This document shows positions 1 to 64,000 of a stretch of DNA of 64,000 nucleotides, in pieces (positions within the stretch are counted from its first letter, which is position 1; every line of letters starts with the position of its first letter). The DNA is taken from NCBI GenBank assembly GCA_000004985.1, contig GG738857.1. One strand, written 5' to 3'. Made by a program: the position numbers and the translations under genes. Source of the DNA: Naegleria gruberi. Its lineage: Eukaryota. The notes below the pieces were generated by a model. It was not told the origin of the DNA and searched no databases. It was given only the letters and a program-made list of their open reading frames with translations.

Positions 1-118
1 AAGTTTTCACTTCATGGACATAAGAGCACCACATTTATTTTACTGAAAAAGGAATTAATTGGAAAACTGCTCTTCTGGATTATGCTAAATCAGTTCTTGC
101 TTGAGTTTTTGTGGATTA

Positions 119-421
119 TTATTGTTTTGGTTTTCCAATGAGATCATCAATTGTAATATTGGGAACTGTTAAATTGATAAAACGATCAACAGAGATGGAA
201 TCACTCATGATTTTTACTTGTTCTTCAGGTGTAGCATTTCTGAATTCTTCCATCATTTCGCCAACTTGTTGGTTAAGAGCTCTCATCTTATCGAATATGT
301 CAGGGTTGTTGTTGTTTCTTTCCATTTGATCACAAGTCTGGCTGATTCGAATAGTGTGATGTTTGTTTCTTTTTTTTGAATTATTGTTTGCTTGTGAACA
401 ATTTCTTGCTTGAGAAAACAA
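119..421 (-). CDS. Hypothetical small protein (100 aa), complete ORF with TAA stop at 116-118
   Basis: Intact ORF on the minus strand. No recognisable motif. It may be the last exon of a gene whose upstream exons lie in 422-1400. Confidence 0.25.
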   Translation of the reverse strand: MFSQARNCSQANNNSKKRNKHHTIRISQTCDQMERNNNNPDIFDKMRALNQQVGEMMEEFRNATPEEQVKIMSDSISVDRFINLTVPNITIDDLIGKPKQ

Positions 422-1469
422 ATTCGGTCGTCAAGGAAAACCTCCAATGATGGCAGTCAACCAAGTAACGTCAGTAATCCATTGGTTGTCACATTATCAA
501 AACCTTCATTACAAAATGAACAGTAGAGTACTCTTAAAGAAGTGAACCATTCCAAACTCTACAACAAACTGACAACTCTCCGCTCATTGTAAACTATCGC
601 TCTATGGCCTCAATTTGATTCTCTCTATTTTTACAATTAAAAATCAAAAAAATTGATCCTCAAATTAATCAATTATATTACATTACGTACGTAGAGTAGT
701 CAATGAACAACAACATTCCAAGCAACCTAACACCATTTGAAACCTCCCTCAACAATGCACCAGTATTCAGTATAATTAATACTTCAACAACTGAATATTA
801 ATACCTCCACGATCAAGAATCTTTTCATCATCATCAAGAAAATATATTGTACTGAGTTTTGAAGCATCAGAATTTGAACCTTTTTTTGTCTTCTCTCTCG
901 GTTAAAGCACAAGAAGAATATTTTCTTATTCCTACCACACATCCTCAATAATATCGAATCTTTTTGTGGATTAATTCACTGCTTCATTGCTTCATCATCA
1001 AAGGACTGTTTGAGTTTTGAATATTCAAAAGTTTTTAGTAAAAAACAAACACGTCTCATCAACCAACCAGAAAAACCCCATTCAACATTAATATTTGATA
1101 TCGGATTTTGAATAGGACATTAAATCCTCAAGTAAGCACCACCCTAATTAATTTTCATTCAATAGAAAGTGAGAACTCTCAAAACAGCCTTTCATTCTTC
1201 ATCACCATCAAACAATTTAGAACTTCTAAAGGCTTCTTCATCAGCAACAAGGAAGATAATTTAAATTTTTATTTTCCGCGCCTCTTTTAATCAAGACACA
1301 GTAGGATCGTTAGTTCCGACCACAAAATCTTCCATAGGATTCACCACTTGTGCTTACTGCAAACAAGTTGTTGTGTTCCAGGTTTTTAGCTTTTATCGAT
1401 AAAAAAAGACAAGACTTGTTGTATCATCTCTCACTCTATCACTAAGAAGAATCAAAGCAGCAGACTGTT

Positions 1470-2613
1470 TTGATTGCAAGAGTAACTGTCAAGTTTGAAT
1501 ATTCATCATCACCATCATCATTATCAGCAATAACAATGTTTGAACAATTATTGGAAGGAAAGGCTTCTGTTGCCTTATCTCAATTAACTTTCCAACTGCA
1601 AGAAAATGTATATAGTCAATGGACGGAAGATTACACTATTTGTTTGGTCTCTTTCGTGAATAGTATTCTGTTTCATACGCTGGTTTATTTGGTTATTTCG
1701 CCACTCATATCCAGAACTTTTAAATCATACCGTGAAGGAAGTGAAGAAACCAAGATTGAGTGGAATAGTCGTATGGTTAGTAATGTACATGCTGTGTTGT
1801 ATGTCCTCTTGTCATGTTACTGCATCCTTATAGAGAATGCTTTCCCTACTTTTTCAATGGATGAAGCAACGAAAATGTCAAGATTTGCCGTTTGTTATGC
1901 TGGAGGATACTTTTTATATGATTTGGTTCTGATTTTCAGATATCCAAGTAAGTTTTTCAAGTTTTATTGAATGTAATGGGTTACTCTATTCTCCTATTAA
2001 TTATTATTATCTTCATCAATCATGAACATTGTTGCTTTCACAAATATTTTTGAACTCTTTCCTGAATTATTCAAATTGATTATTTCACCATCATCATGAA
2101 CAATGTCTTTACTACATGGCCACTTAATATTAATAATGAAATATTATTATCATGCCATTGTTAAAATTCTAACAATCATTAGAACTCGGAGGAATTGCCA
2201 TGTGGTTCCATCACGGATTTGTTCTCTTTGGTATTCTCAGTATTTGGTATTGTGACAAATATTGGGTAGTTTTATGTTACTATTCCATTTTGGAGGTTTC
2301 CACTCCTTTTGTCAATGCTAGATGGTTCTTGTTGGCTTGTGGATTGAAGGAATCACCATTCTATTTCATGAATAATGTTCTCATTTGGCTTGTTTTTGGA
2401 ATGTGTAGAATGCCATTCGTTTTATTTGGACCTTACCTCATCTATGTGAATCATGACAAGATGTTCCAACATTCATTCTATTTTGCCTCCATTCTGTACA
2501 TTCAAATTGCCAATATTAGTATTTTGAATGTTTATTGGTTTGGTTTAATGTCTAAAAAGATGGTGGAAACTGCCTCTTCCATGTTATCATCCAAAGCAAA
2601 GAAGAATTTGTAA
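1470..2613 (+). CDS. TLC-domain (TRAM/LAG1/CLN8; TMEM56/TLCD4-like) multipass membrane protein. Two exons: 1470..1947 and 2183..2613 (intron 1948..2182, GTAAGT...TTAG)
   Basis: Exon 1 carries EWNSRMVSNVHAVLYVLL, and exon 2 carries the AMWFHHGFVLFG HH motif and further hydrophobic helices. The donor cca|GTAAGT at 1948 and the acceptor cattag| at 2182 restore the frame (K-LGGIAMWFHH). The start could be M1470 or the internal M at about 1536. Confidence 0.65.
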
Positions 2614-3222
2614 ATTTCACTTCATTACAATCAAAGAACCACTCGATTGATAACAGTTGACAATTATTATCATCCAAAAGGTTTGATTATTATCCTATTT
2701 CCACAAACTAATACCAAAACCTTGCAATTTACCCATTCAATCTTAAAGTAAAACATACTCAATTGAGCCATAATCATCTTGATCTTTGTTCTCTNTCACT
2801 CTTAATGAAATACCATCTAAAAACAATACCTTCCTCATCCTTTTCCACTCTTCTACAATCAGCACCTAATTTCCATTTCCCAACTGTGAAAGTATCATTC
2901 CAAACTTGGTCCCTTCTCGTCATCCCATTGTCAAGCATCTGTCCAGCCAGTTTGCTGAATTGAGAAACCTTTCAAGAGAAATTTTTCCAACAAGAAAAAA
3001 ATTTCATCTTCACAATCACCACGATTCTCTCTGCACGTGTTGTTGTTTGACTTGTTGTGTCGTTGTCGTCTTTGAATATATTATTATAGAGGAGAATTTT
3101 GTAGTGTTGTACATATTGTAAAATTATCAAGAGATTGCAAAGAGTGTATTATTATTGTCATTGAGTATCTTAATAATCATAGAGTGTATTCGTCATCATC
3201 AAAATTATAAATTATCAACAAT

Positions 3223-4777
3223 ATGAGTAATAGTGATAGTAGTGAAGGTAGTTTGGATATTACCATCTCTGAAGAAACACAAAGTAGATCCCAAATTGCT
3301 AAAGCCATCCTCAAGGAAAAGTATGGTTCACAAAAACTGGTAAAGGAAGGTGTATCCACTTGGACTGATCTTCTTAAATCACGTCTTTCATTGGCTGATT
3401 TTGATGTCATCAAGGTTATTGGTAGAGGTGCTTTCGGAGAAGTAATGTTAGTCAGAAAGAAGGATTCAAAGGAAGTTTTGGCTTTGAAAAAGTTGATCAA
3501 GAAGGAAATGATGAAGAAGAAGCAAATTCTCCACGTTAGAGCAGAAAGAGACATTTTGGCCCATTCTAATAATCCTGTATGTATTGTTTTTATTCTCTCC
3601 TCTGTAATATTTACCAACAACTATATAATGTATTCTTCTAATTGACAATTTTATTATATAATATTTGATAATATATTTAATAATTATTCATCATATCACG
3701 TGACGATGATGTTGTATTATTGGATATATAATGGATGACAAACTTTTCATATGATATCATATGGAACTGTATTCAATATACAAATTTAAACATTAACAGT
3801 GGATTGTAGATTTACGTTATTCATTCCAAGATGATGACAATCTCTACTTGGGTATGGAATTCTTACAGGGAGGAGATTTGATGACTTGGTTGATAAAGAA
3901 GGAAATTTTCACGGAAGAACAAACAAGATTCTACATTGCAGAACTCATTCTTGCTGTTGAATCTATTCACAAAATGAATTATGTACACAGAGATTTGAAA
4001 CCAGATAACATTTTACTCGATTCTAGAGGTCACATCAAGTTGACTGACTTTGGATTGTGTAAGCCTTTTGATGAAGATCCATTCGAGGATGTCAGTGAAG
4101 AAGAAATGAAACAAGCTCAACAAAATGATCAAAAAGGTCCAATTGACAAGGTTGACTCATTGTCTAGAAGAGAAAAGATGAGAAGTTGGAAGATTGAAGG
4201 TAGAAAAATGTTATATTCCACTGTTGGTTCACCTGGTTATATTGCTCCAGAAGTTTTGTTAAAGAAGGGATACAGATATGATTGTGATTGGTGGTCTGTT
4301 GGTGTAATTATGTACGAAATGATTTATGGTTATCCACCTTTCTATGCTGATGATCCAATCAAGACATGTCAAAAGATTGTCAGATGGAAACACTTTTTGG
4401 AATTCCCTGATGATATTAATGTTAGTGCTGATGCTAAAGATTTACTTCAACATTTATTATGTGACACTGACAAACGTTTGGGATCAGAAGATGATAAATC
4501 AAGAGGAATTGATATTATCAAGAAACATCCATTCTTCAACGGATTTGATTGGTATACTGTCAGATCCAAACAAGCTCCATTCACACCTGATGTCAAATCT
4601 GATTTGGATACAACCCACTTTGATGAATTTGGTACACCTGGTGTTAATAGCCCAACTGTTCTCTCCAAATCAAAGGTTGCCAAAAATCAAGTAGCCGAAT
4701 TTACTAATTTTACCTATGTCAGAGATCAAGATAAGAGCAGAAAAGGTTTGGATTCAATCTTCCCAAATCAAAAATAA
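3223..4777 (+). CDS. NDR/LATS-family (Cbk1/Orb6/Dbf2-like) AGC Ser/Thr protein kinase. Two exons: 3223..3576 and 3800..4777 (intron 3577..3799, GTATGT...TTAACAG)
   Basis: Canonical kinase motifs are present: GRGAFGEV glycine loop, [15 protein letters not shown] (LTDFGLC), and [10 protein letters not shown]. There is a long activation-segment insert typical of NDR kinases and a C-terminal hydrophobic motif FTNFTYV. The junction reads ...HSNNP|[22 protein letters not shown], matching the NDR consensus. An AATAAA lies just after the stop. Confidence 0.85.
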
Positions 4778-5233
4778 ATTTTACAACACATTCAACATTC
4801 AAATAAATCTGTCAATATTATTTGTGATGAATCATCAATGTGCAAATTTGAGCAAAACGATCAGTAATACCGCGTGCAACATTCTTTACTAATATTTTCA
4901 CACTTTACAATTAACAGCTACCAAAAGAGGCAAGCTTTACAACAAGTATTTAACATTATGTTTGATTTGACTTGATTCAACAGGAGTATCCTTCATAAAT
5001 GGTCTTCGTTAGTCTTGCATATCGTTATACCTGCATTATGAGTGTTAGATTCCCACTGTAATGAAGGTTAAATTTCACTCCAGCAACTTCCTCAACCGCA
5101 AGCTTTTAATAGCCACTTTTAACCTTCTTGTAACCTAGCAAGAAATCTTCAAATACTTCACTTTTAAACCACAGCTTAAAAAAATCAACAACAATCTTCA
5201 TCATCCAATTAATTTATTATTACTTATTACAAA

Positions 5234-7600
5234 ATGTCCCACTCCTCTCTTATTGGTTCATCTGTTGAATTTTTGCAAGCTTTGGAACAAGTTGGAAAAC
5301 AAGCTGGCACCGAATCATCATCGTCCTATGTTGCTCAAGAAAGATTTTTGGGTAGCAAGGATTTGATCAAAACAAGATTCGGGGATGATAAAAGTGCCTT
5401 GGAAAGAGTTGTTGTAGATTTGATGGATTCATCAAAGACTCCACTCATCAGAGATCAACGTATTGGTGTCAAATTGGCAATCCACCAACAAGTTAATAAG
5501 AGTGGTTTGAGAGCCTTGTTATTGGCTGATCAATCGAGAACCTTGAGTGATTTGATTGCTGCTCACGTTCATCAAGTATTTACTAATGAAGAATTATTGA
5601 ATTTATTTGATGATGAAAATTTAAGTGAACACACAAGAGTGAGAGTAGAAAAGACTATTCGTAATGAATGCAAGAATTTGATTCTTGATGTTGTTAAGAA
5701 GATTATTGGAAAGGTTAAACCTTCGGAATGTGTTGTTTTACTTTCTCATTTGCCATCATCGACACCAAGTGAAGCAATTTTGGAACTTTTGAATGAATTA
5801 AAACTTGAAACTCTCGAAGGATCAGTAATTGTTAGAAAGCATCCAGAAGTTGTTGCCAAGTTTATTAGACAAGAATTGGATAAGACTATCAAGGGAGCTG
5901 TTCCACAAGTTTCATTGTGGAATCTCTTGATTGCTACCTTGAATGAACTTTCATCGGTTTTCAACACATTGAGCAAGGTTAATCCAACACTTGCCTTTGC
6001 CATCATTGATGAATACTTTGTACAATATGCTCTCAAGGAAGATATTCCAGTTGATGCTGTTCAATCCTACTTGTTGCTCAAGGTTAAAAACTTCCCAGAA
6101 ACCTTCAAGTCATGCATCAATTCCAAATCCAAGATTCAACTCAACGTTTCACAACTTTTGAAAATGTTCTCCATCGAAGATGTTGCTGGAATTTATTTGA
6201 AGAAGCTTGAAACTTTAAATTATGCTACTTCACCAGAATCAAGTGCCTTTTTGAGATCATTCGAAGTTTACGATAACAGAGATGCCAAGAAGGTTGTCAT
6301 TCTCATTAGCAAGTTGGTTGCTAAGGGTGCTACTGTTGAAAAGTTGAGTGATTGGATCTTTAGAAATGTTCAACCATCAACTGATATTCCAAGCTTTTTG
6401 AAATACTTCCCACTCCCTGTTATCCACAGTGTCGCTACCAAATTGTACGAAGTTAGAAAGTTGAAAGACTTTTCCACTCCAGATCAAGAATCCAGATATT
6501 GGAGATATATGAATATGGTTGAAGAAGAAGCTTCCTATAAGAAATTTAAAGGATCTTGCTCAAATTCTAATTCCAATGTCAGACTCAATGTTTTACTTGA
6601 CTTGTTCTTCTGTTCTCTCTTGCACAATAAGAGAGTTAAGGAAACTTTGGAATTTATGGATTCTCGTTTGAAGAATGATGTCGAATCAATTCCTACTGTC
6701 ATTTCAACCCTTTCTAGTGATATCTTCTTTGCTACAAAAATCTTTTCTCTTTACAAGAATGAAGAATATAGAGAAGCTTTACACACTCTCTTGGAAAATA
6801 CTGCCAAAAAGTCAGAGGCTCCATGGTACTACAGAAACTTCTTCTCATCAGTCTTCCGTTATTATAAGGATGATATTACAGTTCTCAAGTTCCTCATTGA
6901 GAAAACTTCCAATTTTGCCAAGTTTAACGATATGGGCTTTATTGGTCTCTATGGTGTTACCTTGAAGCCAGAAATTCACAAGGTTGTCTCTGAAATTCTC
7001 TTCCAATCTATGATAAACAAAATTGAATCTGAAGGAAATCCTCAAATATTGAGAGATGTATTGAACTTGGGAAGATACAAGAAACAACCAAAACACGTTA
7101 AAGAATTATACCAAAAGTTCTTCGACGAATGGATTCCACTCATTTTCAAGAAGGATCCTTACATTGGTTCAGTAAATGATATTGCTAATGGTGCATTCAA
7201 AGGTATTGAAAAGAAGGAAGCCATCGAATTGGTGAAAAAGGTATTGGCCTATGAAGCTGCTTTCATCATGTGTGATAGAGTTCAAAAATTATTGCTCTCC
7301 CGTACCACCAACTTGGAAACTGATTTCATCTTCAAATTTATCAGGGAAAAGGCCTTGACTGGTGCTGAATTGCAAGCTCTCTCTTCTAGTGGTTTTATTC
7401 ATAGTGATTATGTTGCCGCAATCCTTCCTCAATATTTGGGAAGCTTGAGACTTGAAGAATTTGCTTCTCCAGAACTTACCAGAAGACTCATCAGTACCTA
7501 TGAAAACTTGTTGTTCAGATGTGGAAGAGTTAACCCTATTAGTTTCTGCTCAACATATGTTTCTAATACCAGTATTTGCAAGATTATGATCAAGACATGA
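5234..7600 (+). CDS. Large alpha-helical (ARM/HEAT-like) repeat protein, N-terminal 788 aa. The gene probably continues across the 609-N gap
   Basis: Uninterrupted 2.4-kb ORF with repeated amphipathic helical segments. No catalytic motif was recognised. The ORF ends 18 bp before the N-run. A frame change and a possible GTATTT donor at about 7572 suggest splicing into sequence hidden by the gap. Confidence 0.55.
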   Translation: MSHSSLIGSSVEFLQALEQVGKQAGTESSSSYVAQERFLGSKDLIKTRFGDDKSALERVVVDLMDSSKTPLIRDQRIGVKLAIHQQVNKSGLRALLLADQSRTLSDLIAAHVHQVFTNEELLNLFDDENLSEHTRVRVEKTIRNECKNLILDVVKKIIGKVKPSECVVLLSHLPSSTPSEAILELLNELKLETLEGSVIVRKHPEVVAKFIRQELDKTIKGAVPQVSLWNLLIATLNELSSVFNTLSKVNPTLAFAIIDEYFVQYALKEDIPVDAVQSYLLLKVKNFPETFKSCINSKSKIQLNVSQLLKMFSIEDVAGIYLKKLETLNYATSPESSAFLRSFEVYDNRDAKKVVILISKLVAKGATVEKLSDWIFRNVQPSTDIPSFLKYFPLPVIHSVATKLYEVRKLKDFSTPDQESRYWRYMNMVEEEASYKKFKGSCSNSNSNVRLNVLLDLFFCSLLHNKRVKETLEFMDSRLKNDVESIPTVISTLSSDIFFATKIFSLYKNEEYREALHTLLENTAKKSEAPWYYRNFFSSVFRYYKDDITVLKFLIEKTSNFAKFNDMGFIGLYGVTLKPEIHKVVSEILFQSMINKIESEGNPQILRDVLNLGRYKKQPKHVKELYQKFFDEWIPLIFKKDPYIGSVNDIANGAFKGIEKKEAIELVKKVLAYEAAFIMCDRVQKLLLSRTTNLETDFIFKFIREKALTGAELQALSSSGFIHSDYVAAILPQYLGSLRLEEFASPELTRRLISTYENLLFRCGRVNPISFCSTYVSNTSICKIMIKT

Positions 7601-7617
7601 GAAAGCTTGCTGTGAAC

Positions 7618-8226
7618 NNNNNNNNNNNNNNNNNNNNNNNNNNNNNNNNNNNNNNNNNNNNNNNNNNNNNNNNNNNNNNNNNNNNNNNNNNNNNNNNNNN
7701 NNNNNNNNNNNNNNNNNNNNNNNNNNNNNNNNNNNNNNNNNNNNNNNNNNNNNNNNNNNNNNNNNNNNNNNNNNNNNNNNNNNNNNNNNNNNNNNNNNNN
7801 NNNNNNNNNNNNNNNNNNNNNNNNNNNNNNNNNNNNNNNNNNNNNNNNNNNNNNNNNNNNNNNNNNNNNNNNNNNNNNNNNNNNNNNNNNNNNNNNNNNN
7901 NNNNNNNNNNNNNNNNNNNNNNNNNNNNNNNNNNNNNNNNNNNNNNNNNNNNNNNNNNNNNNNNNNNNNNNNNNNNNNNNNNNNNNNNNNNNNNNNNNNN
8001 NNNNNNNNNNNNNNNNNNNNNNNNNNNNNNNNNNNNNNNNNNNNNNNNNNNNNNNNNNNNNNNNNNNNNNNNNNNNNNNNNNNNNNNNNNNNNNNNNNNN
8101 NNNNNNNNNNNNNNNNNNNNNNNNNNNNNNNNNNNNNNNNNNNNNNNNNNNNNNNNNNNNNNNNNNNNNNNNNNNNNNNNNNNNNNNNNNNNNNNNNNNN
8201 NNNNNNNNNNNNNNNNNNNNNNNNNN
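7618..8226. other. Assembly gap (609 N)
   Basis: Run of n characters. ORFs reported across it are artefacts. Confidence 1.
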
Positions 8227-8267
8227 TCAGCATTAATTGAATTTTTGGAACTAAATTCCTTCCAAAG

Positions 8268-9788
8268 AATGCCAAGAAGGATGAAGAAAAAGTTGAACAA
8301 GATGAAGAAGAAGATGTTGAAGAAGATGATGAACAAGAACCTGTAGAAGCTGGAGAAGAAACTGTCAAGATGGATGTTGAAGATAATGCCACCAGATGCT
8401 TGGCCTCCCTCGTCAGAATTTACTCTCAAAACCCAGTTGAACATTTGCAATATGTTTTAGAAAATATCAGCTCTGAAAACGTCTTGTACTACTTCTCTGC
8501 TATTGGTAGAATTTCAACCTTCTACAATGATGTCAAATTCATTGATGCTTACTGTGCCATTTTGAAGAAGCAATTCACTGAAGTTCTCACTTCCAAACAA
8601 CCTCTTCCAACCAATATGAGCATTGCTGTTCAAAAGATGTTAATTTCCAGACTCAAGGCCTACGTTCAACATTTGAATAGTGAAATTCCAAGTAAGATTG
8701 TTGATACTCTCGTTCAAATTTGGGATTTGAAACCACAAAAGGATGTTCAAGTTGCAATTTTGAGCACCATCTTGTTGGCTATTAAGAATGATAGAACTGA
8801 TCAACTCTACAATAAGGCCAAGAGTATTTTGGAACAAGCTACTACTCATGAATATGAAGATATTGTTCTTGCATTGGCTGGATTTGGTCCAACTAAGAAT
8901 GTTACTACCATGAGAGAAATCTTCTCCTTGAGATTGAAGACTCTTGAACATCCAACTTCCAAGATTCAAACCTCTGCATGGTCAACTGTTTCCAGCTCTG
9001 CAACCACACCTTCCTTCATTAAGAGAGTTGCTTCAGAAAGTTTCAATCCTATTGCCTTGTTCAGAAAGTACATTGTTGATGCTGTTCTCACTTTTAATCC
9101 ACAACAACAACACAATATTGCCAACGTTGCCATTGATGTCTTGCTTAAGGAAATTATTCAAACTCCAGAAGAAGCTGGTTCAATTTTACTTGACAGTATT
9201 TTGGTTCCTCTCTTGACTGAAGAAAAATACCAAAAACTCGATAGAGAAACTTACAATGCTGATATTACTTGGGATAGACCTGTTAAGGCTCGTTTGGCCC
9301 ATATTGTCAATTCTCTTTCTACAAAGGTTGCATCTACTTACTTGCTCATTTCAGACAGCAATAAGCAAACTATTCAATCAAAGATTGTTTTACCACTTGT
9401 TGAAGTTGTTAAGAAGCACGTTCAAAATCGTCTTCCATATGTCTGCATTGTTTCATCAATTAATACTAACTGGAATGATGTTGACTCTGTTGTTCAAAAC
9501 TCAATCAAGAATGTTGCCGATTTATTAAGTGATGTTGAAGAACCATTGAAGACCCTCATTTTGTCCAAGATTGTTAATCACTCACATCAAATTACTCTCA
9601 ATAGATCCAATGTCAATGTTCTCCTTGATGCAGTTGCAAAGGTTTTGAATAATGCCAGTGAATTCTCTCAAACTGAACAAATTATTGCTACAGGAATTTT
9701 GATGAGTCTTGGAACTGCTGATGACAAGACAAGAGAATTGAAGAAGATTGCCAGAAAGAGTAATGTTCTCAATTTGTTGACTGAATAA
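8268..9788 (+). CDS. C-terminal portion of an alpha-helical repeat protein (acidic linker then helical repeats). Probably the same gene as 5234..7600
   Basis: The frame is open from 8241. A candidate acceptor ttccttccaaag| lies at 8267. An acidic stretch (KDEEKVEQDEEEDVEEDDEQEP) is followed by 470 aa of helical repeats to TAA at 9786-9788. Same strand and similar composition to the upstream ORF. Confidence 0.5.
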   Translation, partial: NAKKDEEKVEQDEEEDVEEDDEQEPVEAGEETVKMDVEDNATRCLASLVRIYSQNPVEHLQYVLENISSENVLYYFSAIGRISTFYNDVKFIDAYCAILKKQFTEVLTSKQPLPTNMSIAVQKMLISRLKAYVQHLNSEIPSKIVDTLVQIWDLKPQKDVQVAILSTILLAIKNDRTDQLYNKAKSILEQATTHEYEDIVLALAGFGPTKNVTTMREIFSLRLKTLEHPTSKIQTSAWSTVSSSATTPSFIKRVASESFNPIALFRKYIVDAVLTFNPQQQHNIANVAIDVLLKEIIQTPEEAGSILLDSILVPLLTEEKYQKLDRETYNADITWDRPVKARLAHIVNSLSTKVASTYLLISDSNKQTIQSKIVLPLVEVVKKHVQNRLPYVCIVSSINTNWNDVDSVVQNSIKNVADLLSDVEEPLKTLILSKIVNHSHQITLNRSNVNVLLDAVAKVLNNASEFSQTEQIIATGILMSLGTADDKTRELKKIARKSNVLNLLTE

Positions 9789-9839
9789 ATAGTTTACAAA
9801 GATTAATTGTATTAAATATTCATTTCAATTTGAAGTAGA

Positions 9840-10388
9840 CTACGAAGGATCAGGCTCGCCTGCCATCCTCCTCAATATATAGGTTACCAAAGGATCAAAT
9901 GTGTTAAAAGCATAAACAATAAACACAATTGACATTATGGCTAATACTACAAATAAAATAATTGCCAATCCTAATATAACTATTCCTACAATCTTAATTT
10001 CCGCATTCCCATTCAATCCAAACGTCATGGCCATTGTAAAATCACTCGCGTTATTGTAGTAACATCCAAGTATTGGTGTAGAATTGGTCAGAACAACGAC
10101 ATTAGTTTCGTCTAGAATCGAACAAGGAAATTCAACCTTTTCTTCTTGTTCTACTGTTATTGAATAATTATCTTTCCTGAGATAGTATCTCATAATTGTT
10201 GTATCCTTACAAGTTCCTCTTCCTGCACATGTGCTTGTTGCGATTTTACATTCCGAAGCAAAACAATCTTGATGATGGGAACCTGTCAATGTAAATGCCA
10301 CCATGACAGTTCCTACAGAGCACGAGATGATCAGGATGACGCAAACGGAGAGAAGAAAGATACCCAACCGAAGGTAGAAAACATGCAT
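9840..10388 (-). CDS. Small membrane protein (182 aa) with N-terminal TM or signal anchor, a Cys-rich ectodomain (TLTGSHHQDCFASECKIATSTCAGRGTCKD) and a C-terminal TM. Paralog of 18134..18491
   Basis: Two hydrophobic segments flank a motif with 6 Cys. The Cys motif and the FP...NDF...TM tail are shared with the locus at 18134..18491. Confidence 0.5.
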   Translation of the reverse strand: MHVFYLRLGIFLLSVCVILIISCSVGTVMVAFTLTGSHHQDCFASECKIATSTCAGRGTCKDTTIMRYYLRKDNYSITVEQEEKVEFPCSILDETNVVVLTNSTPILGCYYNNASDFTMAMTFGLNGNAEIKIVGIVILGLAIILFVVLAIMSIVFIVYAFNTFDPLVTYILRRMAGEPDPS

Positions 10389-10493
10389 TCGTCTTCGAGG
10401 TATTTTTTAGAGATCGAATTTATTCGAAAGTTCCCTTGTGTCATAAAAGGAAAGATTTAAAAATTAAATTTAATACAATGTGACCCAATTCCA

Positions 10494-12647
10494 TCACAGA
10501 TCTATCAACCAGGTTTGGTGTTTGTTTTTTTTGAGTTTTCTGTTTTCCTCTTCCAATATTTTAATTCTTTCCGAAAGTTTGTCAACATCCTCTAATATTT
10601 TAATTCGTTCCAGTAAAGAGTTCTCCTCCAATAGGTTAATTCTTTCTAATAGGTTGGTATTTTCATCAGAAAGTTTATCAACTTCCTCTGCAAGTTGAGA
10701 GTAGCTCCTTAATGGTGAGATTTTCTTCAATTCTCCAATTTCCTTTTCAATATTCAAAGTGATATCTTTGATTTCACCTTTCAAAAATTTCAAAATATTC
10801 TCAATGGTTAACTTGTGAGAATAACAATTCAATCTTTTTGATGAATCTCTTTGAATCATGCTAATAATGCTTCTAATCAATATGTTATTCACTCCTAAAT
10901 CTGGATTAATCGTTTCATTGATTAGTTTTTCAATTGCATAATGTAATTTCATTTCTCCCTCTGTTGTTGTTACAACTGTATAGAAATATTTTCCATGTCC
11001 ACTAAAATATGGATACTTGTCATTATATTTAGAGATATCTGAATCATTAACAAATCTTTCACACAATTGCAAAGGACAATTTGTTAATAATTTCAATAAA
11101 ATACATCCCAATGAAAATATATCACACGAAATGGTAATTTGTCCAACATTGTGAGCAAGTTTTTCATCATCACCACTTTTCAATAAATCATCAGAATAAT
11201 TATCATGTGAAACTTCAGGAGACATGTATGCAAACTTTCCACGAGCAATTGTAATTGAATTACCTGTCTTGATAACTCTTGATGTTTCAAAATCAATAAT
11301 TTTGTAATGATCTTGAACTTTGACAATATTTTGAGGATCTAAATCTCTGTGCAAAATGTTGTGATCATGAATTGACTGAACTGATTTCAATACTTTGATA
11401 AATATTTCAAGAATTTCAATCAACTTTTCCTTCTTAATGAATCCATTTCTATAAATTTCACTTTCATTATTTCTTGAAATGTAATTTGATAATGATTCCT
11501 CTCCAAGTTCCATCACTGAATATAAATGATTTTGAATAATTTCACAATCAAAACATTTGATCTTTCCTTCAATATCTGTTCTTTTCAATAAATTAATGGT
11601 TTCTTTTGTTGATTCTTCAGATTCCTCTGGATCATATTTTAATTTTAATGCCCTTAATGATTTGCTACTTTTGTGAAATACTTTGAATGCAACACCTTCA
11701 CCTCCATATCCTAACAATGAAATAAAATCATAATTATTTTTGAAATAATTATAGAAATAATTGAGAGCTTTGAATACTTTTGATAAATCTCCTCTCAGCT
11801 CATTATATTTACACAAGGTTTGTTTGTAATTTTCAAATGTTTGCTCATTTTCAAACCACTTGTTGGCAAAATTCATAATTTCAGTAATTTCCTGTTTTGT
11901 ATAAAATGATGTTTCGAAATTTGTTGCAACTTGTTCCACAATATTCTTCAAATCTTTCATTCTTGTTGATTGACAGGGATTATCTTCAAGATATTTGTCC
12001 AATCTGAAACAAAATAAATAATAATTGACTCTTTCTGGAAGAAGAGTTTCAGTGGATAATTCTGAATGGTTCATTCGTTTCAATATTTGGAAAATAATCA
12101 ACTTTTCAACAAATACTGGTGTATAGATAGAATTAAAATTGAATATTGTACCTTTTGGTGTTGGATTAAAGAGACTTGTTAATTCAATAGCATAATATAA
12201 ATCCTTTTCATTCATAAATATTTTGGAGTATTGTTCAATTATATTAGTTGACAGCTTTGTCTGAAGATTAATGGATTCTTCAATTGTTTTGGTTATAGAG
12301 GGTGAGAACCTTCTTGCATTTACCTTGCTAAATTTAATTAATAAATAAATAAATATACTATCTTCTTTCAATGATGAATCAGCATATTGAAGTGCCTTTC
12401 CATGTTGTTTAACAGATTCCAATACAAATTCTCTGTTTTTCCTCAATGATGAATCTGCATATTTAAAAGCATATCCATTTTGTTTGACAGATTCCAACAC
12501 AATTTCTCTATCTTTTTTCAATGATGAATCAGCATATTCAAGTGCATTTCCATTTTTTTTAACAGCCTCCAATATAATTTCTCTATCTTTTTTCAATGAT
12601 GAATCAGCATATTGAAGTTCCAATCCATTTTTTTTAACAGCATCCAA
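10494..12647 (-). CDS. Protein kinase with N-terminal DUF4116 repeats (four or more) and a C-terminal coiled coil. The 5-prime exon is probably missing from this model
   Basis: Repeats match the DUF4116 pattern (ALEYADSSLKKDREIVLESVKQNG). The kinase motifs are GYGGEGVAFKV, ALKLK, HRDLDPQN, DFE replacing DFG, and YMSPEV. The C-terminal heptads (LSERIKILEEENRKLKK) are repeated. The reading frame stays open upstream to a TAG at 12662, immediately 3-prime of a possible acceptor (aatag|GCC GAT AGG AAA TTT GTA TTG GAT = ADRKFVLD, another DUF4116 half-repeat). The first in-frame codon is TTG, not ATG. Confidence 0.8.
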   Translation of the reverse strand: MDAVKKNGLELQYADSSLKKDREIILEAVKKNGNALEYADSSLKKDREIVLESVKQNGYAFKYADSSLRKNREFVLESVKQHGKALQYADSSLKEDSIFIYLLIKFSKVNARRFSPSITKTIEESINLQTKLSTNIIEQYSKIFMNEKDLYYAIELTSLFNPTPKGTIFNFNSIYTPVFVEKLIIFQILKRMNHSELSTETLLPERVNYYLFCFRLDKYLEDNPCQSTRMKDLKNIVEQVATNFETSFYTKQEITEIMNFANKWFENEQTFENYKQTLCKYNELRGDLSKVFKALNYFYNYFKNNYDFISLLGYGGEGVAFKVFHKSSKSLRALKLKYDPEESEESTKETINLLKRTDIEGKIKCFDCEIIQNHLYSVMELGEESLSNYISRNNESEIYRNGFIKKEKLIEILEIFIKVLKSVQSIHDHNILHRDLDPQNIVKVQDHYKIIDFETSRVIKTGNSITIARGKFAYMSPEVSHDNYSDDLLKSGDDEKLAHNVGQITISCDIFSLGCILLKLLTNCPLQLCERFVNDSDISKYNDKYPYFSGHGKYFYTVVTTTEGEMKLHYAIEKLINETINPDLGVNNILIRSIISMIQRDSSKRLNCYSHKLTIENILKFLKGEIKDITLNIEKEIGELKKISPLRSYSQLAEEVDKLSDENTNLLERINLLEENSLLERIKILEDVDKLSERIKILEEENRKLKKNKHQTWLIDL

Positions 12648-13050
12648 TACAAATTTCCTATCGGCCTATTGTTGTAGTCATCCATCACACGTTAATAAAA
12701 TCCCATCACAAAACACAAACCCAATCTTCGCCAAACATTTTTTTTAAAGTATAATAATTATAATAATTATTATAATTATTGACATTTAATTCCTTCTCGA
12801 TATATTATAATAATACCGATCACTTTCTAATTAAATTTTGATTTAAGGTCCTATCCACAAAAGACCTATATTCCGATCATTCATTTTCTTTTTGGACTAT
12901 TGCTAATACATGCATTTTTGTATGATAAAAGAGGGTCTACTTGTCTTACATTTTTTTAATTTAAATTTAAAAAGAATTTGAAAAATTAAGTAAGCGTTTT
13001 TTATTTGAAAGATTTTTTACCTTAATTTTGAACTTGTACTACAAATGTGC

Positions 13051-14151
13051 TCAATCTTTGGCTGCTGTAATTTTGTTAATTAACTTTTGAATTGTTTCTT
13101 CATCCTTTCCACTACTTTCCAAATTTCTGTTCCATTTGACACTGAAAACATCTCTCTCCATGGTTTGATATCTTCCCAATCGAATCAAATCAGCCAAACA
13201 AATGAAAATTACTGCACATTTCTCATCAGGAATATCTTTCAAATATGTCTCTAACAGTGCTTCTCTTTCTTCGTCATGAAATCTTGTTGATTGATGAATT
13301 AAAAGAAAGAATGAATTTCTTGTTTCATTGAGGTTAATTTCTGATTGGGAATTCAACTTTTTGAATTTAAATTCAATGTTTGAAAGTTCGAGAGATTTCT
13401 TGAATTTTTCTTCTAAATATTCTTTAGTGATATAACTAACATTTTCAGAAATGAATTGAATTTGGTAGGTTTTAACTTGTGGAGAGGTAGAAATGTTTTC
13501 GTTTCTGTTTGTTTCTAATGGTGATTGAGTGGTTGTGTGACTATTGTTAATAACATTTGGTTGAATTGGAGAATTATTCGAAATGAGTTGAAACTTGGAA
13601 TATTCAATGGCGATCAAGGTTGAAAGTAGGAGAACTGAAATCCAGAGAGGAGTTGAAATTGACCACATGTTTCGTTTAGTTTCTTTCACTTGTTGCTTTA
13701 ATTCTTGAATGGAATTATTAATTGGTTGAATGGTAGATTGAAACTGTCTATTAATATTTCTTTTCCATTCCCTTTCAGGAATTTCAACTTGAAATGTTTG
13801 GATTGTTTCTTCATTCTCAAAAATTTCACTTTCCTTTTTCAATTGTTTTTTAGTTTCCTTTCTTGATTTTACTTCCATTTTAGGAATTGTAAATGTTTCC
13901 TCTTGATCTCCTTCATAATCATCAGAATGTCCATTTCCAATCGGAGATGATTCTGTTGGAGTTTGTTTTTTAACCTTCTTCAAAGAAGGTGAATATTCTT
14001 CACTCTTATTCGAATCGTCCAAATTTCTCTTCTTGGCACTTTTAACAGTAAATCTAAACGAAACCTTTCCACCTCCATCTTCTTCACCATAATAGCTTTT
14101 CTCCTCATCAAAATCAACTGGTGAAGAATCCATCTCTGAATCCGCAAGCAT
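13051..14151 (-). CDS. Hypothetical single-pass membrane protein (366 aa). Acidic and Ser-rich N-terminus, one TM, C-terminal globular region
   Basis: Complete ORF. One strong hydrophobic helix (MWSISTPLWISVLLLSTLIAIEY). No recognised domain. Confidence 0.55.
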   Translation of the reverse strand: MLADSEMDSSPVDFDEEKSYYGEEDGGGKVSFRFTVKSAKKRNLDDSNKSEEYSPSLKKVKKQTPTESSPIGNGHSDDYEGDQEETFTIPKMEVKSRKETKKQLKKESEIFENEETIQTFQVEIPEREWKRNINRQFQSTIQPINNSIQELKQQVKETKRNMWSISTPLWISVLLLSTLIAIEYSKFQLISNNSPIQPNVINNSHTTTQSPLETNRNENISTSPQVKTYQIQFISENVSYITKEYLEEKFKKSLELSNIEFKFKKLNSQSEINLNETRNSFFLLIHQSTRFHDEEREALLETYLKDIPDEKCAVIFICLADLIRLGRYQTMERDVFSVKWNRNLESSGKDEETIQKLINKITAAKD

Positions 14152-14340
14152 TTTTTTTCTATTAATTTTTGCAAATTGAAAGTAAACGAAACGTGAAGTT
14201 TTTTACAATCAACATCACGTTAAGTACTAATCGAGTCTTTCTCAATTATCTCCGTGTCTGATCCTGATCACGTTTTAAATTTTCCTATTTAAGCTTTCAA
14301 AGTTGTTTGAAATTTTCAAAAACGAAATCAAAAAAAAATT

Positions 14341-15927
14341 ATGACAATAATTTCAAAGAGTGTTGATGAGAAGGTGGAATTTCCAAGTGAAACCTTTGCA
14401 AATCTTGAACAAGAAGAAGTTGATATTGATGTGGATGATAGTTTGAGTTCGATCACTTTCAAAACCGAAACTGTTTTGTTATCCGAAAGTGGATTGGAGA
14501 ACTGGAGACAATCTGAAAGTATTCTTGACAGAACTGTTGAAGAAGATGTTGATCAAGAAGAAGAAGAGCAAAATGAAGATATTGCCAAAGGTCAAGTTGT
14601 TGAACAAGACGAAACTAAACCAAAAGGTGATGAACATGCTGACGAAAGATCAACCAAATCCTATTCGAAATATGTCACTGCTTCTCAAACCATTGCTGTC
14701 GTTGCCTTGATTGCAATTCTAATTGGTGTCCTCTTTATTCAATACGATACCATCAAAGCACTATTCGAAACTAAGGAGAAACCAACTCCTTGGAAGATTC
14801 CTCTCCTCCTTCATCAATCTACTCACAATCTTTACGATGGAAAACAAAATCTTCAAGTCAAAGTCTTCATTCCAATTAACAACACACTCGAAAATGATTT
14901 CTATTTTGGTGTTAAAGTGGAAGATTCCAAATATGTCAAAATGTATAATTTCTCAACATTTGAACTCAAGCACAATTCAAGTCATCCATGTTTTCAAGAT
15001 TATCTTGTTATTGAAAATGTTAATTATGATCCAAATAAGGAGTTTATGGTCAATTATACCATGCCTATTCGAACTGAGAAGAATTGTTTCGAACATAATT
15101 TTACGAGACTCCCAAATGAATTCTCCTTCCAAGTTAAGGTAAAGGATATTGATGGAAATTCCCACTTCTTTACATTCAATCAGACCATTAGAGCTAATTT
15201 CTTTATGGGAAAGTTTGAAAAGATTTTAACAAATTTGAATGGAAAAATTGTCAAGTTTTTGAGTATTGGAAAAAGTGGAAGTGCAAAATCGACTGGAATT
15301 GTTGAATTATTCTTTTTCAGGGATATTTCTAACACTCCTGAGCTTCCTATTGATCTACCTTCAAAAATGGTTCCAAGTCATGTGACTCTCAATGTGTCAG
15401 AATATAACATGTCATTTGTCCCAGCTCACAAACAGTATTATCAATTTCCATTGCCTATTATTGGTGTAGATCCTATGGGTTTTCTTAATGTTACTGATTT
15501 TGACAAGTTTTTGATTACTGGCAGATTGCCACTTCATGTTGACCTCGTTTCCAAATGTAAAAACAAAAAAGATTGTCTAAAACGTTATGCAAACAAACCA
15601 ATTAACATGCCAGATGTCATTCTCTATTACATTTATCCAGATCAAGTCGAATCACAAGCTATAGAAATCAATCAACGTCTTCAACTAATTGCCGATCATG
15701 GAATCACATGTATCTTAATGTTTCCATCTGGTAATTTCGACTCAGAAGTTGACCTTTCATTCATTAATGGCAGATTCGCAAACAAATTCTTCCTTTACGA
15801 TTTCTATAGAAGAGATGATCCAGGTTCTGCTAATAATCCAAATATTTATAAGCGAAATGCTGATTTGTTAATGAGAATGTTGGAGATTGCGAATGGAAAG
15901 AGAGTTAGTGAGCAGAGGGAAAATTAA
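14341..15927 (+). CDS. Hypothetical type II membrane glycoprotein (528 aa). Acidic cytosolic N-terminus, one TM (IAVVALIAILIGVLFI), large lumenal or extracellular domain with many N-x-S/T sites
   Basis: Complete ORF. It is transcribed divergently from 13051..14151, with a 189-bp spacer. Confidence 0.6.
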   Translation: MTIISKSVDEKVEFPSETFANLEQEEVDIDVDDSLSSITFKTETVLLSESGLENWRQSESILDRTVEEDVDQEEEEQNEDIAKGQVVEQDETKPKGDEHADERSTKSYSKYVTASQTIAVVALIAILIGVLFIQYDTIKALFETKEKPTPWKIPLLLHQSTHNLYDGKQNLQVKVFIPINNTLENDFYFGVKVEDSKYVKMYNFSTFELKHNSSHPCFQDYLVIENVNYDPNKEFMVNYTMPIRTEKNCFEHNFTRLPNEFSFQVKVKDIDGNSHFFTFNQTIRANFFMGKFEKILTNLNGKIVKFLSIGKSGSAKSTGIVELFFFRDISNTPELPIDLPSKMVPSHVTLNVSEYNMSFVPAHKQYYQFPLPIIGVDPMGFLNVTDFDKFLITGRLPLHVDLVSKCKNKKDCLKRYANKPINMPDVILYYIYPDQVESQAIEINQRLQLIADHGITCILMFPSGNFDSEVDLSFINGRFANKFFLYDFYRRDDPGSANNPNIYKRNADLLMRMLEIANGKRVSEQREN

Positions 15928-16008
15928 AGAACTAAACGGAAACTATTCTTCATCTCTTAAACACAATCTTGGATATTTACCTTAATAAACAAAACATTGT
16001 AACAAATT

Positions 16009-17977
16009 ATGCTGAAAAAACAAAAGTTTTTGTTCCTTAATTCAAAAAAGTTTAAAAAAAAAATGATCACAATGAACATGTCTCATCCTCATCCTCCGAT
16101 GCTACTCTATAATTCTCAACAGCACGCCTATCTAGTATCATTAGTCTCCCAAAATAAATTAACAATGCAAATAATTCAAGAATCAATTTGTTATATAAAT
16201 TGTAATGTTCCGAATTATTTACCTTCCTTGTTGTTTGTGGCGGTTGAGAATAAAAAGATGGATATGATTAAATTATTATTGAGTTGTTCGCAAATTAATC
16301 CGAATATTGGGGTATGTGATGGTTCTTATTTAAATATATTTAATAATATTTATTGTAAAATATTTACAAAAATTTATTTAGAAAGTTGAACATGTTAATG
16401 ATGGATCCATGGTTATTTCACCTCTTGGACTTGCTGTAAAGAAAGGATTAACAGAAATTGTAAAAATCCTCGTACTGGATCCAAGAATTGAAATTGGGAC
16501 TGGATGTGTAAAGTATGAAACATTTGGAGCAACAAATTACACTTGTTTGGATCTGGCATGTGGAGAATCTTTATTTAAAGTTGTGGAATTGTTACTGTTT
16601 CATCCATATGTTCAAGTTAATCTGCCACTTTTACATCATCATACACACCTCAGACGATATCCATTGACAGTTGCTTGTGAAAACAACTGTATTGAAATTG
16701 TGAGATTGCTGCTTGCACGACCAGAAATTGATATCAATGTTACACAAGATCCAAAGCATAACAATTGTATCGATCAATTCAGTTTGAATACTCCTATGTT
16801 TTCTATTGAGGAAATTAGAAAGGTTGGTTTCAATTATCAAATAATCTATGATTTGATTGTTGCTGGACTCACTCCAAGCAATCCTACGCTTCTTAAAGAT
16901 TATTCACTTGAGGAAATTAAGAGGAGAAAGTTCAAGTATTTCACAAATAGAATTATAATCCAGAAATTTGAATGGGACAAAATTGGAGATACCAATTTGA
17001 CTGCATTTGTTCCCTTACTGAAAATAATGGATCCAGAATTAGAGACCATTTTGAAATTAGGTGTAAACTTTGATAAGGAAGAAGAACGTTTTGTTCAAAC
17101 GGTTATTGATTTTCTTATTTATGGATCGGATATAGATTTTCGTCAATTATTTCAGGCCTATTCTAATAAGGGTCATAATGCCAATATTAAGGGAGTTATT
17201 GGTGCTCTCGTTCTGTGTGGTTCATTACCACAAATCAATAGTTTATGTTACGAGTGTATATCAATACTTATCAAAGACGAATATTCTTTAGATATGGTAT
17301 TTAATATTTGGAAAATAATTCATGAGTACGAGAAGAGATTTCCATCATTATTGCAAAGTATGAACAAGTCCCTTGTTGGAAAAATCAAACAGCATGTATT
17401 AGACTGTATTGGAAACTTTGGACTAAAGAAGGATGCTAATATTTCAGAATTTCTTTCAGATTTTGATAATTACCATGAAGTCATTGAAGCCTTAATGAAA
17501 AGAAGAGCAACACCCTCATTCCCAAAGTTTAGCAAAAACGAAACCATCTCATTTCCATTTTCATCAGTTAAATTATTCGACCAACTTGCTTTAGATTCAA
17601 CAACTGATATAGAATTGCAAATTGGAAAAGAGAGAGTGAAATGTCACAGAACAATTCTCATGTCAAAGAGTACTTATTTCGCTACCTTATTGAATGGAAA
17701 TTGGAATTCACAAAACGATAACTATCCTATTGAAATGAAATATCTCATTCAATTCTGTTATGGATTTTTAGAATATGTTGAACCTAAACTTTGCATTCCA
17801 TTGATGAAATTAGCAAATATGCACGAAATGAAAGAATTAGCCATTCAGGTTGAAAAGCAAGCAATCATCACAAGAATCAATGTTGCTGAATATTTGAATT
17901 CACTTCTAAATGATGTTGAAGAACAGGAGAATGAAATTATTCAAGAGTTCATTCGAAGGATTGTCTTGTACAAATGA
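16009..17977 (+). CDS. Ankyrin-repeat plus BTB/POZ-domain protein. Two exons: 16009..16311 and 16382..17977 (intron 16312..16381, GTATGT...TTTAG, 70 nt)
   Basis: Exon 1 ends ...LLSCSQINPNIG|GTATGT. Exon 2 begins KVEHVNDGSMVISPLGLAVKKGLTEIVKILV, which is ankyrin consensus. The C-terminal BTB domain reads DIELQIGKERVKCHRTILMSKSTYFATLLNGNW...YPIEM. Both exons join in phase 0. Confidence 0.75.
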
Positions 17978-18133
17978 CGAGTTTTGATTGAATGATTCTC
18001 TACATGCCAATCAAAATAGAAACGCAACTTGTCAAAATATTCAACATCAAAATCAGATATTTTCACATCAAAAAAATTACATTTTCACATGCTTGGAAAA
18101 TCTTCATCTATTTATTTTACATCATCATGAAAA

Positions 18134-18491
18134 CTAGCGGAATTTACAATTTACAACAACAAGTACAATTGTGCATACAAAGGTACATGCAACAATAAAT
18201 ACGAAAGCTAGAGTTAAAAAGATTAGCAAAGCCAATCTTCCAAAATCGTTTTCAGTATTTGACAAGGAGAGGCCTAGAACATTGTAAGGTGTAGGAATAG
18301 GAAATAACTTTATCAACACATCCAATACTGATACATGTGCTTCTCTTTAGGGCACATTCAAATGCCAAACAATCATCGCGTCTTGTACCAGTCAAGGATA
18401 AGGCACTCATAACGATACCAACTATAAAACCAATGGATATGATAGAGAAACAAGCACCAATAGTAGCCAAGAGCAATAGACCTTTATTCAT
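18134..18491 (-). pseudogene. Paralog of the 9840..10388 small Cys-rich membrane protein. Its two conserved halves lie in different reading frames (apparent 1-bp frameshift, or a very unusual splice)
   Basis: Frame A (18491..18252) encodes TM plus SLTGTRRDDCLAFECALKRSTCISIGCVDK. Frame B (18325..18134) encodes FPIPTPYNV...NDFGRLALLIFLTLAFVFIV (C-terminal TM). Both halves align with the 9840 gene. No clean GT-AG intron links the frames. Confidence 0.4.
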
Positions 18492-18742
18492 CTTGTGTGG
18501 ATTGATTTTTTTGTATGGATGATGATTGTGAATAGAGGCGAGTTATGTGTGTGTGGATTGTTTATTGTTGTGGAGGTACTTCCACGCGTTTGTGGATCGA
18601 CGGAAATAACTGATCGAAATTCTATTTTTAAATTCTATTAGAAATGACTGGGTGATCGGCCGTTCTCGTGTATAACTCCCATGAAAACATTGTATACAAT
18701 CAAATGCATATGGATGAAAAGGATTGATGTTTACTATTATAT

Positions 18743-19654
18743 TTAAATCATGATCATTATCAAGACCATCACCAAAACTAAATAATTCGAAACCTTTACA
18801 ATATCCACACTACTCACTGATATCTTTGTAAAGGTAGAAAACGAGCTAGGATATCCAAACGCAATCACCTTACATGCAGTACAACTTGTCTTGTGATTAT
18901 TCATATAAATTGAAAAATCAACAACATCACCAATGATGGCATGAACTCTATTTCCAATAACTGCATCGAATTGTTCATCATATCCCAATGGAAGATAGGT
19001 TGCAAGTGGAAGGTTTTCCTTGATCCAATCCTCAAAGATAGTTCCAGAATAAGCTCCCACAATGGTGCCATTCTTATTGAACGAGTAAACATTTGAACTA
19101 TATCCAAGAGTTTCGTTATCCTTATTGTTTCGAATAAATCCGTATGAAGTGGAGCCATATGGACATGTTTGAAAGCTTACTTGAGTGGCTCTATCTGATG
19201 AATAAGAAGTGTCAGCAACAACAACATCACATCTTCCATCATTTACGGCATTTGACAAGGATGTAAAAAATCCATCGGTTGTGTTTATGAGAACGAGTGA
19301 ATTTTCCAATGACATTGAATATTGAGTATTGATTGCCTTGGTCAATTCTTCAGCAACCAACTTGTAGGCACTCGTCCAAGGTTCCATTGATTCCATTTGA
19401 TAACAATTCTTCAGTTGACTCATTCCTTTGAATGGATTCACACTCGGAAACACAACATTTGATGAACATTTAGGAACGTTGAAGAGAAGAATATCGAATA
19501 TTTTGCTTTGGAATGTAGATTCTTGAACAATGTTTTGAATGGCAGCATTAATTGCTTGTGTGAAGAGAGCTTGTTGACTATTTGTCAAGTCAATTGTCAT
19601 GAAAATGATCAACACTGCAAGAAAATTACTAGCAATAGATGAAGGAGCAAACAT
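18743..19654 (-). CDS. Secreted, probably GPI-anchored protein with a bacterial-type solute-binding protein family 3 (PBP type II; iGluR ligand-binding-domain fold) domain
   Basis: N-terminal signal peptide (MFAPSSIASNFLAVLIIFMTI). SBP_bac_3-like core (CDVVVADTSYSSDRATQVSFQTCPYGSTSYGFI). The C-terminus has Ser-rich omega-site candidates (SVSSVDIVKVS) followed by a terminal hydrophobic tail (NYLVLVMVLIMIMI-stop), typical of a GPI signal. Confidence 0.65.
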   Translation of the reverse strand: MFAPSSIASNFLAVLIIFMTIDLTNSQQALFTQAINAAIQNIVQESTFQSKIFDILLFNVPKCSSNVVFPSVNPFKGMSQLKNCYQMESMEPWTSAYKLVAEELTKAINTQYSMSLENSLVLINTTDGFFTSLSNAVNDGRCDVVVADTSYSSDRATQVSFQTCPYGSTSYGFIRNNKDNETLGYSSNVYSFNKNGTIVGAYSGTIFEDWIKENLPLATYLPLGYDEQFDAVIGNRVHAIIGDVVDFSIYMNNHKTSCTACKVIAFGYPSSFSTFTKISVSSVDIVKVSNYLVLVMVLIMIMI

Positions 19655-19776
19655 TGAGATGTTTTTTATGTGAATGTTGTGTGTGATTTTGTTTGTTGAT
19701 TTGGCCTTTCAAAAGTCTTTTCAAAAACTTTAAGTGTCACATTACAAAGATGCGTCTCTGTGTCTCACATTTACAA

Positions 19777-19826
19777 NNNNNNNNNNNNNNNNNNNNNNNN
19801 NNNNNNNNNNNNNNNNNNNNNNNNNN
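19777..19826. other. Assembly gap (50 N)
   Basis: n-run. Confidence 1.
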
Positions 19827-20501
19827 GCCATCAAGGTGATTCTCTTGCATTTTCTTATTTTCCTTTTCACACTTTCAATATGGAACTAATATCCATCATC
19901 AAGTAAATAGGCAGCAAATCGAGTAATTCACTCGGAAAGGATCATCCATAGAGATTAACAGTGTGACTTGGTATGAGTTTAAATTCACCATAGTTGTTGA
20001 TGAGTAAGTATTGAATGTTCCGAAAGACTTTCCTTTTTTCGATGGTTTGGTAGTACGTGGACCGACGGTTCTACCTTCCTTTTTGTTGGCATTTGGTTTG
20101 TTATTCTTCAAAGGATTCTTGTTTTTGAAAATAAATTTTAAATCAAATAATAATTATTTTAAAAAAGAAAAAATATTCAAAAAATGATGAAGCAGCTAAA
20201 CTACCTTTTCTCATCATCGGAATGTTGAGAACTTTATCATGATTCCGTATCATCAAGTAGTTTTCTTTTTGATGGAAATAATAGTGTGAGAGATTACTTG
20301 ACACTGAAGAGGTGGAGTTAATAGCAAAATAATGGGTCTACCAAACTTCATATAAATATCTAGTGAGAAGGTGGACAAGACTTGGGAATTGTCAATTACT
20401 GATTTTACAACGACTTGGTTACGATAATCATCCTTTTGTAATTCCCAAGTGACGACTCTGTTGGTTTCCAAGTAATTACTCGTCAACTTCCACAAAAAAA
20501 A

Positions 20502-23500
20502 ATGTTGACAGGGAGCAGAGACTCTTCATCAGTAGCTGCCGTTGACCAACAAGATCCACGAAGCCAAAAACAAGATATGACTTTCGAGTACACATATTTG
20601 ATACAAGCACTATTGAATCAAAATCCAAAACTGAATAATTCTGAGTTTATTCAAGAGTTCAAAAAAAAGTTAGAGTCTTTTAAAGAAGATATTCAATCAG
20701 CCTACGAATTCACCGTTTCATTTAGTAACTATTTAAAGAAGGGCAAGGATGGTACGTTGCACGAGTTGAAATCTTTCAAATTCTTGAAAGTGGCAAGTCA
20801 CAAGCAACACTCATTTTTTCCAAAGAGGTTTTATGTAAAGGCAGTTGGTATTAATAATGATAGCACAACTGTATACCAATTACCAAAACTTATTGAGAGC
20901 AACAGAGTGTTTAGAAAATTTGACTTGATGGATTTCATCAAAGTTCAGTTTTCTGAGAACAGCAAAGTTTTGGACATGATAACAATTCTTGACAAGAAAT
21001 TCCAAGTTGTTGGTGGATCACAAAGCCAAATCAAAAAGGGATCTATTTACTACTATGACATCTCGAAACTGGAAACTGGAAAAACAGCCAATAGCTTGAT
21101 GGATAAACTTGGAAAGTTCGATAATGACTTTTTCAAGAAGATATCAAGACAAAGTTTAAATTTTACTCCTACTGTACGCATATGTACTCTTAAAAAGGAT
21201 GATATTGTTGAAGAGGACGATACATATGCAGGGAATGGGTCCATATTATCGGATGGAATAGGCATGATATCTTATTCTTTTGCTGCTGAGCACTTGAAGA
21301 ATGAAAAAGAAAACTTACCAACAGCATTCCAAGTAAGAATTGCTGGTTTTAAGGGGATGTTAACAGTGTATCCTGATGACATGCTAAAAAGAAAAGGAGT
21401 TAAAAAGAAAGTGATTTTGAGAAAAAGTATGAAGAAATTTGAGTGTAACAAAGATGACAAATATGATCTAGAAATAGTGGCATCCACGAAGGAAGAGCCA
21501 TCTCCCGCCTATTTTAACACACAAGTCTTTCTTTTGCTTTATTCACGCCGCATGAATTTCTTCTCTCAAAAGAAAATTGAGAATTATGATTATGATGTGA
21601 TGAAAATACTGAAATCCCATTACGGTGATGTTTTACCAAGTATTGATAGAGCGTCCTTTCACTCAAATCCTTTTTTGATAGATTTGTTGAGAAGTACACT
21701 AGCAAAGAAAAGAGATAATGGTAACATGTTGGTTACAGAAGGTATGACATGTTATGGTTTGCTGGATGAAACTAAAGAACTTAAAGAAAAGGAAGTTTTT
21801 GTAATGTTGGGAAACAAACATACCAAGTACGCTAAACCAAATACCAAATTTTTAAAGAGTGGGACAAAGGTGTTAGTTTTCAGATATCCAGTATTGAATA
21901 TAAATGAGATAAAGATGCTGACTGCAAAAGAACCTATCAATAATTTACAATTGAGTACAAATGATTGTGCAGTTGTTTTTTCAAGTGTATGTGCTGCATC
22001 TGATATTTCAGGTGACCTTGATGGTGACAAGTATGTTGTTATTTGGGATGAATCATTATCCCTGATAGGAGATAATATTACAAAAAAAATTGAATTGAAA
22101 GAGAAAAAAAAGGAAGATAAAGAGGAGCAAACAGAGTATGAAGAAATTATACCAAAAACGAAAGTTACACCAAAAACACTTTCAGAAGCGTTCACTCATT
22201 TAATAATAGCGCAACAGTACGTCGGAAAGATAGTAACGACCTGGCAAAATACAATAATGAATGGAAGATACACATATCTAACAGAATCTAGAAAACTAGC
22301 CAAACAATTCCAAATTGCAATGGACTTTCCTAAAACTGGGATACTTCCAAACATTGATTTGCTGCACTCGCCTCCAAACTCTCCCCTAAAGACTGTAAGA
22401 AAGAGAATAGATTTTATGTACAATTTTTTGACTCCAATATCTGACAATTCTAAAGTTGCTAAAATACCACCAGATATCAAGCCTATTTTTGATAAATATA
22501 TAGCAGAGATGGAACATTGGAAGTTGGTTTTGGGTATAGATGAAGTAGGAGTGATTACAAGAAAGAGTGTGTTTGAACCTATACAAGAGAAGTTTTCTAA
22601 ACAATTAGAAGGAAAGTCAGTTCCAATGAGTTTGGGGAGTTTTTCATTGCTGATGAAACCATCTGGAAAGGCTAAAAAATCAAAATACTCCAGTTTTAAA
22701 ACAATACTGGAGGGAAATTTCAGAGAATTTGTCGAACAATATTTGAAAAGAATTTTTAATAATGGGAAGGAGGAATTGAAGTATTTACAAAATTCCCTTA
22801 AAGAAATTACAAACAACCAAATTCTTTGGAAATACATTGCTCAAAAGCCAAATCTATACCTCATTCTTACTTACCTTATAGATAGAAATAATACAATGAT
22901 GAAATATGAACAGTTTGCTACAGATGAGTTGGTGTGGTCTTTTATCAAATATTGTATTTTAAAAGAATACCTTGTTCACGAAGATGAAAATCAGGCTGTT
23001 ACTTACGAAAAGGAAGAGCCAAACCTGGAATACCTCCTTGTTGAATTTAAAAAAGATAACCATTTCACTACAGAAATAGATAAGTTGATTGGTTTTATTA
23101 CTGATATTCCTAAAATGGATATATGGTATCCGAGAATTAAGGAAGTTTGTGAAAAAGTTAATGTAGAATACATTCCATTTTCAGAATTACTTCCATTACC
23201 TAATGAAAAAATGCTCGGAAAAGGAATACATGGAGAAGTGTTTCCAATGATGTTCCGATCAAAAAGAGTTGCTGTTAAAAAAGTTGAGTTTATATATCCA
23301 GATACTATTACTGGGTTTTTAGACGAGTTGGACCTTTTGGCAAAACTTAGAGGCCATGAAAATATAGCTGAATTGTATGCTGTTTCTCTTGATGGATACA
23401 ATGGGTTTTTAATCATGGAATATTGTGATTATGGATTATGGAATCACTATTTCAATAAGCAAAATAAGCAAAAACCAAAGATTAATTTTGACAAACTGCA

Positions 23501-24056
23501 ATTCCTTTCATTACTCAATGATATAGCTAACGGAATGGAGTGGATGCACAAAAAAAATGTGTTACACAGAGATCTAACAGTCCATAATATTGTATTGCTA
23601 GAATATAAAGGAGAACAAGGACCATTCCTCAAAGCCAAGTTGATTGATTTCCATTTAAGTGTTTCCAAAGACTGGTCAGATGCTGAAGAGAAACTGAAAT
23701 TCCTACCTCTTGAAAAATTAATCAAATGTTCTCCTGAAGCCATTAATGACAAATCAAATTATCATTTCCCAAGTGACGTTTTCATGTTTGGGAATATACT
23801 ATGGGAAATATTGCACCGAGAGGAAATATATCATCGGCTCAAATTTAAACATGCCATTCAATTGATTTTACAGGGAAAACTAAAACCTGTAACTGTAAAA
23901 ATTGATTTAGAAGTTTTGAAAGTTTTGGAAAACTGTTGGAACCTTGATCCAGACCAAAGGCCTACATTTGAGAGCATAGTTAAGGAGCTTTCTTCTCTGC
24001 TTGAACATGAAAAGAAGAAACGAATGAGATACAACCATTTCAATGCCTTAAAGTAA
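20502..24056 (+). CDS. RNA-dependent RNA polymerase (eukaryotic cellular RDR/QDE-1 family) fused to a C-terminal protein-kinase-like (TKL-like, possibly pseudokinase) domain. 1184 aa, single exon
   Basis: RdRP hallmarks are FQVRIAGFKGMLTVYPD, VLVFRYPVLNINEIKMLTAKEP, and the catalytic SGDLDGDKYVVIWDE (DbDGD motif). The C-terminus carries GKGIHGEV, VAVKK, HRDLTVHNIVL, DFH (not DFG), SPE (not APE), DVFMFGNILWE, and DPDQRPTF. The true start may be M at about 20577 (MTFEYTYL). Confidence 0.85.
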   Translation: MLTGSRDSSSVAAVDQQDPRSQKQDMTFEYTYLIQALLNQNPKLNNSEFIQEFKKKLESFKEDIQSAYEFTVSFSNYLKKGKDGTLHELKSFKFLKVASHKQHSFFPKRFYVKAVGINNDSTTVYQLPKLIESNRVFRKFDLMDFIKVQFSENSKVLDMITILDKKFQVVGGSQSQIKKGSIYYYDISKLETGKTANSLMDKLGKFDNDFFKKISRQSLNFTPTVRICTLKKDDIVEEDDTYAGNGSILSDGIGMISYSFAAEHLKNEKENLPTAFQVRIAGFKGMLTVYPDDMLKRKGVKKKVILRKSMKKFECNKDDKYDLEIVASTKEEPSPAYFNTQVFLLLYSRRMNFFSQKKIENYDYDVMKILKSHYGDVLPSIDRASFHSNPFLIDLLRSTLAKKRDNGNMLVTEGMTCYGLLDETKELKEKEVFVMLGNKHTKYAKPNTKFLKSGTKVLVFRYPVLNINEIKMLTAKEPINNLQLSTNDCAVVFSSVCAASDISGDLDGDKYVVIWDESLSLIGDNITKKIELKEKKKEDKEEQTEYEEIIPKTKVTPKTLSEAFTHLIIAQQYVGKIVTTWQNTIMNGRYTYLTESRKLAKQFQIAMDFPKTGILPNIDLLHSPPNSPLKTVRKRIDFMYNFLTPISDNSKVAKIPPDIKPIFDKYIAEMEHWKLVLGIDEVGVITRKSVFEPIQEKFSKQLEGKSVPMSLGSFSLLMKPSGKAKKSKYSSFKTILEGNFREFVEQYLKRIFNNGKEELKYLQNSLKEITNNQILWKYIAQKPNLYLILTYLIDRNNTMMKYEQFATDELVWSFIKYCILKEYLVHEDENQAVTYEKEEPNLEYLLVEFKKDNHFTTEIDKLIGFITDIPKMDIWYPRIKEVCEKVNVEYIPFSELLPLPNEKMLGKGIHGEVFPMMFRSKRVAVKKVEFIYPDTITGFLDELDLLAKLRGHENIAELYAVSLDGYNGFLIMEYCDYGLWNHYFNKQNKQKPKINFDKLQFLSLLNDIANGMEWMHKKNVLHRDLTVHNIVLLEYKGEQGPFLKAKLIDFHLSVSKDWSDAEEKLKFLPLEKLIKCSPEAINDKSNYHFPSDVFMFGNILWEILHREEIYHRLKFKHAIQLILQGKLKPVTVKIDLEVLKVLENCWNLDPDQRPTFESIVKELSSLLEHEKKKRMRYNHFNALK

Positions 24057-24248
24057 CAGAAAATTGTCACATTATTCATAACATTCTATCACATAATAAA
24101 TTAAATTCAGAAAATATTCCAAATCCAATAACTGCCAATTTTTGAGATTTTTCTTCTTTTGAGTAATAGAGTTGAGAATATCCTCAAGTTCTACTTGGGA
24201 CATTCCTGGTAATTTTCATGAAACATGTTGATGATAATTAAATATTAA

Positions 24249-27206
24249 TTGAAAAAAATGAAAAAACGAATTTTGGCGAGAGTTGTTGATAAATCCGATA
24301 ATTGCTCGAAGCCTTGTTCATCATCTTTATCAAATAATAATAATAATCACATTATGAATGAAGACTTGGATAATTATTATCAAAATAATTTTGTTATTGG
24401 AGATTGGGGATTTATTCCGAAGGAATGGATTTGGGAGATTTGTTCCTTTCTCTTCCCGATTGATTATATGAAGTTAATTTGGATGAATAGTCATTGGTAT
24501 CATAGTATCCGAGGATTTGCTTCTCATCAGGAAGAGTTTAGATTCACCAAATTTATATTTGATAGGATCATGTTGTCGAGTTGTAAATATTCTCATCAGA
24601 AACAATTGGAAAAACATTCGGAAATGGATGAAGGAATCAGCCAAGAGCAATATTCAACATTTTTGGAATCTAATAGGAAACAGGTTCATTCATTGTTTAA
24701 TTTGTTTTTCACTGGTGTTCGCCATTGGTATTTTAGTGATTTGTTTATAGAAAAAGAATTAATTACGTGGTGTTTAGGTAGTGATGAGGAAAATCCGAAT
24801 AATACTTTGGAGAGCATTACATTTTTCAATTGTAAATTGGAATGTGGATTGGCACAGAATATTGCAAATAGTACGAGTAATTTGAGAGAGATTAATCTTC
24901 CTTATAGTGGATTTTGTGACATTGAAGTGACAAGGCAAAAGAATCTTCGGTTTGTGGACTCGTATCAGTCACAGTTCATGTCCTTCCTCTTGTTTCAAAA
25001 TGATTTTTCGTCGATAGAGAAGGGAAAATATAAAACAAAATCCATAGATCACGAAAAGAAACAAAACCGAGTGGAAGATGATAATTCACACATATTGGGA
25101 AATATTGACATCCTTGAATTATTGCCATTTTTCAATGATAGTACCAATAAGAGTTTTGAAACTTTAAAGTATATTTATTTGGAGGCATACGATGGTATAT
25201 CCGAGTCACATATTTCTCAGGACATTACTCAAACTCATGGAAATTTGATAACGAGCAATTCAGACGACAGAGAATTTTTACAGAGGAATATATTTAAAAA
25301 GAATAATCAATACTTTACATGGATAAACCTTCCAGATACAAGGAATAAGAGATTGGAAGTACCACTAGAGTTGTGCAAGGTTGGTGACCTGGATCATCAG
25401 CTCAAATCTGTGATATTTTCCAATGCAGATGAAGAGGGGGAAGAAGAATTTGGAAGGAGAAAAACTCCACAAGATTTAATTTATTTGGCTGCCATACTGC
25501 CTTCACACATTAATTTGATTTGTTTCTGTGGTTTGGAATCGTTCAAGACGAGAAGTGACTCAATAGACTCATATTTTGAATGTGTAGGATTTGAAAAGTG
25601 CTATGGAAAGACCAGTGCTCCTCCCTGTGTTCTTCTTAGCTCGCTGCAATCGAACAAGCACAAGGACTTGCCAACCGTATTCCTCAAATTGCAAAATAAT
25701 CTGCGAAAGAGAAACAAGACGAGGAAGGAATTCTCCCTAGTCAATTATTACGGCATTGAAAATCATTCTGGTGTTTATGGACATATTCACAGATTGACTG
25801 ATGTTATTATTTGGGGTGATATTCAAAAAGTAGACTATTTGCTGAATATGGGATTTCATATTCATGATTTATTGTACTTTGCACAAGTGAATAGTGCATT
25901 GTATACACACGATGATTCCTCAGATACGTGTGAGTGCTACCTGAGTGATTTGATGTTTTCCATAGTATTTTTCGGAATTGTACATAGGAAGGGTGAAAAT
26001 TTCTTAGAGTTATTAGGATTACTGACAAGGTTTGGAATGGAGAAGTTATTTGGACCCTTGTTGAATGTTTGGGAGAATAATTATTTGGATGTAAAGTTAT
26101 TGGAAAGTTTAACTCTTGTAGATTTATTAATTGTTATGAAACTTTACAAGTCTATGCTTTCATTTTCAATGATGTTTCCAGTCATCAAGACAGAATTCTT
26201 TGTAAAGATTGATTCTGATGAACATGATCATGAAATTAGAGACATGCTGGACTTGGATTTATTGGAGAGTAATTTGAAAGATTTATGGACCTGGTTGTTT
26301 GCTTCAATTGAACTATTGATGGAAGAGTTTTGGAATAGAGTTTATAAAAAGAAATCCTCTCTGATTGGTGTGAAAATCGAATCAAAGAGGGAACAGCCAG
26401 TGAGAATGGCCAAGATAATCAAACGACTAGAAAAAGGAGACTCGGCCATGTTTGATCAGGCAGAGAATGATTTAAATGAACTGAAAAAGGACTCGTTATG
26501 GAATTTCTTTATGACTGTGGATCATTCCTACATTGGAGAGCTCAGAGAAGAAGAGGAATGGTCTGGAGTATTGGAATCTGAAGATTTTGATTGGATTAAT
26601 TATTGTGACAATCCAGATCAAGCATCTAGAATTGGAATGATTATGAATAGTATTTGCATGGATCAGAGATTTGAATCGCCCATTCTCTCGGCAAGTTTAA
26701 ACTGCAATGAGGATGGTATTCGATTTTTGTTGGAAAAACTTCCTCCCTTAAATGTGGAATCTAGAACTGAACGATTTACTGAATGGCTCAATGAACCTCG
26801 TTTCCACGATACAACCAACAGAACTGTCACTCTATACGACGTTGTGGAATCTTCTTATCCAATTCTACGAGTATGTGATTTACTTTGTTTTAAACCTGTA
26901 GTGGTAGCTGGCATGATGCTAATTTATTGTCATGACGATAATGAATCGGACGAATCAATTGATTATCTTTCTCTCTTTAAGAGCTTGTTGGCAGATATTT
27001 ATTTTGAAACTGGAAGTATGAGAGATATTCCAGATATTGACATGTCCCTTACCAAATTCATTTCCAAATTGGATGTCAAGAAGAAATCAACTCCCTACTC
27101 GACAACATCTGTCTCTGAAGATCGAAGATTATCTACCTTAATTTATTTAACAGAAATTGGATGTAAAACAGTTTCCTCGAGAAGAGGTAGATCTTCCAAT
27201 AGGTAG
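24249..27206 (+). CDS. F-box-like protein with a large C-terminal region of unknown function (985 aa)
   Basis: The N-terminal segment IPKEWIWEICSFLFPIDYMKLIWMNSHWYHSI fits the F-box consensus (LPxEI..I.s.L...dL.....V.k.W). Long uninterrupted ORF with an N-rich low-complexity start. Confidence 0.65.
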   Translation: MKKMKKRILARVVDKSDNCSKPCSSSLSNNNNNHIMNEDLDNYYQNNFVIGDWGFIPKEWIWEICSFLFPIDYMKLIWMNSHWYHSIRGFASHQEEFRFTKFIFDRIMLSSCKYSHQKQLEKHSEMDEGISQEQYSTFLESNRKQVHSLFNLFFTGVRHWYFSDLFIEKELITWCLGSDEENPNNTLESITFFNCKLECGLAQNIANSTSNLREINLPYSGFCDIEVTRQKNLRFVDSYQSQFMSFLLFQNDFSSIEKGKYKTKSIDHEKKQNRVEDDNSHILGNIDILELLPFFNDSTNKSFETLKYIYLEAYDGISESHISQDITQTHGNLITSNSDDREFLQRNIFKKNNQYFTWINLPDTRNKRLEVPLELCKVGDLDHQLKSVIFSNADEEGEEEFGRRKTPQDLIYLAAILPSHINLICFCGLESFKTRSDSIDSYFECVGFEKCYGKTSAPPCVLLSSLQSNKHKDLPTVFLKLQNNLRKRNKTRKEFSLVNYYGIENHSGVYGHIHRLTDVIIWGDIQKVDYLLNMGFHIHDLLYFAQVNSALYTHDDSSDTCECYLSDLMFSIVFFGIVHRKGENFLELLGLLTRFGMEKLFGPLLNVWENNYLDVKLLESLTLVDLLIVMKLYKSMLSFSMMFPVIKTEFFVKIDSDEHDHEIRDMLDLDLLESNLKDLWTWLFASIELLMEEFWNRVYKKKSSLIGVKIESKREQPVRMAKIIKRLEKGDSAMFDQAENDLNELKKDSLWNFFMTVDHSYIGELREEEEWSGVLESEDFDWINYCDNPDQASRIGMIMNSICMDQRFESPILSASLNCNEDGIRFLLEKLPPLNVESRTERFTEWLNEPRFHDTTNRTVTLYDVVESSYPILRVCDLLCFKPVVVAGMMLIYCHDDNESDESIDYLSLFKSLLADIYFETGSMRDIPDIDMSLTKFISKLDVKKKSTPYSTTSVSEDRRLSTLIYLTEIGCKTVSSRRGRSSNR

Positions 27207-27267
27207 TTTTCCACAAATTTTAAACTAAATTGGAATTTGATATTTTTATAATTATTAGAAATAATAA

Positions 27268-27795
27268 TTATGGTAATTGTATTGGATTTGAATTCTTATC
27301 ATAAAGTTGACCACCATGATCTTCACACAAATACGAAACTCTATCAGCATCTTCCCTAGGTGCCGTAATTAAGAGCTGCACTGATTCATCATCATCCTTT
27401 TCCTCCTTCACATCCAATAATATTTTAAAAAAGGTAGAAACCAATTGTTCATTCAATTCCTCATCTTCCCTTTCCAATACTGGAATGGAAACTACATTTA
27501 CAAGTACATACGAAAGATCGTCCTCATGGTAATTTCTCAACATGGTAAAGAAACCATCCCAAAACTTTTGGAAATCCGAATCAAGTGCCTTCTCGAAACA
27601 GTTAAATACATCTTCCTCTGATGTGATATTTTCCTTGTCAATATTCACAATTTTGACAGTTTTGTTATTTGTGATGGAAATGATTTTTGATGCAGCAGAT
27701 GCAACTGTTTTCATGTCCTCTGCATCTAGCAGTACAACATCTCGTTCACCACATCTATTTCCTTCCACAAGTCTGTCAATAATGGCGTTTGGCAT
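27268..27795 (-). CDS. Hypothetical acidic protein (175 aa)
   Basis: Complete ORF, convergent with and 61 bp from the F-box gene. No motif recognised. Confidence 0.45.
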   Translation of the reverse strand: MPNAIIDRLVEGNRCGERDVVLLDAEDMKTVASAASKIISITNNKTVKIVNIDKENITSEEDVFNCFEKALDSDFQKFWDGFFTMLRNYHEDDLSYVLVNVVSIPVLEREDEELNEQLVSTFFKILLDVKEEKDDDESVQLLITAPREDADRVSYLCEDHGGQLYDKNSNPIQLP

Positions 27796-28094
27796 GATGT
27801 GTTTTTTTTTATGTTTGTTTAATATTTAACTGTTCGTGCTTTTTCGCCATTTCAGTGATAAGTCGGAGCGAAATTATTAATCCACTAATGGAATGAACAC
27901 TATTTTAGAAAACAAATATAAGCGTTTACAATGTATTTACTGCATCAATATTGATTTTAAATATCCAAGTATGTTAAAATGAAACTGTTGTATTTTATTC
28001 TAATAATTATTTGTAATGATCTCTTTGATTTAATATTATTTACAATTTTCCTTTTTTCAAAATTGATTTTTTCCAAATTTTCTAATTTCCCAAT

Positions 28095-29105
28095 TTAATC
28101 CTTTCTCGATATTTTTCTCTTTTTCTTTTTCAAATTCTTCTTTGGTCGTTTTACATGCAAATGATCATGAACAGGTGGTTCATTTGGCAATGTCAAACAA
28201 ACAATTGGTGTGTCCATAGCCACCACTGGATCCATATTCACAATATTATGTGGCATTCTCTTTTGTGGTGAATGTAAGATGATGGTATTCTTTGGATCGA
28301 CATGTCCTTTATCAAACCACAAACTCGATGGTAAACTATTCGATCGATTCTTCCTTAATAAATCCACAAGAGCTGGTTCTTCAAAGATGGAGTCTCTTTG
28401 GGCATCTCCAGAAATTGTTGGTTGACTATTAAGAGAATGAGAGGATGAATCATGTTGGAATGCATTGATTGGATGTACTCTGTTTTTGGGAGATTTATTG
28501 CCATGCATGGATCGAGAAGCATTTGGAGAGGAGGAAGATAAGGGAAGCATGTAAGCCAATCCATCTTCGGATGTGATGGACATGGATCGATTGGCATGTA
28601 TTGGTCTACTATCTAGTGGTGTTGGAGATTTGTGTTGATTCTCAAGAGCTCCATCGTGATGAGCATGTCCTTTCCGATGATGCTGTGAAAAGTGTTGTTC
28701 TTGTTGAGAATTTGATGAAGGAGAGGAAGGTTGGGAAAGAGAATAAGTTGTTTTCAGGATGGATTTTGGAGGAGAGGATGAATATGATATCCTGTACTTG
28801 TTTTCACTAGAAGGTAATGTCGTTGTTATCGAAGAGGAATTATCAAACGTTGAATGAATATTATTATTCATCATTGTCATGGAGTGTTGTTGTTGCATAT
28901 TGATGGAGGGTCGAATCATCATGTTATTCCTCCGAATGGATTGTATTGAATTATTAAGCACATCATCATTGAGGAATTTGGCTGGATTGCCTGAATCATC
29001 CTCTCGACATGAATCATAGCCAAATGTTGAAGCCGATGATGAAGAACCTGCTGCTGATGAGGAGGACACTGATGAGAAGAATCCATTGGATGCTCTATTG
29101 CCCAT
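28095..29105 (-). CDS. Low-complexity S/N/H/Q-rich protein with an N-myristoylation consensus (MGNRAS) and a basic C-terminal tail (KRPKKNLKKKKRKISRKD)
   Basis: Complete 336-aa ORF. Gly2 and Ser6 fit the NMT consensus. Otherwise predicted disordered. Confidence 0.55.
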   Translation of the reverse strand: MGNRASNGFFSSVSSSSAAGSSSSASTFGYDSCREDDSGNPAKFLNDDVLNNSIQSIRRNNMMIRPSINMQQQHSMTMMNNNIHSTFDNSSSITTTLPSSENKYRISYSSSPPKSILKTTYSLSQPSSPSSNSQQEQHFSQHHRKGHAHHDGALENQHKSPTPLDSRPIHANRSMSITSEDGLAYMLPLSSSSPNASRSMHGNKSPKNRVHPINAFQHDSSSHSLNSQPTISGDAQRDSIFEEPALVDLLRKNRSNSLPSSLWFDKGHVDPKNTIILHSPQKRMPHNIVNMDPVVAMDTPIVCLTLPNEPPVHDHLHVKRPKKNLKKKKRKISRKD

Positions 29106-30014
29106 TCTCTATGCTGATGAAATGATTTATATATATTTATTTTGGCTGTTCCTTAATGCCCTATTCCAAATGAACATACAGTAAGGAAAAGGAACACAAT
29201 TTTTCTACTAGTTAATTACCATCACGATTTTGTTGATGTTCTCCTCTCGGTTGCTTCTAACAATCGCATAATTTCCAACTCGAGTAAAATAGATTACCAT
29301 TTATTTACAAGCTAAGGCTTGTTTAATGACCATTATTTCCGTGACGGACATCATGATGGACAATAGGGAATCACTTCCGCGCGATCATCCACCATAACCA
29401 TTAAGGTCATGAAAAATTTATTAAGGAAGAAAAACTTGTATTGATTGATCAAATCGATAATATTTATGGCCACGTTGAAGAAAATTGGACGAACATTAAT
29501 TACTCGATTTTCCAATTTTACTCTTGCTCCTAGATTGTTCACTTGAAACACAAAAACTTCATAACGAATAAATTCCCACAACAAATCAATGACTATTTTC
29601 AATTCTTCATGGACTATTTAGTAAGGCACATATCAATGCTACAATAAGCTCATAGATCTCTCAATATTGATCAGTGTAATAATTGAGAAAATTCCCAAAT
29701 AAGGTCTTTATATCCGTACTAAGGTGATTAGAAAGCAATTGTTTTATATTATAAAAAGAACTCATGTGGAAATTACATTACCTTAGAATGACATGACTCC
29801 TTCGCCGTATTTTAAATGCTAGGGTTGTGCCACAGGTCAATTCTATATAAGGAAATTAAGGTGGCGAAACTTTTGAACATATGCTTAGAAAATTAGTTGT
29901 AGTCAGTGAAATAAATAGAACGGTTACTATTTGTGATAATTAGCAAGTTCATCCAATCTGTCAGACATCAAGGAGAGAGTTGTTCACTAGCCAAAGATTC
30001 CACCACGTAAAAAA

Positions 30015-33014
30015 ATGTCATCCAAAACGAACCCCATTACTAGGCATATGCCATCATTATTAGCACACTATTTATTGTTATTATTCTTCTTTATTTTAAC
30101 ACTTTCGAATAGTTTAGTCTTGGGCGAAAGTTATAATGTTTATTCTTGGGGATTAAATATGGATGGTCAGACCGGAATGGACCTTCCAACAACACCCGGA
30201 AGCTTTGCAACTCCAACTTTAAATCAACACGTTTCTTCCTTGCTAGCGAATCCAAATTCTCTATACGAAAGTGTTTACAACATTGCGACGAAACCTTCAG
30301 ACATTACAATCTCGTTAAAAACCATCATTCCAGGATATAAATACAATCTCTATTGGTTCACATTCACGAATACCACCTCATCCGAAACTACTGACCAATT
30401 ATTTTCATGTGGAGATAATACAGACTATTGTTCTGGACTAAAGTCTCCCAAGTTTACAACAGAATTACAAGTAGTTTATGAATATTCAGCAACTTCTAAT
30501 AACAGATATTTGGATGGATCACTTTCTGGTAAGAAACTTGAAAGTGTTGATTGTATGGTTTCGTGTATTGCTTGTACGAAAGATGGTTTAGTCTTTGTTA
30601 GAGCTAGTTCACAAAAATGGGCATGGTATGCAGTTACTATTGATTCTGGATTGGTAGATGCCCAAGGAATCACAGTTTCGAATAAGTGCAAAAAGGTTTC
30701 GGTTGGTGGAACTTCCACCTCTGCTACCTATTTTGTAATGACAGATTCTGGACATTTATTCTCATGGGGAGAGTTTAACAGTGCAATGAGAGGATATGAT
30801 GATGCAGAATATTCAGGAACTGCTCCTCATTTAATTTCTACTGTTTTTGGAGCTTTCGAATTTGCAGTTCTTAAGGATTATGATATTCCAGTAAATGATG
30901 GGTTGGGAGTTTTGGGATATTTGAACGATACTGGATTATACTTGATTGGAAAAAATACGTATGGCCTCTTTGGAATTACAGTCGATGATTTGTTTTATTT
31001 AACTCCTTATTTGGCAATTGATAGTCAAGTTATTGGTTCCAAATTGAAAAAGATTGTTTTTGGTTATGCCAACGCTTTGGTTTTGGCAGAATCTGGAAAG
31101 GTTTATGCATTTGGAGGAAATGATTATGGTCAAGTCAATCCAAGTGGTTACGGCCCTTATCAGGAAAGTGTAGCTGAAATTAGTTCAGTTTCTGGATCTG
31201 TTGATTGTTTCTGCTCTGCTCATGCATGTGGTTGTAGGCAAACAGGTGGAAGTTTCAAAACTTGGGGATCTGATAAGGAGAGAGGATGGACAGGAGCTGC
31301 TTTGTTCGATTACATTAACTTTCCCGAGTCAAGCTCAACATTTTCCTTATTAACTAGGGGAGGATTTGCCATTTCGAATACAAATAAGCTCTATGCATGG
31401 GGTGATAATACGAATGGATACATGTGCTTGGGAGAAAAGTCAATTCAGATGACACCTAAATTACTTTTCAGCGCAAATTATCAATTGAAACAATTGGTGA
31501 GTGGAGAGGCCTGTTCTTATTCTCTCGGTGAGAGTGGAGGAGTTTCCATTGTAAACATGTGGGGAAATTGCACGAATGGATTGGGATTTGGAATTGCACC
31601 AAGTGGAGGATACTTGTTCCATAATTTAACAACTTTGGATAATAGTTTGCATTTACAAGGGTTGAAATATTCTCAATTGAGTATGTACAACCTGCATGCT
31701 GGTTTCCTATCGAGCTCTACACAACAGAAACCTTACATGATTGGTTATGGTGATAGTATGAGATTGGGAACTACTAATTTGAATGATTTGGATGTGTTAA
31801 CAAGTGTTGACACTACTGTTTTGGTAAATGAGGATATTGTTCAAGTTTCTGCTGGTTATGATCATACTGTCTATCTTACAAGAGGTGGTTACTTGATGGG
31901 TTCAGGTGACAATTCAAAAAGACAATTGGATCCTTTGGATGTATCTTATTCTGAATTGTTGAACATTAGTACAACAGTAATTCAGGAAGCAGGAGAACGA
32001 ATTGTTAAGGTAGTTGCAGGAAAACAGACAACATTTGTCCTGACAGATGCTGGTCATATTTGGGGAAAGGGATCAAATGAACAACAACAAATAAGCAAAA
32101 ATGGTCCTTCTCCAATTACTGAATTTCAACAACTTGATCCAACAACTAAAAATTTTACCAAATTGGCTGTAGGAACCTATCCAATCGCGTGTGAAGCTGG
32201 CGGGTTTGCATACAGATTCTCTGGGGACAATAAGGGTCCATGGCAATATTTCTATACCTATATGGAGTCTTGCTCTGATGTGTTTGCCAAAGATGACATT
32301 TATTACTTTATCACAAATGTTGGAAAGGTTTATGCAATTGGATCAAATTATTATAATCAAATCTCTACTGTCTATGGATTGGATGAAGTTACCCTTACTG
32401 CAAATATGATCTTCTCACCTGTAAAACTTGGTGGAATGCCTCGAATGATTGCTGTTGGAAATGGTTTCACAAGCATTGGTGTTGAAGTTCCTTCATATAC
32501 TTGTAATGGAAAGAATTTCTCAGATCCAACTGTGTGTAACGGAAAAGGTTATTGCATTTCCCAAAATCAGTGCCAATGTGAAAACTCCTATTGGACTGGA
32601 TCTGATTGCAGCACTCCAGTTTGTATTCCTGTGGAAGGAGGAGCAATTTGTAGTGGAAGAGGAGTGTGTATTGCACCAGATACCTGCAAATGCAATAGTG
32701 GATATTTTGGATCCAGATGTGAAACATATTATTGTTTTGGAATATTGCCAGATCCTTATGGAATGGCAACTACTAAACCTTGTAACAATAGAGGAAGTTG
32801 TAAAGGACCAGATACATGTGAATGTACCAGCAGTGAATATTATGGAGATGAGTGCCAATTTAAGAGGTGTTTCAGTGGAAATGGTGCATTCTTAAAGAGG
32901 AATTCATTAGCAGATCGCTTGTGTAATAAGATTAATTCACAAATATTGAATATTACCTATCCTATTCCCACTGGTGATATGTCTGGTACTCCTAATATTC
33001 CGAATAGAGGGTAA
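30015..33014 (+). CDS. Secreted protein with N-terminal RCC1-like beta-propeller repeats and C-terminal tenascin-type EGF repeats (999 aa)
   Basis: Signal peptide (LLAHYLLLLFFFILTLSNSLVLG). At least 9 repeats of the RCC1 kind (YSWGLNMDGQTG, VYAFGGNDYGQVN, LYAWGDNTNGYMCLG, YLMGSGDNSKRQLD, HIWGKGSNEQQQI, VYAIGSNYYNQI). The C-terminal Cys-rich repeats read CNGKGYCISQNQCQCENSYWTGSDC, CSGRGVCIAPDTCKCNSGYFGSRC, and CNNRGSCKGPDTCECTSSEYYGDEC. Confidence 0.8.
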   Translation: MSSKTNPITRHMPSLLAHYLLLLFFFILTLSNSLVLGESYNVYSWGLNMDGQTGMDLPTTPGSFATPTLNQHVSSLLANPNSLYESVYNIATKPSDITISLKTIIPGYKYNLYWFTFTNTTSSETTDQLFSCGDNTDYCSGLKSPKFTTELQVVYEYSATSNNRYLDGSLSGKKLESVDCMVSCIACTKDGLVFVRASSQKWAWYAVTIDSGLVDAQGITVSNKCKKVSVGGTSTSATYFVMTDSGHLFSWGEFNSAMRGYDDAEYSGTAPHLISTVFGAFEFAVLKDYDIPVNDGLGVLGYLNDTGLYLIGKNTYGLFGITVDDLFYLTPYLAIDSQVIGSKLKKIVFGYANALVLAESGKVYAFGGNDYGQVNPSGYGPYQESVAEISSVSGSVDCFCSAHACGCRQTGGSFKTWGSDKERGWTGAALFDYINFPESSSTFSLLTRGGFAISNTNKLYAWGDNTNGYMCLGEKSIQMTPKLLFSANYQLKQLVSGEACSYSLGESGGVSIVNMWGNCTNGLGFGIAPSGGYLFHNLTTLDNSLHLQGLKYSQLSMYNLHAGFLSSSTQQKPYMIGYGDSMRLGTTNLNDLDVLTSVDTTVLVNEDIVQVSAGYDHTVYLTRGGYLMGSGDNSKRQLDPLDVSYSELLNISTTVIQEAGERIVKVVAGKQTTFVLTDAGHIWGKGSNEQQQISKNGPSPITEFQQLDPTTKNFTKLAVGTYPIACEAGGFAYRFSGDNKGPWQYFYTYMESCSDVFAKDDIYYFITNVGKVYAIGSNYYNQISTVYGLDEVTLTANMIFSPVKLGGMPRMIAVGNGFTSIGVEVPSYTCNGKNFSDPTVCNGKGYCISQNQCQCENSYWTGSDCSTPVCIPVEGGAICSGRGVCIAPDTCKCNSGYFGSRCETYYCFGILPDPYGMATTKPCNNRGSCKGPDTCECTSSEYYGDECQFKRCFSGNGAFLKRNSLADRLCNKINSQILNITYPIPTGDMSGTPNIPNRG

Positions 33015-33082
33015 AGTTTTATTTAAATGTGTCCAATAAATATTTAAAATAAACTCTATCTTCCAATAAAGTAATAATAAAT

Positions 33083-34081
33083 TTACAATTTAGAATTATT
33101 CTTATAAGCAGAATAAATTCTTTGAGTGGCAACAAATTCACCTCCCTTTTCTAATTTGATTGGTGTTTGAATTTGACCAACTTCAACACAGACAAACTTT
33201 TCATAATCCTCTGGTTTCATATCAGCCATCTTTTTACACTTTTCTTGCCACAAATTCCACACCACTACATTTTGAGCAGTATTAGCTTGTTGATCAATGT
33301 GAATTTCTCTTGTAGTGTGTGAATCACCTGATTCATCAACAATAACACTACGAATATCATCCAACATGTCCAAATAAACTCTATCAACTTCTTCGGAAAT
33401 GACAATAGGTTCTGATGGTGCAATAATAGTTGCTGACTTGTTGATCTTATCTACATATTGTACATGATGGTGATTATTGTGAACACCATCAATATGAGCC
33501 TTTCTAATATCTCCAATTCTGAAATAATTGTGGAATGCAAAAGTGAAGGAACTAATAACATCCCAATTAGTTGATTGTCCATTAGTTGCATCCACAACCT
33601 TCAATGACATATCCAAATGATTATCAGTCAATGAAACAATTAAGAAAACATCCAATCCATCATAATCAGCCATCATTTTAGCAATATCCTTGTTTTGTCC
33701 TCTATAAGCTCCACTCTTGATCATTTTGAGTGTTCCTACACTTTCCAATGATCCAATCTTTTGATCAACAACTTCCCACAAGACATTTCTAGCAAATCCA
33801 TGACTCATCGAGAGAGGTCCTTTATCAGAAAATTGTGGGAAACAAATAGGAACACCTCCTCTGATGGCTTTATCAGTAGCAAAGATTGCCTTCTCACTGA
33901 CAAATATCACTTCATCATTTAAAGCTTCGGAAGAATTTGGTGATGTACAACGATAGCTTGTAAGATGAGCACCATGCAAATGAACATCACATTGGCTTTT
34001 ACCATTTGGACTGGTAATTCGCAACATTTTCCATTCGGAATTGAAAGGACTGGCAAGAGTTTCAACCTTTGAAGAGGACAT
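33083..34081 (-). CDS. Glucose-6-phosphate 1-epimerase (YMR099C-like aldose 1-epimerase family)
   Basis: Hallmark motifs GGVPICFPQF and HGFARNVLWEV plus the overall length of about 330 aa. Convergent with the upstream gene, 68 bp apart. Confidence 0.85.
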   Translation of the reverse strand: MSSSKVETLASPFNSEWKMLRITSPNGKSQCDVHLHGAHLTSYRCTSPNSSEALNDEVIFVSEKAIFATDKAIRGGVPICFPQFSDKGPLSMSHGFARNVLWEVVDQKIGSLESVGTLKMIKSGAYRGQNKDIAKMMADYDGLDVFLIVSLTDNHLDMSLKVVDATNGQSTNWDVISSFTFAFHNYFRIGDIRKAHIDGVHNNHHHVQYVDKINKSATIIAPSEPIVISEEVDRVYLDMLDDIRSVIVDESGDSHTTREIHIDQQANTAQNVVVWNLWQEKCKKMADMKPEDYEKFVCVEVGQIQTPIKLEKGGEFVATQRIYSAYKNNSKL

Positions 34082-34785
34082 GTTGAAGATGATGAGAGTT
34101 GTTGTGTTGATTATTTTTTTTAAATAAACATTAAATGATGAAAATTGATATTAATAAACAATTTCCTGATATGTGATTTAAGGAGGAGAATAAGAGGTGT
34201 TAATAAGCGCAGAATAATCCTTTCTATGTGGATGGAATAATAATAATATTAAATATAAAATTCAAGCAATAATAAATATTAATTTGTAGATGGAAGAAAT
34301 ATTACAATCAAGATCTGAAAGTAAATTGTTGTAATATTAGAAATTCCAAAACAATACCACATCATTCTTGTTTCATTCCTTTCCAATAAATCACTCCACG
34401 CTATGAGTCCGCCTCGATAAATCTCACTCCTACTTTTACCAATTTCCTTCGCAACAGGTCAAACTCCTCCATTCTACTCCTTCTTCATATGAAGAAGTGC
34501 AACAACATAAGAAGCTTCATAGGCAACCTTATTCTCTCAATAGCACACAAAAAAGATACAAAAGAGAGCACTCTCAATACAAAGTAAAATCCAATTTTCT
34601 CTTCTTCTTCTCTTACTCAAAAGGAATGAAGTGAAATTGTATGCAATTGTTCATCACCATGTATTGGAAGTTGTGTATTGTTTATCATAATACACTCTTT
34701 AAATCAAGAAACCAACAACTGTCACTGAAATAGTGTTATTTTAGCTAAACTTGTCAAGCAAAATTTCAAGTATCATTAAAAAAAA

Positions 34786-37700
34786 ATGATGGTCAATCAT
34801 GAATTGACAGATGAAGATCCACCCACTCTACTCACAACACCACTCAAAAAACCGACACATTCACTTGAACAACAACAACAAGATGAATTGTTGATAATCA
34901 ATACATCTTCTTCTTCTTCTAATCGCAACGATGATTTTCCCTCCAAAAAAAACAACAATAATTCGGTAACGGCCGCAGCTGTAAATAATTTTTCTTCAAA
35001 TTCTCTCCAACAACAAGTACAATACAACAACAATAACGTCGAAAGGCTAAAGAACAATGCGAATAATAATAATAATATAGATAATTCTGGTGGTAATAGC
35101 GCTTCCTCTCCATTGCAGAGAACCAAGCCTTTTGTGGGATCTCCTGCTTCCAATCATACATCGTCTTCATCATCATTGAGAAGTCCTCTTTCTGCTCTGA
35201 CTCCAGGTGGAACGAACAAGGCTACCACTACTACTACTACAACAGAAGATATCATGATGGGTATCGATTCTGTTGCTGAGGAGGTTATTGTGGATGATGA
35301 AGAGGATGATGAGGATGACTTGGAAGTGGTCATCCACAAGACGACTAGACAAACTGAGGATGTTATTGGTGGTCCTGGCGTTGTTGGATACTACTCTAAT
35401 GAAAGCGATAATATGGATGAAGATGATGATATGGAGGATGATGACACTACTATGCAAACCCTCTCCACAAGTCATTCCTCTTCAATTTGTTCAACAACTT
35501 CACACACTAACAAGTTTCCAATGTTGGATTTGAGTGCTCTGAATGGGAATAGCAAGAAGGCAAAGCTAACCTCAGTGATGCAACACTCTTTCATGATTAC
35601 ACCAAAGAGAATTGGTTCCAACTTGGTGAATAGTTACGAGATGCACCACAACCAACACCATGGCAAGACAGGAGCTAGTAATCAACATGTAGATCAATTG
35701 GAGTTACCATCTTCTATCCATACCAAAATGTCTCAAAATGATGATGAAGATGACCTCAACCTAGGTACTCTCAACCTGAATAGAACAAAAACAGCAACAC
35801 AGCCACACCAAGTCTACTTGCACCGAAGAGGTATCAGCTTCTCCAAAGATGTTGACACTCAAGTTTATTCTGACGATGAGGAAGATGACTTGAAGTGTGT
35901 CACTAGTAATCTTGGTCACGATGATGATGAGCTACCAGCAATTAAAACCAAGCCTCATCATGAAAAGAGGGCCTCCGTAGTGACTCAATTCGATGATGAT
36001 GATTTGGGATTGAGCATTTCAACCAGAAAACCTTCAGATCCAATGATGATAGATGACGATGATCTTCAAATCAAAACCTTCAAAAGCCAACATCCTTCCC
36101 AACAGAAATTATTGATTTCAACTTCTAAACAACTTGGAAACCAACGAGCCATGACTGATGATGGTTCAGACTCACCTCTCGGTAAACTCAACATTTCTTC
36201 ATCTCATCAACAAAAACAAACCAAACGTAGTGATGATTCCAACAAATCATCCAACAATAATCAATTTTTGACCGTAGGAAATACTTCAAATGCACCTACA
36301 TATTCTCCAAGAAGTCCTAATAATACTAAATCAGTATCCTTCATGATGCCTTCCACACTGAAAAGTGGAGCCAACCCATATCACTACAATAAGAGCACTC
36401 CTTCAAAACCTTCAATTTTCAATTTGGAACGTCATGTTTTGAGCTCAGACGATGAATTTTGTAACTCGCAACTTGCTGATCCAGAATATGTTCGTCAACA
36501 TTTGGAATTACTCTTTGAAAATACCTCTTCTCACCAATGTCAAAAATTAGAGAAAGAGTTTGAAGAATTGGAGGAAATTGATATGACTACTTGGCTTCAC
36601 AAACGTTTATATTTCAGAACAGGTCTCAAATATATGGATATGAATAGATACAGTAATGTTTTACCTAACGAAGATACTAGATTTAAACTCTACAAGGGTA
36701 TAGGACCAGTAATGCACATGAATTTTTCCTCTCAACAAATTTTTTCCAATTTTGCACTGTTGGCTAATCCATTGACTATTAATACTGAGACACCAACACA
36801 ACCAAAACCAAGTTCAATATCTATTACAAGTAGTAATACTATCAATAATAGTACAACAACAACAAATAACAGTGCCAATAATACTACTAACAATACTCAG
36901 AATAACAGAGTGGTATCTCCAAATGCAGAATTGTTATCCTCGTGGGAAGAAGATTACATTAATGCCAATTTGATAAAGACAAGAAAGGAATTTCTCTTTA
37001 ATTGGGATGAATTCTCAATTAATACCTCTCCACTCAGTATTACCGGTTCCAACTCTGATAGCCCAAATACCAACTATAGCAACAATAGAAAGGAAAGGGA
37101 AGAATTAGCAGAGAAGGTGAATATGGTTGATTATATTTGTACACAAGGTCCTCTTCCATATTCTGCTTCTCATTTTTGGAGAATGATTTATCAGAGTAAC
37201 TCTCACATTGTGTTGATGATTGGTCGTGAACAGGAAGAAACTGGTGTCAAGTGTGCCATCTATTATCCTACTCCTTCTCCAACTGCCAATTCCTTAACAT
37301 TGTCTTCAATTCTGACAACTTCATCTTCTCTGGATGGTGTCTCTCCAAGAAATATGTTAACTATTCCTGGTATGAAGAATGGAGCTACTGATTCGATCAT
37401 TATTGATGTGAACCCTCCAAAGACCATTTCTAACACGCAAAAATGGAGACTTGAAATTACCATTCCAAAGAGAGAACATGGTGATGACGAAGAACCAGTC
37501 AAGTGGATTATGCCAAAGGAACTTGTTCAAAGAGCACTCGTTATCAAACTGAAGAGAACTAAGGTTAATTCTGATGACGAGGAAGTTTTGGATACAAGAA
37601 AGATTCACCTTCTTCAATATGTTGGATGGATAGATCAGAGTGTTCCATCTCAAATTTCTACTTTCCAAAAAGTTATTGATCATGTCAATGAATTAATTGA

Positions 37701-38127
37701 GAAGAGAAAGAATGATATCTTGTCATTGTCACCTCTGTTAGCTTCAAACACCATTTTGCCATCACATTTAGGAAAATCTGTTTTGGATACAGTTGGACCT
37801 ATTGTTGTTCACTGCTCTGCAGGTATTGGTAGAACAGGAACATTTTGTGCTGTTGATTGTGCTTTGAAACAATTCAGAGCTCACATTTTTAAACATGTAC
37901 ACTCTTTGAAAAATCAAAATACTGTCAGTCCTCCAACCTCCTCTCGTATGTCTAACATTCCTGCTTTCCCTTTCAATATTTTCAATATTGTTAAAAAGCT
38001 CAAAGAACACAGGACTGGTATGGTACAGACAGAACACCAGTATGAATTTGTTTATAAGGCTGTTATTAGATGCTATAGTGACATTCTTAAAAAGTACAAT
38101 ATTAACATGCTGGAAAGAAAGAAATAA
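34786..38127 (+). CDS. Classical protein tyrosine phosphatase with an approximately 600-aa disordered N/S/T/D-rich N-terminal region (1113 aa)
   Basis: PTP motifs in order are NRYSNVLPNEDTRF (KNRY), DYINANLI, FWRMIYQSNSHIVLMI (WPD-region context), the catalytic VHCSAGIGRTGTFCAVD (HCxAGxGRT), and the Q-loop QTEHQYEFVYKAV. Homopolymeric T8, N-runs, and DDD or EED tracts lie upstream. Confidence 0.85.
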   Translation: MMVNHELTDEDPPTLLTTPLKKPTHSLEQQQQDELLIINTSSSSSNRNDDFPSKKNNNNSVTAAAVNNFSSNSLQQQVQYNNNNVERLKNNANNNNNIDNSGGNSASSPLQRTKPFVGSPASNHTSSSSSLRSPLSALTPGGTNKATTTTTTTEDIMMGIDSVAEEVIVDDEEDDEDDLEVVIHKTTRQTEDVIGGPGVVGYYSNESDNMDEDDDMEDDDTTMQTLSTSHSSSICSTTSHTNKFPMLDLSALNGNSKKAKLTSVMQHSFMITPKRIGSNLVNSYEMHHNQHHGKTGASNQHVDQLELPSSIHTKMSQNDDEDDLNLGTLNLNRTKTATQPHQVYLHRRGISFSKDVDTQVYSDDEEDDLKCVTSNLGHDDDELPAIKTKPHHEKRASVVTQFDDDDLGLSISTRKPSDPMMIDDDDLQIKTFKSQHPSQQKLLISTSKQLGNQRAMTDDGSDSPLGKLNISSSHQQKQTKRSDDSNKSSNNNQFLTVGNTSNAPTYSPRSPNNTKSVSFMMPSTLKSGANPYHYNKSTPSKPSIFNLERHVLSSDDEFCNSQLADPEYVRQHLELLFENTSSHQCQKLEKEFEELEEIDMTTWLHKRLYFRTGLKYMDMNRYSNVLPNEDTRFKLYKGIGPVMHMNFSSQQIFSNFALLANPLTINTETPTQPKPSSISITSSNTINNSTTTTNNSANNTTNNTQNNRVVSPNAELLSSWEEDYINANLIKTRKEFLFNWDEFSINTSPLSITGSNSDSPNTNYSNNRKEREELAEKVNMVDYICTQGPLPYSASHFWRMIYQSNSHIVLMIGREQEETGVKCAIYYPTPSPTANSLTLSSILTTSSSLDGVSPRNMLTIPGMKNGATDSIIIDVNPPKTISNTQKWRLEITIPKREHGDDEEPVKWIMPKELVQRALVIKLKRTKVNSDDEEVLDTRKIHLLQYVGWIDQSVPSQISTFQKVIDHVNELIEKRKNDILSLSPLLASNTILPSHLGKSVLDTVGPIVVHCSAGIGRTGTFCAVDCALKQFRAHIFKHVHSLKNQNTVSPPTSSRMSNIPAFPFNIFNIVKKLKEHRTGMVQTEHQYEFVYKAVIRCYSDILKKYNINMLERKK

Positions 38128-38129
38128 AT

Positions 38130-41100
38130 TTAATTACCAATCATTTCAAGAATGCTTTGAGCAGTTACAACTGTGCAATGTGGATTCTCCTTGATATATT
38201 TCCTAGTGAGAGTTGTTTCTTGATCTTCAATTTCATCATGATCAATCTCTGCCAATTGATTTTCACTATTTACAATAATCATATCCAAAGACTTGATTTC
38301 ATTAGTAATAATTCCTCCGTTCAAAGCTATAGATCCTTTCAACTTTCTATTATTCTTATTTTCCATTCCAAATAGATAGATTTTCATGCCTTCTAGAGGG
38401 TCATCCTTAGCAGAATCTTCTGCTGCTTGTTGCTTTTGAGCTGGAGAAGCTGATACGGTTCTTGTTGGCGTGTTTGCAGCTCTTGTTGGAGTTGATGTAG
38501 GAGCTTTACTATTAGATTTTGTTGGTGTTGAACTTGTTGAGCTTTTGTGTTGTTGAGTTTGTGGTTGCTTATTCCAATTAGAATAAGACCCACTTCTATC
38601 AAAGTAATATATATATGTTTTGACTTTGGCTTTCAATAGGCATTTCTAATAAAATATTATTGTAAATTAATTAAAATGTAAAGAGCAAACAAACCTTAAT
38701 AATTCTTTCAGTTGAATACCAATCAAAACCTTGAATTCCAAATCCAATTCTAGGCATGTGCACTGTAGCATCCATTGTGACAGCAGAGTAACAGACTTTT
38801 GCTAGGGCAATCTCTAGAGCACTATTAATAATTGGACCGTGACCCTTTGATTTCTCATAGTGTTGAGCAATTACATTTACAATATAGGTTGATCCCTTCT
38901 TACTCTTTACAGGAGTGAGTTGAGCCTCACCGACTGAGATAAGATCCTGTTCACAAGCATTTTCATAAATTAGCTTGATTTTCTTCCCGTACTTGCTGGT
39001 AATATGTTTAGAAATACCAGCATTTGGAAATTGTCCAAAATCTGAAATAACACTGTTGAAATTGTTATCTTGTTTGTGAATAAAAATACTTACTTGACAA
39101 TAAATCTAGTACCTGAGTGTTCATATTTTTCAGGTTGAGTAACATCTCCTTTCACATATTGAATAGTATTACTGTCGGAAGTGATTGGAGAGAATGGTTC
39201 ATCATCTTCTTCCTTGTTGAATTGTTTTTCCATTAGATAAAGGTCCAATTCCCAATCATCAGGTATTTCAATCAAATGTGGATCAAATTCATCATACTCA
39301 GATTCCTCATCTTCATCATCACTAGTTTTAATCTTTCTTCTCTTGGTTGTTGCATTTCTTTTGGAACCTCTTGTTCTGGTTGAAATAGGTGAAATGTATC
39401 CATCATCGTCTTCATCATCTGAAGGAGATAATATGAGAGATTCGTCCTTTTCAACTTCTTTCTTCTTTGGTTTCTTCTTTGGAGCTGCCTTCTTTTTCTT
39501 AGATTTAGTATGGTGATCTGTTTTTTGAGAACATAGATCAATGCCAGCATCTCCCAACAAGTTTTGTAATGCCTCCACATCCTTTGAAGATGAAGTTGTC
39601 TTTGGTCGATAGTCAATTCCGTCGTACATGTAAATGGATCCAGATTCAACATCTTGTAAACTCTCCGCAGCACTTTCTAAAGATAAACTCAATCTCTTAG
39701 GTCCCTTCTTGGCTAATAATTCATCAATGGTGATACCAAGAAGCTTTTCATCTGATTCTTCAGCACTGACGTCAGAGGTAGAGTCCATAATTTTGTGTAA
39801 TCCAAATGAAATCATTTCCATAATAGTATCGGAAGAGAGTTTTTCATCAGAGCTTGAATCAAATGCATTCGAAACGGCAGATGATGTATCAATAGTATTG
39901 ATGGATAGAGCAATCTTTTTCATTGATCTTTTCAAGATTACTTCTTCTACTGAGCTTTCAGTGACCAATCTGTAAACTGTTACTGGCTTATCTTGACCTA
40001 TTCTGTGACATCTGGCCTGAGCTTGTAAATCCATTTGAGGATTCATATCCATATCCATAAAAATAACTGTATCCGCACTGGTCAAGTTCAAACCAACACC
40101 TCCTGCTCTAGTGGAGAGCAAAAAGACAAACACATCCTTATCTGTGAAACTCTTAATTGCTTCAAATCTTTCCTCTCCTCTGACAGAACCGTCGAGTCGT
40201 TCATAATTCCACTTTCTGAAAGAAAAGTAGTCCTGTAAAATGTCCAACATTTGAGTCATTTGAGAGAAGATCAAAACCTTGTGCCCTTCTTGTTTGAGCT
40301 TTTTCAATAGTTTGTCTAAAATAATCATTTTACCACTGTTATTCACAATATGTTCACCTTCAACAAATGGTTCTTCTTCTGCTCCTTCAAACATATAGGG
40401 GTGATCACAACATTTACGTAAACTCATTAGGACATTGCTGAGACCTCTAGAATTCTTCTTACCAATAGCATTTCTATCAGCCATGAGGAAACCCTTGTAG
40501 AATTTCTTTTGTAAAGTTGTCAACCTAGTATAGATGATGTGTTCTTCCTTTGGAGGAAGATCATTCTTGAGAACTTGATTCTTTGTTCTTCTAAGAAGGA
40601 ATGGCTTGAGAACAATTTGGAAATTATTCCTCACAGAATCAGCATCCACATCCTCAACATTTTCATCAATATCTTCTTCAATATCTACACTCTCAGAGAT
40701 GGATTTCTTCAAAGTTGATTTGGAGAGGAAACATTGCTGAGGGAACCAGCTGTCAAATGTTTCGAATAAATGATCAAAGTAAGTTGGAGCACAGAAATAT
40801 AGGAGAGCCCACAGTTCTTTTGTATTGTTCATTAATGGAGTACCACTCATGAGAATGACTCTTTCATACTTGTAGATTTGTTGGAGGGCCTTGTAAAGGA
40901 TTGAATTTGGATTTTTCAGTCTGTGAGCTTCATCCACACAAAGACATTTATATTCGAAACCAGAAAGAAAACTTTCATCATTTGTTACTGTTTCATATGA
41001 TGTAACAATAACATCATATGGAAATTCTCCACTCTCCGCAAACTCCTCATTCAAAGTATCTTGCAATTCTGCACGTTCTTCTTGATTTCCATGATATCTC

Positions 41101-41823
41101 AACACACGAACAGAATTTCCACAAAATTTGTTAAATTCCAAACACCAATTTTCAATCAATGACAATGGCGAAACAATTAGAAATGGTTTCCTTGAACTTT
41201 CCTTGTCAGTACTTTCCATCCAATAACAGAAAAAACTAATCACCTCCAAAGTCTATATTATTACACGATCGTATTCACTCCAAAATTTTGATTACTTACT
41301 TTACCAAGACCCTATTTAAATAGTTGATCAATTAGTTTAAATTTCCAATTTAGAATAAGAAGAAACATACCATATCGTCACCTAATATTCCACCATGCGT
41401 CTTGTTATCCAACAATAAACTCTTCAACCAAGAAACAGCTTGCCACTGATGATTCTTCAATTTACACGAATTCAACAAGTATTTTGATGAAGGATTCGGC
41501 AACTGATCAACATCTCTCATCTCATTCAAACACTCACAATCAATTTGCAATGATTTAATTCTATTCAAAAATACATTAAAATCCAGCGTTTTGTTTTTTG
41601 GTTTTTGCAATTTTAATTTACTCAAATCCTTCTTCTTCTTTTTATTCCGATGATCATGATTGTGGTCATCATCATCATGATCGGAATCTGAAAGAGGCGG
41701 AGGTGAGTCATCTTCATCTTCTATATCTGAAAATTCTTCTTCCGATTGATGATCAACTCGTGGTTGTCTTGTTTCTTCTTCATCTTCATCAACAATGATG
41801 GAATCTTTTTTACGTTTGGACAT
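38130..41823 (-). CDS. ALC1/CHD1L-like chromatin remodeler: SNF2-family ATPase, then a TARG1-like macro domain, then a BRCT-like C-terminus. Five exons: 41823..41371, 41311..41300, 41252..39094, 39052..38695, 38645..38130
   Basis: Exon 1 carries the Q motif HQWQAVSWL...GGILGDDM|GTATGT. The 12-nt micro-exon GGTCTTGGTAAA (GLGK) lies between atttaaatag| and |GTAAGT. Exon 3 reads TLEVISFFCYWM...PFLIVSPLSLIENW...DEAHRLKN and the helicase-C motifs ([43 protein letters not shown]). A 41-nt intron GTAAGT...TTTCAACAG leads to the macro exon (YIVNVIAQHYEKSKGHGPI...VHMPRIGFGIQGFDW, compare TARG1 SMPRIGCGLDRLQW). A 49-nt intron GTTTGT...TTATTAG leads to the BRCT-like exon (KIYLFGMENKNNRKLKGSIALNGGII...TVVTAQSILEMI). 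All splice phases are consistent. Confidence 0.8.
41300..41311 (-). other. 12-nt micro-exon encoding G-L-G-K (the Walker-A/motif I lysine) of the SNF2 ATPase
   Basis: GGTCTTGGTAAA is flanked by acceptor ...atttaaatAG and donor GTAAGTaatc. Upstream exon 1 ends GGILGDDM. The downstream exon starts TLEVISFF. Together these reconstitute GGILGDDMGLGKTLEVISF. Confidence 0.65.
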
Positions 41824-41963
41824 TTTTTTTGTAACTGAAATTCAATTTTCTTAATTTTATTGGAAAATTTAATATATTCACATTTTAAATAGTTAAATAT
41901 TATTTATTATTACATTACAACGAATTGCAATGCATCGATTGACAAAGTTCATTTGATGGAAGT

Positions 41964-43085
41964 ATGAACTTTTCAAACTATAAAAAAATGTCTCAAATTC
42001 AGGTTGCTGATCGTGATTGTGAGGTATTTTCTGATGATGTTTGTTTTGAAATATTATCCTTCATTGAAGAATCTTGGAGTATCATCAATGCATGTTCTCT
42101 CGTTTCAAAACAATGGCTAAATGTTATTAGAAATCGTAGCAGATTATACTTGGCATTTTGGAAGGAAATGAATGATGAAAGAGCTAATCAAATGCTTCAA
42201 AGTAGATTCTTGGGAAATATTCATCGTTTAATGATCTACAAGTTGGATGATAATGCAATTTATGGAGAAGTATTTTACAGAGCTCTACAAGGAATGAATA
42301 ATCTGACATCATTGAACATTAGCAGTCAACAAATAGGTCCAGAAGGTGCTAAATTAGTGAGTGGAGTTAAGCAATTAGAAAAGTTAATTCTAGTTTTCAA
42401 TAATGTTGGTACTGAAGGTGCCAAATATATTAGTGAAATGGAAAATTTAACATCACTCATCATTAGGAGTAATAACATTGGTGATGAAGGAGCAATTCAC
42501 TTGAGTGGAATGAAGAAATTGACAAATTTGGATGTTAGTGATAATATGATTAGAGAGGATGGAATGAGGGCAATCCGTAATATGACACAATTGAGGAGTT
42601 TTGTGGATTGTGGAAGTTGTGCTCTGGAAGAAGTTTCAAAGATGGATCAATTGACCTATTTAGATGTTTCACACAATCTCAGTGGAGCAGCTATAGGTAA
42701 ATTCAATAACTTGACTTGGCTCAGTATGGTTAATACCTGTATTGGTGATAACGAACTTGAATTGATTAGTAAATATCCAAAATTGACCAAGCTCTTTGTC
42801 TCCAATAATTTTATCACCTCAGAAGGTGTGAAACCTTTGAGTGAAATGAAACAATTGAAAGCTCTTCACATTGGCGATAATGGTATAAATGAGGAAGGAG
42901 TGAAAATCATTAGTGAGATGAAACAACTAACGGAGCTCAATGTTGAAGGTTTGAATATTTCAGAAAATGACCGTGAAGTGCTACTTTGTATGAAGAGTCA
43001 ATTGAAAAGTCTTAATATTACTGGATGTGAAGAAATTCCTGGTGCAAAATATGAATCATCATTATTGGATCCAGAGTGGTTCTAA
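41964..43085 (+). CDS. F-box/LRR protein (FBXL-like; RNI-type leucine-rich repeats), 373 aa
   Basis: F-box-like segment CFEILSFIEESWSIINACSLVSKQWLNVI, then about 9 LRRs of the ribonuclease-inhibitor type (LTSLNISSQQIGPEGAKLVS..., LTSLIIRSNNIGDEGAIHLS..., LTNLDVSDNMIREDGMRAI...). Confidence 0.75.
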   Translation: MNFSNYKKMSQIQVADRDCEVFSDDVCFEILSFIEESWSIINACSLVSKQWLNVIRNRSRLYLAFWKEMNDERANQMLQSRFLGNIHRLMIYKLDDNAIYGEVFYRALQGMNNLTSLNISSQQIGPEGAKLVSGVKQLEKLILVFNNVGTEGAKYISEMENLTSLIIRSNNIGDEGAIHLSGMKKLTNLDVSDNMIREDGMRAIRNMTQLRSFVDCGSCALEEVSKMDQLTYLDVSHNLSGAAIGKFNNLTWLSMVNTCIGDNELELISKYPKLTKLFVSNNFITSEGVKPLSEMKQLKALHIGDNGINEEGVKIISEMKQLTELNVEGLNISENDREVLLCMKSQLKSLNITGCEEIPGAKYESSLLDPEWF

Positions 43086-43215
43086 AGGGTTTTAAACTAT
43101 AAGAGAATTTCCTACATCAAAGTAAATAATTAATTAATTGATGATGATGAATAAATTCCAAAAATTAAAAAACAAAAAACAATCATGATGATACTATGAA
43201 TGATGAGGTTGTTCA

Positions 43216-43608
43216 TTACTTGTTTTGTTTCTTCTTTTTCTTTTCTTCCGATTCTTCTTCCTTCATAATTTCTTCCACAGCTTGTTGATGTTCTTTAAAT
43301 TCTTTCAATATCCTTCTACATTCCTCCGATTTAGCTTCCTCCTTAAACGAAAAGAATATCTTTATCGAGTCTTCAGGCATATTCACAATATAATCACGTA
43401 GAAATTCTTCAAATCCGTTCGGATTTTCAATCTTCTTCATTTCAAAGTGTGCCAAAATTTTCTTTAACAGCATTCCCGTCAGCCCTTGATCCTCACCTTT
43501 GTGTCTTTCGGTTTGAATGGTCGAGTGGAGTTGTTGAGGTTTTATTGTCGACATTTTTTTTGAATTTTTGAAAAATTTTGTTAAAAATTTTGTTTTTTTC
43601 TTTAACAT
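43216..43608 (-). CDS. Hypothetical small basic/acidic protein. The start is probably M at 43554 (MSTIKPQQ..)
   Basis: Complete ORF with a Lys/Glu-rich C-terminus. No motif recognised. Confidence 0.4.
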   Translation of the reverse strand: MLKKKTKFLTKFFKNSKKMSTIKPQQLHSTIQTERHKGEDQGLTGMLLKKILAHFEMKKIENPNGFEEFLRDYIVNMPEDSIKIFFSFKEEAKSEECRRILKEFKEHQQAVEEIMKEEESEEKKKKKQNK

Positions 43609-43804
43609 TAAAAAATATTTTAGATAAAAAGGAAAGAATTGAAAAGATGCTACTTTTAATTATGCAAAGAATATGACTCGCTATTTATTGGAGCAAAATG
43701 GGATTGTGGAAAATGGTTTTTTTTTATATTAAAATAAATTATTTTGTAATTTCTCTTTATTCGACTCATTTGGTAATTTTTGATGGTAATTATCGTAACG
43801 AAAA

Positions 43805-45340
43805 GTGATCGGACAGTTCGTTAGAAAATTCATCATGAAAAAAATGAAATTATTCATCATCTTGCCGTTTCTCTTGTTAATTATTCAACTTGTCACTGGT
43901 CAAAGTGTCATGACACAATGTTATAATGGTTCTGCAACACATTACACAGGAACTACTTTTATGTGTGGTTACGATCAAGTACCAACAGCACAATGGAGAA
44001 ATACCATTCCTGTTTATAGAGGTTTCGCTCCGGACGAACCTTGGTAAGTTTCCACCACTTTCATCAGCATTTCGAATATAATTTTATCATCAATTATTAG
44101 GTTAAAGATGACAGATTTATTACTCAGAGCAAGTTGTGGTGAATGTTTCCAAGTAGTGGGACCATACGGAACAAATGCCATTCTAATGGTCATTGATTCA
44201 TGTCCAACTTCGTCCAACACTGAATGGTGTAGTGGAAAAACTTCCATTAATGGAGATCATTCAAGTCATTTCGATTTACTTACAAATGGTAATAATGGAG
44301 CTTGGGAAGCTATTGCAAATGGATTTTCCAATACTTTTAATCCAATTTATAGAAAAGTCAGTTGTCCAATTTCTGTCAATCCTAGTACAAATCAAGCTTA
44401 TCCATTGAGAGGATATATTGGAAAAGGTAGTAGTCAAAATTGGATGACCATCTTTTTCTTTGATTTTACAGTTGGAATGAAAGATACCATTACAATTACA
44501 GAAAGTGGTGGAACTGAGAGAAGTATTACAAAAACTTCTTACAATACTTTTGAAATTCAAGCAAGTAGTGGAGCATTTAAAATGCCAATGGTATTGAAAA
44601 TTACAAGTATTTATGATGAAGTGGTCACTATGACGATTAGTTCAACACCTGCTGAGGGAACTATTGTGGATGCAAGTGCAAATTTCAAGATTTTAACCAA
44701 ATTGTCAGGTTATTCATCTGGTTCCATGTGTATTTCATTACCCAATTTGGTAATTTATAGAGAAAAGTTGGATCCTTATCAAAATACTCTCAAACCAACT
44801 ACTGGTTCAGATTGGAGACAAATGGCTTTGTGGAGTGGTACCACAAATTATGTTTCTACTGCAGTTACTGGTCTAAATTCACACAAAGCTGTTTGGGAAA
44901 TTTCTTTAAGTGGTTATGGTGGAATTAATATTGGAAGAGATGTCAAATTATTGAAATCTTATTTTAAATCCATCAATATGTCCATAAGAGCCTCTAGTTC
45001 TATTGCTGCCTCGAGTATTTATTGGGTCATCAATGGAGACGAAACGAATCCAATGAAATTACCAGCACTTTCCACTTCATGGACACAAGTAAGCATGCTC
45101 ATTGCCAATAATTCTGCAATTCCATCTGAAATTACAATGGTAGGATTCAAGAATGCATTGAATAGTCAATTTACAATTTATGTAGATACTATGGATTTGA
45201 TTTTACAAGATGGAATTAATGCCTCATCCATTATGGCTGCATCGTCAAATTATAAGGTTTCTGAAGGTGCTAATTGGCAAACAAGTGGATTGTTAATTGT
45301 TACCTTGATCATTTGTTTAATTTCAACTATTTTCAATTAA
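43805..45340 (+). CDS. Expansin-like (DPBB domain) secreted protein with a large C-terminal extension and a probable GPI signal. Two exons: 43805..44043 and 44101..45340 (intron GTAAGT...TTATTAG, 57 nt)
   Basis: Signal peptide MKLFIILPFLLLIIQLVTG. DPBB/expansin motifs are QCYNGSATHYTG, MCGYD, CGECFQVVGPYGTNAILMVIDSCP, and HFDL. The codon TGG (W) is split across the intron (TG|...|G). The C-terminal tail QTSGLLIVTLIICLISTIFN-stop is hydrophobic. Alternative start M at 43835. Confidence 0.75.
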
Positions 45341-45409
45341 ATCAAATATCAACATTACAATGAAAATAAAACATTTTATCGAGTTAAAAATACAAATAAG
45401 TCAATCATG

Positions 45410-46666
45410 TTATTGACTTGCTGGATCCAATAAGAGTTCATTAAGTGATTTTCTAATTGATCTACCTGGTGGTGCTTTTCCATGGCCAACTCTTCCCATA
45501 AATACAGTGTTCTTGCCTTTACCTTCTACCATCTCATTCAAAGTCTTTTCGATTGACTTGGCTAGCTCTCTACTTTCTTCCTTCTCGGAAAACTCAACTC
45601 CATTTCTCACATAATTTGAAAATATCACAGGAGTAGCTTCTGGTTGAAATTGCAATCCCAATTTCGTTGAAGTCAACCAAAGTCTTTGTAAAGCTCTTCC
45701 AACCTTAATAAAATCATTAATGTCCTTTGCCTCCTTCTCTGCAACCAACATGAAATGGCCTCCACAGAAGAATCCAGGCAATAAATCCATCTGCAATCTT
45801 GGCAATAAAGTTCCACCCATGAATCTATTCAGAAAATCAACTCTCTTCCAACCTCCGTCCAATGCCCATTTCATAAAGAATAAACCAAGTGGATCCAAAC
45901 CAACTGCTGGAGATGGAATTCTATCTTTACTCTGGTTGACTCCAAATTCAATGATGGTGCTATGGGTTGCATAAGCTTCTGGAGTGATGAGTCTTAACTT
46001 TCCATTCTTTTGGAGAAAGAGAGCAGTTTTGAAACGATCCATTGGTGACTCTTTCCAAAGCAAGGAAAAACCTAAAGAAGCAACACTTTGAGAAAATTCC
46101 TGCTTTTCTTGAGGAGTGAGTGCCTTGGTTGAAAATGGTCTTCTATTGACACATCGTTTTTCAATGAATTCTGACAAGTCATCCTTTCTAATATTTTCAT
46201 TCGAATCTCTAATTGAAACTTGAACGATTACTCTACTGTCATCCTTCTCATGTACTCGGGGTTCAGAAAACTCAACACTCAATCCCATTTCCCCACAACT
46301 CAACTCGATATTCTCCAATAAAGCTCCCAAAGCAATACAACTTGCACTTCCACGTAAATCGTAAACACAATGAGAACGAGTATCGAAATTGTGGATCGTG
46401 AATTGAGTGGAAGAGTTGGAAAGTTGTGAAGGGATTTCGAAACGCCAAGGTTGAACGTTATCACCTGAAGGAGCCCATTTTGATCTTTCTAATACTTTCT
46501 CAATGATTAGTTTGGAATCGAGTGAAGGTTTGGAATCAAGGAGAGGAGAAAGAGTGTGAAAAGATCTTGCAGCTGTGATGGAAGAGAAGAGTGCAAGAGT
46601 TTGTTTGTTCACAAGTTTAGAACTTTTTAACATTTTTTTTCTGTTGGAAAGTCCACAAATGATCAA
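45410..46666 (-). CDS. Nitroreductase-superfamily protein (double nitroreductase-like fold) with a predicted mitochondrial presequence
   Basis: The hallmark SKWAPSGDNVQPWRF (nitroreductase APSxxNxQPW) is present. The N-terminus MLKSSKLVNKQTLALFSSITAARSFHT is basic and hydroxylated with no acidic residues. Complete 418-aa ORF. Confidence 0.65.
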   Translation of the reverse strand: MIICGLSNRKKMLKSSKLVNKQTLALFSSITAARSFHTLSPLLDSKPSLDSKLIIEKVLERSKWAPSGDNVQPWRFEIPSQLSNSSTQFTIHNFDTRSHCVYDLRGSASCIALGALLENIELSCGEMGLSVEFSEPRVHEKDDSRVIVQVSIRDSNENIRKDDLSEFIEKRCVNRRPFSTKALTPQEKQEFSQSVASLGFSLLWKESPMDRFKTALFLQKNGKLRLITPEAYATHSTIIEFGVNQSKDRIPSPAVGLDPLGLFFMKWALDGGWKRVDFLNRFMGGTLLPRLQMDLLPGFFCGGHFMLVAEKEAKDINDFIKVGRALQRLWLTSTKLGLQFQPEATPVIFSNYVRNGVEFSEKEESRELAKSIEKTLNEMVEGKGKNTVFMGRVGHGKAPPGRSIRKSLNELLLDPASQ

Positions 46667-48112
46667 AAATCATCAAGTAGTAACACTGATTCAGTGTAAT
46701 GGAAAGATGAGCTTCCAGTTGCGCATTAAGCGACTTGATGAGTTTAACCTGTCAACAAAAGATTCTAATCAACTGAATTTACAAACAGCTTTACAATTTC
46801 TTTACAATTCTTTAATTTCTCTCACACAAAGATAAAGATTTTTTCCAATTATTTAAAAAAAATGGAAAATTTTAAATTGACTAAAATGTCAAGATGCTGA
46901 TGATTTTGTTTAACATAGAATTATTCAAAAGAAATATTTTATTGTTCATCAGTAACATCAGTAGTCATCCCGATGATTTCAATGGTTTATTATTTTCTTC
47001 ATCCATCAAACACAAAATAATTAATTGCTCATGATGGCATTCATTAATATTATACAAGGCTCATCTTTCCTTTTAGGAACTAGTTATATTGATGGAATGT
47101 TGTCCAGAAAAACATGCAGGTTCCACCATGACTCATCAAATTTTGGCAATCTTTCTTTCATTCCTGGTGGTGGAATACATTCAGAGAGAATCTTCATTTG
47201 TTGGGGGAATTTTCAACATCGGATTGGATGAGTATTGGACAGAAGGAAGATTCATTTTGGTTGTTCTTGTTGTTGTTAGGACCAAAGATGAAGCCATTCT
47301 TGTTGAAGGGGTTTGGAACTACTACTAGGGTAGATGTGAGATATTCAGTGTCAATCATATCTTGCTCTTCAGAGGACAGATATGCTATGGATTTACGAAT
47401 ACTTTTAATTACTTTCTGATAATTATCGTCATAATCAAATCATCTCCTAAATCCATCAATTTATCCAACGATTTCATTACACTTTAATTTACTCAAATAT
47501 TCCAACATTTCCATTGTGGAATCATGATTCTTTCGCACACTCACTAACCACTGCATGCTGTTGTGCTTTTTGTGATTATTGTTGGCAGATTTAATATCAA
47601 TGTTCACCACAATAGACAGTGGTTATTAATAGAGATTTGCTTTGGATAGAAAAATGGTTGCATTTCCATTCTCATCGCTTTCTATTGCAATTCCAAGAAA
47701 CATTTATACAATGCTCGATTTTATTCTAATCAAAGCTTTGAGTGGTTCACTAAATGACTTATGGTCTTTTAACAAATTATGGAACATCTATTGCCAAAAC
47801 TAAAACCCTCCAAGAGATACGGTTGATTATATTTCCATTCCCATCATCTCGACCTATTAATAATAATAAGAATTTGGAAAATCCTAATATCAATTGTATC
47901 AGAAACTTCAGGCCCTATCATATCGTACGATATGCATTAAGAATTGACTGTACATCATTTGCTATCAAGTTTCAGTTTGATTGAGAGATGACAATTGTCA
48001 CGAACCATTAACATCGCAACTTCATTCCTAATAAGAATATCAAGCTCCCGCTCATGATTGTCTTGAGTTACTGAACGCATTTCAAACATACAAAAAAACA
48101 TCAGCACAATAG

Positions 48113-50583
48113 ATGACAAAAGTATCACCACTTCTAGATGAACAACAAAAAGATGCTGCCAATAAGAATCAGCAACACTCTGATATTAGTCAAGCTCTGA
48201 AACTCTTCTCTATCAAGACATGCTTGATATTCATGACAAGTATGCTTATTTTAATGAGGTTTGTACCCTATTCTTTATTGGTGTTAATCAATGATTTTGT
48301 AACCGACACAGTGTTGTAATTTTATCATCCATTTGGATTAGTTGCTTCAGTCCAACAGTTTCAGTCATCTCTTCCCAAGTAAGAGATGCAGAGTTCAATC
48401 GTATTGTATCCCACATTAAGCAAACCATGAATGAAGTGACCATGGTTTTAGAAACAGCCAAAGTTCAGATCGACAATCAAAGACCATTTCATTTGGATTC
48501 AACGTTGGAGCAATTGACTTATTCTTTGTACAGATCAGAAATATTGACCTTCCATCCTGATCTCATTCTAGCTATTTATATTGGCGAACCATTTGGATGG
48601 GAAGGTGGAATGCTACTCATTGGAAAAGATCACATGTATTTTGATTTAATTCGTGGTGTTGGTATTAGTTTGTATCCATGTAAAGACATTCAACTTGATT
48701 CATGTCAAAGAAACAATACTCCTTCAACCACATTTGCTTATTCTTCCAACGTTGTTTCGTATACTGCTTTGAAACGTCCTGGTGGTCCAGTATTTACTTT
48801 GAGTTATGCTGACAAGACCTTGCCATCAATTACATTCTTGACACTCATTACAAGTTATCCAAATCCAGCTGGATCAACAAATAATACCTATCCTTACTCA
48901 TTCCACCTTGGTTATGATATGAGTGTTGGTTCAGTTTCAAAGTATTTGACAAATTTTACATCAGCAATTTCAGGATCTAAGGCTTTTACAATTGAAATTG
49001 AAACTGGATATATTATCAGTTCTGATGTAGCAGATGCACGTGTTGCTGAATGGGATGCTAATGGAAAGGAATCTAGAAAGACTGCTCTGAATTTTGAAGA
49101 TCCAGAAACTGTTGAAATTGGAAAGATGGTCTATAATGCCTTTCCTGATTTTACTAAGATTCCATGCAACAGTGGAGCTGTTATTTCCGGATCAATGAGA
49201 TATGTCTCTGTCTATAGATATTGTACAGATACAAAGATCGATTGGTTGATTGTCTTTTCTGTACCTCAATGGAATTATATTGGAACAATGATAATTGCTA
49301 TTGTAATTGCTATTGGAAGTGGAGTTATCATTACATTGGTCTCAATTTTGATTGCAGTCTTGATGTCAGTAAGAATTGTGAAACCATTCCAAAACTTGAT
49401 AACTGCATTCGAAATGGTTGCCAACATGAAATTGGATGGTTTTTCAATTTCCAAGACTAGTTTTAAGGAAGTGAGAGTTTTACAATATCACTTTATGAAA
49501 ATGGTTTCCTCCATTGAAAAGTACAGAAGTTTCATTCCAGCTCACTTACTTTCAGAAATGGACGATGCAGAAGCTGCTGAAATTGAACATGATGATGCCA
49601 CTAGTATGTCAAGTGTATCAATGGCTGCTAGGTCTTTGCATCATGGACTTTCTGATAAATCAGTAAGAAACAGTATGAAGAAGGCTGCTGCCAGTCATGC
49701 CTCAATGGAAAAAGGCCACGTAAGAAATAGATTTGCACTCTATTTGGAAAAGAGAAAGGTTAGTGTTGCCTCTCTTAGAATAGAAGGATTGGGTAATTGG
49801 ATTAGCCACTTACATCACCAAGATGTTGTCAATTTGTTGAGTGATGTTTTCGAACAAATTACAATTGTAAATAAGACATCTGGAGGTCAAACAGGTCCAT
49901 TCGAGAATGCAACTATTTTAATTTACTTTAATGCAGCTAAGGATCAAGCAGATTATATTGAGAAAGCCATTTCAACAACTGCCAATCTCAATACTAAATT
50001 GGAGCAAATCAGAGAAAAAAAGTGGAAAGGAATGGAAACATTCAGACATAATAATCATATATTGAATCAACTCAAATTCAGATTAGCTTCATCGATCCAA
50101 GAAACAACTTGTGGTAATGTTGGTACCAAAGATGCAAAATCATTTACAGTACTCGGAAGTGTCAATTATAACTTGGAATCACTCTTGGAATGTGCCAGAG
50201 AATTGAACGTAAATGTTGTAATTTCAGAACCATTGAAAATAACTTGTAATTCCTACCATACCAGAATGATAGACTCGCGTAGCATTTGTGCAGATGAGGT
50301 TGTTGGAAAACCATGTGCAGATGAAGATTTACATTTTAATAAGGTCAACATATATGAAATTGGTGAACCAACCTCCATTGATAGTGATGAATGGATGTAT
50401 GAATTACAGCAACAAGAAAAGAAGGACAAGTGGAAGAAGTATAACGAAGCAACCAAAATGTATTTGGAAAATTGCTTCCCCGAGGCAACAATGTTGTTCA
50501 AGGAATATCTAGAGAAGAATCCAAACGATTTACCTGCAATGAATTTTATTGCAAAATGTTGTGAAATGGTAACTGAAATGTAA
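48113..50583 (+). CDS. Receptor-type membrane protein: TM1, extracellular sensor domain, TM2, juxtamembrane helix, degenerate class III nucleotidyl cyclase homology domain, C-terminal helical region. Two exons: 48113..48258 and 48312..50583 (53-nt intron GTTTGT...CGACACAG)
   Basis: Exon 1 gives MTKVSP...IKTCLIFMTSMLILM. Splicing yields ...S-VVILSSIWISCFSPTV, which is colinear with the downstream paralog. The cyclase-like block reads VSVASLRIEGLGNW...FRLASSIQETTCGNVGTKDAKSFTVLGSVNYNLESLLECARELNVNVVISEPL. It follows the class III pattern (FaDIvGFT ... RIGIhtGpvvaGviG ... GDtVNlASRMES ... IlVSe) but lacks the metal-binding Asp and the Arg. Confidence 0.75.
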
Positions 50584-51370
50584 TCAAAATGAAAACCTAA
50601 TTCGAGTCAACACTTGCTCAATTTTATTAATGGTTGTGTTAAACCTTATTAGTGTCTCATAACAGTTACCCAACAAACTATTTTAGAGAATTAGCCAGAT
50701 TAAGGGCTCATATATTTTCATCGTCATAACTAACCAAATTCAGAATTAATACCTTCCTTACAAATTCGTTTCCTTAAATATTTGATTCAAATGCAACCTT
50801 CAAATAGAAGATGCATTTCTCCCTGTATTTATATAATATAACAAGAGTGCTGTAGTAATTGTGTGAGATACATCTTGGTCGGCCAGATGACTCTAATACC
50901 ACACATAAGCTTCATAATGCCCTTTGGATTTAATAGCAGTAGAGTTGCTGCTCTTCTTAGGTTCCTCTGTTTGTGTGGGCAATGAAAACAGTTGTTCTTT
51001 AAATTCACCTTATTAGGTGAGTGCGCATCAACTTCCAAGAAAACGTTGTGTGTAAACCAGGCCTTAAGATAGTGAGAGTGTTTGTTTGTTGTTCGCTGCA
51101 GAGGAGGAAGGAATGCATGACTACTGTAATATTGCTCACTTCACACAACAAATGGTTATAACCTCCACCATATTTAAACATTTAAAAAACCGAAGACAAA
51201 GTGCTGCAGAACACTCCACAACTGGGCGTGTATCTACATTGTTTACAGTTTGATTACCATCATCCACTAAGAAATTAAAACTAAGCTCTTGAAGCATCCA
51301 CTAAGGAATATATATTTAGAATATTAAGGATTTTCATCATCATCACAATTATATATATCTAAATAACAAA

Positions 51371-53956
51371 ATGACAAGAATAACACCCATGTTCGGCATT
51401 GACTCCTCTCACAATGCAGGAATCTCCTTCACCAACAACAAGTATAAAGCAAATAACATCACCCCCGCCTCTAAGGAGGACAACAACAGTAATCTATCTA
51501 GTAATGAAGGAGAAGAAGCAGTGAATTTACAAGAAGAGAGACGATACCTATGTGGATCTATCAAGTTTTTGTTAATATTTCTCATTTCATTACTTCTTCT
51601 CATTTCAGTGTTCTTTTTATCAATTATTTGGATTAGTTGCTTTAGTTCGGCAGTTGTGGATTTAAGCTCTCGCATGAGAGCTCAGGAATTTGATAAAATC
51701 ATACAATTTACCAAGAAAACAGTTAATGATGTGCTGTTAGTGACAGAATCTGTCAAATCTCAACTATATTATGATTTTGATTTTAGTAACATGATTGAAC
51801 ATCACTTACATCGAGCTATGAAAGTTGCTCAAGCTAATTTACCCAATGTAACACAAGGAGTCTATGTTGGTGATCCATTTGGTGGATATTTTGGTTTTGC
51901 ACATTTGAGTGGTGAAATAACCTATTTCAATTTAACACCAAATTGTAATCAAGTTTACTTTGTTTGTAAAAATTTTGATACGAGTGAAAATTGTGATAGA
52001 GGAACAGAACCAGAATTTGTATTTCCTCCGTACACATCGAATTATGTAGCAGAGATGGCTTCGACGAATCCTGGCAATCCAGTTTTCACACTTTCCTATG
52101 TGGATCCATCACTTCCTTCTTTTGTATTCATGACAATGGTTTCGTCCATCAAGACTGGACAGCAGCCAATCAAGCCAGGAGCTTCATTTTCCTATTATTT
52201 TGCCTACGATATGACTGTCATGTCAGTTTCCACATTTTTGGTGGACATTACAACTTCAATACATGGGAGTTCTTCTTTTATTATTGAAACACAGTCGGAA
52301 TTTGTGATTGCAAGTGATCATCCTGAAGTGAGTGTGGCCATAGTGGATAAGGATGGAAATGTTGAAAGAAAAACAACTGCCACTTTTGGAGGACAAGTTA
52401 CCAAAATTGGAAAAATAGTTTATGATACTTTTGAAAAATTAACTTCAATTCCTTGCAATGAAGAACGAGTTTTATCATTGACAGAATCAGTAGTATCAAT
52501 TAAGAGATTTTGTTCAAAGGAAGGAATTGATTGGATTATCATATTAAGCGTTCCTCAATGGAATTATTTAGGATCGATGATTATTGCTATTGTTTCGGCA
52601 GTTGTTGGTTCCATACTCATAGTTTCTGTCGGTATTGTTGTGGCCATTATATTTTCACTCAAAATTGTGAGACCATTTGTTAATTTAATTAGTGCTTTCG
52701 AATGGGTTTCTCTAATGAAATTGGAAAATATCAATTTGTACAAGTCGTCATTTTCTGAAGTGAAAAGTTTACAGTTTCATTTCAAGGAAATGATTGAAAG
52801 GATTAAGTTGTACAGAAAATTTATTCCTCCTCATCTATTAGTTCAATTGGATGCTAATAATGTAAATCAACAAGAGGAAACATTTAAGAAAACTTCAAAT
52901 ACAGCTGAAACAAGTTTGAATGTAACTTCATCTTCGAAAAACAACAAATCCTACTCACAAAAAGAATCTAACCACGATGATCCTCAATCATCTGGTGATT
53001 TGAGGAGTAAGAATTCGAGTGGAGCAAATTCTGGACCAAATGCCAACATGTTTAGTTTATATTTGGATAAGAGACAAGTCACCTTATTGAATATTTATTT
53101 GGAAGGATTAAATGAGTGGTTTGTTGTGATAAATCCAACTGAAATAGTCACTATATTGAGTGAAATATATGATGTAATTGTCAAGCTGGTGAGATTGACA
53201 GGTCAAGTTGGGCAAATTGAAGACGAAACCATTCCAATACATTTAAACGCAACAAGTGATCAATCTCAACATGAATTGAAAGGTATTCAATTGTGTCACT
53301 CACTACTCTCCAAGCTTAATGCTTATAAGGAATCAAAATTGATGAATCATGCAATTGTTTCAAAATACGATGAGGAAGTTTTCGAAAATTTCAAGTTTCG
53401 TATTGTTGCCAATAGCCAGAGTGCATATTGTGGAAATTTGGGAACCAAACAAGCCATGTCCTTCTCCATAATTGGTAGTTCACAACACAACCTCAAAATC
53501 ATGACCATCCTCGCCAAAGAGCTTGATATTCCAATTTTAATCACCGAAGATTTATATGAAAAGGTGGAAAACAAATTCCAAGTAAGATATGTGGATACTG
53601 TCCAATTGGTCAATGATCAGCATTTCTCTAATCCATATTTCACTACCCACACTCGATCTAGACTCTACGATTCAATGAAAGTATTCGAATTGGGTGAAAT
53701 TAACACAGTTTCCCAAGATGAATGGATGTATGAATTAGATGCAAAGGAAAAGAAGAAGAATAGATGGAAAAAGTATAACGATGCTTGTTTCTTTTTCTTT
53801 GCCAGTAGATATGCAGAGGCCAGCAACATGTTGGAGGAATATTTGGATGAACTGATATCACCAACTGGAAAGCAAGATATTGTTGCTTTGAAATTACTTG
53901 ATAAGTGTAAGGATAGAGCTGCAGATTGTGTGGAAAGTTTTGAAAATTTCAAATGA
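51371..53956 (+). CDS. Tandem paralog of 48113..50583: a 2-TM receptor-type protein with a degenerate cyclase homology domain (861 aa, single exon)
   Basis: Colinear blocks are shared with the upstream gene: MT(K/R)..P N-terminus, TM1 IKFLLIFLISLLLLISVFFLSIIWISCF, PVFTLSYVDPSLPSFVFMT, and DWIIILSVPQWNYLGSMIIAIV...KIVRPFVNLISAFEWV. The cyclase-like block is VTLLNIYLEGLNEW...FRIVANSQSAYCGNLGTKQAMSFSIIGSSQHNLKIM. The C-terminal DEWMYEL...WKKYN motif is also shared. Confidence 0.8.
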   Translation: MTRITPMFGIDSSHNAGISFTNNKYKANNITPASKEDNNSNLSSNEGEEAVNLQEERRYLCGSIKFLLIFLISLLLLISVFFLSIIWISCFSSAVVDLSSRMRAQEFDKIIQFTKKTVNDVLLVTESVKSQLYYDFDFSNMIEHHLHRAMKVAQANLPNVTQGVYVGDPFGGYFGFAHLSGEITYFNLTPNCNQVYFVCKNFDTSENCDRGTEPEFVFPPYTSNYVAEMASTNPGNPVFTLSYVDPSLPSFVFMTMVSSIKTGQQPIKPGASFSYYFAYDMTVMSVSTFLVDITTSIHGSSSFIIETQSEFVIASDHPEVSVAIVDKDGNVERKTTATFGGQVTKIGKIVYDTFEKLTSIPCNEERVLSLTESVVSIKRFCSKEGIDWIIILSVPQWNYLGSMIIAIVSAVVGSILIVSVGIVVAIIFSLKIVRPFVNLISAFEWVSLMKLENINLYKSSFSEVKSLQFHFKEMIERIKLYRKFIPPHLLVQLDANNVNQQEETFKKTSNTAETSLNVTSSSKNNKSYSQKESNHDDPQSSGDLRSKNSSGANSGPNANMFSLYLDKRQVTLLNIYLEGLNEWFVVINPTEIVTILSEIYDVIVKLVRLTGQVGQIEDETIPIHLNATSDQSQHELKGIQLCHSLLSKLNAYKESKLMNHAIVSKYDEEVFENFKFRIVANSQSAYCGNLGTKQAMSFSIIGSSQHNLKIMTILAKELDIPILITEDLYEKVENKFQVRYVDTVQLVNDQHFSNPYFTTHTRSRLYDSMKVFELGEINTVSQDEWMYELDAKEKKKNRWKKYNDACFFFFASRYAEASNMLEEYLDELISPTGKQDIVALKLLDKCKDRAADCVESFENFK

Positions 53957-54062
53957 ATATAGGTTAATACTGATCATGATAAAAACAATTTGTACATTTA
54001 ATAACATAATAAACATTATGAATTGTTGTTTTATTGTTGTTTGATTTGTAATTATTCTATGA

Positions 54063-54625
54063 ATCAACTCTGGTAGCATGAAATATCGGAACTTGGTAAA
54101 TTGACAACATGACGAAAATCTGATAATAAATATGATGTTTATTATCTATTTAAATAGTAGTACTAAAAGACATGATTCAAGTTGGTGAAGTACATGTTGA
54201 GTTATGGTCCATGTACTTTTTCAAAATTCACATGTACCTATCCCTATCATAACTTGACCAAAATTGTAAGAGAAAGTTCTCTTACCTACTATTGACCATT
54301 CCGAACAATACTACATTGACAGTTTTCCAACTTGTCCAGTAGATCCAGCAGTGATGATGAATTTAGTGAAAATTTTGACATTTCACCAAAATTACATTAC
54401 TAAAAATTAATTTCCACAAATACTATTATTATATTGATGGAAAACAATAATGATGTTGGTGAATGATCCGATGATGGAACATAATCCACCAATAAAAATT
54501 ACTATTATTAATACTATATAGATCATGTTGAGATGATGATGTGAAAGTTTGGTGGTTTTATGATGTAAAACCACTCCAAAAATCATCATGTCCTCCTTGA
54601 GTAGAAGAATGTTGAATATTTTTTT
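54063..54625 (+). repeat. Dispersed repeat, copy A (about 560 bp). Same family as 57650..58290
   Basis: About 75-85 percent identity by eye over long stretches (for example tgataataaatat..tgtttattat.tatttaaatagtagt..aagacat...caagttggtgaagtacatgttgag.tatggtccatgtac). Contains no credible ORF. Confidence 0.7.
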
Positions 54626-54879
54626 TATGATGGGTTCAAAAATATTGGCAACAAACAGTCCATCGACTCGGTTGATTCTTGGAGTAGTTTCACCACAGCA
54701 TCTCTATATCACTGCTCTGGCAGAAATGGAAGAAGATTTGAATACAGACTCATCACAAGGGATAGGAAGGATTATATTAATATTAAATTGAAATTCAGAT
54801 TATTGGAATATTTTTGTACCGTGCATAGATGAATCAAGTATTTGTAAATTGATGAATATTGTTTTCTCTCCCTATCTGA

Positions 54880-55140
54880 ATCTATCATCATTTAAATAAT
54901 AGTAATTGTTGAAATTTAATCCTTCATCATGATTTGGAAATAATTTTATTATATCATCATCGTAACAACTACCAACCATCATTGTTATTTATCATCATTA
55001 TAATAGTAATATTTGTGGAAATAAATCTGATAGTAATATTTTAATTCAAATATTTTCACTAAAATCATCATCACTGCCAGATTTATATGATAATTTGGAA
55101 AACTTTCAATCTAGTATTGTTCTGCATCAACTACCTGTTT
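54880..55140 (-). repeat. Inverted partial copy of the same dispersed repeat family. A further fragment lies at about 55290..55370
   Basis: The reverse complement matches copy B at 58000..58170 (ccaaccatcattgttatttatcatcattataatagtaatatttgtggaaataaatctgat). Confidence 0.6.
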
Positions 55141-55594
55141 ATTGCAAAAAGTGAAGTAACTTTGCCAAAATCAAGATATAGATGCTATTTTGTAGTTTGG
55201 GCAAAATACTTCTCAATACGGATCACGGAATGTCAAGAGCTCATTCTTACAACACGATAATTCATTATAACTGCATGTTTGTTATTAAGATCCTTCCACC
55301 ACCACGATTATTAATATTACAACTGTGATGGTAATTGTTCCGATGATGCTTTACCAACATGAATTTTTCCTAAGAGAGGTGCAAGAAAGGCCTCTCAACA
55401 AGCGCATTTTACGTTCCCAGAGACAAAGCCAACGGAACCCTAGTGAGTAACATGATGATTCATTACTGGATGTGTGCTATTAAGCTATCACTGTAAATCG
55501 ATTATTACCACCACGATTATTTCTATGAAGCTTCAAAATCCTATTTTTTGCTTCCACTAGTGTTTGTTTCGCTTGCCAACCAAAACCTTAAAAA

Positions 55595-57063
55595 ATGTTA
55601 ACACGTTATTGCAACACCAGTAGCTATTCAACATGGTTAGTATTAGGGATGCTTGTTGCCTTTCTAATCGTCTTGCAACATTGTTCATCCAATGTTGATG
55701 GAGCAGCAACTTCAAATGGTACACTAAGGGAATGGCTCACCTCTTTGCAAAATGAAGCAGCTTCATTAGAACGCTCAGCTTTACAATTGGAAATGGCGAT
55801 TGCTTTGTTGACTAAGGCAAATTCAACAAGTACATCCCTTAGAGCTTCTCAACTTGCAAAGATTAGAAAGTCTATTGCCTTACTTGCAAGTGAAATTCAA
55901 ATCATCAACGAAACATGCTCTACATACACTGGTCAAAACTGTGATAATGCCGTCTGTAATTCAAAGTGTTTGAGCTGTTTTTCTAATAATAATTGTATCC
56001 AGTGTACTGGAAATTGGGATGGAAAAGAATGCTCAATTTGTAAAACTGGATGGGGTGGCTCTGATTGCAACACTCCAGTATGTGATTCTAAATGTAGTAT
56101 GTGCTCATCGCCAGGAGTTTGTTCTGCTTGCTATGGTAACTGGAATGGTGTTACTTGTTCAACATGTAATTTAGGATGGACTGGTGTTGATTGTAATACA
56201 CCAATTTGTGAAGTCAAGTGTAAGAACTGCTCTGCACCAGGTCAATGTTTAACATGTTCAGGTAATGGAATGGAAATGATTGTTCAACTTGCAAATCAGG
56301 ATGGACTGGTATTGATTGTAACACACCTATTTGCGATTCAAAATGTGTGAATTGTACTTTACCTGGTCAATGTAGTACATGTATTGGTAATTGGAATGGA
56401 ACATCTTGTTCAACATGCAGAATTGGCTGGAATGGAACTAATTGTACCACACCAGTATGTGATTCTAAATGTGCTAATTGTACATCACCAGGAGTTTGTT
56501 CTGTTTGCTCTGGAAACTGGAATGGAACAACTTGCTCTACTTGTAAGACTGGTTGGACAGGTTCTGATTGTAATACACCAATTTGTGACGCCAAATGTAC
56601 AACATGTGCCTCACCAGGTGTTTGTTTTGTATGTTCAGGAAACTGGAATGGAGCTACTTGTTCAACATGTAAAACTGGTTGGTCAGGTACCAGTTGTGCA
56701 ACACCAATTTGTGATGCCAAATGTACAACTTGTGCCTCACCAGGTGTTTGTTCTGTATGTTCTGGTAATTATGATGGTGCAACATGTTCCACTTGTAAAT
56801 CAGGATGGGGTGGCTCAACATGTTCAGTCTCGACAACATATACCATTTATGCTGGTGCTGACAATTCGTACACTCTCTACCATAATGGTGTTGCTATTCT
56901 GTCAGGAAGCACTTGGAGTTCTCCTCAAACAACTACAAGAGTATTGAATAGTGGTGATATTTTGATATCTAAAGGTTATGATTCTGATGGAATGGGAGGA
57001 CTCGTGGTTGAAGTTTACAACTCAAACAATGATTATTCAACTGGTAGAGTTACATGGTATTGA
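55595..57063 (+). pseudogene. Secreted tenascin-type EGF-repeat protein (about 12 near-identical 31-aa repeats) with a C-terminal non-repeat domain. A 1-bp frameshift lies at about 56268. Otherwise a continuous CDS
   Basis: Signal peptide LVLGMLVAFLIVLQHC. Repeats follow the pattern NTPxCDxKCxxCxSPGVCSxCxGNWNGxTCSTCKTGWTGSDC. At 56262-56275 the sequence ggtaatggaatgg replaces the ggtaattggaatgg found in every other repeat, which splits the ORF into 55595..56350 and 56347..57063. TGA at 57061-57063 lies directly before a 49-N gap. Confidence 0.65.
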
Positions 57064-57065
57064 CN

Positions 57066-57114
57066 NNNNNNNNNNNNNNNNNNNNNNNNNNNNNNNNNNN
57101 NNNNNNNNNNNNNN
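57066..57114. other. Assembly gap (49 N)
   Basis: n-run. Confidence 1.
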
Positions 57115-57224
57115 TCAGAGAGGTTGGTGACGGCTTGGGATGATATTCAGATGAGGAATAAACTGATTGGCAACAAACTTGGAACGCTATAAACTTTGTG
57201 GAATGGATAATCCTTTGTTAACGT

Positions 57225-58616
57225 GTCATTTTCTCTCTGGTTTGGGATCCGCACATGAGCAGATCTTATCACTTATCATTGTGATATATAAATAGTCTAT
57301 GTGGCTCTTCCAAATAATCATAGCATGAATCCCTCCTCATTTCATTTAAAGAGGAATTATAATTATTTGGTGAATTACCTCTGGATATTTCTCAAAATTT
57401 CAAAATCTCGAATACACCATAAAACAGCAAACAATGAATAGAGTATCGACTATGTATTGCGTACATCCTGCCAAAACACTTTTCACCATAGGAGACAATG
57501 TAGGTGATATGAAATTTAAATAAAAACAGAAAAATCAAAATCTTCATGGTTTCAACGAAACAAGACGAAATAATTGATATGGTACATCTACAATAGTACT
57601 AATAAAAGTTTATTAATGTTTCAAGATGATTGGCTGTGTACTTTTGGCATGAATCATGATTGGTGACCATGAATAACCCGAAGTTGACAAAAAATACAAA
57701 ATGATGAAAAACTGATAATAAATATATTGTTTATTATGTATTTGAATAGTAGTGATGAAAGACATTTTCCAAGTTGGTGAAGTACATGTTGAGATATGGT
57801 CCATGTACATGTTGAAAATATACATGAACCTATCATCATGATAACCAATAGGAAAATGTTCGGAAGTGATTTTACCTGATGGAATCGACCATGCTGAACA
57901 ATACTAGATTGAAAGTTTTCCAAATTATCATGTGAATCTGGCAGTGATGATGATTTTAGTGAAAATATTAAATTTCACTAAAATAATACTATTATCAGAT
58001 TTATTTCCACAAATATTACTATTATAATGATGATAAATAACAATGATGATGGTTGGTAGTTGTTCCGATGATGATGTACCAACTTGAATTTTTCCAAATA
58101 ATAAAATTATTTCCAAATCATGATGAAGGATTGAATTCCAAAAATTACTATTAATAATATTATTTAAATGATGATGAGATGATGTGGTGAAATTCTTGGA
58201 GTTAATAGATGTGAAACTACTCCAAGAATCAACACAGGCATGATATACCTGATGTTGATATAATATTTTTAAGAAATATTTCAAAGTCCTTTCATTTTTC
58301 AAAAAAGGCAAGTGGTGAAAATTGGAATGGACCTTCACTGCCAAGAATTAAAATTGGAATGGCTACTGTGTGATTAATATTGGCGCATAACATGTGTTAA
58401 AAACACGAAGGTGTAATATTCTATATTTATTGAGATAATCAATAAAGTTTAGAATTTGTCAGAAAAACTTGCCCTGTCGCCAAGAATTCATATTTCCATA
58501 TTTGGGATCTGGACTTTTATAGTCTGGAAACATGCTAGATGTGTTCTATATTCAATAATCTATATGAAAATCAGAAGAAATAAAATTAACTCTTCAATTG
58601 AGCTTATTGATATTAC
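57225..58616 (+). repeat. Composite repeat X-Y-Z, copy 1. X is 57225..57303, Y is 58392..58470, Z is 58512..58616. X and Y are separated here by the insertion above
   Basis: X is tctctctggtttgggatccgcacatgagcagatcttat.... Y is catgtgttaaaaacacgaaggtgtaatattctata...ataatcaataaagtttagaatttgtcagaaaaacttg. Z is gacttttatagtctggaaacatgctagatgtgttctatattcaataatctat.... All three recur at 59545..60330. Confidence 0.7.
57304..58391 (+). mobile_element. Candidate about 1.09-kb insertion of a non-coding dispersed element (includes repeat copy B at 57650..58290) into another repeat. It is flanked by the 5-bp direct repeat ATGTG
   Basis: The host repeat is contiguous in its second copy (59545..59700: ...aatagtctgatctacATGTGGtaaaaacacgaagg). 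Here it is interrupted: aatagtctATGTGG|ctcttcc...1088 bp...gcgcataac|ATGTGTtaaaaacacgaagg. No terminal inverted repeats or ORF were seen. Confidence 0.45.
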
Positions 58617-59544
58617 TATATGTTTTCCCCGTATTTTTACAATGCTCCTTACAAAAAAGGAAATATTAAATTTAATACTTAGTGAAATAAAAATATTATT
58701 TATTATTCTTGTTCTAATTGATGTTTTCTACAAGATTCTGTTTTACTGAATATCAGTTATTTGTATTAACCAAGAAAACATGCTCGTCTTACTACCACAT
58801 ATGAAAATTTTGAAATCACTTTTCTCGATAACTAAAGAGCCAAATCCGTAACAAACTTGATATTATGATTGTTAACATAATTAATAATGACCATACGGTA
58901 TGTTTCTATAACATCCAGTGTTGTTATTGAGATATGCTTTGTTGAAGTTGAGTGAATTTGCTTAAGTAATAAATCGGTGTTATTGGCGCATCCAATTACC
59001 CCTACAGGTAAATCAGCTTTGGGAGCATTCCATGTTTTTTGGGAGCATCACAAAAATGCGCCGAGAACCTGACCACAGATATACTTAGTAGTACCGTTTG
59101 GTGGTTTAGTGTGTTTCTCGATCTAAATTCGAGTTTGAATATAATTTTTGTATATTTTCACAATTTATTTTGTTGCTATATGAGAATTGATTTTTTGTAT
59201 TTTATTTTTTTGATAAATTATTTGGTGAATATATATATATATATATATGTGAACAAAAATTATATTTATCTATGTTAGAAAAATCATTTCCCTTTTATTC
59301 TTCATCATGCTCCTCCTCATGTTTTTTACACATCCTGTCTTTATCAAATCCCATTCTCACTACATCCTTTTCATCATAATTCCTCGCAAATTCATTTATC
59401 TGTTCAGATAACATTTATTTACCCCTTAAAAGTGATTTTCCATTCTTCATTTTACATGAGTTTTTCGGTGATTTCTTGGTAAGAACTCTTTATTAGTAGA
59501 CTTTTTGTATTTCATTTTTTTCTGTGGGTTTGGTACCTGTCATT

Positions 59545-60330
59545 ATCTCTCTGGTTTGGGATCCGCACATGCTCAGATCTTATAGTTTATCAATGTGATG
59601 TATAATAGTCTGATCTACATGTGGTAAAAACACGAAGGTGTAATATTCTATATATATTGAGATAATCAATAAAGTTTAGTATTTGTCAGAAAAACTTGGG
59701 TTTGGTTAGGATTCAGAGTTGATTTATTTGGGTTATTTAAGAGATTACTTAGTGAAGATTCATATCATTGATTATATTTCTTATCATCTATTAATGATGT
59801 AAATTTGATGGTTTCATTTATTATATTGATAGATATTTAAAGGTCAGGTCAGAACTAACTTTTGAAATATGGACTTTGAGAATTCAAATGTTTGGGACGT
59901 GAATCTACTCATTAGATTGAATAGGTATTGCTAATAAAGGAACATTTCATTGATTTATTGATCATAACGGTCAAATTGAGTTGAATGGAAGTGAATCACA
60001 TGTTGATTAATCGTGGATGGGTAGTTTCGCCACGTAGTGGTGCAACTACCAACCTTTGTAGATTGAATCAGGTTGATTTGAATGCAATAGATTCTTCTCC
60101 AATTCAATGATCAATATTCATTATTCGGTTTGATTTCAATAGCTTGCTCAACAAGCTTTGAATTAATATTCCAGTAATTAACGGCAGTCTATTTTTAAAT
60201 TTAATCAAAGACCATATATAGCATCTTGACTTTTAAAATCTGGAAACTATCTAGTGTGTTCTATATTGAATAATCTATTTGAAAATGAGAAGAATTAACT
60301 CTTCTATTGAGTTTTATTGGTATTGCAAGG
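59545..60330 (+). repeat. Composite repeat X-Y-Z, copy 2. X and Y are contiguous at 59545..59700. Z lies at 60222..60330 after about 520 bp of unrelated sequence
   Basis: See copy 1. X and Y adjacent here define the empty site for the insertion at 57304..58391. Confidence 0.7.
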
Positions 60331-60929
60331 TATTACGATTATAATAATCTACACAGAAATCACTCTTGAAATATAAACTGTACTAAAATGTATGAGAAAC
60401 ATAATGGTGGTAGAATTAATCAATAAATCGTTGAAATGACTGAGATGGAATGTAAACTATGGTCTATTTGTCATGTAATGGTGACTAGACAGTGTCAATT
60501 TCATCAAATTATTTCAAACTGATTACATTCAATAAAAAACCGTTCTATACATCAAACATGTCATATAGAATGAGTTTCAATATTTAATATTATGAACTGA
60601 CTCTGTTGGATACCATCTCTATAAATATAACAAGATGAAAAGTGTCAACATTCAATTTCACATGCATGTTACAATGGAGAGTCATCACTATATCATCTAG
60701 ATAGGTAATATTTCAAGTTCCAGCGGAATTGACAGTCTAGATATTGAGATGTGCATACTAAGGTTATAGAAGTGTCACCTTCACTGATTACTGACATGAA
60801 TATAACAATTGATTTTATGATTATTGTATAATTAATTCATTATTCAATGATTTTGATATGATGGTAAAATTTAATTTTGAAATTAAGATTGTTCCCTATT
60901 GATTACCTTAGATGTTCCTTAGTTGACTT

Positions 60930-61160
60930 GAAGATACTGAGCCATCAATATGAAACTCTCACAGATTGTTCTCCTCATCAAGAGGAGTGTATTCATATTT
61001 GATACTTGTATGATATTTTGTAAAATGAATGAGATGGAGTATATTCTATATGTTGAAATGTGACAATTTGACAGATTGTTATTATTATCATACTGAATTC
61101 AACTCTAATAGACTTAAATTGATACCATATGTATAAAAGTGTGATTAAATGTATCTGGTA
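60930..61160 (+). repeat. Repeat W, copy 1. It recurs at 63640..63840 (spacing about 2.7 kb), which suggests a higher-order tandem unit
   Basis: Shared blocks are ctcacagattgttct.c.catcaagag...attcatat.tgata.ttgt...aatgaatgag.tggagt and aaattgataccatatgta.aa.agtgtgatta. Confidence 0.5.
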
Positions 61161-61284
61161 AAGTTACATGATGGTTGGTTATACTTTCATTGAGATAGAG
61201 TGTACACTTGGATATAAGCACTTTTGACATTGAACATTAACTGACTTACTAATTGTAAGTAATACGAATTGTTTCCAAACTATT

Positions 61285-61516
61285 NNNNNNNNNNNNNNNN
61301 NNNNNNNNNNNNNNNNNNNNNNNNNNNNNNNNNNNNNNNNNNNNNNNNNNNNNNNNNNNNNNNNNNNNNNNNNNNNNNNNNNNNNNNNNNNNNNNNNNNN
61401 NNNNNNNNNNNNNNNNNNNNNNNNNNNNNNNNNNNNNNNNNNNNNNNNNNNNNNNNNNNNNNNNNNNNNNNNNNNNNNNNNNNNNNNNNNNNNNNNNNNN
61501 NNNNNNNNNNNNNNNN
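61285..61516. other. Assembly gap (232 N)
   Basis: n-run. Confidence 1.
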
Positions 61517-62285
61517 GGAAGAAATCTTTAAATATGAATGTGAAAATAAACTTGATATTCTATCTCTACACATCGAATGGAGCATTTTCATGTATAATTT
61601 GTTGATTGAAGTGATATATTTGATAGACTTGGTCTTGACTTGTGTTTCCTTTCAGTCAACTTTGGAAAATAAACATTTACATTCCCATTGTACCATTTCT
61701 AATTCTTATGATATGAAATTGAATTCTATATCACTATAGATCATATAAATCATTTTGGTAAAGTTTCAATAGGTGGTCCTTTTTCAAGATTTCCGTCCTT
61801 ATCATACAAGTGGACCATGTGTGGTTGAGGGAAGAAATCTTTAAATATGAAAGTTAAAATAAATTTGATATTCGATGTTTACTCATCAAATGGAACATTT
61901 TCATGTCAGGATTCAATATGTTTTGATGAGAAACTCAAAAGTTATAGTTGACCTCTTTTACCTCACAACTTCCCTTTTCACTTGATACTTTTATATCTAC
62001 AGACTTGAAATTTTGAAATTTCATATGAGAGTGATTATAAATGTTGTTAATGATGATATAGACTATATAATCTCATTAAAGGATTTTGAAATTATTATCC
62101 TTCCTATGGTTTCATTTTACAAATTTTTAATCTTACATTATTTACAATGTTAATATTTTATAAATTGAAAAACTAAATATAATACATTATTCTACTCATC
62201 ATTTACAATCGAATGATATAATATTCAATAATTTGGGCTAGGGTTTGATCTTTGAAACATTGGGTCTGGACTTAAATATTTTTCA

Positions 62286-62699
62286 GGTTTTAGGTTTGGG
62301 TTTAGGTTTGGGTTTTTAGGTTTGGGTTTGGGTTTGGGTTTGGGTTTGGGTTTGGGTTGGGTTTGGGTTTGGGTTTGGGTTTGGGTTTGGGTTTGGGTTT
62401 GGGTTTGGGTTTGGGTTTGGGTTTGGGTTTGGGTTTGGGTTTGGGTTTGGGTTTGGGTTTGGGTTTGGGTTTGGGTTTGGGTTTGGGTTTGGGTTTGGGT
62501 TTGGGTTTGGGTTTGGGTTTGGGTTTGGGTTTGGGTTTGGGTTTGGGTTTGGGTTTGGGTTTGGGTTTGGGTTTGGGTTTGGGTTTGGGTTTGGGTTTGG
62601 GTTTGGGTTTGGGTTTGGGTTTGGGTTTGGGTTTGGGTTTGGGTTTGGGTTTGGGTTTGGGTTTGGGTTTGGGTTTGGGTTTGGGTTTGGGTTTGGGTT
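62286..62699 (+). repeat. Telomere-like hexamer microsatellite (TTTGGG)n. It is imperfect at its 5-prime end (ggttttaggtttgggtttaggtttgggttttt) and then perfect for more than 60 units. It runs directly into a 50-N gap
   Basis: Direct read of the sequence. A second short copy starts at 63262 (gggctagggtttgaaggttgggtttgg). All ORFs predicted inside it (poly-GL, poly-PK, poly-TQ and similar) are artefacts. Confidence 0.9.
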
Positions 62700-62749
62700 N
62701 NNNNNNNNNNNNNNNNNNNNNNNNNNNNNNNNNNNNNNNNNNNNNNNNN
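62700..62749. other. Assembly gap (50 N) placed inside the hexamer array
   Basis: n-run. The true array length is unknown. Confidence 1.
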
Positions 62750-64000
62750 CATGTTGGTAAAGTTTCAATAGGTGGTCCTTTTTCAAGAGATTTCATCCTT
62801 TTGTCATAGTTGACCATGATGGTTGAGGGAAGAAATCTTTAAATATGAAAGTGAAAATAAATTTGATATTCGATGTTTACTCATCAAATGGAACATTTTC
62901 ATATTAGGATTCAATATGTTTTGATGAGAAACTCAAAAGTTATAGGTGACCTCTTTTACCTCACATCTTCCCTTTTCACTCGATACTTTTATATCTACAG
63001 ACTTGTAATATTGAAATTTTATATCAAACTGATTATGAATGTTGTTAATGACGATATAAATTATATAATCTCATTAAAGGATTTTGAAATTCTCATTCTT
63101 CCTATAGTTTCATTTTAGAAATTTTAATCTGACACTATTTACAAAGTTAATATTTTATAAATTGAAAAACTAAATATACCACGTTGTTCTACTCATACTT
63201 TCCAATCGAATGATATAAAATTTAATGATATATGAAGAAGTTTATAATTTTGGGCTAGGGTTTGAAGGTTGGGTTTGGAAACGTGTTGTTTTGATTTGTT
63301 TCTTCTGTGGCTCCATGGTCTTTATGATCTGATATAGGGTTATTAAGCGCCGTTTGGGTATTTTGTTGGTTTTTTTAGTAAAGTTTTAAAAAAAGTATAT
63401 AGTTCTTATCTAGTTATCGAGTTGTGGTGTAAATGTCTTGTTTTCAAGCTATTCGAAAGTAGTAACGATTTCGATATTCCGTTAGTTTGCGTCACTTTGC
63501 GGACGGACTTATATTCAATCAATTTGGTTGTCATTCATATTGATGCGTAGAATTTTTGAGAGTATTTTTGAATGTACGTTATTTTTATCTACGCATGAAT
63601 GAAAAGTACAACAATGATCAAGAGGAATTGAGTCATGAGTATGATACTTTCTCAGATTGTTCTACGCATCAAGAGTATTCGATTCAGGATTCTATTCATA
63701 TATGATATTTGTTATACATATATTGAATTGAATGAGCTGGAGTGCCATCTTGTTGTTAAAAGTTGAGTCGACATTAAGGTATTCAGTAAATTGATACCAC
63801 ATGACTAATTAGAGTGATTATACGTCATTATATCAATTTATTTGAAAACAGACTTGCTTTTGGACCTTTCAGATTTCTAGCCACATATGACAGATCACCA
63901 AGTACTATCTACTGGATGCATTTCTTGAAATAAAAGTATATAATTTGAATAAAGTCCACTTTATTTGAGATGTACTACATGATAATAAAGTTTATTTTGA

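What the first reader, a model, noticed from the sequence alone, without database searches (positions are those of the whole stretch)
10494..12647. DUF4116-repeat kinase with a DFE (not DFG) motif, a coiled-coil tail and an unannotated 5-prime exon
Four or more tandem DUF4116 repeats (ALEYADSSLKKDREIVLESVKQNG) precede a kinase domain whose Mg-binding motif is DFE. The first in-frame codon of the ORF is TTG. The open frame continues upstream as ADRKFVLDAVKK, another DUF4116 half-repeat, until a TAG that coincides with a candidate acceptor (aatAG|GCC). The real start is therefore probably in an upstream exon within 12662..13050. The C-terminal heptad repeats with a reiterated ERIKILE unit suggest oligomerisation.
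Basis: partly seen in the sequence, partly recalled or inferred. Interest (0 to 1): 0.5.

Follow-up and report, generated by a model that had tools for sequence, protein, structure and literature searches.

The report
Mis-annotated Naegleria DUF4116 kinase gene
This is a gene of the amoeba Naegleria gruberi for a repeat-plus-kinase protein whose public model is cut short because an 18-base first exon and a 55-base intron were missed; it is a useful annotation fix in an uncharacterised lineage-specific kinase family, not a new kind of system.

Summary
The window is Naegleria gruberi. The minus-strand ORF 10494..12665 is locus NAEGRDRAFT_65349. Its public model (573 aa) starts at an internal ATG (12215) and drops all the DUF4116 repeats.

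I propose this model: exon 1 at 12738..12721 (MFGEDW), a 55-nt phase-0 GT-AG intron at 12720..12666, and exon 2 at 12665..10494, giving 729 aa. The evidence is:
- No ATG lies in the first 150 open codons.
- The spliced N-terminus matches three paralogs (MNINEW|ADRKYVL, MNKNEW|ADRKYVL, MSEDW|ADRTYVL).
- A N. lovaniensis homolog has the same structure: a mini-exon ending in TGG, then a 47-nt phase-0 intron, then NDREYVL. Its spliced CDS reproduces the deposited protein exactly.
- A neighbouring gene in the window needs 41- and 49-nt introns, one with the same GTTTGT donor.

The protein has about 4.5 DUF4116 helical units, a helical domain with no solved relative, a TTK/Mps1-like kinase domain and a 68-residue C-terminal helix. 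DF[E/D] occurs in all but a few kinase domains of the family examined, while HRDLD (Lys to Asp) is confined to the N. gruberi paralogs. The core catalytic residues are kept, so I read it as an atypical active kinase, which is unproven. No RNA evidence was reachable. Interest is low to moderate.

The parts
12721..12738 (-). Proposed exon 1 (coding part): ATGTTTGGCGAAGATTGG = MFGEDW, preceded by an A-rich context (aaaaaaaATG).
   Evidence: The spliced N-terminus matches paralogs P0001, P0003, P0005 and the N. lovaniensis protein P0122. Shuffle test: 35/20000.
12666..12720 (-). Proposed 55-nt phase-0 spliceosomal intron: GTTTGT donor, TTATTAAC branch-like site 27 nt before the 3' AG, and AATAG acceptor whose TAG is the in-frame stop that closes the ORF upstream.
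   Evidence: The intron position is conserved in N. lovaniensis (47-nt intron). The same GTTTGT donor and in-frame TAG acceptor occur in a 49-nt intron of a neighbouring gene.
10494..12665 (-). Exon 2: 723 codons plus the TGA stop (10494..10496). With exon 1 it gives a 729-aa protein.
   Evidence: It is colinear over its full length with N. gruberi paralogs at 83-86% identity.
12324..12665 (-). DUF4116 repeat region: about 4.5 units of 25 aa (two Pfam units of 49 aa), modelled as stacked short helices (alpha-solenoid).
   Evidence: Pfam E=1.9e-42. TRF 75 bp x 4.1. AlphaFold2 pLDDT is above 90 for residues 1-100.
11733..12323 (-). Family-specific helical middle domain (ORF residues about 115-311). 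It has no Pfam family and no solved structural relative.
12213..12215 (-). Internal ATG used as the start by the public model NAEGRDRAFT_65349 (EFC46895.1, 573 aa). In paralogs this Met lies inside the conserved motif SKIFMDEKDLYY.
10776..11732 (-). Protein kinase domain (ORF residues 312-630), closest to TTK/Mps1.
   Evidence: Pfam Pkinase E=1.5e-24. Best solved relative is TTK at E=8e-13. Foldseek gives a generic kinase fold.
11328..11351 (-). Catalytic loop HRDLDPQN, with Asp in place of the usual Lys of HRDLKPxN.
   Evidence: Alignment to TTK HSDLKPAN. Conserved in all N. gruberi paralogs examined except P0125 (HRDLKLAN).
11286..11294 (-). DFE in place of DFG. The metal-binding Asp is kept and the Gly is replaced by Glu.
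   Evidence: Alignment to TTK DFG. DF[E/D] is found in all but a few kinase domains of the family examined, including in distant members.
10500..10703 (-). C-terminal long helix and putative coiled coil (ORF residues 655-722) carrying ERINLLE, ERIKILE and ERIKILE.
   Evidence: AlphaFold2 models a single helix 655-722. Occupancy of heptad positions a/d is 0.5-0.75. Weak bZIP/HALZ/LED_rpt Pfam hits.

Best explanation
The locus is a two-exon N. gruberi gene (NAEGRDRAFT_65349). An 18-nt coding mini-exon (MFGEDW, 12738..12721) is spliced across a 55-nt phase-0 GT-AG intron (12720..12666) to the long ORF (12665..10494), giving a 729-aa protein. The public 573-aa model starts at an internal Met and is truncated.

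The protein belongs to a Naegleria-restricted family that is expanded and partly tandemly clustered. From N- to C-terminus it has:
- a Trp-containing N-terminal cap;
- about 4.5 DUF4116 helical repeats forming a short alpha-solenoid (inferred: a protein-binding or regulatory module);
- a family-specific helical domain;
- a TTK/Mps1-like kinase domain;
- a 68-residue helix (inferred: a dimerising coiled coil).

The kinase keeps the Gly-rich loop, the beta-3 Lys, the HRD Asp, the catalytic-loop Asn, the DFG Asp and the APE Glu. It carries two acidic substitutions next to the phosphate site: DFG to DFE, and HRDLK to HRDLD.

I therefore read it as an atypical but active Ser/Thr kinase, probably activated by coiled-coil-mediated dimerisation and trans-autophosphorylation of its long, poorly ordered activation segment.

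Shown: the domain content, the motif states, the gene-model logic and the conserved intron position. Inferred: that splicing occurs in vivo, catalytic activity, dimerisation, and the role of the repeats.
For: Organism and locus.

Upstream coding: no ATG lies in the first 150 open codons, yet that stretch encodes intact DUF4116 repeats and a linker conserved with paralogs.

Spliced model: coordinates and product are. It is the only one of 26 models that reproduces the paralog N-termini. The chance rate is 35/20000.

Intron: it is at the same position and phase in N. lovaniensis C9374_005323, and that spliced CDS equals the deposited protein. Short introns of 41 and 49 nt, one with a GTTTGT donor, are needed to make a single 999-aa SNF2/Helicase_C/Macro ORF in the same window.

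Kinase: Pfam; the TTK alignment shows DFE aligned to DFG and HRDLD aligned to HSDLK; invariant catalytic residues across 16 family members.

Motif survey.

Family breadth: only 11 representatives have E<=1e-30 among 1.84 billion proteins, and the next hits include Mps1-type kinases (P0131 is so named; P0138 resembles it).

Structure.
Against: - No transcript evidence was available. The exact spliced protein is not in the 15-billion-protein collection.
- N. gruberi paralog DNA could not be fetched, so I could not see whether the closest paralogs carry the intron.
- A more distant Logan contig (L001) has the EW|GT mini-exon, but an in-frame TAA follows the only in-frame acceptor.
- An Asp at the catalytic-loop Lys position and a Glu at the DFG Gly are both close to the gamma-phosphate and could abolish phosphotransfer. 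One paralog domain (P0011) has NFN, showing that decay does occur in the family.
- The heptad pattern of the tail is only moderate and changes register.
Confidence: 0.75

Rival explanations
1. The public annotation is right. Translation starts at the internal ATG (12215) and gives a 573-aa protein without DUF4116 repeats. The open frame upstream would be 5' UTR or a decaying relic of repeats.
For: This is the deposited model (EFC46895.1 / XP_002679639.1). The ATG at 12215 is the first ATG in the open frame.
Against: - The 150 codons upstream have no stop in DNA of about 30% G+C, and they score E=1.9e-42 for DUF4116.
- The annotated Met sits inside a motif that is internal in every paralog (SKIFMDEKDLYY).
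- A splice model restores the family's N-terminus.
Confidence: 0.07
2. The copy is a 5'-damaged pseudogene. On this reading the 55 nt between TGG and GCC are an insertion that is not spliced, so the repeats have lost their start codon.
For: The annotators did not find the first exon here, although they gave full N-termini to three paralogs. The copy has few repeats (about 4.5, against more than 20 in P0001).
Against: - The 723-codon ORF is fully intact and 83-86% identical to paralogs.
- The 55 nt start with GTTTGT, end with AG, lie in phase 0 and carry a branch-like TTATTAAC.
- An intron sits at exactly this position in N. lovaniensis.
- No second copy of the 55-nt element is present in the window.
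Confidence: 0.07
3. The gene model is as proposed, but the kinase domain is a pseudokinase. It would be a nucleotide-binding or purely scaffolding module whose DFE and HRDLD changes have abolished phosphotransfer. The protein would then act as a dimeric adaptor through its DUF4116 solenoid and coiled coil.
For: Two acidic substitutions sit at positions that normally contact the gamma-phosphate or allow the DFG flip. The change of the catalytic-loop Lys to Asp is fixed in the whole N. gruberi expansion. One family domain has further decayed to NFN.
Against: - The three residues usually used to call pseudokinases (beta-3 Lys, HRD Asp, DFG Asp), plus the Gly-rich loop, the catalytic Asn and the APE Glu, are invariant or nearly so across 16 members down to 29% identity.
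- Relatives with DF[E/D] still have the canonical catalytic-loop Lys (P0103, P0122, P0125).
- From memory, not tested here: haspin is active although it departs from the consensus at both of these positions.
Confidence: 0.3

Closest known systems
N. gruberi paralogs NAEGRDRAFT_65328 (P0003), 65330 (P0001), 65322 (P0005) and the 'TTK family protein kinase' EFC38917.1 (P0121)
   Same: They share the order DUF4116 repeats, helical domain, kinase, coiled coil and are 83-91% identical. They have the same HRDLDPQN and DFE. The first three are on the same 573-kb scaffold. P0001, P0003 and P0005 have the same N-terminal M..[E/D]W-ADR.[Y/F]VL.
   Different: The number of DUF4116 units differs (about 4.5 here, more than 20 in P0001). 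The public model of this copy lacks the repeats entirely. This copy also has a 10-residue C-terminal extension (NKHQTWLIDL).
Naegleria lovaniensis C9374_005323 (KAG2382743.1, P0122)
   Same: It has a mini-exon ending in the Trp codon, a short phase-0 intron, and then xDR.[Y/F]VL of the first DUF4116 unit. It shares the helical domain and a TTK-like kinase with DFE.
   Different: It is only 33% identical. It has two tandem kinase modules: the first lacks the DFG Asp, and the second keeps the catalytic-loop Lys (HRDIKTSN). Its intron is 47 nt with a GTAAGT donor.
TTK/Mps1 dual-specificity kinases (e.g. PDB 3cek, 5ap3)
   Same: They are the best solved-structure match by sequence (E=8e-13). They share VME(C/L)G..(D/S)L after the hinge and a long insert before the conserved D(V/I)(W/F)SLGCIL. 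The next-best library hits outside the family include Mps1-type kinases: P0131 is so named and P0138 resembles it.
   Different: Mps1 has HSDLKPAN and DFG, where this protein has HRDLDPQN and DFE. Identity is about 25-30%, and the margin over PKR and CDK2 is small. There is no Mps1-type N-terminal region; DUF4116 repeats, a novel helical domain and a coiled coil are present instead. I found no evidence of orthology.
DUF4116 (Pfam PF13475) repeat proteins
   Same: It gives a strong Pfam match and has a 25-aa helical unit. The alpha-solenoid model agrees with a published contact-based model of the family (PMC8078820).
   Different: Most DUF4116 proteins found here are repeat-only proteins from metagenomes, candidate-phyla bacteria, Parachlamydiaceae and Legionella. 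Among the hits inspected, fusion to this kinase was seen only in Naegleria proteins, plus one Logan contig (P0103) of unknown organism.

Membership tests
Eukaryotic protein kinase superfamily (Pfam PF00069) | Profile match above the curated cut-off, and a kinase fold | tested here: met
   87.2 bits against a cut-off of 31.7. Foldseek gives probability 1.00 to CDK2, CDPK and TTK.
Eukaryotic protein kinase superfamily (Pfam PF00069) | Catalytic core residues: Gly-rich loop, beta-3 Lys, HRD Asp, catalytic Asn, DFG Asp, APE Glu | tested here: met
   G319/G324, K341, D441, N446, D458 and E484 are invariant or nearly invariant in 16 family members.
Eukaryotic protein kinase superfamily (Pfam PF00069) | Canonical Ser/Thr catalytic-loop Lys (HRDLKPxN) and DFG Gly | tested here: not met
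   The motifs are HRDLDPQN and DFE.
TTK/Mps1 kinase family | Kinase domain closer to Mps1 than to other kinase families | tested here: inconclusive
   TTK is the top solved hit (8e-13), but PKR (2e-10) and CDK2 (6e-9) are close behind. The top non-family library hits include Mps1-type kinases. No phylogeny was made.
TTK/Mps1 kinase family | Mps1-type architecture and canonical HxDLKPxN / DFG motifs | tested here: not met
   The N-terminus consists of DUF4116 repeats plus a novel helical domain. The motifs differ.
DUF4116 (PF13475) | Profile match above the cut-off, in tandem units | tested here: met
   143 bits against a cut-off of 24.9, two 49-residue units. A 75-bp DNA period x 4.1.
Naegleria DUF4116-kinase-coiled-coil family | Full-length colinearity, HRDLDPxN plus DF[E/D], and the N-terminal M..W-xDR.[Y/F]VL | tested here: met
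   The N-terminal motif is met only through the proposed splice.
U2-type GT-AG spliceosomal intron | GT...AG ends, correct phase, length typical for the organism, conserved position in a homolog | tested here: met
   55 nt, phase 0. Window control introns are 41 and 49 nt. The N. lovaniensis intron is 47 nt at the same codon boundary.
U2-type GT-AG spliceosomal intron | Removal from the mature mRNA | not testable with these tools
   No transcript data were reachable. N. gruberi RNA-seq exists under PRJEB23822 (PMC6142364).
Coiled-coil oligomerisation domain | Long helix with hydrophobic residues at heptad positions a/d | tested here: inconclusive
   A single helix 655-722. Occupancy of a/d is 0.5-0.75 with register shifts. 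The oligomeric state is not testable here.

The most novel reading that the evidence does not exclude
The acidic pair could mark a distinct catalytic variant of the protein-kinase fold. The pair is DF[E/D], found in all but a few kinase domains of the family examined, plus HRDLD, fixed in the N. gruberi expansion. Such a variant might have altered metal or nucleotide use, or substrate chemistry. It would be coupled to a DUF4116 solenoid and a previously undescribed helical domain acting as a sensor module. That would give the first functional handle on DUF4116.
Probability: 0.12. Interest if true: 0.5.

Novelty: new member of a known kind. Interest (0 to 1): 0.22.

Why it matters
The practical gain is a corrected gene model. 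The public protein (UniProt D2V909, 573 aa) lacks about 156 N-terminal residues, including every DUF4116 repeat, so domain-architecture surveys of the Naegleria kinome undercount this fusion.

The conserved mini-exon ending in a Trp codon, followed by a roughly 50-nt phase-0 intron, gives a simple rule for repairing other members of the family in Naegleria genomes.

Biologically, the family offers a natural series of active-site variants in an otherwise intact TTK-like kinase: DFG to DF[E/D], and HRDLK to HRDLD. It also provides one of the few contexts where DUF4116 is fused to a domain with an assayable activity. None of this would surprise a kinase or protist-genomics specialist.

Tried and rejected
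- Paralog DNA: I tried to fetch DNA of the N. gruberi paralogs and of the annotated model, to see whether they carry the intron. None is on record in the contig index.
- Exact look-ups: neither the spliced 729-aa protein nor the TTG-start 717-aa version is in the collection, so there is no assembled transcript product.
- Other copies in the window: tblastn finds only one copy of the gene.
- Mobile 'introner' idea: I searched for a second copy of the 55-nt intron. There is no other copy within 3 mismatches, and the intron RNA shows no unusual folding (z=0.22).
- Other splice models: I enumerated all in-frame GT-AG models (26 of them). The alternatives give N-termini unlike any family member. 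The 49-nt variant (donor at 12714) would insert Val-Cys after the Trp and is not supported by N. lovaniensis or by L001.
- L001: the Logan contig from SRR15442445 shows ATG...GAATGG|GTGAGC upstream of its ORF, but the only in-frame acceptor is followed by a TAA two codons later. I count it as partial support only.
- Literature: a search for DFE-type kinases found nothing. The N. gruberi genome paper is not held.
- Alternative genetic code (TAG as sense): rejected, because long ORFs across the window close normally under the standard code.
Full report
**What is there**

The window has about 33% G+C, and the closest proteins are all from Naegleria gruberi. The minus-strand ORF listed at 10494..12647 begins with a TTG. 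Its frame is open further upstream, reading ADRKFVLDAVKK, back to a TAG at 12668..12666. The first ATG in this open frame is codon 150, at 12215.

Pfam places DUF4116 at the very start of the open frame (E=1.9e-42, 143 bits, two 49-residue units from residue 2). It places a protein kinase domain at residues 312-532 (E=1.5e-24). Tandem Repeats Finder sees a 75-bp unit x 4.1 copies at 12358..12662 with no indels. At protein level this is three full 25-residue units and two partial ones.

**Identity and public annotation**

A 573-aa N. gruberi protein is 100% identical over 79% of the query (P0004). It is EFC46895.1 / XP_002679639.1 / UniProt D2V909, locus NAEGRDRAFT_65349. It starts at the internal ATG at 12215.

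In every paralog that Met lies inside a conserved internal motif, SKIFMDEKDLYY. The public model is therefore truncated and lacks all the DUF4116 repeats. In DNA of about 30% G+C, a stop-free run of 150 codons that still scores E=1.9e-42 for a repeat family is not expected of untranslated sequence. This last point is an inference.

**The missing first exon**

Just upstream lies aaaaaaaATGTTTGGCGAAGATTGG. It is followed by GTTTGTGTTTTGTGATGGGATTTTATTAACGTGTGATGGATGACTACAACAATAG and then GCCGATAGG. Splicing out these 55 nt (12720..12666) joins MFGEDW (12738..12721) in phase 0 to ADRKFVLDAVKK, giving a 729-aa protein.

I enumerated every in-frame ATG/GT/AG combination between the upstream gene's stop (13051) and the repeats, and found 26 models. 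Only this one gives an N-terminus like those of the annotated paralogs:
- P0001: MNINEW-ADRKYVL
- P0003: MNKNEW-ADRKYVL
- P0005: MSEDW-ADRTYVL

EDWADR is an exact six-residue match across the proposed junction. The pattern 'ATG, 1-8 sense codons, Asp/Glu, Trp, then GT' occurs in only 35 of 20000 dinucleotide-preserving shuffles of the 382-nt upstream region. That pattern was defined after seeing the paralogs, so the figure is indicative only.

**Comparative proof of the intron position**

N. gruberi paralog DNA could not be fetched. A more distant family member could be: Naegleria lovaniensis C9374_005323 (P0122, 33% identity).

Its 5' end reads aaaaaaaaATGTCTCAAAACTATTCCTGG | GTAAGT...(47 nt)...AAAAAG | AATGATCGGGAGTATGTGCTT. 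Joining the 21-nt exon to the rest translates exactly to the deposited protein MSQNYSW-NDREYVL.... This homolog therefore has the same structure as the one I propose for the window gene: a mini-exon ending in the Trp codon, a short phase-0 intron, then the first DUF4116 unit. Because the structure is shared with so distant a member, it is probably old in the family.

A Logan contig of unknown organism (L001, which encodes P0103) also has ATG...GAATGG|GTGAGC about 77 nt upstream of its ORF. However, the only in-frame acceptor there is followed by a TAA two codons later, so I count it as partial support only.

**Control introns in the same window**

The minus-strand gene at 41252..38130 becomes a single 999-aa ORF only if two introns are removed: a 41-nt intron (39093..39053, GTAAGT...CAACAG) and a 49-nt intron (38694..38646, GTTTGT...TTATTAG). 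The second is phase 0, and its acceptor TAG is the in-frame stop, exactly as in the kinase gene. The spliced product has SNF2, Helicase_C and Macro domains.

A 55-nt intron with a GTTTGT donor is therefore ordinary for this genome. The published average intron length for N. gruberi is 203 bp, with 1.7 exons per gene (PMC8296547).

**The protein**

An AlphaFold2 model built from a 16-sequence family alignment has mean pLDDT 78.7. It shows:
- stacked short helices for residues 1-120, with pLDDT above 90. This fits the alpha-solenoid proposed for DUF4116 in PMC8078820;
- a helical domain at about residues 180-310;
- a kinase fold at residues 312-630;
- one uninterrupted helix at residues 655-722.

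The tail carries ERINLLE, ERIKILE and ERIKILE. Hydrophobic occupancy of heptad positions a/d is 0.5-0.75, with register shifts. There are weak bZIP and leucine-zipper Pfam hits. A coiled coil is plausible, but oligomerisation is untested.

**The kinase**

The best solved relative by sequence is human TTK/Mps1 (E=8e-13), ahead of PKR (2e-10) and CDK2 (6e-9). In that alignment DFE lies on the DFG of TTK, and HRDLDPQN lies on HSDLKPAN.

Across 16 family members, the Gly-rich loop glycines, the beta-3 Lys (K341), the HRD Asp (D441), the catalytic Asn (N446), the DFG Asp (D458) and the APE Glu (E484) are invariant or nearly so.

The motif survey gave the following:
- Every close N. gruberi paralog has H[R/G]DLDPxN plus DF[E/D].
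- One paralog domain (in P0011) has decayed to NFN.
- More distant members keep the catalytic-loop Lys but still have an acidic residue after DF, or DL in P0124. These are N. lovaniensis P0122 (second domain) and P0124, N. gruberi P0125, and the Logan protein P0103.

The Gly-to-acid change is thus found in all but a few kinase domains of the family examined and probably old. The Lys-to-Asp change is confined to the N. gruberi expansion.

By the usual three-residue criterion (Lys, Asp, Asp) the domain would be called active. From memory, not tested here, haspin is an active kinase that departs from the consensus at both of these positions. I therefore favour an atypical active kinase, and I give the pseudokinase reading about 0.3.

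**Breadth of the family**

An exhaustive HMMER search used the helical domain plus the kinase, without the repeats and the tail. Among 1.84 billion representatives it found only 11 proteins with E<=1e-30. Those identified are all from Naegleria, apart from one Logan protein of unknown organism and a few metagenome fragments.

After those, the hits are ordinary kinases that match the kinase domain only. Two of the better-scoring ones were inspected: P0131 is annotated as Mps1 in Auxenochlorella, and P0138 is an Mps1-like chytrid kinase. One paralog is named 'TTK family protein kinase' in GenBank. I treat the family as TTK-like, not as Mps1 orthologs, because the architecture and the motifs differ and no phylogeny was made.

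**Verdict**

The new content is:
- the exact first exon and intron;
- the demonstration that the public model is truncated;
- the conserved intron position in N. lovaniensis;
- the additional HRDLD substitution;
- a family-specific helical domain with no known fold relative.

This is a sound annotation correction in an uncharacterised, lineage-restricted kinase family. It is a member of a known kind, and its interest is low to moderate. The decisive missing piece is a spliced read across 12721|12665.

Noticed in passing
window 38130..41252 (minus strand): A three-exon gene for a 999-aa SNF2 ATPase + Helicase_C + Macro-domain protein (an ALC1/CHD1L-like architecture) with a possibly BRCT-like C-terminus. 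It needs introns of 41 nt (39093..39053) and 49 nt (38694..38646). I used it as a splice-site control.
   Followed up: partly
window 62289..62750: A near-perfect (TTTGGG)n array of 68 units runs straight into a 50-N scaffold gap. The flanks at about 62000-62260 and 63010-63270 are near-duplicates of each other. This could be a telomere-like or subtelomeric element inside the scaffold, or possibly a scaffold mis-join.
   Followed up: no
window 55592..57063 (plus strand): A Cys-rich, EGF-like gene built from 125/126-bp tandem repeats. Around 56255-56350 the reading frame shifts because of small indels relative to the next repeat copy. This could be a frameshift or pseudogene, a sequencing error, or an unrecognised intron.
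   Followed up: no
window 7500..8450: This stretch is open in five to six reading frames at once, which suggests low-complexity sequence. It lies between the ORFs 5213..7600 and 8241..9788, which may belong to one gene.
   Followed up: no
homolog list, not in the window: Outside Naegleria, the strongest DUF4116 repeat hits are repeat-only proteins from metagenomes. They include bacteria that live in amoebae (Parachlamydiaceae, Legionella) and candidate-phyla bacteria (Saganbacteria, Pacebacteria). This hints at exchange of the repeat between amoebae and their bacteria.
   Followed up: no
L001 745..880 (Logan contig SRR15442445_159): A distant family member (P0103) has the conserved mini-exon ending in GAATGG|GTGAGC. 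An in-frame TAA follows two codons after the only in-frame acceptor. The called protein starts at an internal Met in the middle of a repeat, so its 5' end is also mis-modelled or damaged.
   Followed up: partly
[not shown]
   Followed up: partly

What the first reader, a model, noticed from the sequence alone, without database searches (positions are those of the whole stretch)
18743..19654. GPI-anchored eukaryotic protein built on a bacterial-type family-3 solute-binding domain
Signal peptide, then an SBP_bac_3-like amino-acid-binding fold (CDVVVADTSYSSDRATQVSFQTCPYGSTSYGFI), then an omega-site plus hydrophobic tail. In eukaryotes this fold usually occurs inside iGluR or class-C GPCR ectodomains. 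A stand-alone GPI-tethered version suggests a surface nutrient or ligand sensor, or a horizontally acquired periplasmic binding protein.
Basis: partly seen in the sequence, partly recalled or inferred. Interest (0 to 1): 0.5.

Follow-up and report, generated by a model that had tools for sequence, protein, structure and literature searches.

The report
Amoeba surface amino-acid-binding protein, rearranged
This is a real, already annotated but unstudied gene of the amoeba Naegleria gruberi. It encodes a secreted, probably lipid-anchored (GPI) surface protein built on a bacterial-type amino-acid-binding "Venus flytrap" domain whose last two helices have moved to the front of the chain, and it belongs to an amoeba family that also includes receptor kinases.

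Summary
Window 18743-19654 (minus strand) is one uninterrupted 303-aa ORF, identical to the annotated N. gruberi "predicted protein" XP_002679641.1 / D2V913 (NAEGRDRAFT_47636).

- **Layout:** N-terminal hydrophobic signal, a two-lobed family-3 solute-binding (SBP_bac_3) domain, then a small-residue site, a short spacer and an uncharged 16-residue tail that ends the protein.
- **Domain evidence:** the single-sequence Pfam hit is borderline (26.3 vs 26.4 bits). The family profile hits bacterial amino-acid SBPs at E 5e-21, and an AlphaFold model (pLDDT 91.5) matches them over about 215 columns.
- **Binding residues:** those that hold the alpha-carboxylate and alpha-amino groups of an amino acid (S150, R155, G204/T205, D243) are present and conserved across about 80 relatives.
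- **No channel:** no channel exon follows the gene, so it is not an iGluR.
- **New point:** the domain is circularly permuted. The two N-terminal helices correspond to the C-terminal helices of canonical SBPs; restoring the canonical order raises the score against E. coli GlnBP from 47.5 to 63.5 bits.
- **Family:** it occurs in Naegleria, Willaertia and Amoebozoa, with GPI-type, N-terminal-anchor and TM-plus-kinase forms.

GPI anchoring, the ligand and the signalling partner are inferred, not shown. The closest published analogue is the GPI-anchored type-I flytrap EhVFT of Entamoeba (2026).

The parts
18743..19654 (-). Complete single-exon gene (303 codons plus TAA) = N. gruberi NAEGRDRAFT_47636 / XP_002679641.1 / D2V913
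   Evidence: ORF list. Exact-sequence look-up.
19577..19654 (-). Residues 1-26: predicted signal peptide (MFAPSSIASNFLAVLIIFMTIDLTNS, likely cleaved before Q27)
   Evidence: Hydropathy peak at residues 6-24. N-terminal hydrophobic segments recur in most full-length relatives. Not run through SignalP.
19481..19576 (-). Residues 27-58: two helices (28-44, 46-56) with the family motif F.QAI[ND]AA...[ST]F; homologous to the C-terminal helices of canonical family-3 SBPs (the circular permutation)
   Evidence: AF2 DSSP, pLDDT about 98. hhalign against bacterial C-terminal helices beats 299/300 (local) and 300/300 (global) column shuffles. The best hit on a full SBD profile falls on columns 213-240 of 243. 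Re-permutation tests.
19418..19480 (-). Residues 59-79: linker carrying the conserved VP.C motif (C63) and invariant P70; joins the relocated helices to strand beta-1
   Evidence: Family alignment: C63 in 66/68, P70 in 68/68.
19157..19417 (-). Residues 80-166: lobe 1 of the flytrap, including C84, Y112, sequon N124-T-T, G.C142D, S150, invariant R155 and C164
   Evidence: AF2 secondary structure. hhalign to GlnBP maps S150 to T70 and R155 to R75. Conservation: R155 in 77/78.
18872..19156 (-). Residues 167-261: lobe 2, including the G204-T205 carboxylate-binding turn, H238, D243 (alpha-amino contact) and the C258-x2-C261 pair
   Evidence: hhalign to GlnBP maps G204/T205 to G117/T118 and D243 to D157. 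Conservation: T/S205 in 76/79, D/E243 in 70/77.
18818..18871 (-). Residues 262-279: return strand(s) into lobe 1 (equivalent to 'YGIAFPKG' of GlnBP). The canonical helices that normally follow are absent here. S279 is the best omega-site candidate.
   Evidence: DSSP E262-277. Rule-based omega search.
18746..18817 (-). Residues 280-303: GPI-type C-terminal signal (omega+1/+2 V-S, spacer SVDIVK, uncharged tail VSNYLVLVMVLIMIMI running to the last residue)
   Evidence: The same kind of tail occurs in 55 relatives.
18978..18990 (-). Site of a 13-bp frameshifting deletion seen in a near-identical environmental allele (contigs L001/L002, run ERR1078381). It truncates the protein to 246 aa (P0001).

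Best explanation
The gene encodes a secretory-pathway, cysteine-stabilised and probably N-glycosylated surface protein of Naegleria gruberi. Its whole mature part is one bacterial-type family-3 solute-binding (type II periplasmic-binding / Venus-flytrap) domain.

The domain is circularly permuted. The two helices that end a canonical SBP sit at the N-terminus here. The chain ends right after the last lobe-1 strand, where a GPI-attachment-type signal follows.

Most likely mechanism (inferred):
1. [quoted passage not shown]
2. It closes around a free alpha-amino acid or close analogue. R155, S150 and the G204-T205 turn hold the carboxylate, and D243 holds the amino group.
3. With no cytoplasmic part, the liganded protein must act through a transmembrane partner as a sensor for food or bacteria-derived amino acids. 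In relatives the same permuted ectodomain is fused to a TM helix and a protein kinase.

Shown: gene, organism, fold, homology, residue conservation, family architecture and sequence-level evidence for permutation. Inferred: GPI anchoring, glycosylation and disulfides, ligand class, signalling through a partner.

My rough confidence by step: identity and fold 0.95, permutation 0.8, GPI anchoring 0.7, amino-acid-type ligand 0.6, sensor acting through a partner 0.35.
For: Gene and organism.

Homology and fold:
- 116 relatives, 56 at E <= 1e-10.
- Profile against PDB: AncCDT-1 5e-21, Enterococcus Glu-SBP 5e-14, Trp-SBP 9e2b 6e-12, GlnBP 9e-8; eukaryotic NMDA ligand-binding domains only 7e-4.
- AF2 pLDDT 91.5, pTM 0.83.
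- Foldseek top 50 are all amino-acid SBPs, enzymes and sensors built on that fold, or iGluR ligand-binding cores.

Binding residues:
- hhalign to GlnBP maps S150/R155/G204-T205/D243 onto T70/R75/G117-T118/D157.
- Family conservation: R 77/78, D/E 70/77, G 62/79, T/S 76/79.

Secretory features:
- All six Cys of the target lie at positions conserved above 90%.
- Three sequons are present, and N124-x-T falls in a column where N is the commonest residue (43/83).
- N-terminal hydrophobic signal and C-terminal uncharged tail recur in the family: 55 tails, 48 with an omega-like triplet.

Permutation:
- Two extra N-terminal helices and no C-terminal helices in the model.
- The N-terminal profile aligns to bacterial C-terminal helices in register.
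- The re-permuted HMM beats native order on 13/13 bacterial SBD units and a reversed-segment control on 12/13. It reaches the end of the model in 7/13 against 0/13 for the control.
- GlnBP: 47.5 bits native, 63.5 re-permuted, 47.8 control.
- With the re-permuted profile, 13 of 17 PDB hits align to within about 3-31 residues of the chain C-terminus.
- More distant relatives carry a plain 'LN..L....G.....KWF' SBP end-motif at their N-terminus.

Sensor role: P0059, P0086 and P0112 are this ectodomain plus TM plus PK_Tyr_Ser-Thr kinase.
Against: - The single-sequence Pfam score is 0.1 bit below the gathering threshold.
- No dedicated GPI or signal-peptide predictor could be run. The presence of GPI transamidase in N. 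gruberi was not checked.
- The hydrophobic tail could serve as a short membrane anchor instead.
- I could not superpose coordinates, so the spatial equivalence of the N-terminal helices rests on sequence and secondary-structure evidence only.
- No ligand, expression or localisation data exist for any family member (no papers found).
- A near-identical environmental allele carries a 13-bp frameshift, so this particular paralogue may be dispensable.
- No partner receptor was identified. The receptor-kinase relatives come from other organisms (Cavostelium, metagenomes).
- In the only studied analogue (EhVFT), ligand binding could not be demonstrated.
Confidence: 0.6

Rival explanations
1. Nutrient-capture receptor rather than sensor. 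The GPI-anchored flytrap binds amino acids at the surface and delivers them by endocytosis or pinocytosis, in the manner of the GPI-anchored folate receptor or the trypanosome transferrin receptor. No signalling partner is involved.
For: The same architecture and conserved binding residues support it. Amoebae feed by endocytosis. The multigene family with fast divergence (mean identity 32%) and a dispensable allele fits nutrient or surface-coat genes. The folate-receptor and transferrin-receptor analogies are from general knowledge.
Against: Relatives fuse the same ectodomain to protein kinases, which points to signalling. One-to-one capture of abundant small solutes by a surface protein is an inefficient uptake route compared with membrane transporters.
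Confidence: 0.2
2. Membrane protein anchored by its C-terminal hydrophobic segment (a type-I protein with essentially no cytoplasmic tail), not GPI-anchored.
For: Some relatives have tails of 20-25 uncharged residues. Others use clear TM anchors: an N-terminal signal-anchor in P0068/P0074 and a TM plus kinase in P0059/P0086/P0112. The AF2 model draws residues 283-302 as a helix.
Against: In the target the strongly hydrophobic run is only 13-16 residues and ends the protein, with no basic stop-transfer residues. Small-residue triplets lie 2-11 residues upstream in 48 of 55 tails. That is the classical GPI signal layout. The comparable Entamoeba VFT tail was shown experimentally to be a GPI signal (PMC12965686).
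Confidence: 0.15
3. The fold has been recruited for something other than small-ligand binding: an enzyme like cyclohexadienyl dehydratase, or a variable surface-coat or adhesion protein in which the cleft is vestigial.
For: Top PDB profile hits include the cyclohexadienyl-dehydratase lineage (AncCDT-1/3/5, PheC). The family is large and divergent, and one allele is frameshifted.
Against: AncCDT-1 is described in its PDB entry title as an amino-acid-binding ancestor. The alpha-carboxylate Arg is conserved in 77/78 members, and the amino-group Asp/Glu and the G-T/S turn are strongly conserved across members that share only 22-50% identity. That is the signature of a maintained amino-acid site.
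Confidence: 0.08
4. A recent bacterial transfer or bacterial contamination of the assembly, or a fragment of an ionotropic glutamate receptor gene.
For: The nearest non-family relatives are bacterial multi-SBD ABC-transporter fusions. The fold is shared with iGluR ligand-binding cores.
Against: - GC 0.355 and GC3 0.31 match the neighbouring Naegleria genes.
- The gene is flanked by typical Naegleria genes: Ank-BTB, RdRP-kinase, DUF4116-kinase.
- The best bacterial identity is about 25-30% over about 100 residues, whereas orthologues and paralogues exist in N. lovaniensis, N. fowleri, Willaertia and Amoebozoa.
- It carries eukaryote-type signal, cysteines and GPI tail.
- The binding domain is contiguous, with no internal TM segments and no Lig_chan hit.
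Confidence: 0.02

Closest known systems
Bacterial polar-amino-acid solute-binding proteins of family 3 (Pfam PF00497; e.g. E. coli GlnBP/HisJ, GlnPQ substrate-binding domains, AncCDT-1/AncQR)
   Same: Same two-lobed type II fold (Foldseek E about 1e-14, about 215 aligned columns). Significant profile homology. Same residues for the alpha-carboxylate and alpha-amino groups.
   Different: - Eukaryotic host.
- Circularly permuted chain order, with the C-terminal helices moved to the N-terminus.
- Six conserved cysteines and N-glycosylation sequons.
- A GPI-type tail instead of a free periplasmic or lipoprotein form.
- No ABC transporter partner is evident.
EhVFT (CL6EHI_096680), the GPI-anchored stand-alone Venus-flytrap protein of Entamoeba histolytica (PLoS Pathog 2026, PMC12965686)
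   Same: An amoeba; signal peptide plus a single flytrap domain plus a C-terminal GPI signal; no TM or cytoplasmic domain. It was proposed as an environmental receptor, and knock-down reduces motility and phagocytosis.
   Different: EhVFT is a type-I PBP (LIVBP / ANF-receptor / class-C GPCR type). The Naegleria protein is type II (SBP_bac_3 / iGluR type) and permuted. The two are analogues, not members of one family. The EhVFT ligand is also unknown.
Ligand-binding core (S1S2) of ionotropic glutamate receptors, including bacterial GluR0 and rotifer AvGluR1
   Same: Same fold class and the same Arg / Ser-Thr / Asp-Glu logic for amino-acid recognition. Structural hits at E about 1e-11 to 1e-10.
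   Different: In iGluRs the domain is split by the channel TM segments. Here it is contiguous and there is no channel. Sequence similarity is weaker than to bacterial SBPs (NMDA 7e-4, GluR0 5.5e-6, against 5e-14 for a natural SBP).
Receptor kinases with the same permuted SBP ectodomain (P0112 from Cavostelium apophysatum; P0059 and P0086 from metagenomes)
   Same: Homologous ectodomain with the SBP end-helix motif at the N-terminus. The chain leaves the domain right after the last lobe-1 strand.
   Different: They continue into a Ser/Pro-rich stalk, one TM helix and a PK_Tyr_Ser-Thr kinase, where the Naegleria protein has a GPI-type tail. They retain the conserved cysteines only in part (my reading of the sequences).

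Membership tests
SBP_bac_3 (Pfam PF00497), bacterial extracellular solute-binding proteins family 3 | Match to the family HMM at or above the curated gathering score | tested here: inconclusive
   26.3 bits against a cut-off of 26.4, E 7e-6, residues 129-181 only. 13 of 25 family members match at E <= 0.01. The family profile against PDB SBPs gives E 5e-21.
SBP_bac_3 (Pfam PF00497) | Two-lobed type II periplasmic-binding-protein fold | tested here: met
   AF2 model pLDDT 91.5. Foldseek top hits are amino-acid SBPs: E 2e-14 to 2e-10, probability 1.00, about 210-230 columns.
SBP_bac_3 (Pfam PF00497) | Amino-acid backbone-binding residues (Ser/Thr and Arg in lobe 1, G-T/S turn and Asp in lobe 2) | tested here: met
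   S150, R155, G204-T205 and D243 align to GlnBP T70, R75, G117-T118 and D157. They are conserved in the family. The GlnBP residue roles are from my memory of the 1WDN literature.
SBP_bac_3 (Pfam PF00497) | Canonical chain order ending in two lobe-1 helices | tested here: not met
   No helices follow the last strand, and two homologous helices lie at the N-terminus. It is a circularly permuted homologue, not a canonical member.
SBP_bac_3 (Pfam PF00497) | Works with an ABC importer, TRAP system or bacterial sensor in the periplasm | tested here: not met
   The host is the eukaryote N. gruberi. The Pfam-scanned ORFs of the 64-kb window include no transporter gene.
Ionotropic glutamate receptors (Lig_chan PF00060 plus PF10613) | Binding domain interrupted by, and followed by, channel transmembrane segments | tested here: not met
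   The only hydrophobic segments are residues 6-24 and 288-303. There is no Lig_chan or PF10613 hit even at E <= 10. A stop codon follows the tail, and the next gene is separate. The annotated protein is the same 303 aa.
GPI-anchored proteins | N-terminal ER signal peptide | tested here: inconclusive
   The hydrophobic core FLAVLIIFMTI and small residues at -1/-3 (T-N-S|Q) fit a signal peptide (and reading of the sequence). The feature recurs across the family. SignalP is not available here.
GPI-anchored proteins | C-terminal signal: small omega and omega+2 residues, a 5-10 residue spacer, and a hydrophobic tail reaching the C-terminus with no cytoplasmic residues | tested here: met
   S279-V-S281, spacer 282-287, uncharged 16-residue tail to residue 303. 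55 relatives have such tails, 48 with omega-like triplets. This is a rule-based script only, not NetGPI or big-PI.
GPI-anchored proteins | Actual GPI attachment (PI-PLC release, anchor mass spectrometry) and GPI transamidase in the organism | not testable with these tools
Literature searches for the Naegleria GPI machinery found nothing usable.
Type-I flytrap receptors (ANF_receptor / LIVBP; class-C GPCR ectodomains, EhVFT) | Type I PBP fold and sequence family | tested here: not met
   There is no ANF_receptor or Peripla_BP hit. All structural and profile neighbours are type II family-3 SBPs.
Amoebal permuted SBP family (unnamed; Naegleria / Willaertia / Amoebozoa clade found here) | N-terminal F.QAI[DN]AA helix pair, VP.C linker, cysteines at 63/84/142/164/258/261, invariant P70, Y112 and R155, and a chain that ends after the last lobe-1 strand | tested here: met
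   Alignment A2 and the hmmalign census. The closest relative is N. lovaniensis XP_044550082, 50% identity, E 1.6e-71.

The most novel reading that the evidence does not exclude
The whole eukaryotic clade descends from an out-of-register piece of a bacterial tandem substrate-binding-domain gene (GlnPQ-like multi-SBD ABC importers). The piece ran from the end helices of one domain to the last strand of the next. That produced a circularly permuted amino-acid flytrap, which amoebae then wired to the cell surface in three ways: GPI anchor, N-terminal anchor, and TM plus kinase. In Naegleria, including the pathogen N. fowleri, the GPI-anchored forms would be co-receptors that report bacterial or host-derived amino acids to a transmembrane kinase and steer chemotaxis or phagocytosis.
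Probability: 0.2. Interest if true: 0.75.

Novelty: new variant of a known kind. Interest (0 to 1): 0.55.

Why it matters
Stand-alone, lipid-anchored flytrap receptors were shown in an amoeba only in 2026 (Entamoeba EhVFT, type-I fold). This gene shows that free-living heteroloboseans carry a multigene family of the other flytrap type, the same fold class as glutamate-receptor ligand-binding cores. These include relatives of the brain-eating amoeba N. fowleri.

- **Testable ligand hypothesis:** the amino-acid-binding residues are intact, so a concrete ligand class can be tested.
- **Protein evolution:** the circular permutation is a clean natural example of permutation of a periplasmic binding protein. 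It marks the clade, explains why standard domain models barely detect it, and suggests an origin from tandem bacterial domains.
- **Signalling link:** receptor-kinase relatives with the same ectodomain connect the family to signalling.
- **Practical use:** if the proteins are abundant on the surface, they are candidate sensors of prey or host cues and possible diagnostic antigens.

All functional points remain predictions.

Tried and rejected
- **Word-index homology search.** With the single protein it found only the frameshifted environmental copy. With the family alignment it found only 3 proteins. The exhaustive phmmer search was needed.
- **Plasmids.** tblastn against plasmids gave no match.
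- **Annotated neighbourhood.** Exact-product look-ups of the target, of four neighbouring ORFs and of P0123 all found nothing on record, so I could not read the annotated neighbourhood. The identity of the target was settled by the cluster look-up instead.
- **Weak first permutation tests.** A 36-column HMM of the N-terminal helices alone gave no significant hmmsearch hit on bacterial SBDs; profile-profile and re-permutation tests were needed. The native-order HMM against 'out-of-register' bacterial units gained almost nothing. I attribute this to the poorly conserved first half of lobe 1 breaking the local alignment.
- **Rejected readings.** iGluR fragment, recent HGT or contamination, and class-C GPCR-type fold (see rivals and membership tests).
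- **Literature.** No paper on this family or on the gene identifiers. Nothing usable on the Naegleria GPI machinery.
Full report
**What is in the sequence.** Window 18743-19654 holds, on the minus strand, one ATG-to-TAA ORF of 303 codons. The protein has only two hydrophobic stretches, residues 6-24 and 288-303. It has exactly six cysteines and three N-x-S/T sequons, and its GC (0.355) and GC3 (0.31) match neighbouring genes.

**Organism and annotation.** The window is Naegleria gruberi. A neighbouring SNF2 ORF (39090-41249, minus) is 100% identical over its full length to an N. gruberi protein, against 64% and 60% for N. lovaniensis and N. fowleri. The other neighbours are typical of that genome: Ank-BTB, RdRP-kinase, DUF4116-kinase and RCC1-EGF. 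An exact-sequence look-up shows the ORF product is already deposited as EFC46897.1 / XP_002679641.1 / UniProt D2V913, 'predicted protein', NAEGRDRAFT_47636, 303 aa. The single-exon model is therefore the accepted one. No paper mentions it.

**Is it really a family-3 solute-binding domain?** Taken alone the protein is borderline.
- Pfam SBP_bac_3 scores 26.3 bits against a cut-off of 26.4 and covers only residues 129-181.
- NCBIfam TIGR01096 gives E 3.5e-6.
- phmmer against PDB gives E about 0.02.

Homologues settle the question.
- An exhaustive phmmer search of 1.84 billion representatives gives 116 hits, 56 at E <= 1e-10.
- Named ones are 'hypothetical' proteins of N. lovaniensis (closest: XP_044550082, 50% identity), N. 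fowleri, N. gruberi and Willaertia magna. Others come from the amoebozoans Cavostelium and Mastigella, and many are environmental sequences. UniRef auto-names several 'Solute-binding protein family 3/N-terminal domain-containing protein'.
- Bacterial multi-domain GlnPQ-like proteins appear at E 4e-8 to 5e-4.
- A 25-sequence family profile hits solved bacterial amino-acid SBPs at E 5e-21 (AncCDT-1), 5e-14 (Enterococcus glutamate SBP), 6e-12 (Trp-SBP 9e2b) and 9e-8 (GlnBP). Bacterial GluR0 scores 5.5e-6 and eukaryotic NMDA-receptor cores 7e-4.
- An AlphaFold2 model built on that alignment has mean pLDDT 91.5 and pTM 0.83. All of its top 50 Foldseek PDB matches are amino-acid SBPs, enzymes or sensors built on that fold, or iGluR ligand-binding cores. 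Both lobes are covered over about 210-230 columns.

| Target residue | GlnBP residue |
|---|---|
| S150 | T70 |
| R155 | R75 |
| G204-T205 | G117-T118 |
| D243 | D157 |

This is. From my knowledge of the 1WDN structure, these residues hold the alpha-carboxylate and alpha-ammonium of the bound amino acid.

Across about 80 relatives that share only 22-50% identity, the site is strongly conserved:
- R155 in 77/78.
- D/E243 in 70/77.
- G204 in 62/79.
- T/S205 in 76/79.
- Position 150 is T/N/S in 57/80.

A maintained amino-acid-type site is therefore the best reading. The side-chain pocket was not analysed.

**Secretory and anchoring features.**
- The six cysteines (63, 84, 142, 164, 258, 261) are each conserved above 90%.
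- The sequon at N124 lies in a column where N is the commonest residue (43/83).
- Most full-length members start with a hydrophobic signal.
- 55 members or fragments end in an uncharged hydrophobic tail with 0-4 trailing residues (median length 20). 48 of them have a small-residue triplet 2-11 residues upstream.
- In the target this reads S279-V-S281, spacer SVDIVK, tail VSNYLVLVMVLIMIMI, stop.

This is the classical layout of a GPI-attachment signal, but it was checked only with my own rules. No dedicated predictor, no experiment and no check of the Naegleria GPI machinery was possible.

**Not an iGluR.** The binding domain is contiguous. No Lig_chan or PF10613 hit appears even at E <= 10. 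The tail is followed by TAA and about 250 bp of intergenic sequence. Then comes a separate small gene with its own ATG (18134-18491, probably two exons, a small double-hydrophobic cysteine-rich protein). Beyond that lies a plus-strand Ank-BTB gene.

**An unreported feature: circular permutation.**
- The model shows two confident helices (28-44 and 46-56, pLDDT about 98) before strand beta-1. After the last lobe-1 strand (262-277) the chain goes straight to the anchor signal. Canonical family-3 SBPs end instead with two lobe-1 helices, '[29 protein letters not shown]' in GlnBP.
- The family N-terminal motif F.QAI[DN]AA...[ST][FW] resembles the bacterial end motif LN.F...L..DGT......W. More distant relatives carry an almost canonical end motif at their N-terminus. 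Examples are P0068 'LILALNAGLAETMASGEWERTYAKWF', P0086 'LNQVLNLAIYQLWTNGEIEQIYSTWFG' and P0112 'LTSVLNAAIDDMWSDGDIDAIYSEWF'.

Tests of the permutation:
- The N-terminal profile (65 sequences) against 19 bacterial end-helix segments scores 13.7 local (1 of 300 column shuffles as high) and 12.4 global (0 of 300), in the expected register.
- Against a full 243-column bacterial SBD profile, its single best local hit lands on columns 213-240, the end helices (hhalign P 0.02 on its own).
- A family HMM with the N-terminal segment moved to the C-terminus scores higher than the native order on 13/13 bacterial SBD units (mean +3.5 bits). It scores higher than a control with the segment reversed on 12/13. 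Its alignment reaches the model end in 7/13, against 0/13 for the control.
- On GlnBP the scores are 47.5 bits native (residues 51-168), 63.5 re-permuted (51-220 of 226) and 47.8 control.
- Searched against PDB, the re-permuted profile aligns with 13 of 17 hits to within about 3-31 residues of the chain C-terminus. One example is AncQR 58-229 of 233, with 'seeftqaidaavaelvedsefkealln' over 'SELLEKINKALEEMKKDGTYDKIYEK'. The native profile stopped at chain positions of about 165-214.

I could not superpose coordinates, and a short HMM of the segment alone was not significant. I therefore rate the permutation well supported (about 0.8) but not proven. It explains why standard models see only the middle of the domain.

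A tandem array of SBDs, as in the bacterial proteins that are the nearest non-family hits, is the textbook precursor for such a permutation. However, those multi-domain proteins also rank high simply because their domain scores add up. That origin is a hypothesis.

**Family architectures.** The same permuted ectodomain occurs with:
- a GPI-type tail (Naegleria, Willaertia and many environmental sequences);
- an N-terminal signal-anchor and no tail (P0068, P0074);
- a Ser/Pro stalk, one TM helix and a PK_Tyr_Ser-Thr kinase (P0059 and P0086 from metagenomes, P0112 from Cavostelium).

The kinase fusions are the main argument that the domain is used for sensing.

**How it most likely works.**
- *Shown:* a eukaryotic secretory-type protein consisting of one permuted amino-acid-SBP domain with a conserved backbone-binding site and a GPI-type C-terminal signal.
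- *Inferred:* it is GPI-anchored on the cell surface, binds a free amino acid or close analogue by flytrap closure and, lacking any cytoplasmic part, signals through a transmembrane partner. In principle this resembles bacterial SBPs docking on chemoreceptors, or GPI-anchored co-receptors docking on receptor kinases.

Alternatives are endocytic nutrient capture, anchoring by the tail as a short TM segment, or loss of ligand binding in favour of a coat or enzyme role.

**Evidence that this paralogue may be dispensable.** A near-identical environmental allele (run ERR1078381, assembled independently in ENA and Logan) carries one non-synonymous and one synonymous change. It also has a 13-bp deletion that frameshifts after residue about 222. 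This fits a large, fast-evolving surface family.

**Comparison with what is known.** The closest published system is EhVFT of Entamoeba histolytica. It is a stand-alone flytrap shown experimentally to be GPI-anchored and needed for normal motility and phagocytosis (PMC12965686). EhVFT has the type-I (LIVBP / ANF-receptor) fold and its ligand is unknown. It is an analogue, not a relative. Family-3 SBP genes of bacterial or archaeal origin have been reported in anaerobic fungi as recent transfers (PMC11291939). The Naegleria family is different: old, eukaryote-adapted and permuted.

**Verdict.** The gene is annotated but uncharacterised. The added value here is the family, the conserved ligand site, the permutation and the receptor-kinase link. 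I rate it a new variant of a known kind, of moderate interest.

Noticed in passing
window 20502-24056 (+): A 1184-aa uninterrupted ORF fuses an RNA-dependent RNA polymerase domain (PF05183, E 2.5e-68, residues 121-622) to a C-terminal Tyr/Ser-Thr-type protein kinase domain (residues 902-1163). This is an unusual pairing. The exact product is not on record as a called gene, so the public model may differ.
   Followed up: partly
L001 1-1491 / L002 (ENA ERZ929261, run ERR1078381) versus window 18500-19930: An environmental metagenome holds a contig about 99% identical to N. gruberi. It carries the target gene with a 13-bp frameshifting deletion (product P0001, 246 aa), a 17-bp indel in the downstream intergenic region, and sequence that fills the window's N-gap at 19777-19826.
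   Followed up: partly
window 18134-18491 (-): Directly downstream of the target lies a small separate gene, probably two exons joined across a GT..AG intron of about 35 nt near 18266-18300. It would encode a protein of about 110 aa with an N-terminal hydrophobic segment, a short Cys-rich middle and a C-terminal hydrophobic segment. It has no Pfam match.
   Followed up: partly
window 10494-12647 (-): ORF combining DUF4116 repeats (E 1.8e-39) with a protein kinase domain. DUF4116 has no known function.
   Followed up: no
window 30015-33014 (+): 999-aa ORF with an RCC1-like beta-propeller followed by EGF-like domains. This mixes a usually intracellular module with extracellular-type modules.
   Followed up: no
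window 39090-41249 (-), extending upstream: CHD1L-like SNF2 helicase. The annotated N. gruberi protein (P0123, 1001 aa) also carries a Macro domain (PF01661). I used it to identify the organism.
   Followed up: yes
P0004 (N. gruberi XP_002676195, NAEGRDRAFT_68554); N. lovaniensis C9374_002535 and C9374_002538: One N. gruberi paralogue is an internal tandem duplication (462 aa, about one and a half domains). Two N. lovaniensis paralogues lie three locus tags apart. The family therefore grows by local duplication. This 64-kb window has no second copy (tblastn).
   Followed up: partly
window 7618-8226, 19777-19826, 57065-57114, 61285-61516, 62700-62749: Runs of N (assembly gaps). ORFs listed across 7550-8450 on both strands are artefacts of the gap.
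   Followed up: no
window 62001-64000: Strong strand asymmetry at the right end of the window (GC skew +0.415, AT skew -0.248) with low GC just before it (0.26 at 60001-62000). This may be repeat or low-complexity sequence near gaps.
   Followed up: no

What the first reader, a model, noticed from the sequence alone, without database searches (positions are those of the whole stretch)
20502..24056. Cellular RdRP fused in one ORF to a C-terminal protein-kinase-like domain
One uninterrupted 1184-aa ORF carries the eukaryotic RDR-family catalytic core (SGDLDGDKYVVIWDE, VLVFRYPVLNINEIKMLTA, FQVRIAGFKGML). It is followed by a complete kinase fold (GKGIHGEV, VAVKK, HRDLTVHNIVL, DPDQRPTF) in which DFG is DFH and APE is SPE, so it may be a pseudokinase or atypical kinase. 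Known cellular RdRPs are stand-alone (QDE-1, RDR1-6, EGO-1) or helicase-fused (Dictyostelium RrpA-C). I do not recognise an RdRP-kinase fusion as a described architecture. Such a fusion would couple small-RNA amplification to phospho-signalling or to a phospho-dependent scaffold.
Basis: partly seen in the sequence, partly recalled or inferred. Interest (0 to 1): 0.78.

Follow-up and report, generated by a model that had tools for sequence, protein, structure and literature searches.

The report
Unannotated RdRP–protein kinase fusion gene
One intact 1184-codon gene of the amoeboflagellate Naegleria gruberi joins an RNA-silencing-type RNA-dependent RNA polymerase to a protein-kinase domain; no other protein with this combination turned up in a 1.84-billion-protein search, and the public annotation records only the kinase end.

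Summary
Window 20502-24056 (+) is one uninterrupted 1184-aa ORF. Pfam finds RdRP (PF05183, aa 121-622, E 2.5e-68) and a protein kinase (PF07714, aa 902-1163, E 3.8e-40).

The window is Naegleria gruberi nuclear DNA. The public gene model (XP_002679530.1 / D2V914, 281 aa) covers only aa 904-1184. The RdRP-coding 2.7 kb has no public gene model.

RdRP-family homology runs to aa 838 and kinase-family homology starts at aa 869. This leaves about 30 residues, too few for a gene boundary. The nearest RdRP relatives (one N. gruberi paralogue, one in Willaertia) carry an unrelated ~570-aa C-terminal domain at the position of the kinase, so this looks like a C-terminal domain swap.

The kinase belongs to a small subfamily found so far only in Heterolobosea (the group containing Naegleria and Willaertia). 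Its other two members are NMNAT-like adenylyltransferase–kinase fusions. All three share HRDL[T/S]xxN and DF[H/S], and all keep the canonical catalytic residues (K, E, D, N, D). By the usual criterion it is therefore not a pseudokinase.

The RdRP keeps DLDGD but uniquely degrades the NPCLHPGD motif.

None of the 150 best hits in a search of 1.84 billion representative proteins combines both domains.

Transcript evidence, orthologues and function remain untested. I rate it a new variant of a known kind, of moderate interest.

The parts
20502..24056 (+). Whole ORF, 1184 codons plus TAA stop; proposed single gene (RdRP–kinase fusion)
   Evidence: one stop in frame against about 97 expected; coding-like codon usage throughout; in-frame stop 63 nt upstream of the ATG
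20502..20861 (+). N-terminal region, aa 1-120, predicted helical, no known domain
   Evidence: no Pfam hit; helices 28-91, pLDDT about 65-86
20862..22367 (+). Cellular RdRP catalytic domain (Pfam PF05183), aa 121-622
   Evidence: E 2.5e-68; RDR2 and QDE-1 by sequence; Foldseek: RDR2 E 2.5e-30, QDE-1 E 1e-24
21249..21356 (+). Conserved RdRP motifs SDGIGMIS (aa 250-257) and FQVRIAGFKG (aa 276-285), intact
   Evidence: invariant columns D251 G252 G254 Q277 R279 G282 K284 G285
21882..21908 (+). RYPVLNINE (aa 461-469): degenerate version of the [K/R]NPCLHPGD motif; only R, P and L are kept
   Evidence: all 16 aligned RdRPs have NP[CG][LM]HPxD; the query alone deviates at N462Y, C464V, H466N, P467I, G468N, D469E
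22014..22028 (+). DLDGD (aa 505-509), the metal-binding catalytic aspartate motif of cellular RdRPs, intact
22368..23015 (+). Post-catalytic helical region, aa 623-838. Its last part (aa 748-838, nt 22743-23015) is shared with the N. gruberi and Willaertia RdRP relatives
   Evidence: query 764-838 matches P0025 1006-1081; query 748-828 matches P0033 1734-1814; helical, low pLDDT
23016..23105 (+). Junction, aa 839-868, between the last RdRP-family homology and the first kinase-family homology; the point of the inferred domain swap
23106..23204 (+). Pre-kinase extension (aa 869-901: a helix plus short strands) conserved with the NMNAT-like–kinase proteins and packed on the N-lobe in the model
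   Evidence: invariant IPF.E, C, N columns; pLDDT 81-97 for module residues 31-60
23205..23990 (+). Protein-kinase domain, aa 902-1163. Contains G-loop 906-913, K926, E942, HRD 1022-1024, N1029, DFH 1049-1051, SPE 1077-1079, R1153
23211..24056 (+). Extent of the only public gene model here (XP_002679530.1 / EFC46786.1 / D2V914, NAEGRDRAFT_32075, 281 aa, starting at internal Met904)
   Evidence: 100% identity to aa 904-1184; no model for the upstream part

Best explanation
Window 20502-24056 is one real, intact, native Naegleria gruberi gene. It encodes a 1184-aa protein.

Its first ~840 residues are a divergent member of the cellular (RDR/QDE-1-type) RNA-dependent RNA polymerase family. Its last ~315 residues are a tyrosine-kinase-like (TK/TKL-like) protein-kinase module.

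The module comes from a small kinase subfamily known so far only from Heterolobosea. It sits where the closest RdRP relatives carry an unrelated ~570-aa C-terminal domain. The fusion therefore arose by replacement of the RdRP's C-terminal domain. The public annotation missed the gene and kept only a truncated kinase fragment.

Shown:
- The single ORF and the two domains.
- The ~30-residue junction.
- Retention of the RdRP Asp triad and of every canonical kinase catalytic residue.
- Confident kinase fold.
- RDR2/QDE-1-like fold of the polymerase core.

Inferred mechanism:
- Both centres are active.
- The kinase acts in cis as a regulatory or effector module of an RdRP complex.
- It phosphorylates the polymerase itself or proteins recruited to the RNA template (Argonaute, Dicer or other partners), so that dsRNA or small-RNA synthesis is gated by, or signals through, phosphorylation.

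The mechanism is a hypothesis. The architecture is the solid part.
For: Single gene:
- One stop in 1185 codons against about 97 expected, and coding-like codon usage in all segments including the linker.
- No assembly gap in the ORF.
- RdRP-family homology reaches aa 838 and kinase-family homology starts at aa 869. Only ~90 nt remain for a stop, an intergenic region and a start.
- The public 281-aa model begins at Met904, two residues before the Gly-rich loop. It omits a conserved pre-kinase helix and strands that are modelled at pLDDT 81-97.
- There is no public model for the RdRP part. The plus-strand GenBank protein ids of the neighbours (EFC46784, EFC46786, EFC46788) leave only one unassigned id on each side of the kinase model, and each matches a known neighbouring ORF.

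Domains:
- Pfam E 2.5e-68 and 3.8e-40.
- PDB sequence hits to RDR2 and QDE-1 and to CSK, KIT, BRAF and TAK1.
- AF2 kinase model pLDDT 90.9, pTM 0.87, with Foldseek hits to MerTK, CSK and FGFR2 at E about 1e-18.
- RdRP model core pLDDT mostly 70-90, with Foldseek hits to RDR2 at E 2.5e-30 and QDE-1 at E 1e-24.

Likely activity:
- DLDGD and 33 invariant RdRP columns are kept.
- GxGxxG, K926, E942, D1024, N1029 and D1049 are invariant across the three-member kinase subfamily despite only 36-45% overall identity.

Domain swap:
- P0025 (N. gruberi) and P0033 (Willaertia) are collinear over ~1500 aa, including a C-terminal extension. That extension has no similarity to the kinase module (BLAST none, hhalign probability 0.45%).

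Native gene:
- GC content and codon usage match the neighbours.

Long-term maintenance:
- Both halves are at most 37% identical to their nearest relatives, yet the ORF is intact in a 33% GC genome.
Against: - No transcript, EST, proteomic or orthologue evidence could be obtained. The fusion is known from one assembly of one strain.
- The only public gene model is kinase-only. An internal promoter giving a kinase-only product cannot be excluded.
- No orthologous fusion appeared among the annotated proteins of N. lovaniensis or Willaertia that the search returned, or in two metagenome scans. Conservation of the fusion is therefore unsupported.
- The RdRP half is the most divergent in the set (107-189 bits to the others, against 95-350 among the others, only paralogue P0116 scoring comparably low). 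It alone has lost the NPCLHPGD signature. It may not polymerise RNA.
- The kinase lacks the catalytic-loop Lys/Arg and the DFG glycine. It may have low or no phosphotransfer activity.
- Region 620-868 is modelled with low confidence.
- Nothing here bears directly on substrates or on a link to RNAi.
Confidence: 0.55

Rival explanations
1. The kinase module does not transfer phosphate. It is a nucleotide-binding or dimerisation scaffold (a functional pseudokinase) that regulates the polymerase allosterically. This would resemble the kinase or pseudokinase domains of Ire1 and RNase L, which control their fused RNase domains by nucleotide-dependent dimerisation (the analogy is from my own knowledge).
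For: - The catalytic-loop Lys (HRDLK) or Arg (HRDLAARN) is absent in all three subfamily members (T/T/S at +2; H/S/Q at +4).
- The DFG glycine is replaced by H/H/S.
- The same module is attached to two unrelated NTP-using nucleotidyltransferases, the RdRP here and an NMNAT-like adenylyltransferase in P0023 and P0024. That pattern suits a generic regulatory module.
Against: - Every residue normally used to define an active kinase is invariant in the subfamily at only 36-45% identity: G-loop, beta3 Lys, alphaC Glu, HRD Asp, Asn, DFx Asp. Pseudokinases usually lose at least one.
- From memory, active kinases without the catalytic-loop Lys and without the DFG Gly exist (haspin).
Confidence: 0.22
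2. The locus yields two products, or only one. In this reading a kinase-only protein is made from an internal start (as in the public model), and the RdRP part is untranslated, separately expressed or non-functional. The 'fusion' would exist only as an ORF.
For: - The public annotation has a 281-aa kinase-only model.
- Met904 lies at the start of the Pfam kinase match.
- The RdRP half is unusually divergent.
Against: - 903 stop-free, coding-like codons lie upstream in a 33% GC genome.
- Homology blocks abut within 30 residues.
- The 281-aa model removes conserved N-lobe elements (aa 869-903) that are present in the sister proteins and confidently modelled.
- A kinase that starts two residues before its Gly-rich loop is structurally implausible.
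- In both sister proteins the module is likewise a C-terminal appendage, not a free-standing gene.
Confidence: 0.1
3. The RdRP half is catalytically dead or has taken on a new role (for example as an RNA-binding or targeting domain). The protein would then be essentially a kinase delivered to RNA or to RNAi complexes.
For: - The query alone among 17 RdRPs has lost N462, H466, P467 and D469 of the NPCLHPGD motif.
- It has the lowest similarity scores to other RdRPs.
- Another N. gruberi paralogue (P0116) has lost the first catalytic Asp (NLQFKDGD). RdRP decay or neofunctionalisation does therefore occur in this genome.
Against: - DLDGD and all 33 alignment-invariant columns are retained, including QxRxxGxKG and SDGIG.
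- The R, P and L of the degraded motif are retained.
- The core folds like RDR2 and QDE-1.
Confidence: 0.1
4. Artefact: an assembly chimera, a sequencing error that removed a stop codon, or a decaying pseudogene.
For: - The scaffold is a draft with six N runs in 64 kb, one of them 675 bp upstream.
- No independent assembly of this ORF was found.
Against: - No gap inside the ORF.
- Uniform GC, GC3 and codon usage across segments.
- Frame preserved for 1184 codons.
- The junction leaves no room for an intergenic region.
- A pseudogene this diverged from its relatives would have accumulated stops (about 97 expected).
Confidence: 0.03

Closest known systems
Stand-alone cellular RdRPs (Arabidopsis/maize RDR2, Neurospora QDE-1; Pfam PF05183)
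   Same: - Same catalytic domain family (Pfam E 2.5e-68).
- Same DxDGD metal-binding motif, and the QxRxxGxKG and SDGIG motifs.
- The model superposes on RDR2 and QDE-1 (Foldseek E 2.5e-30 and 1e-24).
   Different: - No RRM-like N-terminal domain.
- None of the plant RDR C-terminal or accessory Pfam families that accompany PF05183 in the plant hits (PF24823, PF26253, PF24577, PF24572) is detected.
- The NPCLHPGD motif is degraded.
- A protein-kinase domain is at the C-terminus.
Helicase–RdRP fusions (Dictyostelium RrpA-C type; here represented by Willaertia P0033 and P0006)
   Same: An RdRP joined in one polypeptide to a second NTP-using enzyme domain. P0033 is among the closest RdRP relatives (29% identity) and shares the post-catalytic segment aa 748-828.
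   Different: - In those proteins the partner is an N-terminal DEAD/ResIII helicase acting on RNA.
- Here it is a C-terminal protein kinase acting, presumably, on protein.
- The query has no helicase.
N. gruberi paralogue P0025 (XP_002676801.1, D2VGF8, 1650 aa)
   Same: Closest RdRP domain (31% over 525 aa) and a shared post-catalytic segment (query 764-838 matches 1006-1081).
   Different: - P0025 continues into a ~570-aa C-terminal domain conserved with Willaertia P0033. That domain is unrelated to kinases.
- The query has the kinase module there instead.
- P0025 keeps NPCLHPSD.
Kinases with an NMNAT-like N-terminal domain, from two genera of Heterolobosea: P0023 (Willaertia magna KAL9648249.1) and P0024 (Naegleria lovaniensis XP_044555560.1)
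   Same: - Closest kinase modules (36-37% by BLAST, 39-40% by phmmer).
- Homology includes the pre-kinase helix from aa 869.
- Shared derived HRDL[T/S]xxN, DF[H/S], GxGxxGEV and SDV[F/Y]MF motifs.
- In both, the module is C-terminal to a nucleotidyltransferase.
   Different: - The N-terminal partner is a cytidylyltransferase-like or NMNAT-like domain (PF01467; TIGR00482 below cut-off), not an RdRP.
- They are 45% identical to each other but only 36% to the query.
Ire1 and RNase L (kinase or pseudokinase fused to an RNA-processing enzyme domain)
   Same: The concept only: a protein-kinase fold covalently joined to an enzyme acting on RNA, where nucleotide binding or phosphorylation of the kinase domain controls the RNA enzyme (from my own knowledge, not tested here).
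   Different: - Different RNA enzyme (KEN RNase against a double-psi beta-barrel polymerase).
- Different domain order.
- No sequence relationship beyond the general kinase fold.
Public gene model XP_002679530.1 / D2V914 (NAEGRDRAFT_32075, 'predicted protein', 281 aa)
   Same: 100% identical to aa 904-1184 of the ORF.
   Different: It lacks the first 903 residues: the whole RdRP, the junction, and the conserved pre-kinase helix and strands.

Membership tests
Cellular (eukaryotic) RNA-dependent RNA polymerase, Pfam PF05183 / RDR–QDE-1 family | Significant match to the family profile above the curated threshold | tested here: met
   231.6 bits against cut-off 23.8, aa 121-622 covering profile positions 4-539 of 582
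Cellular (eukaryotic) RNA-dependent RNA polymerase, Pfam PF05183 / RDR–QDE-1 family | Catalytic DxDGD aspartate motif | tested here: met
   DLDGD at aa 505-509; D507, G508 and D509 are invariant columns
Cellular (eukaryotic) RNA-dependent RNA polymerase, Pfam PF05183 / RDR–QDE-1 family | [K/R]NPCLHPGD signature strand upstream of the catalytic loop | tested here: not met
   the query has RYPVLNINE. All 16 other aligned RdRPs keep N, H, P and D. Only R, P and L are retained in the query.
Cellular (eukaryotic) RNA-dependent RNA polymerase, Pfam PF05183 / RDR–QDE-1 family | Fold similar to solved RDR2 and QDE-1 structures | tested here: met
   AF2 core pLDDT mostly 70-90. Foldseek gives RDR2 at E 2.5e-30 and QDE-1 at E 1.3e-24, TM about 0.5. 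The whole-model pLDDT is only 61.6, so details are unreliable.
Cellular (eukaryotic) RNA-dependent RNA polymerase, Pfam PF05183 / RDR–QDE-1 family | RNA-templated RNA synthesis activity | not testable with these tools
   Needs a biochemical assay
Eukaryotic protein kinase superfamily (Pfam PF00069 / PF07714) | Profile match above threshold and a bilobal kinase fold | tested here: met
   138.3 and 106.1 bits against cut-offs 23.1 and 31.7; pLDDT 90.9, pTM 0.87; MerTK, CSK, FGFR2, KIT at E about 1e-18 to 1e-17
Eukaryotic protein kinase superfamily (Pfam PF00069 / PF07714) | Canonical catalytic residues: GxGxxG, beta3 Lys, alphaC Glu, HRD Asp, catalytic-loop Asn, DFG Asp | tested here: met
   G906/G908/G911, K926, E942, D1024, N1029, D1049. 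All are invariant in the three-member subfamily.
Eukaryotic protein kinase superfamily (Pfam PF00069 / PF07714) | Catalytic-loop Lys (HRDLKxxN) or Arg (HRDLAARN), and the DFG glycine | tested here: not met
   HRDLTVHN and DFH. The sisters have HRDLTISN with DFH, and HRDLSLQN with DFS.
Pseudokinase (usual operational definition: loss of the beta3 Lys, the HRD Asp or the DFG Asp) | At least one of the three residues missing | tested here: not met
   all three are present and conserved. This ORF is not filed as a pseudokinase by this criterion, although its activity is untested.
TKL or TK group assignment of the kinase | Closest similarity to TKL or TK kinases and group-specific catalytic-loop or P+1 motifs | tested here: inconclusive
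   PF07714 scores higher than PF00069. The best PDB matches are TKs (JAK, CSK, KIT, FGFR, MerTK) and TKLs (BRAF, TAK1, MLK1). The catalytic loop matches neither group's consensus. No phylogeny was done.
Helicase–RdRP fusions (Dictyostelium Rrp type) | N-terminal DEAD/ResIII helicase domain | tested here: not met
   no helicase domain in the query. It is present in P0033 and P0006.

The most novel reading that the evidence does not exclude
The protein is made as one polypeptide with both activities. It would be the first known enzyme that physically couples RNA-templated RNA synthesis of the RNAi type to protein phosphorylation. This would give at least one member of the Heterolobosea a way to gate or broadcast dsRNA and small-RNA amplification through a built-in kinase. 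The same kinase module on an NMNAT-like adenylyltransferase would then point to a previously unrecognised lineage-specific regulatory module for nucleotidyltransferases.
Probability: 0.3. Interest if true: 0.65.

Novelty: new variant of a known kind. Interest (0 to 1): 0.5.

Why it matters
Cellular RdRPs are known as stand-alone enzymes or as partners of helicases, nucleotidyltransferases or Pol IV. A covalently attached protein kinase has not been described in the literature I could search. None of the best 150 hits from 1.84 billion representative proteins combines the two domains.

If the fusion is expressed and active, it offers a natural handle on a poorly understood question: how RdRP activity is switched on, restrained or coupled to downstream signalling.

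It is also a concrete annotation correction. N. gruberi has one more RdRP paralogue than its proteome shows, and D2V914 is a fragment.

The finding also defines a small kinase subfamily, known so far only from Heterolobosea, with a conserved unusual catalytic loop (HRDL[T/S]xxN, DF[H/S]). In both architectures seen, the kinase follows an NTP-consuming nucleotidyltransferase.

The limits are real:
- one species and one assembly;
- no expression data;
- Naegleria is rich in lineage-specific kinase fusions, so a specialist would be intrigued rather than astonished.

Tried and rejected
1. The word-indexed protein search was too insensitive. It missed even the N. gruberi paralogue. My third search used too strict an E-value and returned only P0014. 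All three searches are now used.
2. Exact-sequence look-ups of the ORF, of P0014 and of two neighbours in the contig index found nothing. I could not view the public gene calls directly. I inferred them from accession order instead.
3. Two metagenome scans were run: one with RdRP peptides, one with kinase-subfamily patterns. They gave nothing, or only 21-26% identical generic kinases. A viral-contig scan with the RdRP alignment gave nothing.
4. A combined full-length alignment (A2) was rejected. MAFFT laid the RdRP catalytic region of the homologues over the query's kinase domain. The two halves were therefore modelled separately, and no inter-domain geometry was obtained.
5. I tested whether the long C-terminal extension of paralogue P0025 is a cryptic kinase, which would make the fusion ancient. 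It is not: hhalign probability 0.45% and no BLAST hit.
6. A PDB search with P0023 to identify its N-terminal domain was swamped by kinases. NCBIfam then showed weak NMNAT/NaMNAT similarity.
7. A giant-virus or mobile-element origin is not supported. Composition and codon usage match the neighbours, and there are no viral relatives.
8. Literature searches for an RdRP–kinase fusion, Naegleria RdRPs or the locus tag returned nothing relevant. The WIREs RNA 2014 review of RNAi domain architectures is not held.
9. A metagenome contig 97.6% identical to window 28118-34801 exists. It stops about 4 kb short of the ORF, so no second allele was available for a dN/dS test.

Full report
**1. Observation**

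- Window 20502-24056 (+) is a single ATG-to-TAA ORF of 1184 codons. An in-frame stop lies 63 nt upstream of the ATG.
- In this 33% GC sequence the reading frame has only its terminal stop. The other five frames have 33-119 stops, and shuffles of the same bases give about 97 (minimum 68).
- Codon-usage log-odds, trained on twelve other long ORFs of the window, are positive in frame 0 and negative in frames 1 and 2. This holds for each of four segments: N-terminus, RdRP, inter-domain region and kinase. GC and GC3 are uniform across them.
- No N run lies inside the ORF. The nearest is 19777-19826.
- Pfam reports RdRP PF05183 (aa 121-622, E 2.5e-68), PK_Tyr_Ser-Thr PF07714 (aa 902-1163, E 3.8e-40) and Pkinase PF00069 (E 2.7e-30).

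**2. Source and public annotation**

- The neighbours are typical eukaryotic nuclear genes: DUF4116 plus kinase, ankyrin plus BTB, RCC1 plus EGF, a tyrosine phosphatase, SNF2, LRR and aldose epimerase. Some are evidently split by introns.
- An exhaustive phmmer search of 1.84 billion cluster representatives returned a 281-aa protein 100% identical to aa 904-1184 (P0014). This is Naegleria gruberi XP_002679530.1 / EFC46786.1 / UniProt D2V914, NAEGRDRAFT_32075, 'predicted protein'.
- Several neighbouring ORFs are exact N. gruberi proteins:
  - D2V910 = 13054-14151 (-)
  - D2V911 = 14341-15924 (+)
  - D2V913 = 18746-19654 (-)
  - D2V917 = 28098-29105 (-)
  - D2V918 = 30015-33011 (+)
- Plus-strand GenBank protein ids found here are EFC46784 (14341-15924), EFC46786 (the kinase model) and EFC46788 (30015-33011). 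The single unassigned id on each side matches a known neighbouring ORF, so the numbering leaves no model for nt 20502-23210.
- Neither the full ORF nor a version starting at Met26 is in the 15-billion-protein collection.
- No protein with more than 33% identity to the RdRP half exists in either protein library.
- The public proteome therefore holds only the kinase end. The RdRP-coding 2.7 kb is unannotated.

**3. Is it one gene?**

- The RdRP relatives P0025 (N. gruberi D2VGF8, 1650 aa) and P0033 (Willaertia magna, helicase–RdRP, 2397 aa) align with the catalytic domain. They also align with a second segment: query 764-838 to P0025 1006-1081, and query 748-828 to P0033 1734-1814.
- The nearest kinases are P0023 (Willaertia magna) and P0024 (N. 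lovaniensis). They align from query aa 869 and 876 respectively, which is 26-33 residues upstream of the Pfam kinase start.
- The two homology blocks are thus separated by only about 30 residues (aa 839-868). That leaves no room for a stop codon, an intergenic region and a new start.
- The AF2 model of aa 840-1184 (pLDDT 90.9, pTM 0.87) places a helix (aa 872-885) and short strands (aa 889-898) at pLDDT 81-97 before the Gly-rich loop.
- The public 281-aa model starts at Met904, two residues before GKGIHGEV, and so cuts these conserved elements off. I read it as a truncated homology-based model, not as evidence for a separate gene.
- Direct transcript evidence could not be obtained.

**4. The polymerase half**

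- By sequence it matches maize and Arabidopsis RDR2 and QDE-1.
- In a 17-sequence alignment (A3), all 33 invariant columns include the query. Among them are D251, G252, G254, Q277, R279, G282, K284, G285 and D507, G508, D509 of DLDGD.
- The AF2 model of aa 1-868 has moderate confidence: mean pLDDT 61.6, core mostly 70-90, aa 620-868 below 50. Its best PDB matches are RDR2 (E 2.5e-30) and QDE-1 (E about 1e-24), followed distantly by the largest subunits of multisubunit RNA polymerases.
- Two things are unusual.
  - First, the [K/R]NPCLHPGD motif is present in all 16 other sequences, including three from Heterolobosea. In the query it is RYPVLNINE, with only R, P and L kept. From my own knowledge this strand corresponds to the R-x-P-[ST]-L-H strand of the beta-prime double-psi beta-barrel. 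The retained residues may be its functional core, but I did not test this.
  - Second, the domain is the most divergent in the set. It scores 107-189 bits against the others, which score 95-350 among themselves, only P0116 scoring comparably low.
- Another N. gruberi paralogue, P0116, has NLQFKDGD in place of DxDGD.

**5. The kinase half**

- The closest PDB sequences and folds are tyrosine and tyrosine-kinase-like kinases: JAK, CSK, KIT, FGFR, MerTK, BRAF and TAK1.
- Motif comparison with 59 of the best hits shows that the query, P0023 and P0024 form a distinct trio. They share HRDL[T/S]xxN (no Lys at +2 and no Arg at +4), DF[H/S] instead of DFG, GxGxxGEV and SDV[F/Y]MF.
- Within the trio, the Gly-rich loop, K926, E942, H1022-R-D1024, N1029, D1049-F, P-E, D1092 and R1153 are invariant. 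Overall identity is only 36-45%.
- DFH is thus a conserved subfamily trait, not decay. By the usual K/D/D criterion the domain is not a pseudokinase. Activity is untested.
- In P0023 and P0024 the module follows a cytidylyltransferase-like domain (PF01467) with weak NMNAT/NaMNAT similarity. In both known architectures, therefore, the module is C-terminal to an NTP-consuming nucleotidyltransferase.

**6. Origin of the fusion**

- P0025 and P0033 are collinear over about 1500 residues, including a ~570-aa C-terminal extension.
- That extension shows no similarity to the kinase module: no BLAST hit and hhalign probability 0.45%.
- The query follows these relatives up to aa 838 and then carries the kinase module. 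The simplest reading is that the ancestral C-terminal domain was replaced by a kinase module.
- Both halves are at most 37% identical to their nearest relatives, yet the ORF is intact. The coding sequence has therefore been under purifying selection for a long time. The age of the junction itself is unknown.

**7. Is the architecture found elsewhere?**

- Among the best 150 proteins of the exhaustive search (score cut-off about 98 bits), only P0025, P0033 and P0116 have RdRP similarity, and none of them has a kinase.
- None of the 147 kinase-only hits (the 150 less the three RdRPs; P0014 is the fragment of this ORF) matches an RdRP HMM even at E 10.
- A protein with even a weak RdRP match (50-80 bits) plus a weak kinase match (60 bits or more) should have entered that list.
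- The caveat is that the library holds predicted proteins. As N. gruberi itself shows, such fusions can be mis-annotated.
- Metagenome and viral scans found no relatives.
- Literature searches found no description.

**8. Mechanism**

Shown: one ORF, two enzyme folds, catalytic residues retained in both, and a very short junction.

Inferred:
- (a) Preferred reading: both centres are active. The kinase is a cis-acting regulatory or effector module that phosphorylates the polymerase or proteins assembled with it on the template.
- (b) The module is a nucleotide-binding or dimerising scaffold in the manner of Ire1 and RNase L. The missing catalytic-loop Lys/Arg, the missing DFG Gly and its attachment to two different nucleotidyltransferases favour this.
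- (c) The RdRP half is no longer a polymerase and serves as an RNA-binding or targeting domain for the kinase.
- (d) An internal start yields only a kinase.
- (e) Artefact or pseudogene. This is very unlikely.

None of (a) to (c) can be separated without biochemistry.

**9. Verdict**

- Three points are added: the pseudokinase suggestion is weakened, the polymerase half is itself atypical, and the public annotation hides the gene.
- It is a new variant of a known kind: a cellular RdRP with a novel accessory domain.
- It is known from one species and one assembly, with no expression or functional evidence. I score interest at 0.5.

Noticed in passing
window 62289-62699 (with flanks 61750-62280 and 62750-63260): There are 68 tandem copies of TTTGGG (97% matches), preceded by a few TTTAGG variants and ending at an N gap (62700-62749). 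About 500 bp upstream of the array is repeated after the gap. This is a telomere-like G-strand array with a repeated subtelomere-like unit, lying inside a scaffold.
   Followed up: partly
window 23211-24056 and 20502-23210: The public N. gruberi proteome entry D2V914 / XP_002679530.1 is a 281-aa fragment starting at internal Met904. The upstream 2.7 kb of the same ORF (the whole RdRP) has no gene model.
   Followed up: yes
P0116 (N. gruberi XP_002677050.1 / D2VG84, 553 aa), not in the window: This N. gruberi RdRP paralogue has NLQFKDGD where all others have DxDGD: the first catalytic Asp is lost and three residues are inserted. It may be an inactive or truncated RdRP.
   Followed up: no
P0023 (Willaertia magna KAL9648249.1) and P0024 (N. 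lovaniensis XP_044555560.1), not in the window: The sister kinases of the fusion's kinase module are themselves an undescribed-looking architecture. An NMNAT-like adenylyltransferase (PF01467; TIGR00482 below cut-off) is followed by the same atypical kinase.
   Followed up: partly
P0025 aa 1081-1650 and P0033 aa 1814-2397, not in the window: A ~570-aa C-terminal domain with no Pfam match at E ≤ 1e-4 is conserved between the N. gruberi and Willaertia RdRPs (collinear over about 1500 aa). It occupies the position of the kinase module in the fusion.
   Followed up: partly
L006 1-6724 = window 28118-34801: An ENA metagenome contig (ERZ929261, PRJEB11402) is 97.6% identical over 6.7 kb with the same gene order. 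An N. gruberi-like strain is therefore present in that environmental sample.
   Followed up: partly
window 10494-12647 (-) and 3848-4777 (+): Two further protein-kinase genes lie within 17 kb. One has N-terminal DUF4116 repeats, which form a 75-nt x4 tandem repeat at 12358-12662. The other starts at kinase profile position 76, so it probably has an upstream exon.
   Followed up: no
window 56111-56765: A 126-nt coding tandem repeat (about 5 copies, 74% matches) encodes Cys-rich EGF-like units. It spans two adjacent ORFs (55595-56350 and 56347-57063) just before an N gap at 57065-57114. This is possibly one gene split by a frameshift or assembly problem.
   Followed up: no
window 7550-8450: Three overlapping 'ORFs' on both strands here are artefacts of the 609-nt N run at 7618-8226.
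   Followed up: yes
window 24249-27206 (+): A 985-aa ORF lies 190 nt downstream on the same strand. It has no Pfam match, and its ATG-started product is not an exact public protein, so the public model must differ.
   Followed up: no

Follow-up and report, generated by a model that had tools for sequence, protein, structure and literature searches.

CHD1L, also called ALC1, is a poly(ADP-ribose)-responsive SNF2 chromatin remodeler. The K77R form of human ALC1 is ATPase-dead and is still recruited to DNA lesions, while K77 is needed for the ATPase-dependent relaxation of chromatin (PMC5170603). Constitutive coding micro-exons are also well known; they include the micro-exons of at most 27 nt in Caenorhabditis elegans (PMC8378409) and a 4-bp micro-exon in MPC1 (PMC9929638). 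Intron definition has been proposed as the way in which micro-exons escape the steric limit that exon definition imposes, and a shortened flanking intron removes their requirement for a special factor (PMC8378409). In the literature that we searched, we found no paper on micro-exons in Naegleria, nothing relevant on a Naegleria CHD1L and no statistics on the lengths of introns in N. gruberi.

The locus analyzed here lies on the minus strand of a 64-kb stretch of N. gruberi DNA, which we call the window. We consider it very likely that positions 41311-41300 form a real 12-nt coding exon in the CHD1L/ALC1 ortholog, that this exon is present in every functional mRNA and that it lies between two independently recognized short introns (Table 1). 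Like the constitutive micro-exons of animals, plants and fungi, this exon has canonical GT-AG flanks, appears to be needed for an intact protein and is too short for exon definition. It differs from them in its tiny flanking introns (59 and 47 nt) and in its host, a heterolobosean protist. Because these introns are so small, it is not necessary to invoke PRP-40, which acts across long introns, or enhancers of the SRRM4 type.

Table 1. Predicted exons and introns of the N. gruberi gene, junction strings predicted for an mRNA with or without the micro-exon, and the corresponding region in related genes
Feature	Position	Strand	Description
Exon 1, N. gruberi CHD1L/ALC1	41371..41823	-	ATG at 41823-41821; ends ...GGILGDDM, phase 0
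Intron 1	41312..41370	-	59 nt, GTATGT...AAATAG
Micro-exon	41300..41311	-	GGTCTTGGTAAA = Gly-Leu-Gly-Lys (Walker A / motif I lysine); 12 nt, phase 0-0
Intron 2	41253..41299	-	47 nt, GTAAGT...ATATAG; K/T boundary, phase 0
Exon 3	39094..41252	-	Rest of SNF2 ATPase (motif Ia onward), Helicase_C, linker, start of macro-domain region
Intron 3	39053..39093	-	41 nt, GTAAGT...CAACAG, phase 2
Exon 4	38695..39052	-	Macro domain
Intron 4	38646..38694	-	49 nt, GTTTGT...TATTAG
Exon 5 (including stop codon)	38130..38645	-	End of macro region and weak C-terminal BRCT match
mRNA junction, micro-exon included		-	GATATG-GGTCTTGGTAAA-ACTTTG; diagnostic strings GATATGGGTCTTGGTAAAACTTTG, GGTGACGATATGGGTCTTGGTAAAACTTTGGAGGTG
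mRNA junction, micro-exon skipped		-	Diagnostic string GACGATATGACTTTGGAG
N. lovaniensis, N. fowleri			...GAT GAT ATG GGT CTY GGA AAG / GTKTGT...; no M/G intron, GLGK closes exon 1
Acrasis kona			Motif region without nearby intron
Sea star Acanthaster			Next intron after GLGKTCQ (boundary located by peptide-walk)
L004, a Naegleria-like metagenome contig (ENA ERZ27315067 k141_431645)			Same 12-nt exon, GGATTGGGAAAG
L004, end of exon 1 and intron 1			...GGT GAT GAC ATG / GTATGT...(37 nt)...AATAG
L004, after intron 1			GGA TTG GGA AAG / GTATGT...(52 nt)...AATAG / ACG GTT CAA GTC ATT AGT TTC...

A first-pass annotation of the window had described a 12-nt exon encoding GLGK between an acceptor and a donor, and had given its junctions as 41371/41311 and 41300/41252. 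The exon is at exactly 41311-41300 on the minus strand, and both junctions are correct as given. In minus-strand order, the sequence is ...GGTGACGATATG / GTATGTTTC...CTATTTAAATAG / GGTCTTGGTAAA / GTAAGTAATC...GTAATAATATAG / ACTTTGGAGGTG..., where slashes are exon-intron boundaries. The codons GGT GAC GAT ATG precede intron 1, GGT CTT GGT AAA lie between the introns, and ACT TTG GAG GTG ATT AGT TTT follow intron 2; the micro-exon is thus flanked immediately by TAG and GTAAGT (TAG / GGTCTTGGTAAA / GTAAGT), is in frame and, at 12 nt, stays below the 30-nt limit that we set for a micro-exon. With the 12-nt exon, the spliced product reads GGILGDDM-GLGK-TLEVISF. Splicing appears to be required at this point, because exon 1, if left unspliced, reaches a TAA within 6 codons (ORF 41350-41823, ending in ...GDDMVCFFLF and the stop). 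A reading on the plus strand was rejected, as no ORF of at least 40 aa on that strand overlaps 41250-41370.

Both flanking introns resemble other introns of the window in size and signals. In a frame-aware scan, the credible introns of the window were 38-70 nt long, with GTAAGT, GTATGT or GTTTGT donors and YAG acceptors (e.g., 16312-16381, 44044-44100, 39093-39053 and 38694-38646). Candidate branch motifs of the TAAY type occur in both flanking introns, 5-25 nt before the acceptor; intron 1 has a GC content of 20% and carries CTAAT 20 nt upstream of its 3' splice site. The same scan yielded many mutually compatible GT-AG candidates at 56455-56743 (+), with a periodicity of 63 nt and recurring acceptors (CTGGTTGGACAG, GTGCCTCACCAG and CTGGTTGGTCAG), which suggests a tandemly repeated coding segment and not real introns.

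The arrangement is not a chance configuration. We searched the window with a degenerate pattern of the whole arrangement, namely ATG and GTAWGT, a gap, then AG, GLGK codons and GTAWGT. This pattern has one match in the window and none in 100 shuffles that preserve dinucleotides. We also enumerated all GT-AG splice paths with zero to two introns, each of at least 25 nt, across 41430-41141. Among the resulting 1776 paths, 107 are open and in frame from exon 1 to the downstream ORF. GxGK[TS] is restored by exactly one path, whether counted among all 1776 or among the 107 open ones, and this is the path with the 12-nt exon. The view that motif I is absent without the exon is therefore borne out: GLGKT arises only when the micro-exon is included. 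These results support a 12-nt coding micro-exon that, judging from the predicted protein, carries the Walker A lysine of an SNF2 ATPase.

When the five predicted exons are joined across introns of 59, 47, 41 and 49 nt, the result is a protein of 1165 residues. Pfam matches in this protein include SNF2-rel_dom (PF00176, residues 125-442, 3.4e-70), Helicase_C (PF00271, 3.5e-26) and a macro domain (PF01661, E 1.5e-7, 31.8 bits vs a cut-off of 22). Its best relative among solved structures is human CHD1L/ALC1 (E 1.2e-152, query residues 117-1015), with 513 bits vs 398 bits for ISW1. The alignment to the human protein runs from the ATPase to the end of the macro domain, where the human protein ends. 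In it, human ILGDEMGLGKTCQTI stands opposite Naegleria ILGDDMGLGKTLEVI, i.e., ILGDEMGLGKT vs ILGDDMGLGKT, so that the GLGK lysine would be the equivalent of K77 in human ALC1. All other helicase motifs are intact, and the database matches that rank below the heterolobosean ones are mostly annotated as CHD1L. The gene is therefore the CHD1L/ALC1 ortholog; its product combines an SNF2 ATPase with a macro domain and matches BRCT weakly at its C-terminus. As in human CHD1L/ALC1 (PDB 7otq, 7enn and 7epu), the SNF2 ATPase is followed by a C-terminal macro domain and GLGKT is identical. The Naegleria protein departs from the human one in its N-terminal extension of ~115 residues, which is acidic or of low complexity, and in the additional C-terminal segment with the weak BRCT match. 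Among the matches listed, BRCT families accompany many CHD1L proteins of invertebrates and none of those of mammals. Two ORFs on the opposite strand adjoin the remodeler gene. One (34786-38127 (+), 1113 aa) converges on it, is rich in runs of Asn, Thr and Ser and ends in what, by eye, resembles a tyrosine-phosphatase signature (VHCSAGIGRTG). The other (41964-43085 (+), 373 aa) diverges from it and, by eye, resembles a leucine-rich-repeat protein. At the N. lovaniensis and N. fowleri loci, different neighboring genes are called (DUF4246 upstream).

The public gene model for this locus bears on how easily such an exon is missed. The 100%-identical database protein is annotated as 'predicted protein [Naegleria gruberi]' (EFC46901.1 / XP_002679645.1 / UniProt D2V921 / NAEGRDRAFT_65361), and the translation of exon 1 is identical to the N-terminus of XP_002679645.1. 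The peptide GDDMGLGKTLEV is present in XP_002679645.1 / D2V921, within the longer context ...GGILGDDMGLGKTLEVISFF.... Because a single GT-AG path can produce the GLGK junction peptide, the 12-nt exon must already be part of the public model. The first-pass annotation had considered such exons easily missed by gene predictors, which would then yield a dead enzyme. For N. gruberi this concern does not hold, since XP_002679645.1 has GLGK, but it does hold for a prokaryote-style caller on L004, which cut the ortholog into three pieces (134, 655 and 309 residues) and placed the first break at the precise site of the micro-exon.

The error in the public model lies elsewhere. XP_002679645.1 (1001 aa) runs through the 49-nt intron 4, ending in ...IIKVCLLFTF and a stop, and therefore lacks the last exon (171 residues, 38645-38130). 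With this exon, the N. gruberi protein matches its N. lovaniensis ortholog in length (1165 aa), and the alignment to human CHD1L extends beyond the point at which the public model is truncated (KKCLLKAKVKTYIYYFDRS against RKHLAARGIPTYIYYFPRS). The added tail has a weak BRCT match in N. gruberi (PF16589, E 0.0034), and the tail of the N. lovaniensis protein has a BRCT match to PF00533 (E 1.4e-4). The exact 1165-aa model was absent from the protein collection, and the D2V921 cluster has one member, with no cDNA-derived copy.

The first-pass annotation had proposed that orthologs be compared to see whether GLGK is an independent exon elsewhere. For the Naegleria species and Acrasis kona, annotated proteins were mapped exactly onto their own genomic loci. 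GLGK is a separate exon in L004, and is not one in N. fowleri, N. lovaniensis, Acrasis or the sea star, whose CHD1L gene has a different structure, with its nearest intron after GLGKTCQ. When L004 is spliced at introns 1 and 2 and at the shared intron 3, it gives an uninterrupted ortholog of 1117 aa, with exon 3 beginning TVQVISFF. This protein is 59% identical to that of N. gruberi and 63-64% identical to those of the other two Naegleria species. The CHD1L proteins of N. fowleri and N. lovaniensis (P0003 and P0002) are 62-63% identical to the N. gruberi protein, have the same order of domains and share introns 2 and 3; they differ from it in that no intron separates GDDM from GLGK, which forms the last four codons of exon 1. 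Overall, intron 1 is found in N. gruberi and L004 and is absent from N. fowleri, N. lovaniensis and Acrasis. The positions of intron 2 (K/T, phase 0) and intron 3 (phase 2) are common to all four genes of the Naegleria clade, while among these genes intron 4 occurs in N. gruberi alone.

Between N. gruberi and L004, the micro-exon differs at 5 of its 12 nucleotides. All five differences are synonymous, and the phases as well as the internal acceptor and donor are kept. Indeed, only synonymous differences distinguish the GLGK codon sets of the four Naegleria-clade genes. Synonymous-only change together with retained splice sites is the signature that a translated, spliced exon under purifying selection would leave, and it is the strongest evidence that we have. 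This evidence bears directly on the possibility that the micro-exon is unused, i.e., that 41370-41253 is removed as one intron, that the product is an inactive pseudo-remodeler and that the potential to encode GLGK is a relic. Such a 118-nt GT-AG intron would be open and in frame. However, a relic would not be expected to keep both GLGK, through five substitutions that are only synonymous, and both splice sites at ~41% protein divergence. Moreover, the remaining helicase motifs are all intact, and 118 nt exceeds the 38-70 nt of the credible introns in the window. We consider this possibility so improbable as to be nearly negligible.

Our searches for further instances of the arrangement were conducted in two ways on JGI metagenome contigs. 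A scan for further orthologs with the four-species alignment gave 253 pattern-matching stretches, none of which was confirmed. The degenerate DNA pattern of the architecture found none, using a gap range of 20-50 that covers upstream introns of 28-58 nt only and is one base below the range that would match the 59-nt intron 1 of N. gruberi. Apart from the L004 fragment, a profile search with the exon 1 region found nothing but three short pieces from unrelated eukaryotes; their intron is another one, which interrupts the second Gly codon in phase 1. An additional observation concerns the N. fowleri annotation (VFQX01000022.1, L002:5560-5636), in which a 77-nt CHD1L 'intron' removes the conserved coding sequence DYDEYDPHSITIPEDWDLELYLMEK. 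Three-frame translation reveals a frameshift just past this 'intron', which looks as if the predictor had introduced it to bypass an indel; the indel itself would be a real mutation or an error of assembly.

As to how the exon would be spliced, we propose that each flanking intron is recognized alone, by means of its own GTAWGT donor, candidate branch site of the TAAY type and TAG acceptor. Splice sites would be paired across the intron (intron definition), as might be expected with genome introns of ~40-70 nt, and with such pairing the length of the exon would not be limiting. Introns 1 and 2 would probably be removed sequentially, because a U1 snRNP and a 3'-splice-site complex could hardly fit together on 12 nt. 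The 12-nt exon would then be a passive consequence of two ordinary introns; it would always be included, and its inclusion would insert GLGK. We infer that the N. gruberi spliceosome handles micro-exons, as the first-pass annotation had also stated, and this would be unsurprising in a genome with introns of 40-70 nt.

It is important to consider that the exon might instead be included alternatively. Removal of the single 118-nt intron at 41370-41253 would give an ALC1 that lacks Walker A and could still bind poly(ADP-ribose) by way of the macro domain and act as a regulated, ATPase-dead competitor. Because 12 nt are four codons in phases 0-0, skipping would be in frame, and the frame does stay open. 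Human ATPase-dead ALC1 K77R still reaches sites of damage (PMC5170603), transcriptomes of N. gruberi (RNA-seq PRJEB23822) show exon skipping (PMC6142364), and the two-intron arrangement has been kept in two deep lineages, N. gruberi and L004. However, nothing positive indicates regulation, and intron retention is more frequent than exon skipping in all studied species but one (PMC6142364). Furthermore, such a switch would be dispensable within the genus: in N. fowleri and N. lovaniensis, GLGK is fused to exon 1, which makes skipping impossible there. Alternative inclusion is therefore very improbable in our judgment. The proposal that the 12-nt exon is a conserved on/off cassette, whose regulated skipping produces an ALC1 that docks on poly(ADP-ribose) and is dead for ATP hydrolysis, seems to us very improbable. 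If it were true, the cassette would give Naegleria a dominant-negative remodeler controlled by splicing, in DNA damage or in differentiation. We therefore retain constitutive inclusion as the likely behavior of this exon.

The distribution of intron 1 raises the question of its history. We constructed a neighbor-joining tree of a single gene, using the CHD1L proteins and rooting on Acrasis. In 256 of 300 bootstraps, this tree has L004 branching outside (N. gruberi, (N. lovaniensis, N. fowleri)). On such a tree, the most economical history, which we consider probable, has both introns, and with them the micro-exon, already present in the ancestor of the Naegleria clade, and has intron 1 lost precisely in the stem of N. 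fowleri and N. lovaniensis, which would have fused GLGK to exon 1. However, the classical model, in which introns are lost by recombination with fully spliced cDNA, does not easily explain how intron 1 could disappear while intron 2, 12 nt away, stayed; an intermediate that was only partially spliced, or a deletion in the genomic DNA, would accommodate this.

It is less likely, though a real possibility, that intron 1 is instead a recent gain between ATG and GGT, by a single event in the shared ancestor of N. gruberi and L004 or by two parallel ones, with no loss in N. fowleri and N. lovaniensis. Acrasis, N. fowleri and N. lovaniensis all lack the intron, recombination with a fully spliced cDNA would hardly remove one intron and spare its neighbor 12 nt off, and intron 1 of N. 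gruberi resembles that of L004 in its splice signals only. In addition, N. gruberi groups with L004 in 25 of the 300 bootstraps. Against a gain, the preferred tree (85% bootstrap) would need two independent insertions at an identical site and in the same phase. Acrasis is nearly uninformative on polarity, as it shares none of its CHD1L intron positions with Naegleria. We also looked for copies of the flanking introns, as expected of an introner family, with blastn-short in the window and all loci; over these ~130 kb, which make for a weak test, the four flanking introns had only self matches and chance matches of at most 19 nt, and so no introner-like copies. Ancestry followed by loss is thus favored over gain, and we keep this preference modest because the tree is of one gene, Acrasis and Naegleria share no intron positions in it and the mechanism of loss is awkward.

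Introns beside the Walker A motif are also present in other genes. The chytrid Obelidium mucronatum resembles N. gruberi in having a 12-nt CHD1L exon beside Walker A, in a predicted model (L005:~669-680, JAIVFH010000006.1). It is not the same exon as that of N. gruberi: CTGACGAAATGG has phases 1-1 and codes for (A)DEM(G), immediately before GLGK, and the intron that follows is 1 nt off the position of the N. gruberi intron 1. The two 12-nt exons are most likely of independent origin. In an SNF2 gene of other eukaryotes (L007:420-490 and L009:715-785, with L008 carrying the same gene as L007), a phase 1 intron lies inside the second Gly codon of GLGK. Here the unspliced read-through, GGA TTA GGT AAG TGA, gives GLGK followed by a stop and so mimics the motif. 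The codons TTA-GGT-AAG are a consensus 5' splice site (AG / GTAAG), and it may be that GLGK codons that double as a 5' splice site help to explain why introns recur around this motif.

The reference annotation already has the micro-exon, which is a fairly ordinary member of a well-known class. What we add is modest: its conservation in a second deep lineage, the finding that it is not a separate exon in N. fowleri and N. lovaniensis, and the C-terminal error in the public model. Its main import concerns the quality of annotation, in that an exon of four codons can carry the residue that makes an ATPase active, and callers that are blind to introns cut such genes at the micro-exon, as on L004. 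In N. gruberi, it is the 3' end of the gene model that would benefit from correction, by restoring the final exon, which encodes 171 residues and has the weak BRCT match. The case illustrates intron loss or gain neatly but is no new phenomenon. Within one genus, the locus presents a compact polymorphism of intron presence and absence, in which a single intron makes or erases a micro-exon, and the retention of an intron only 12 nt away constrains models of intron loss.
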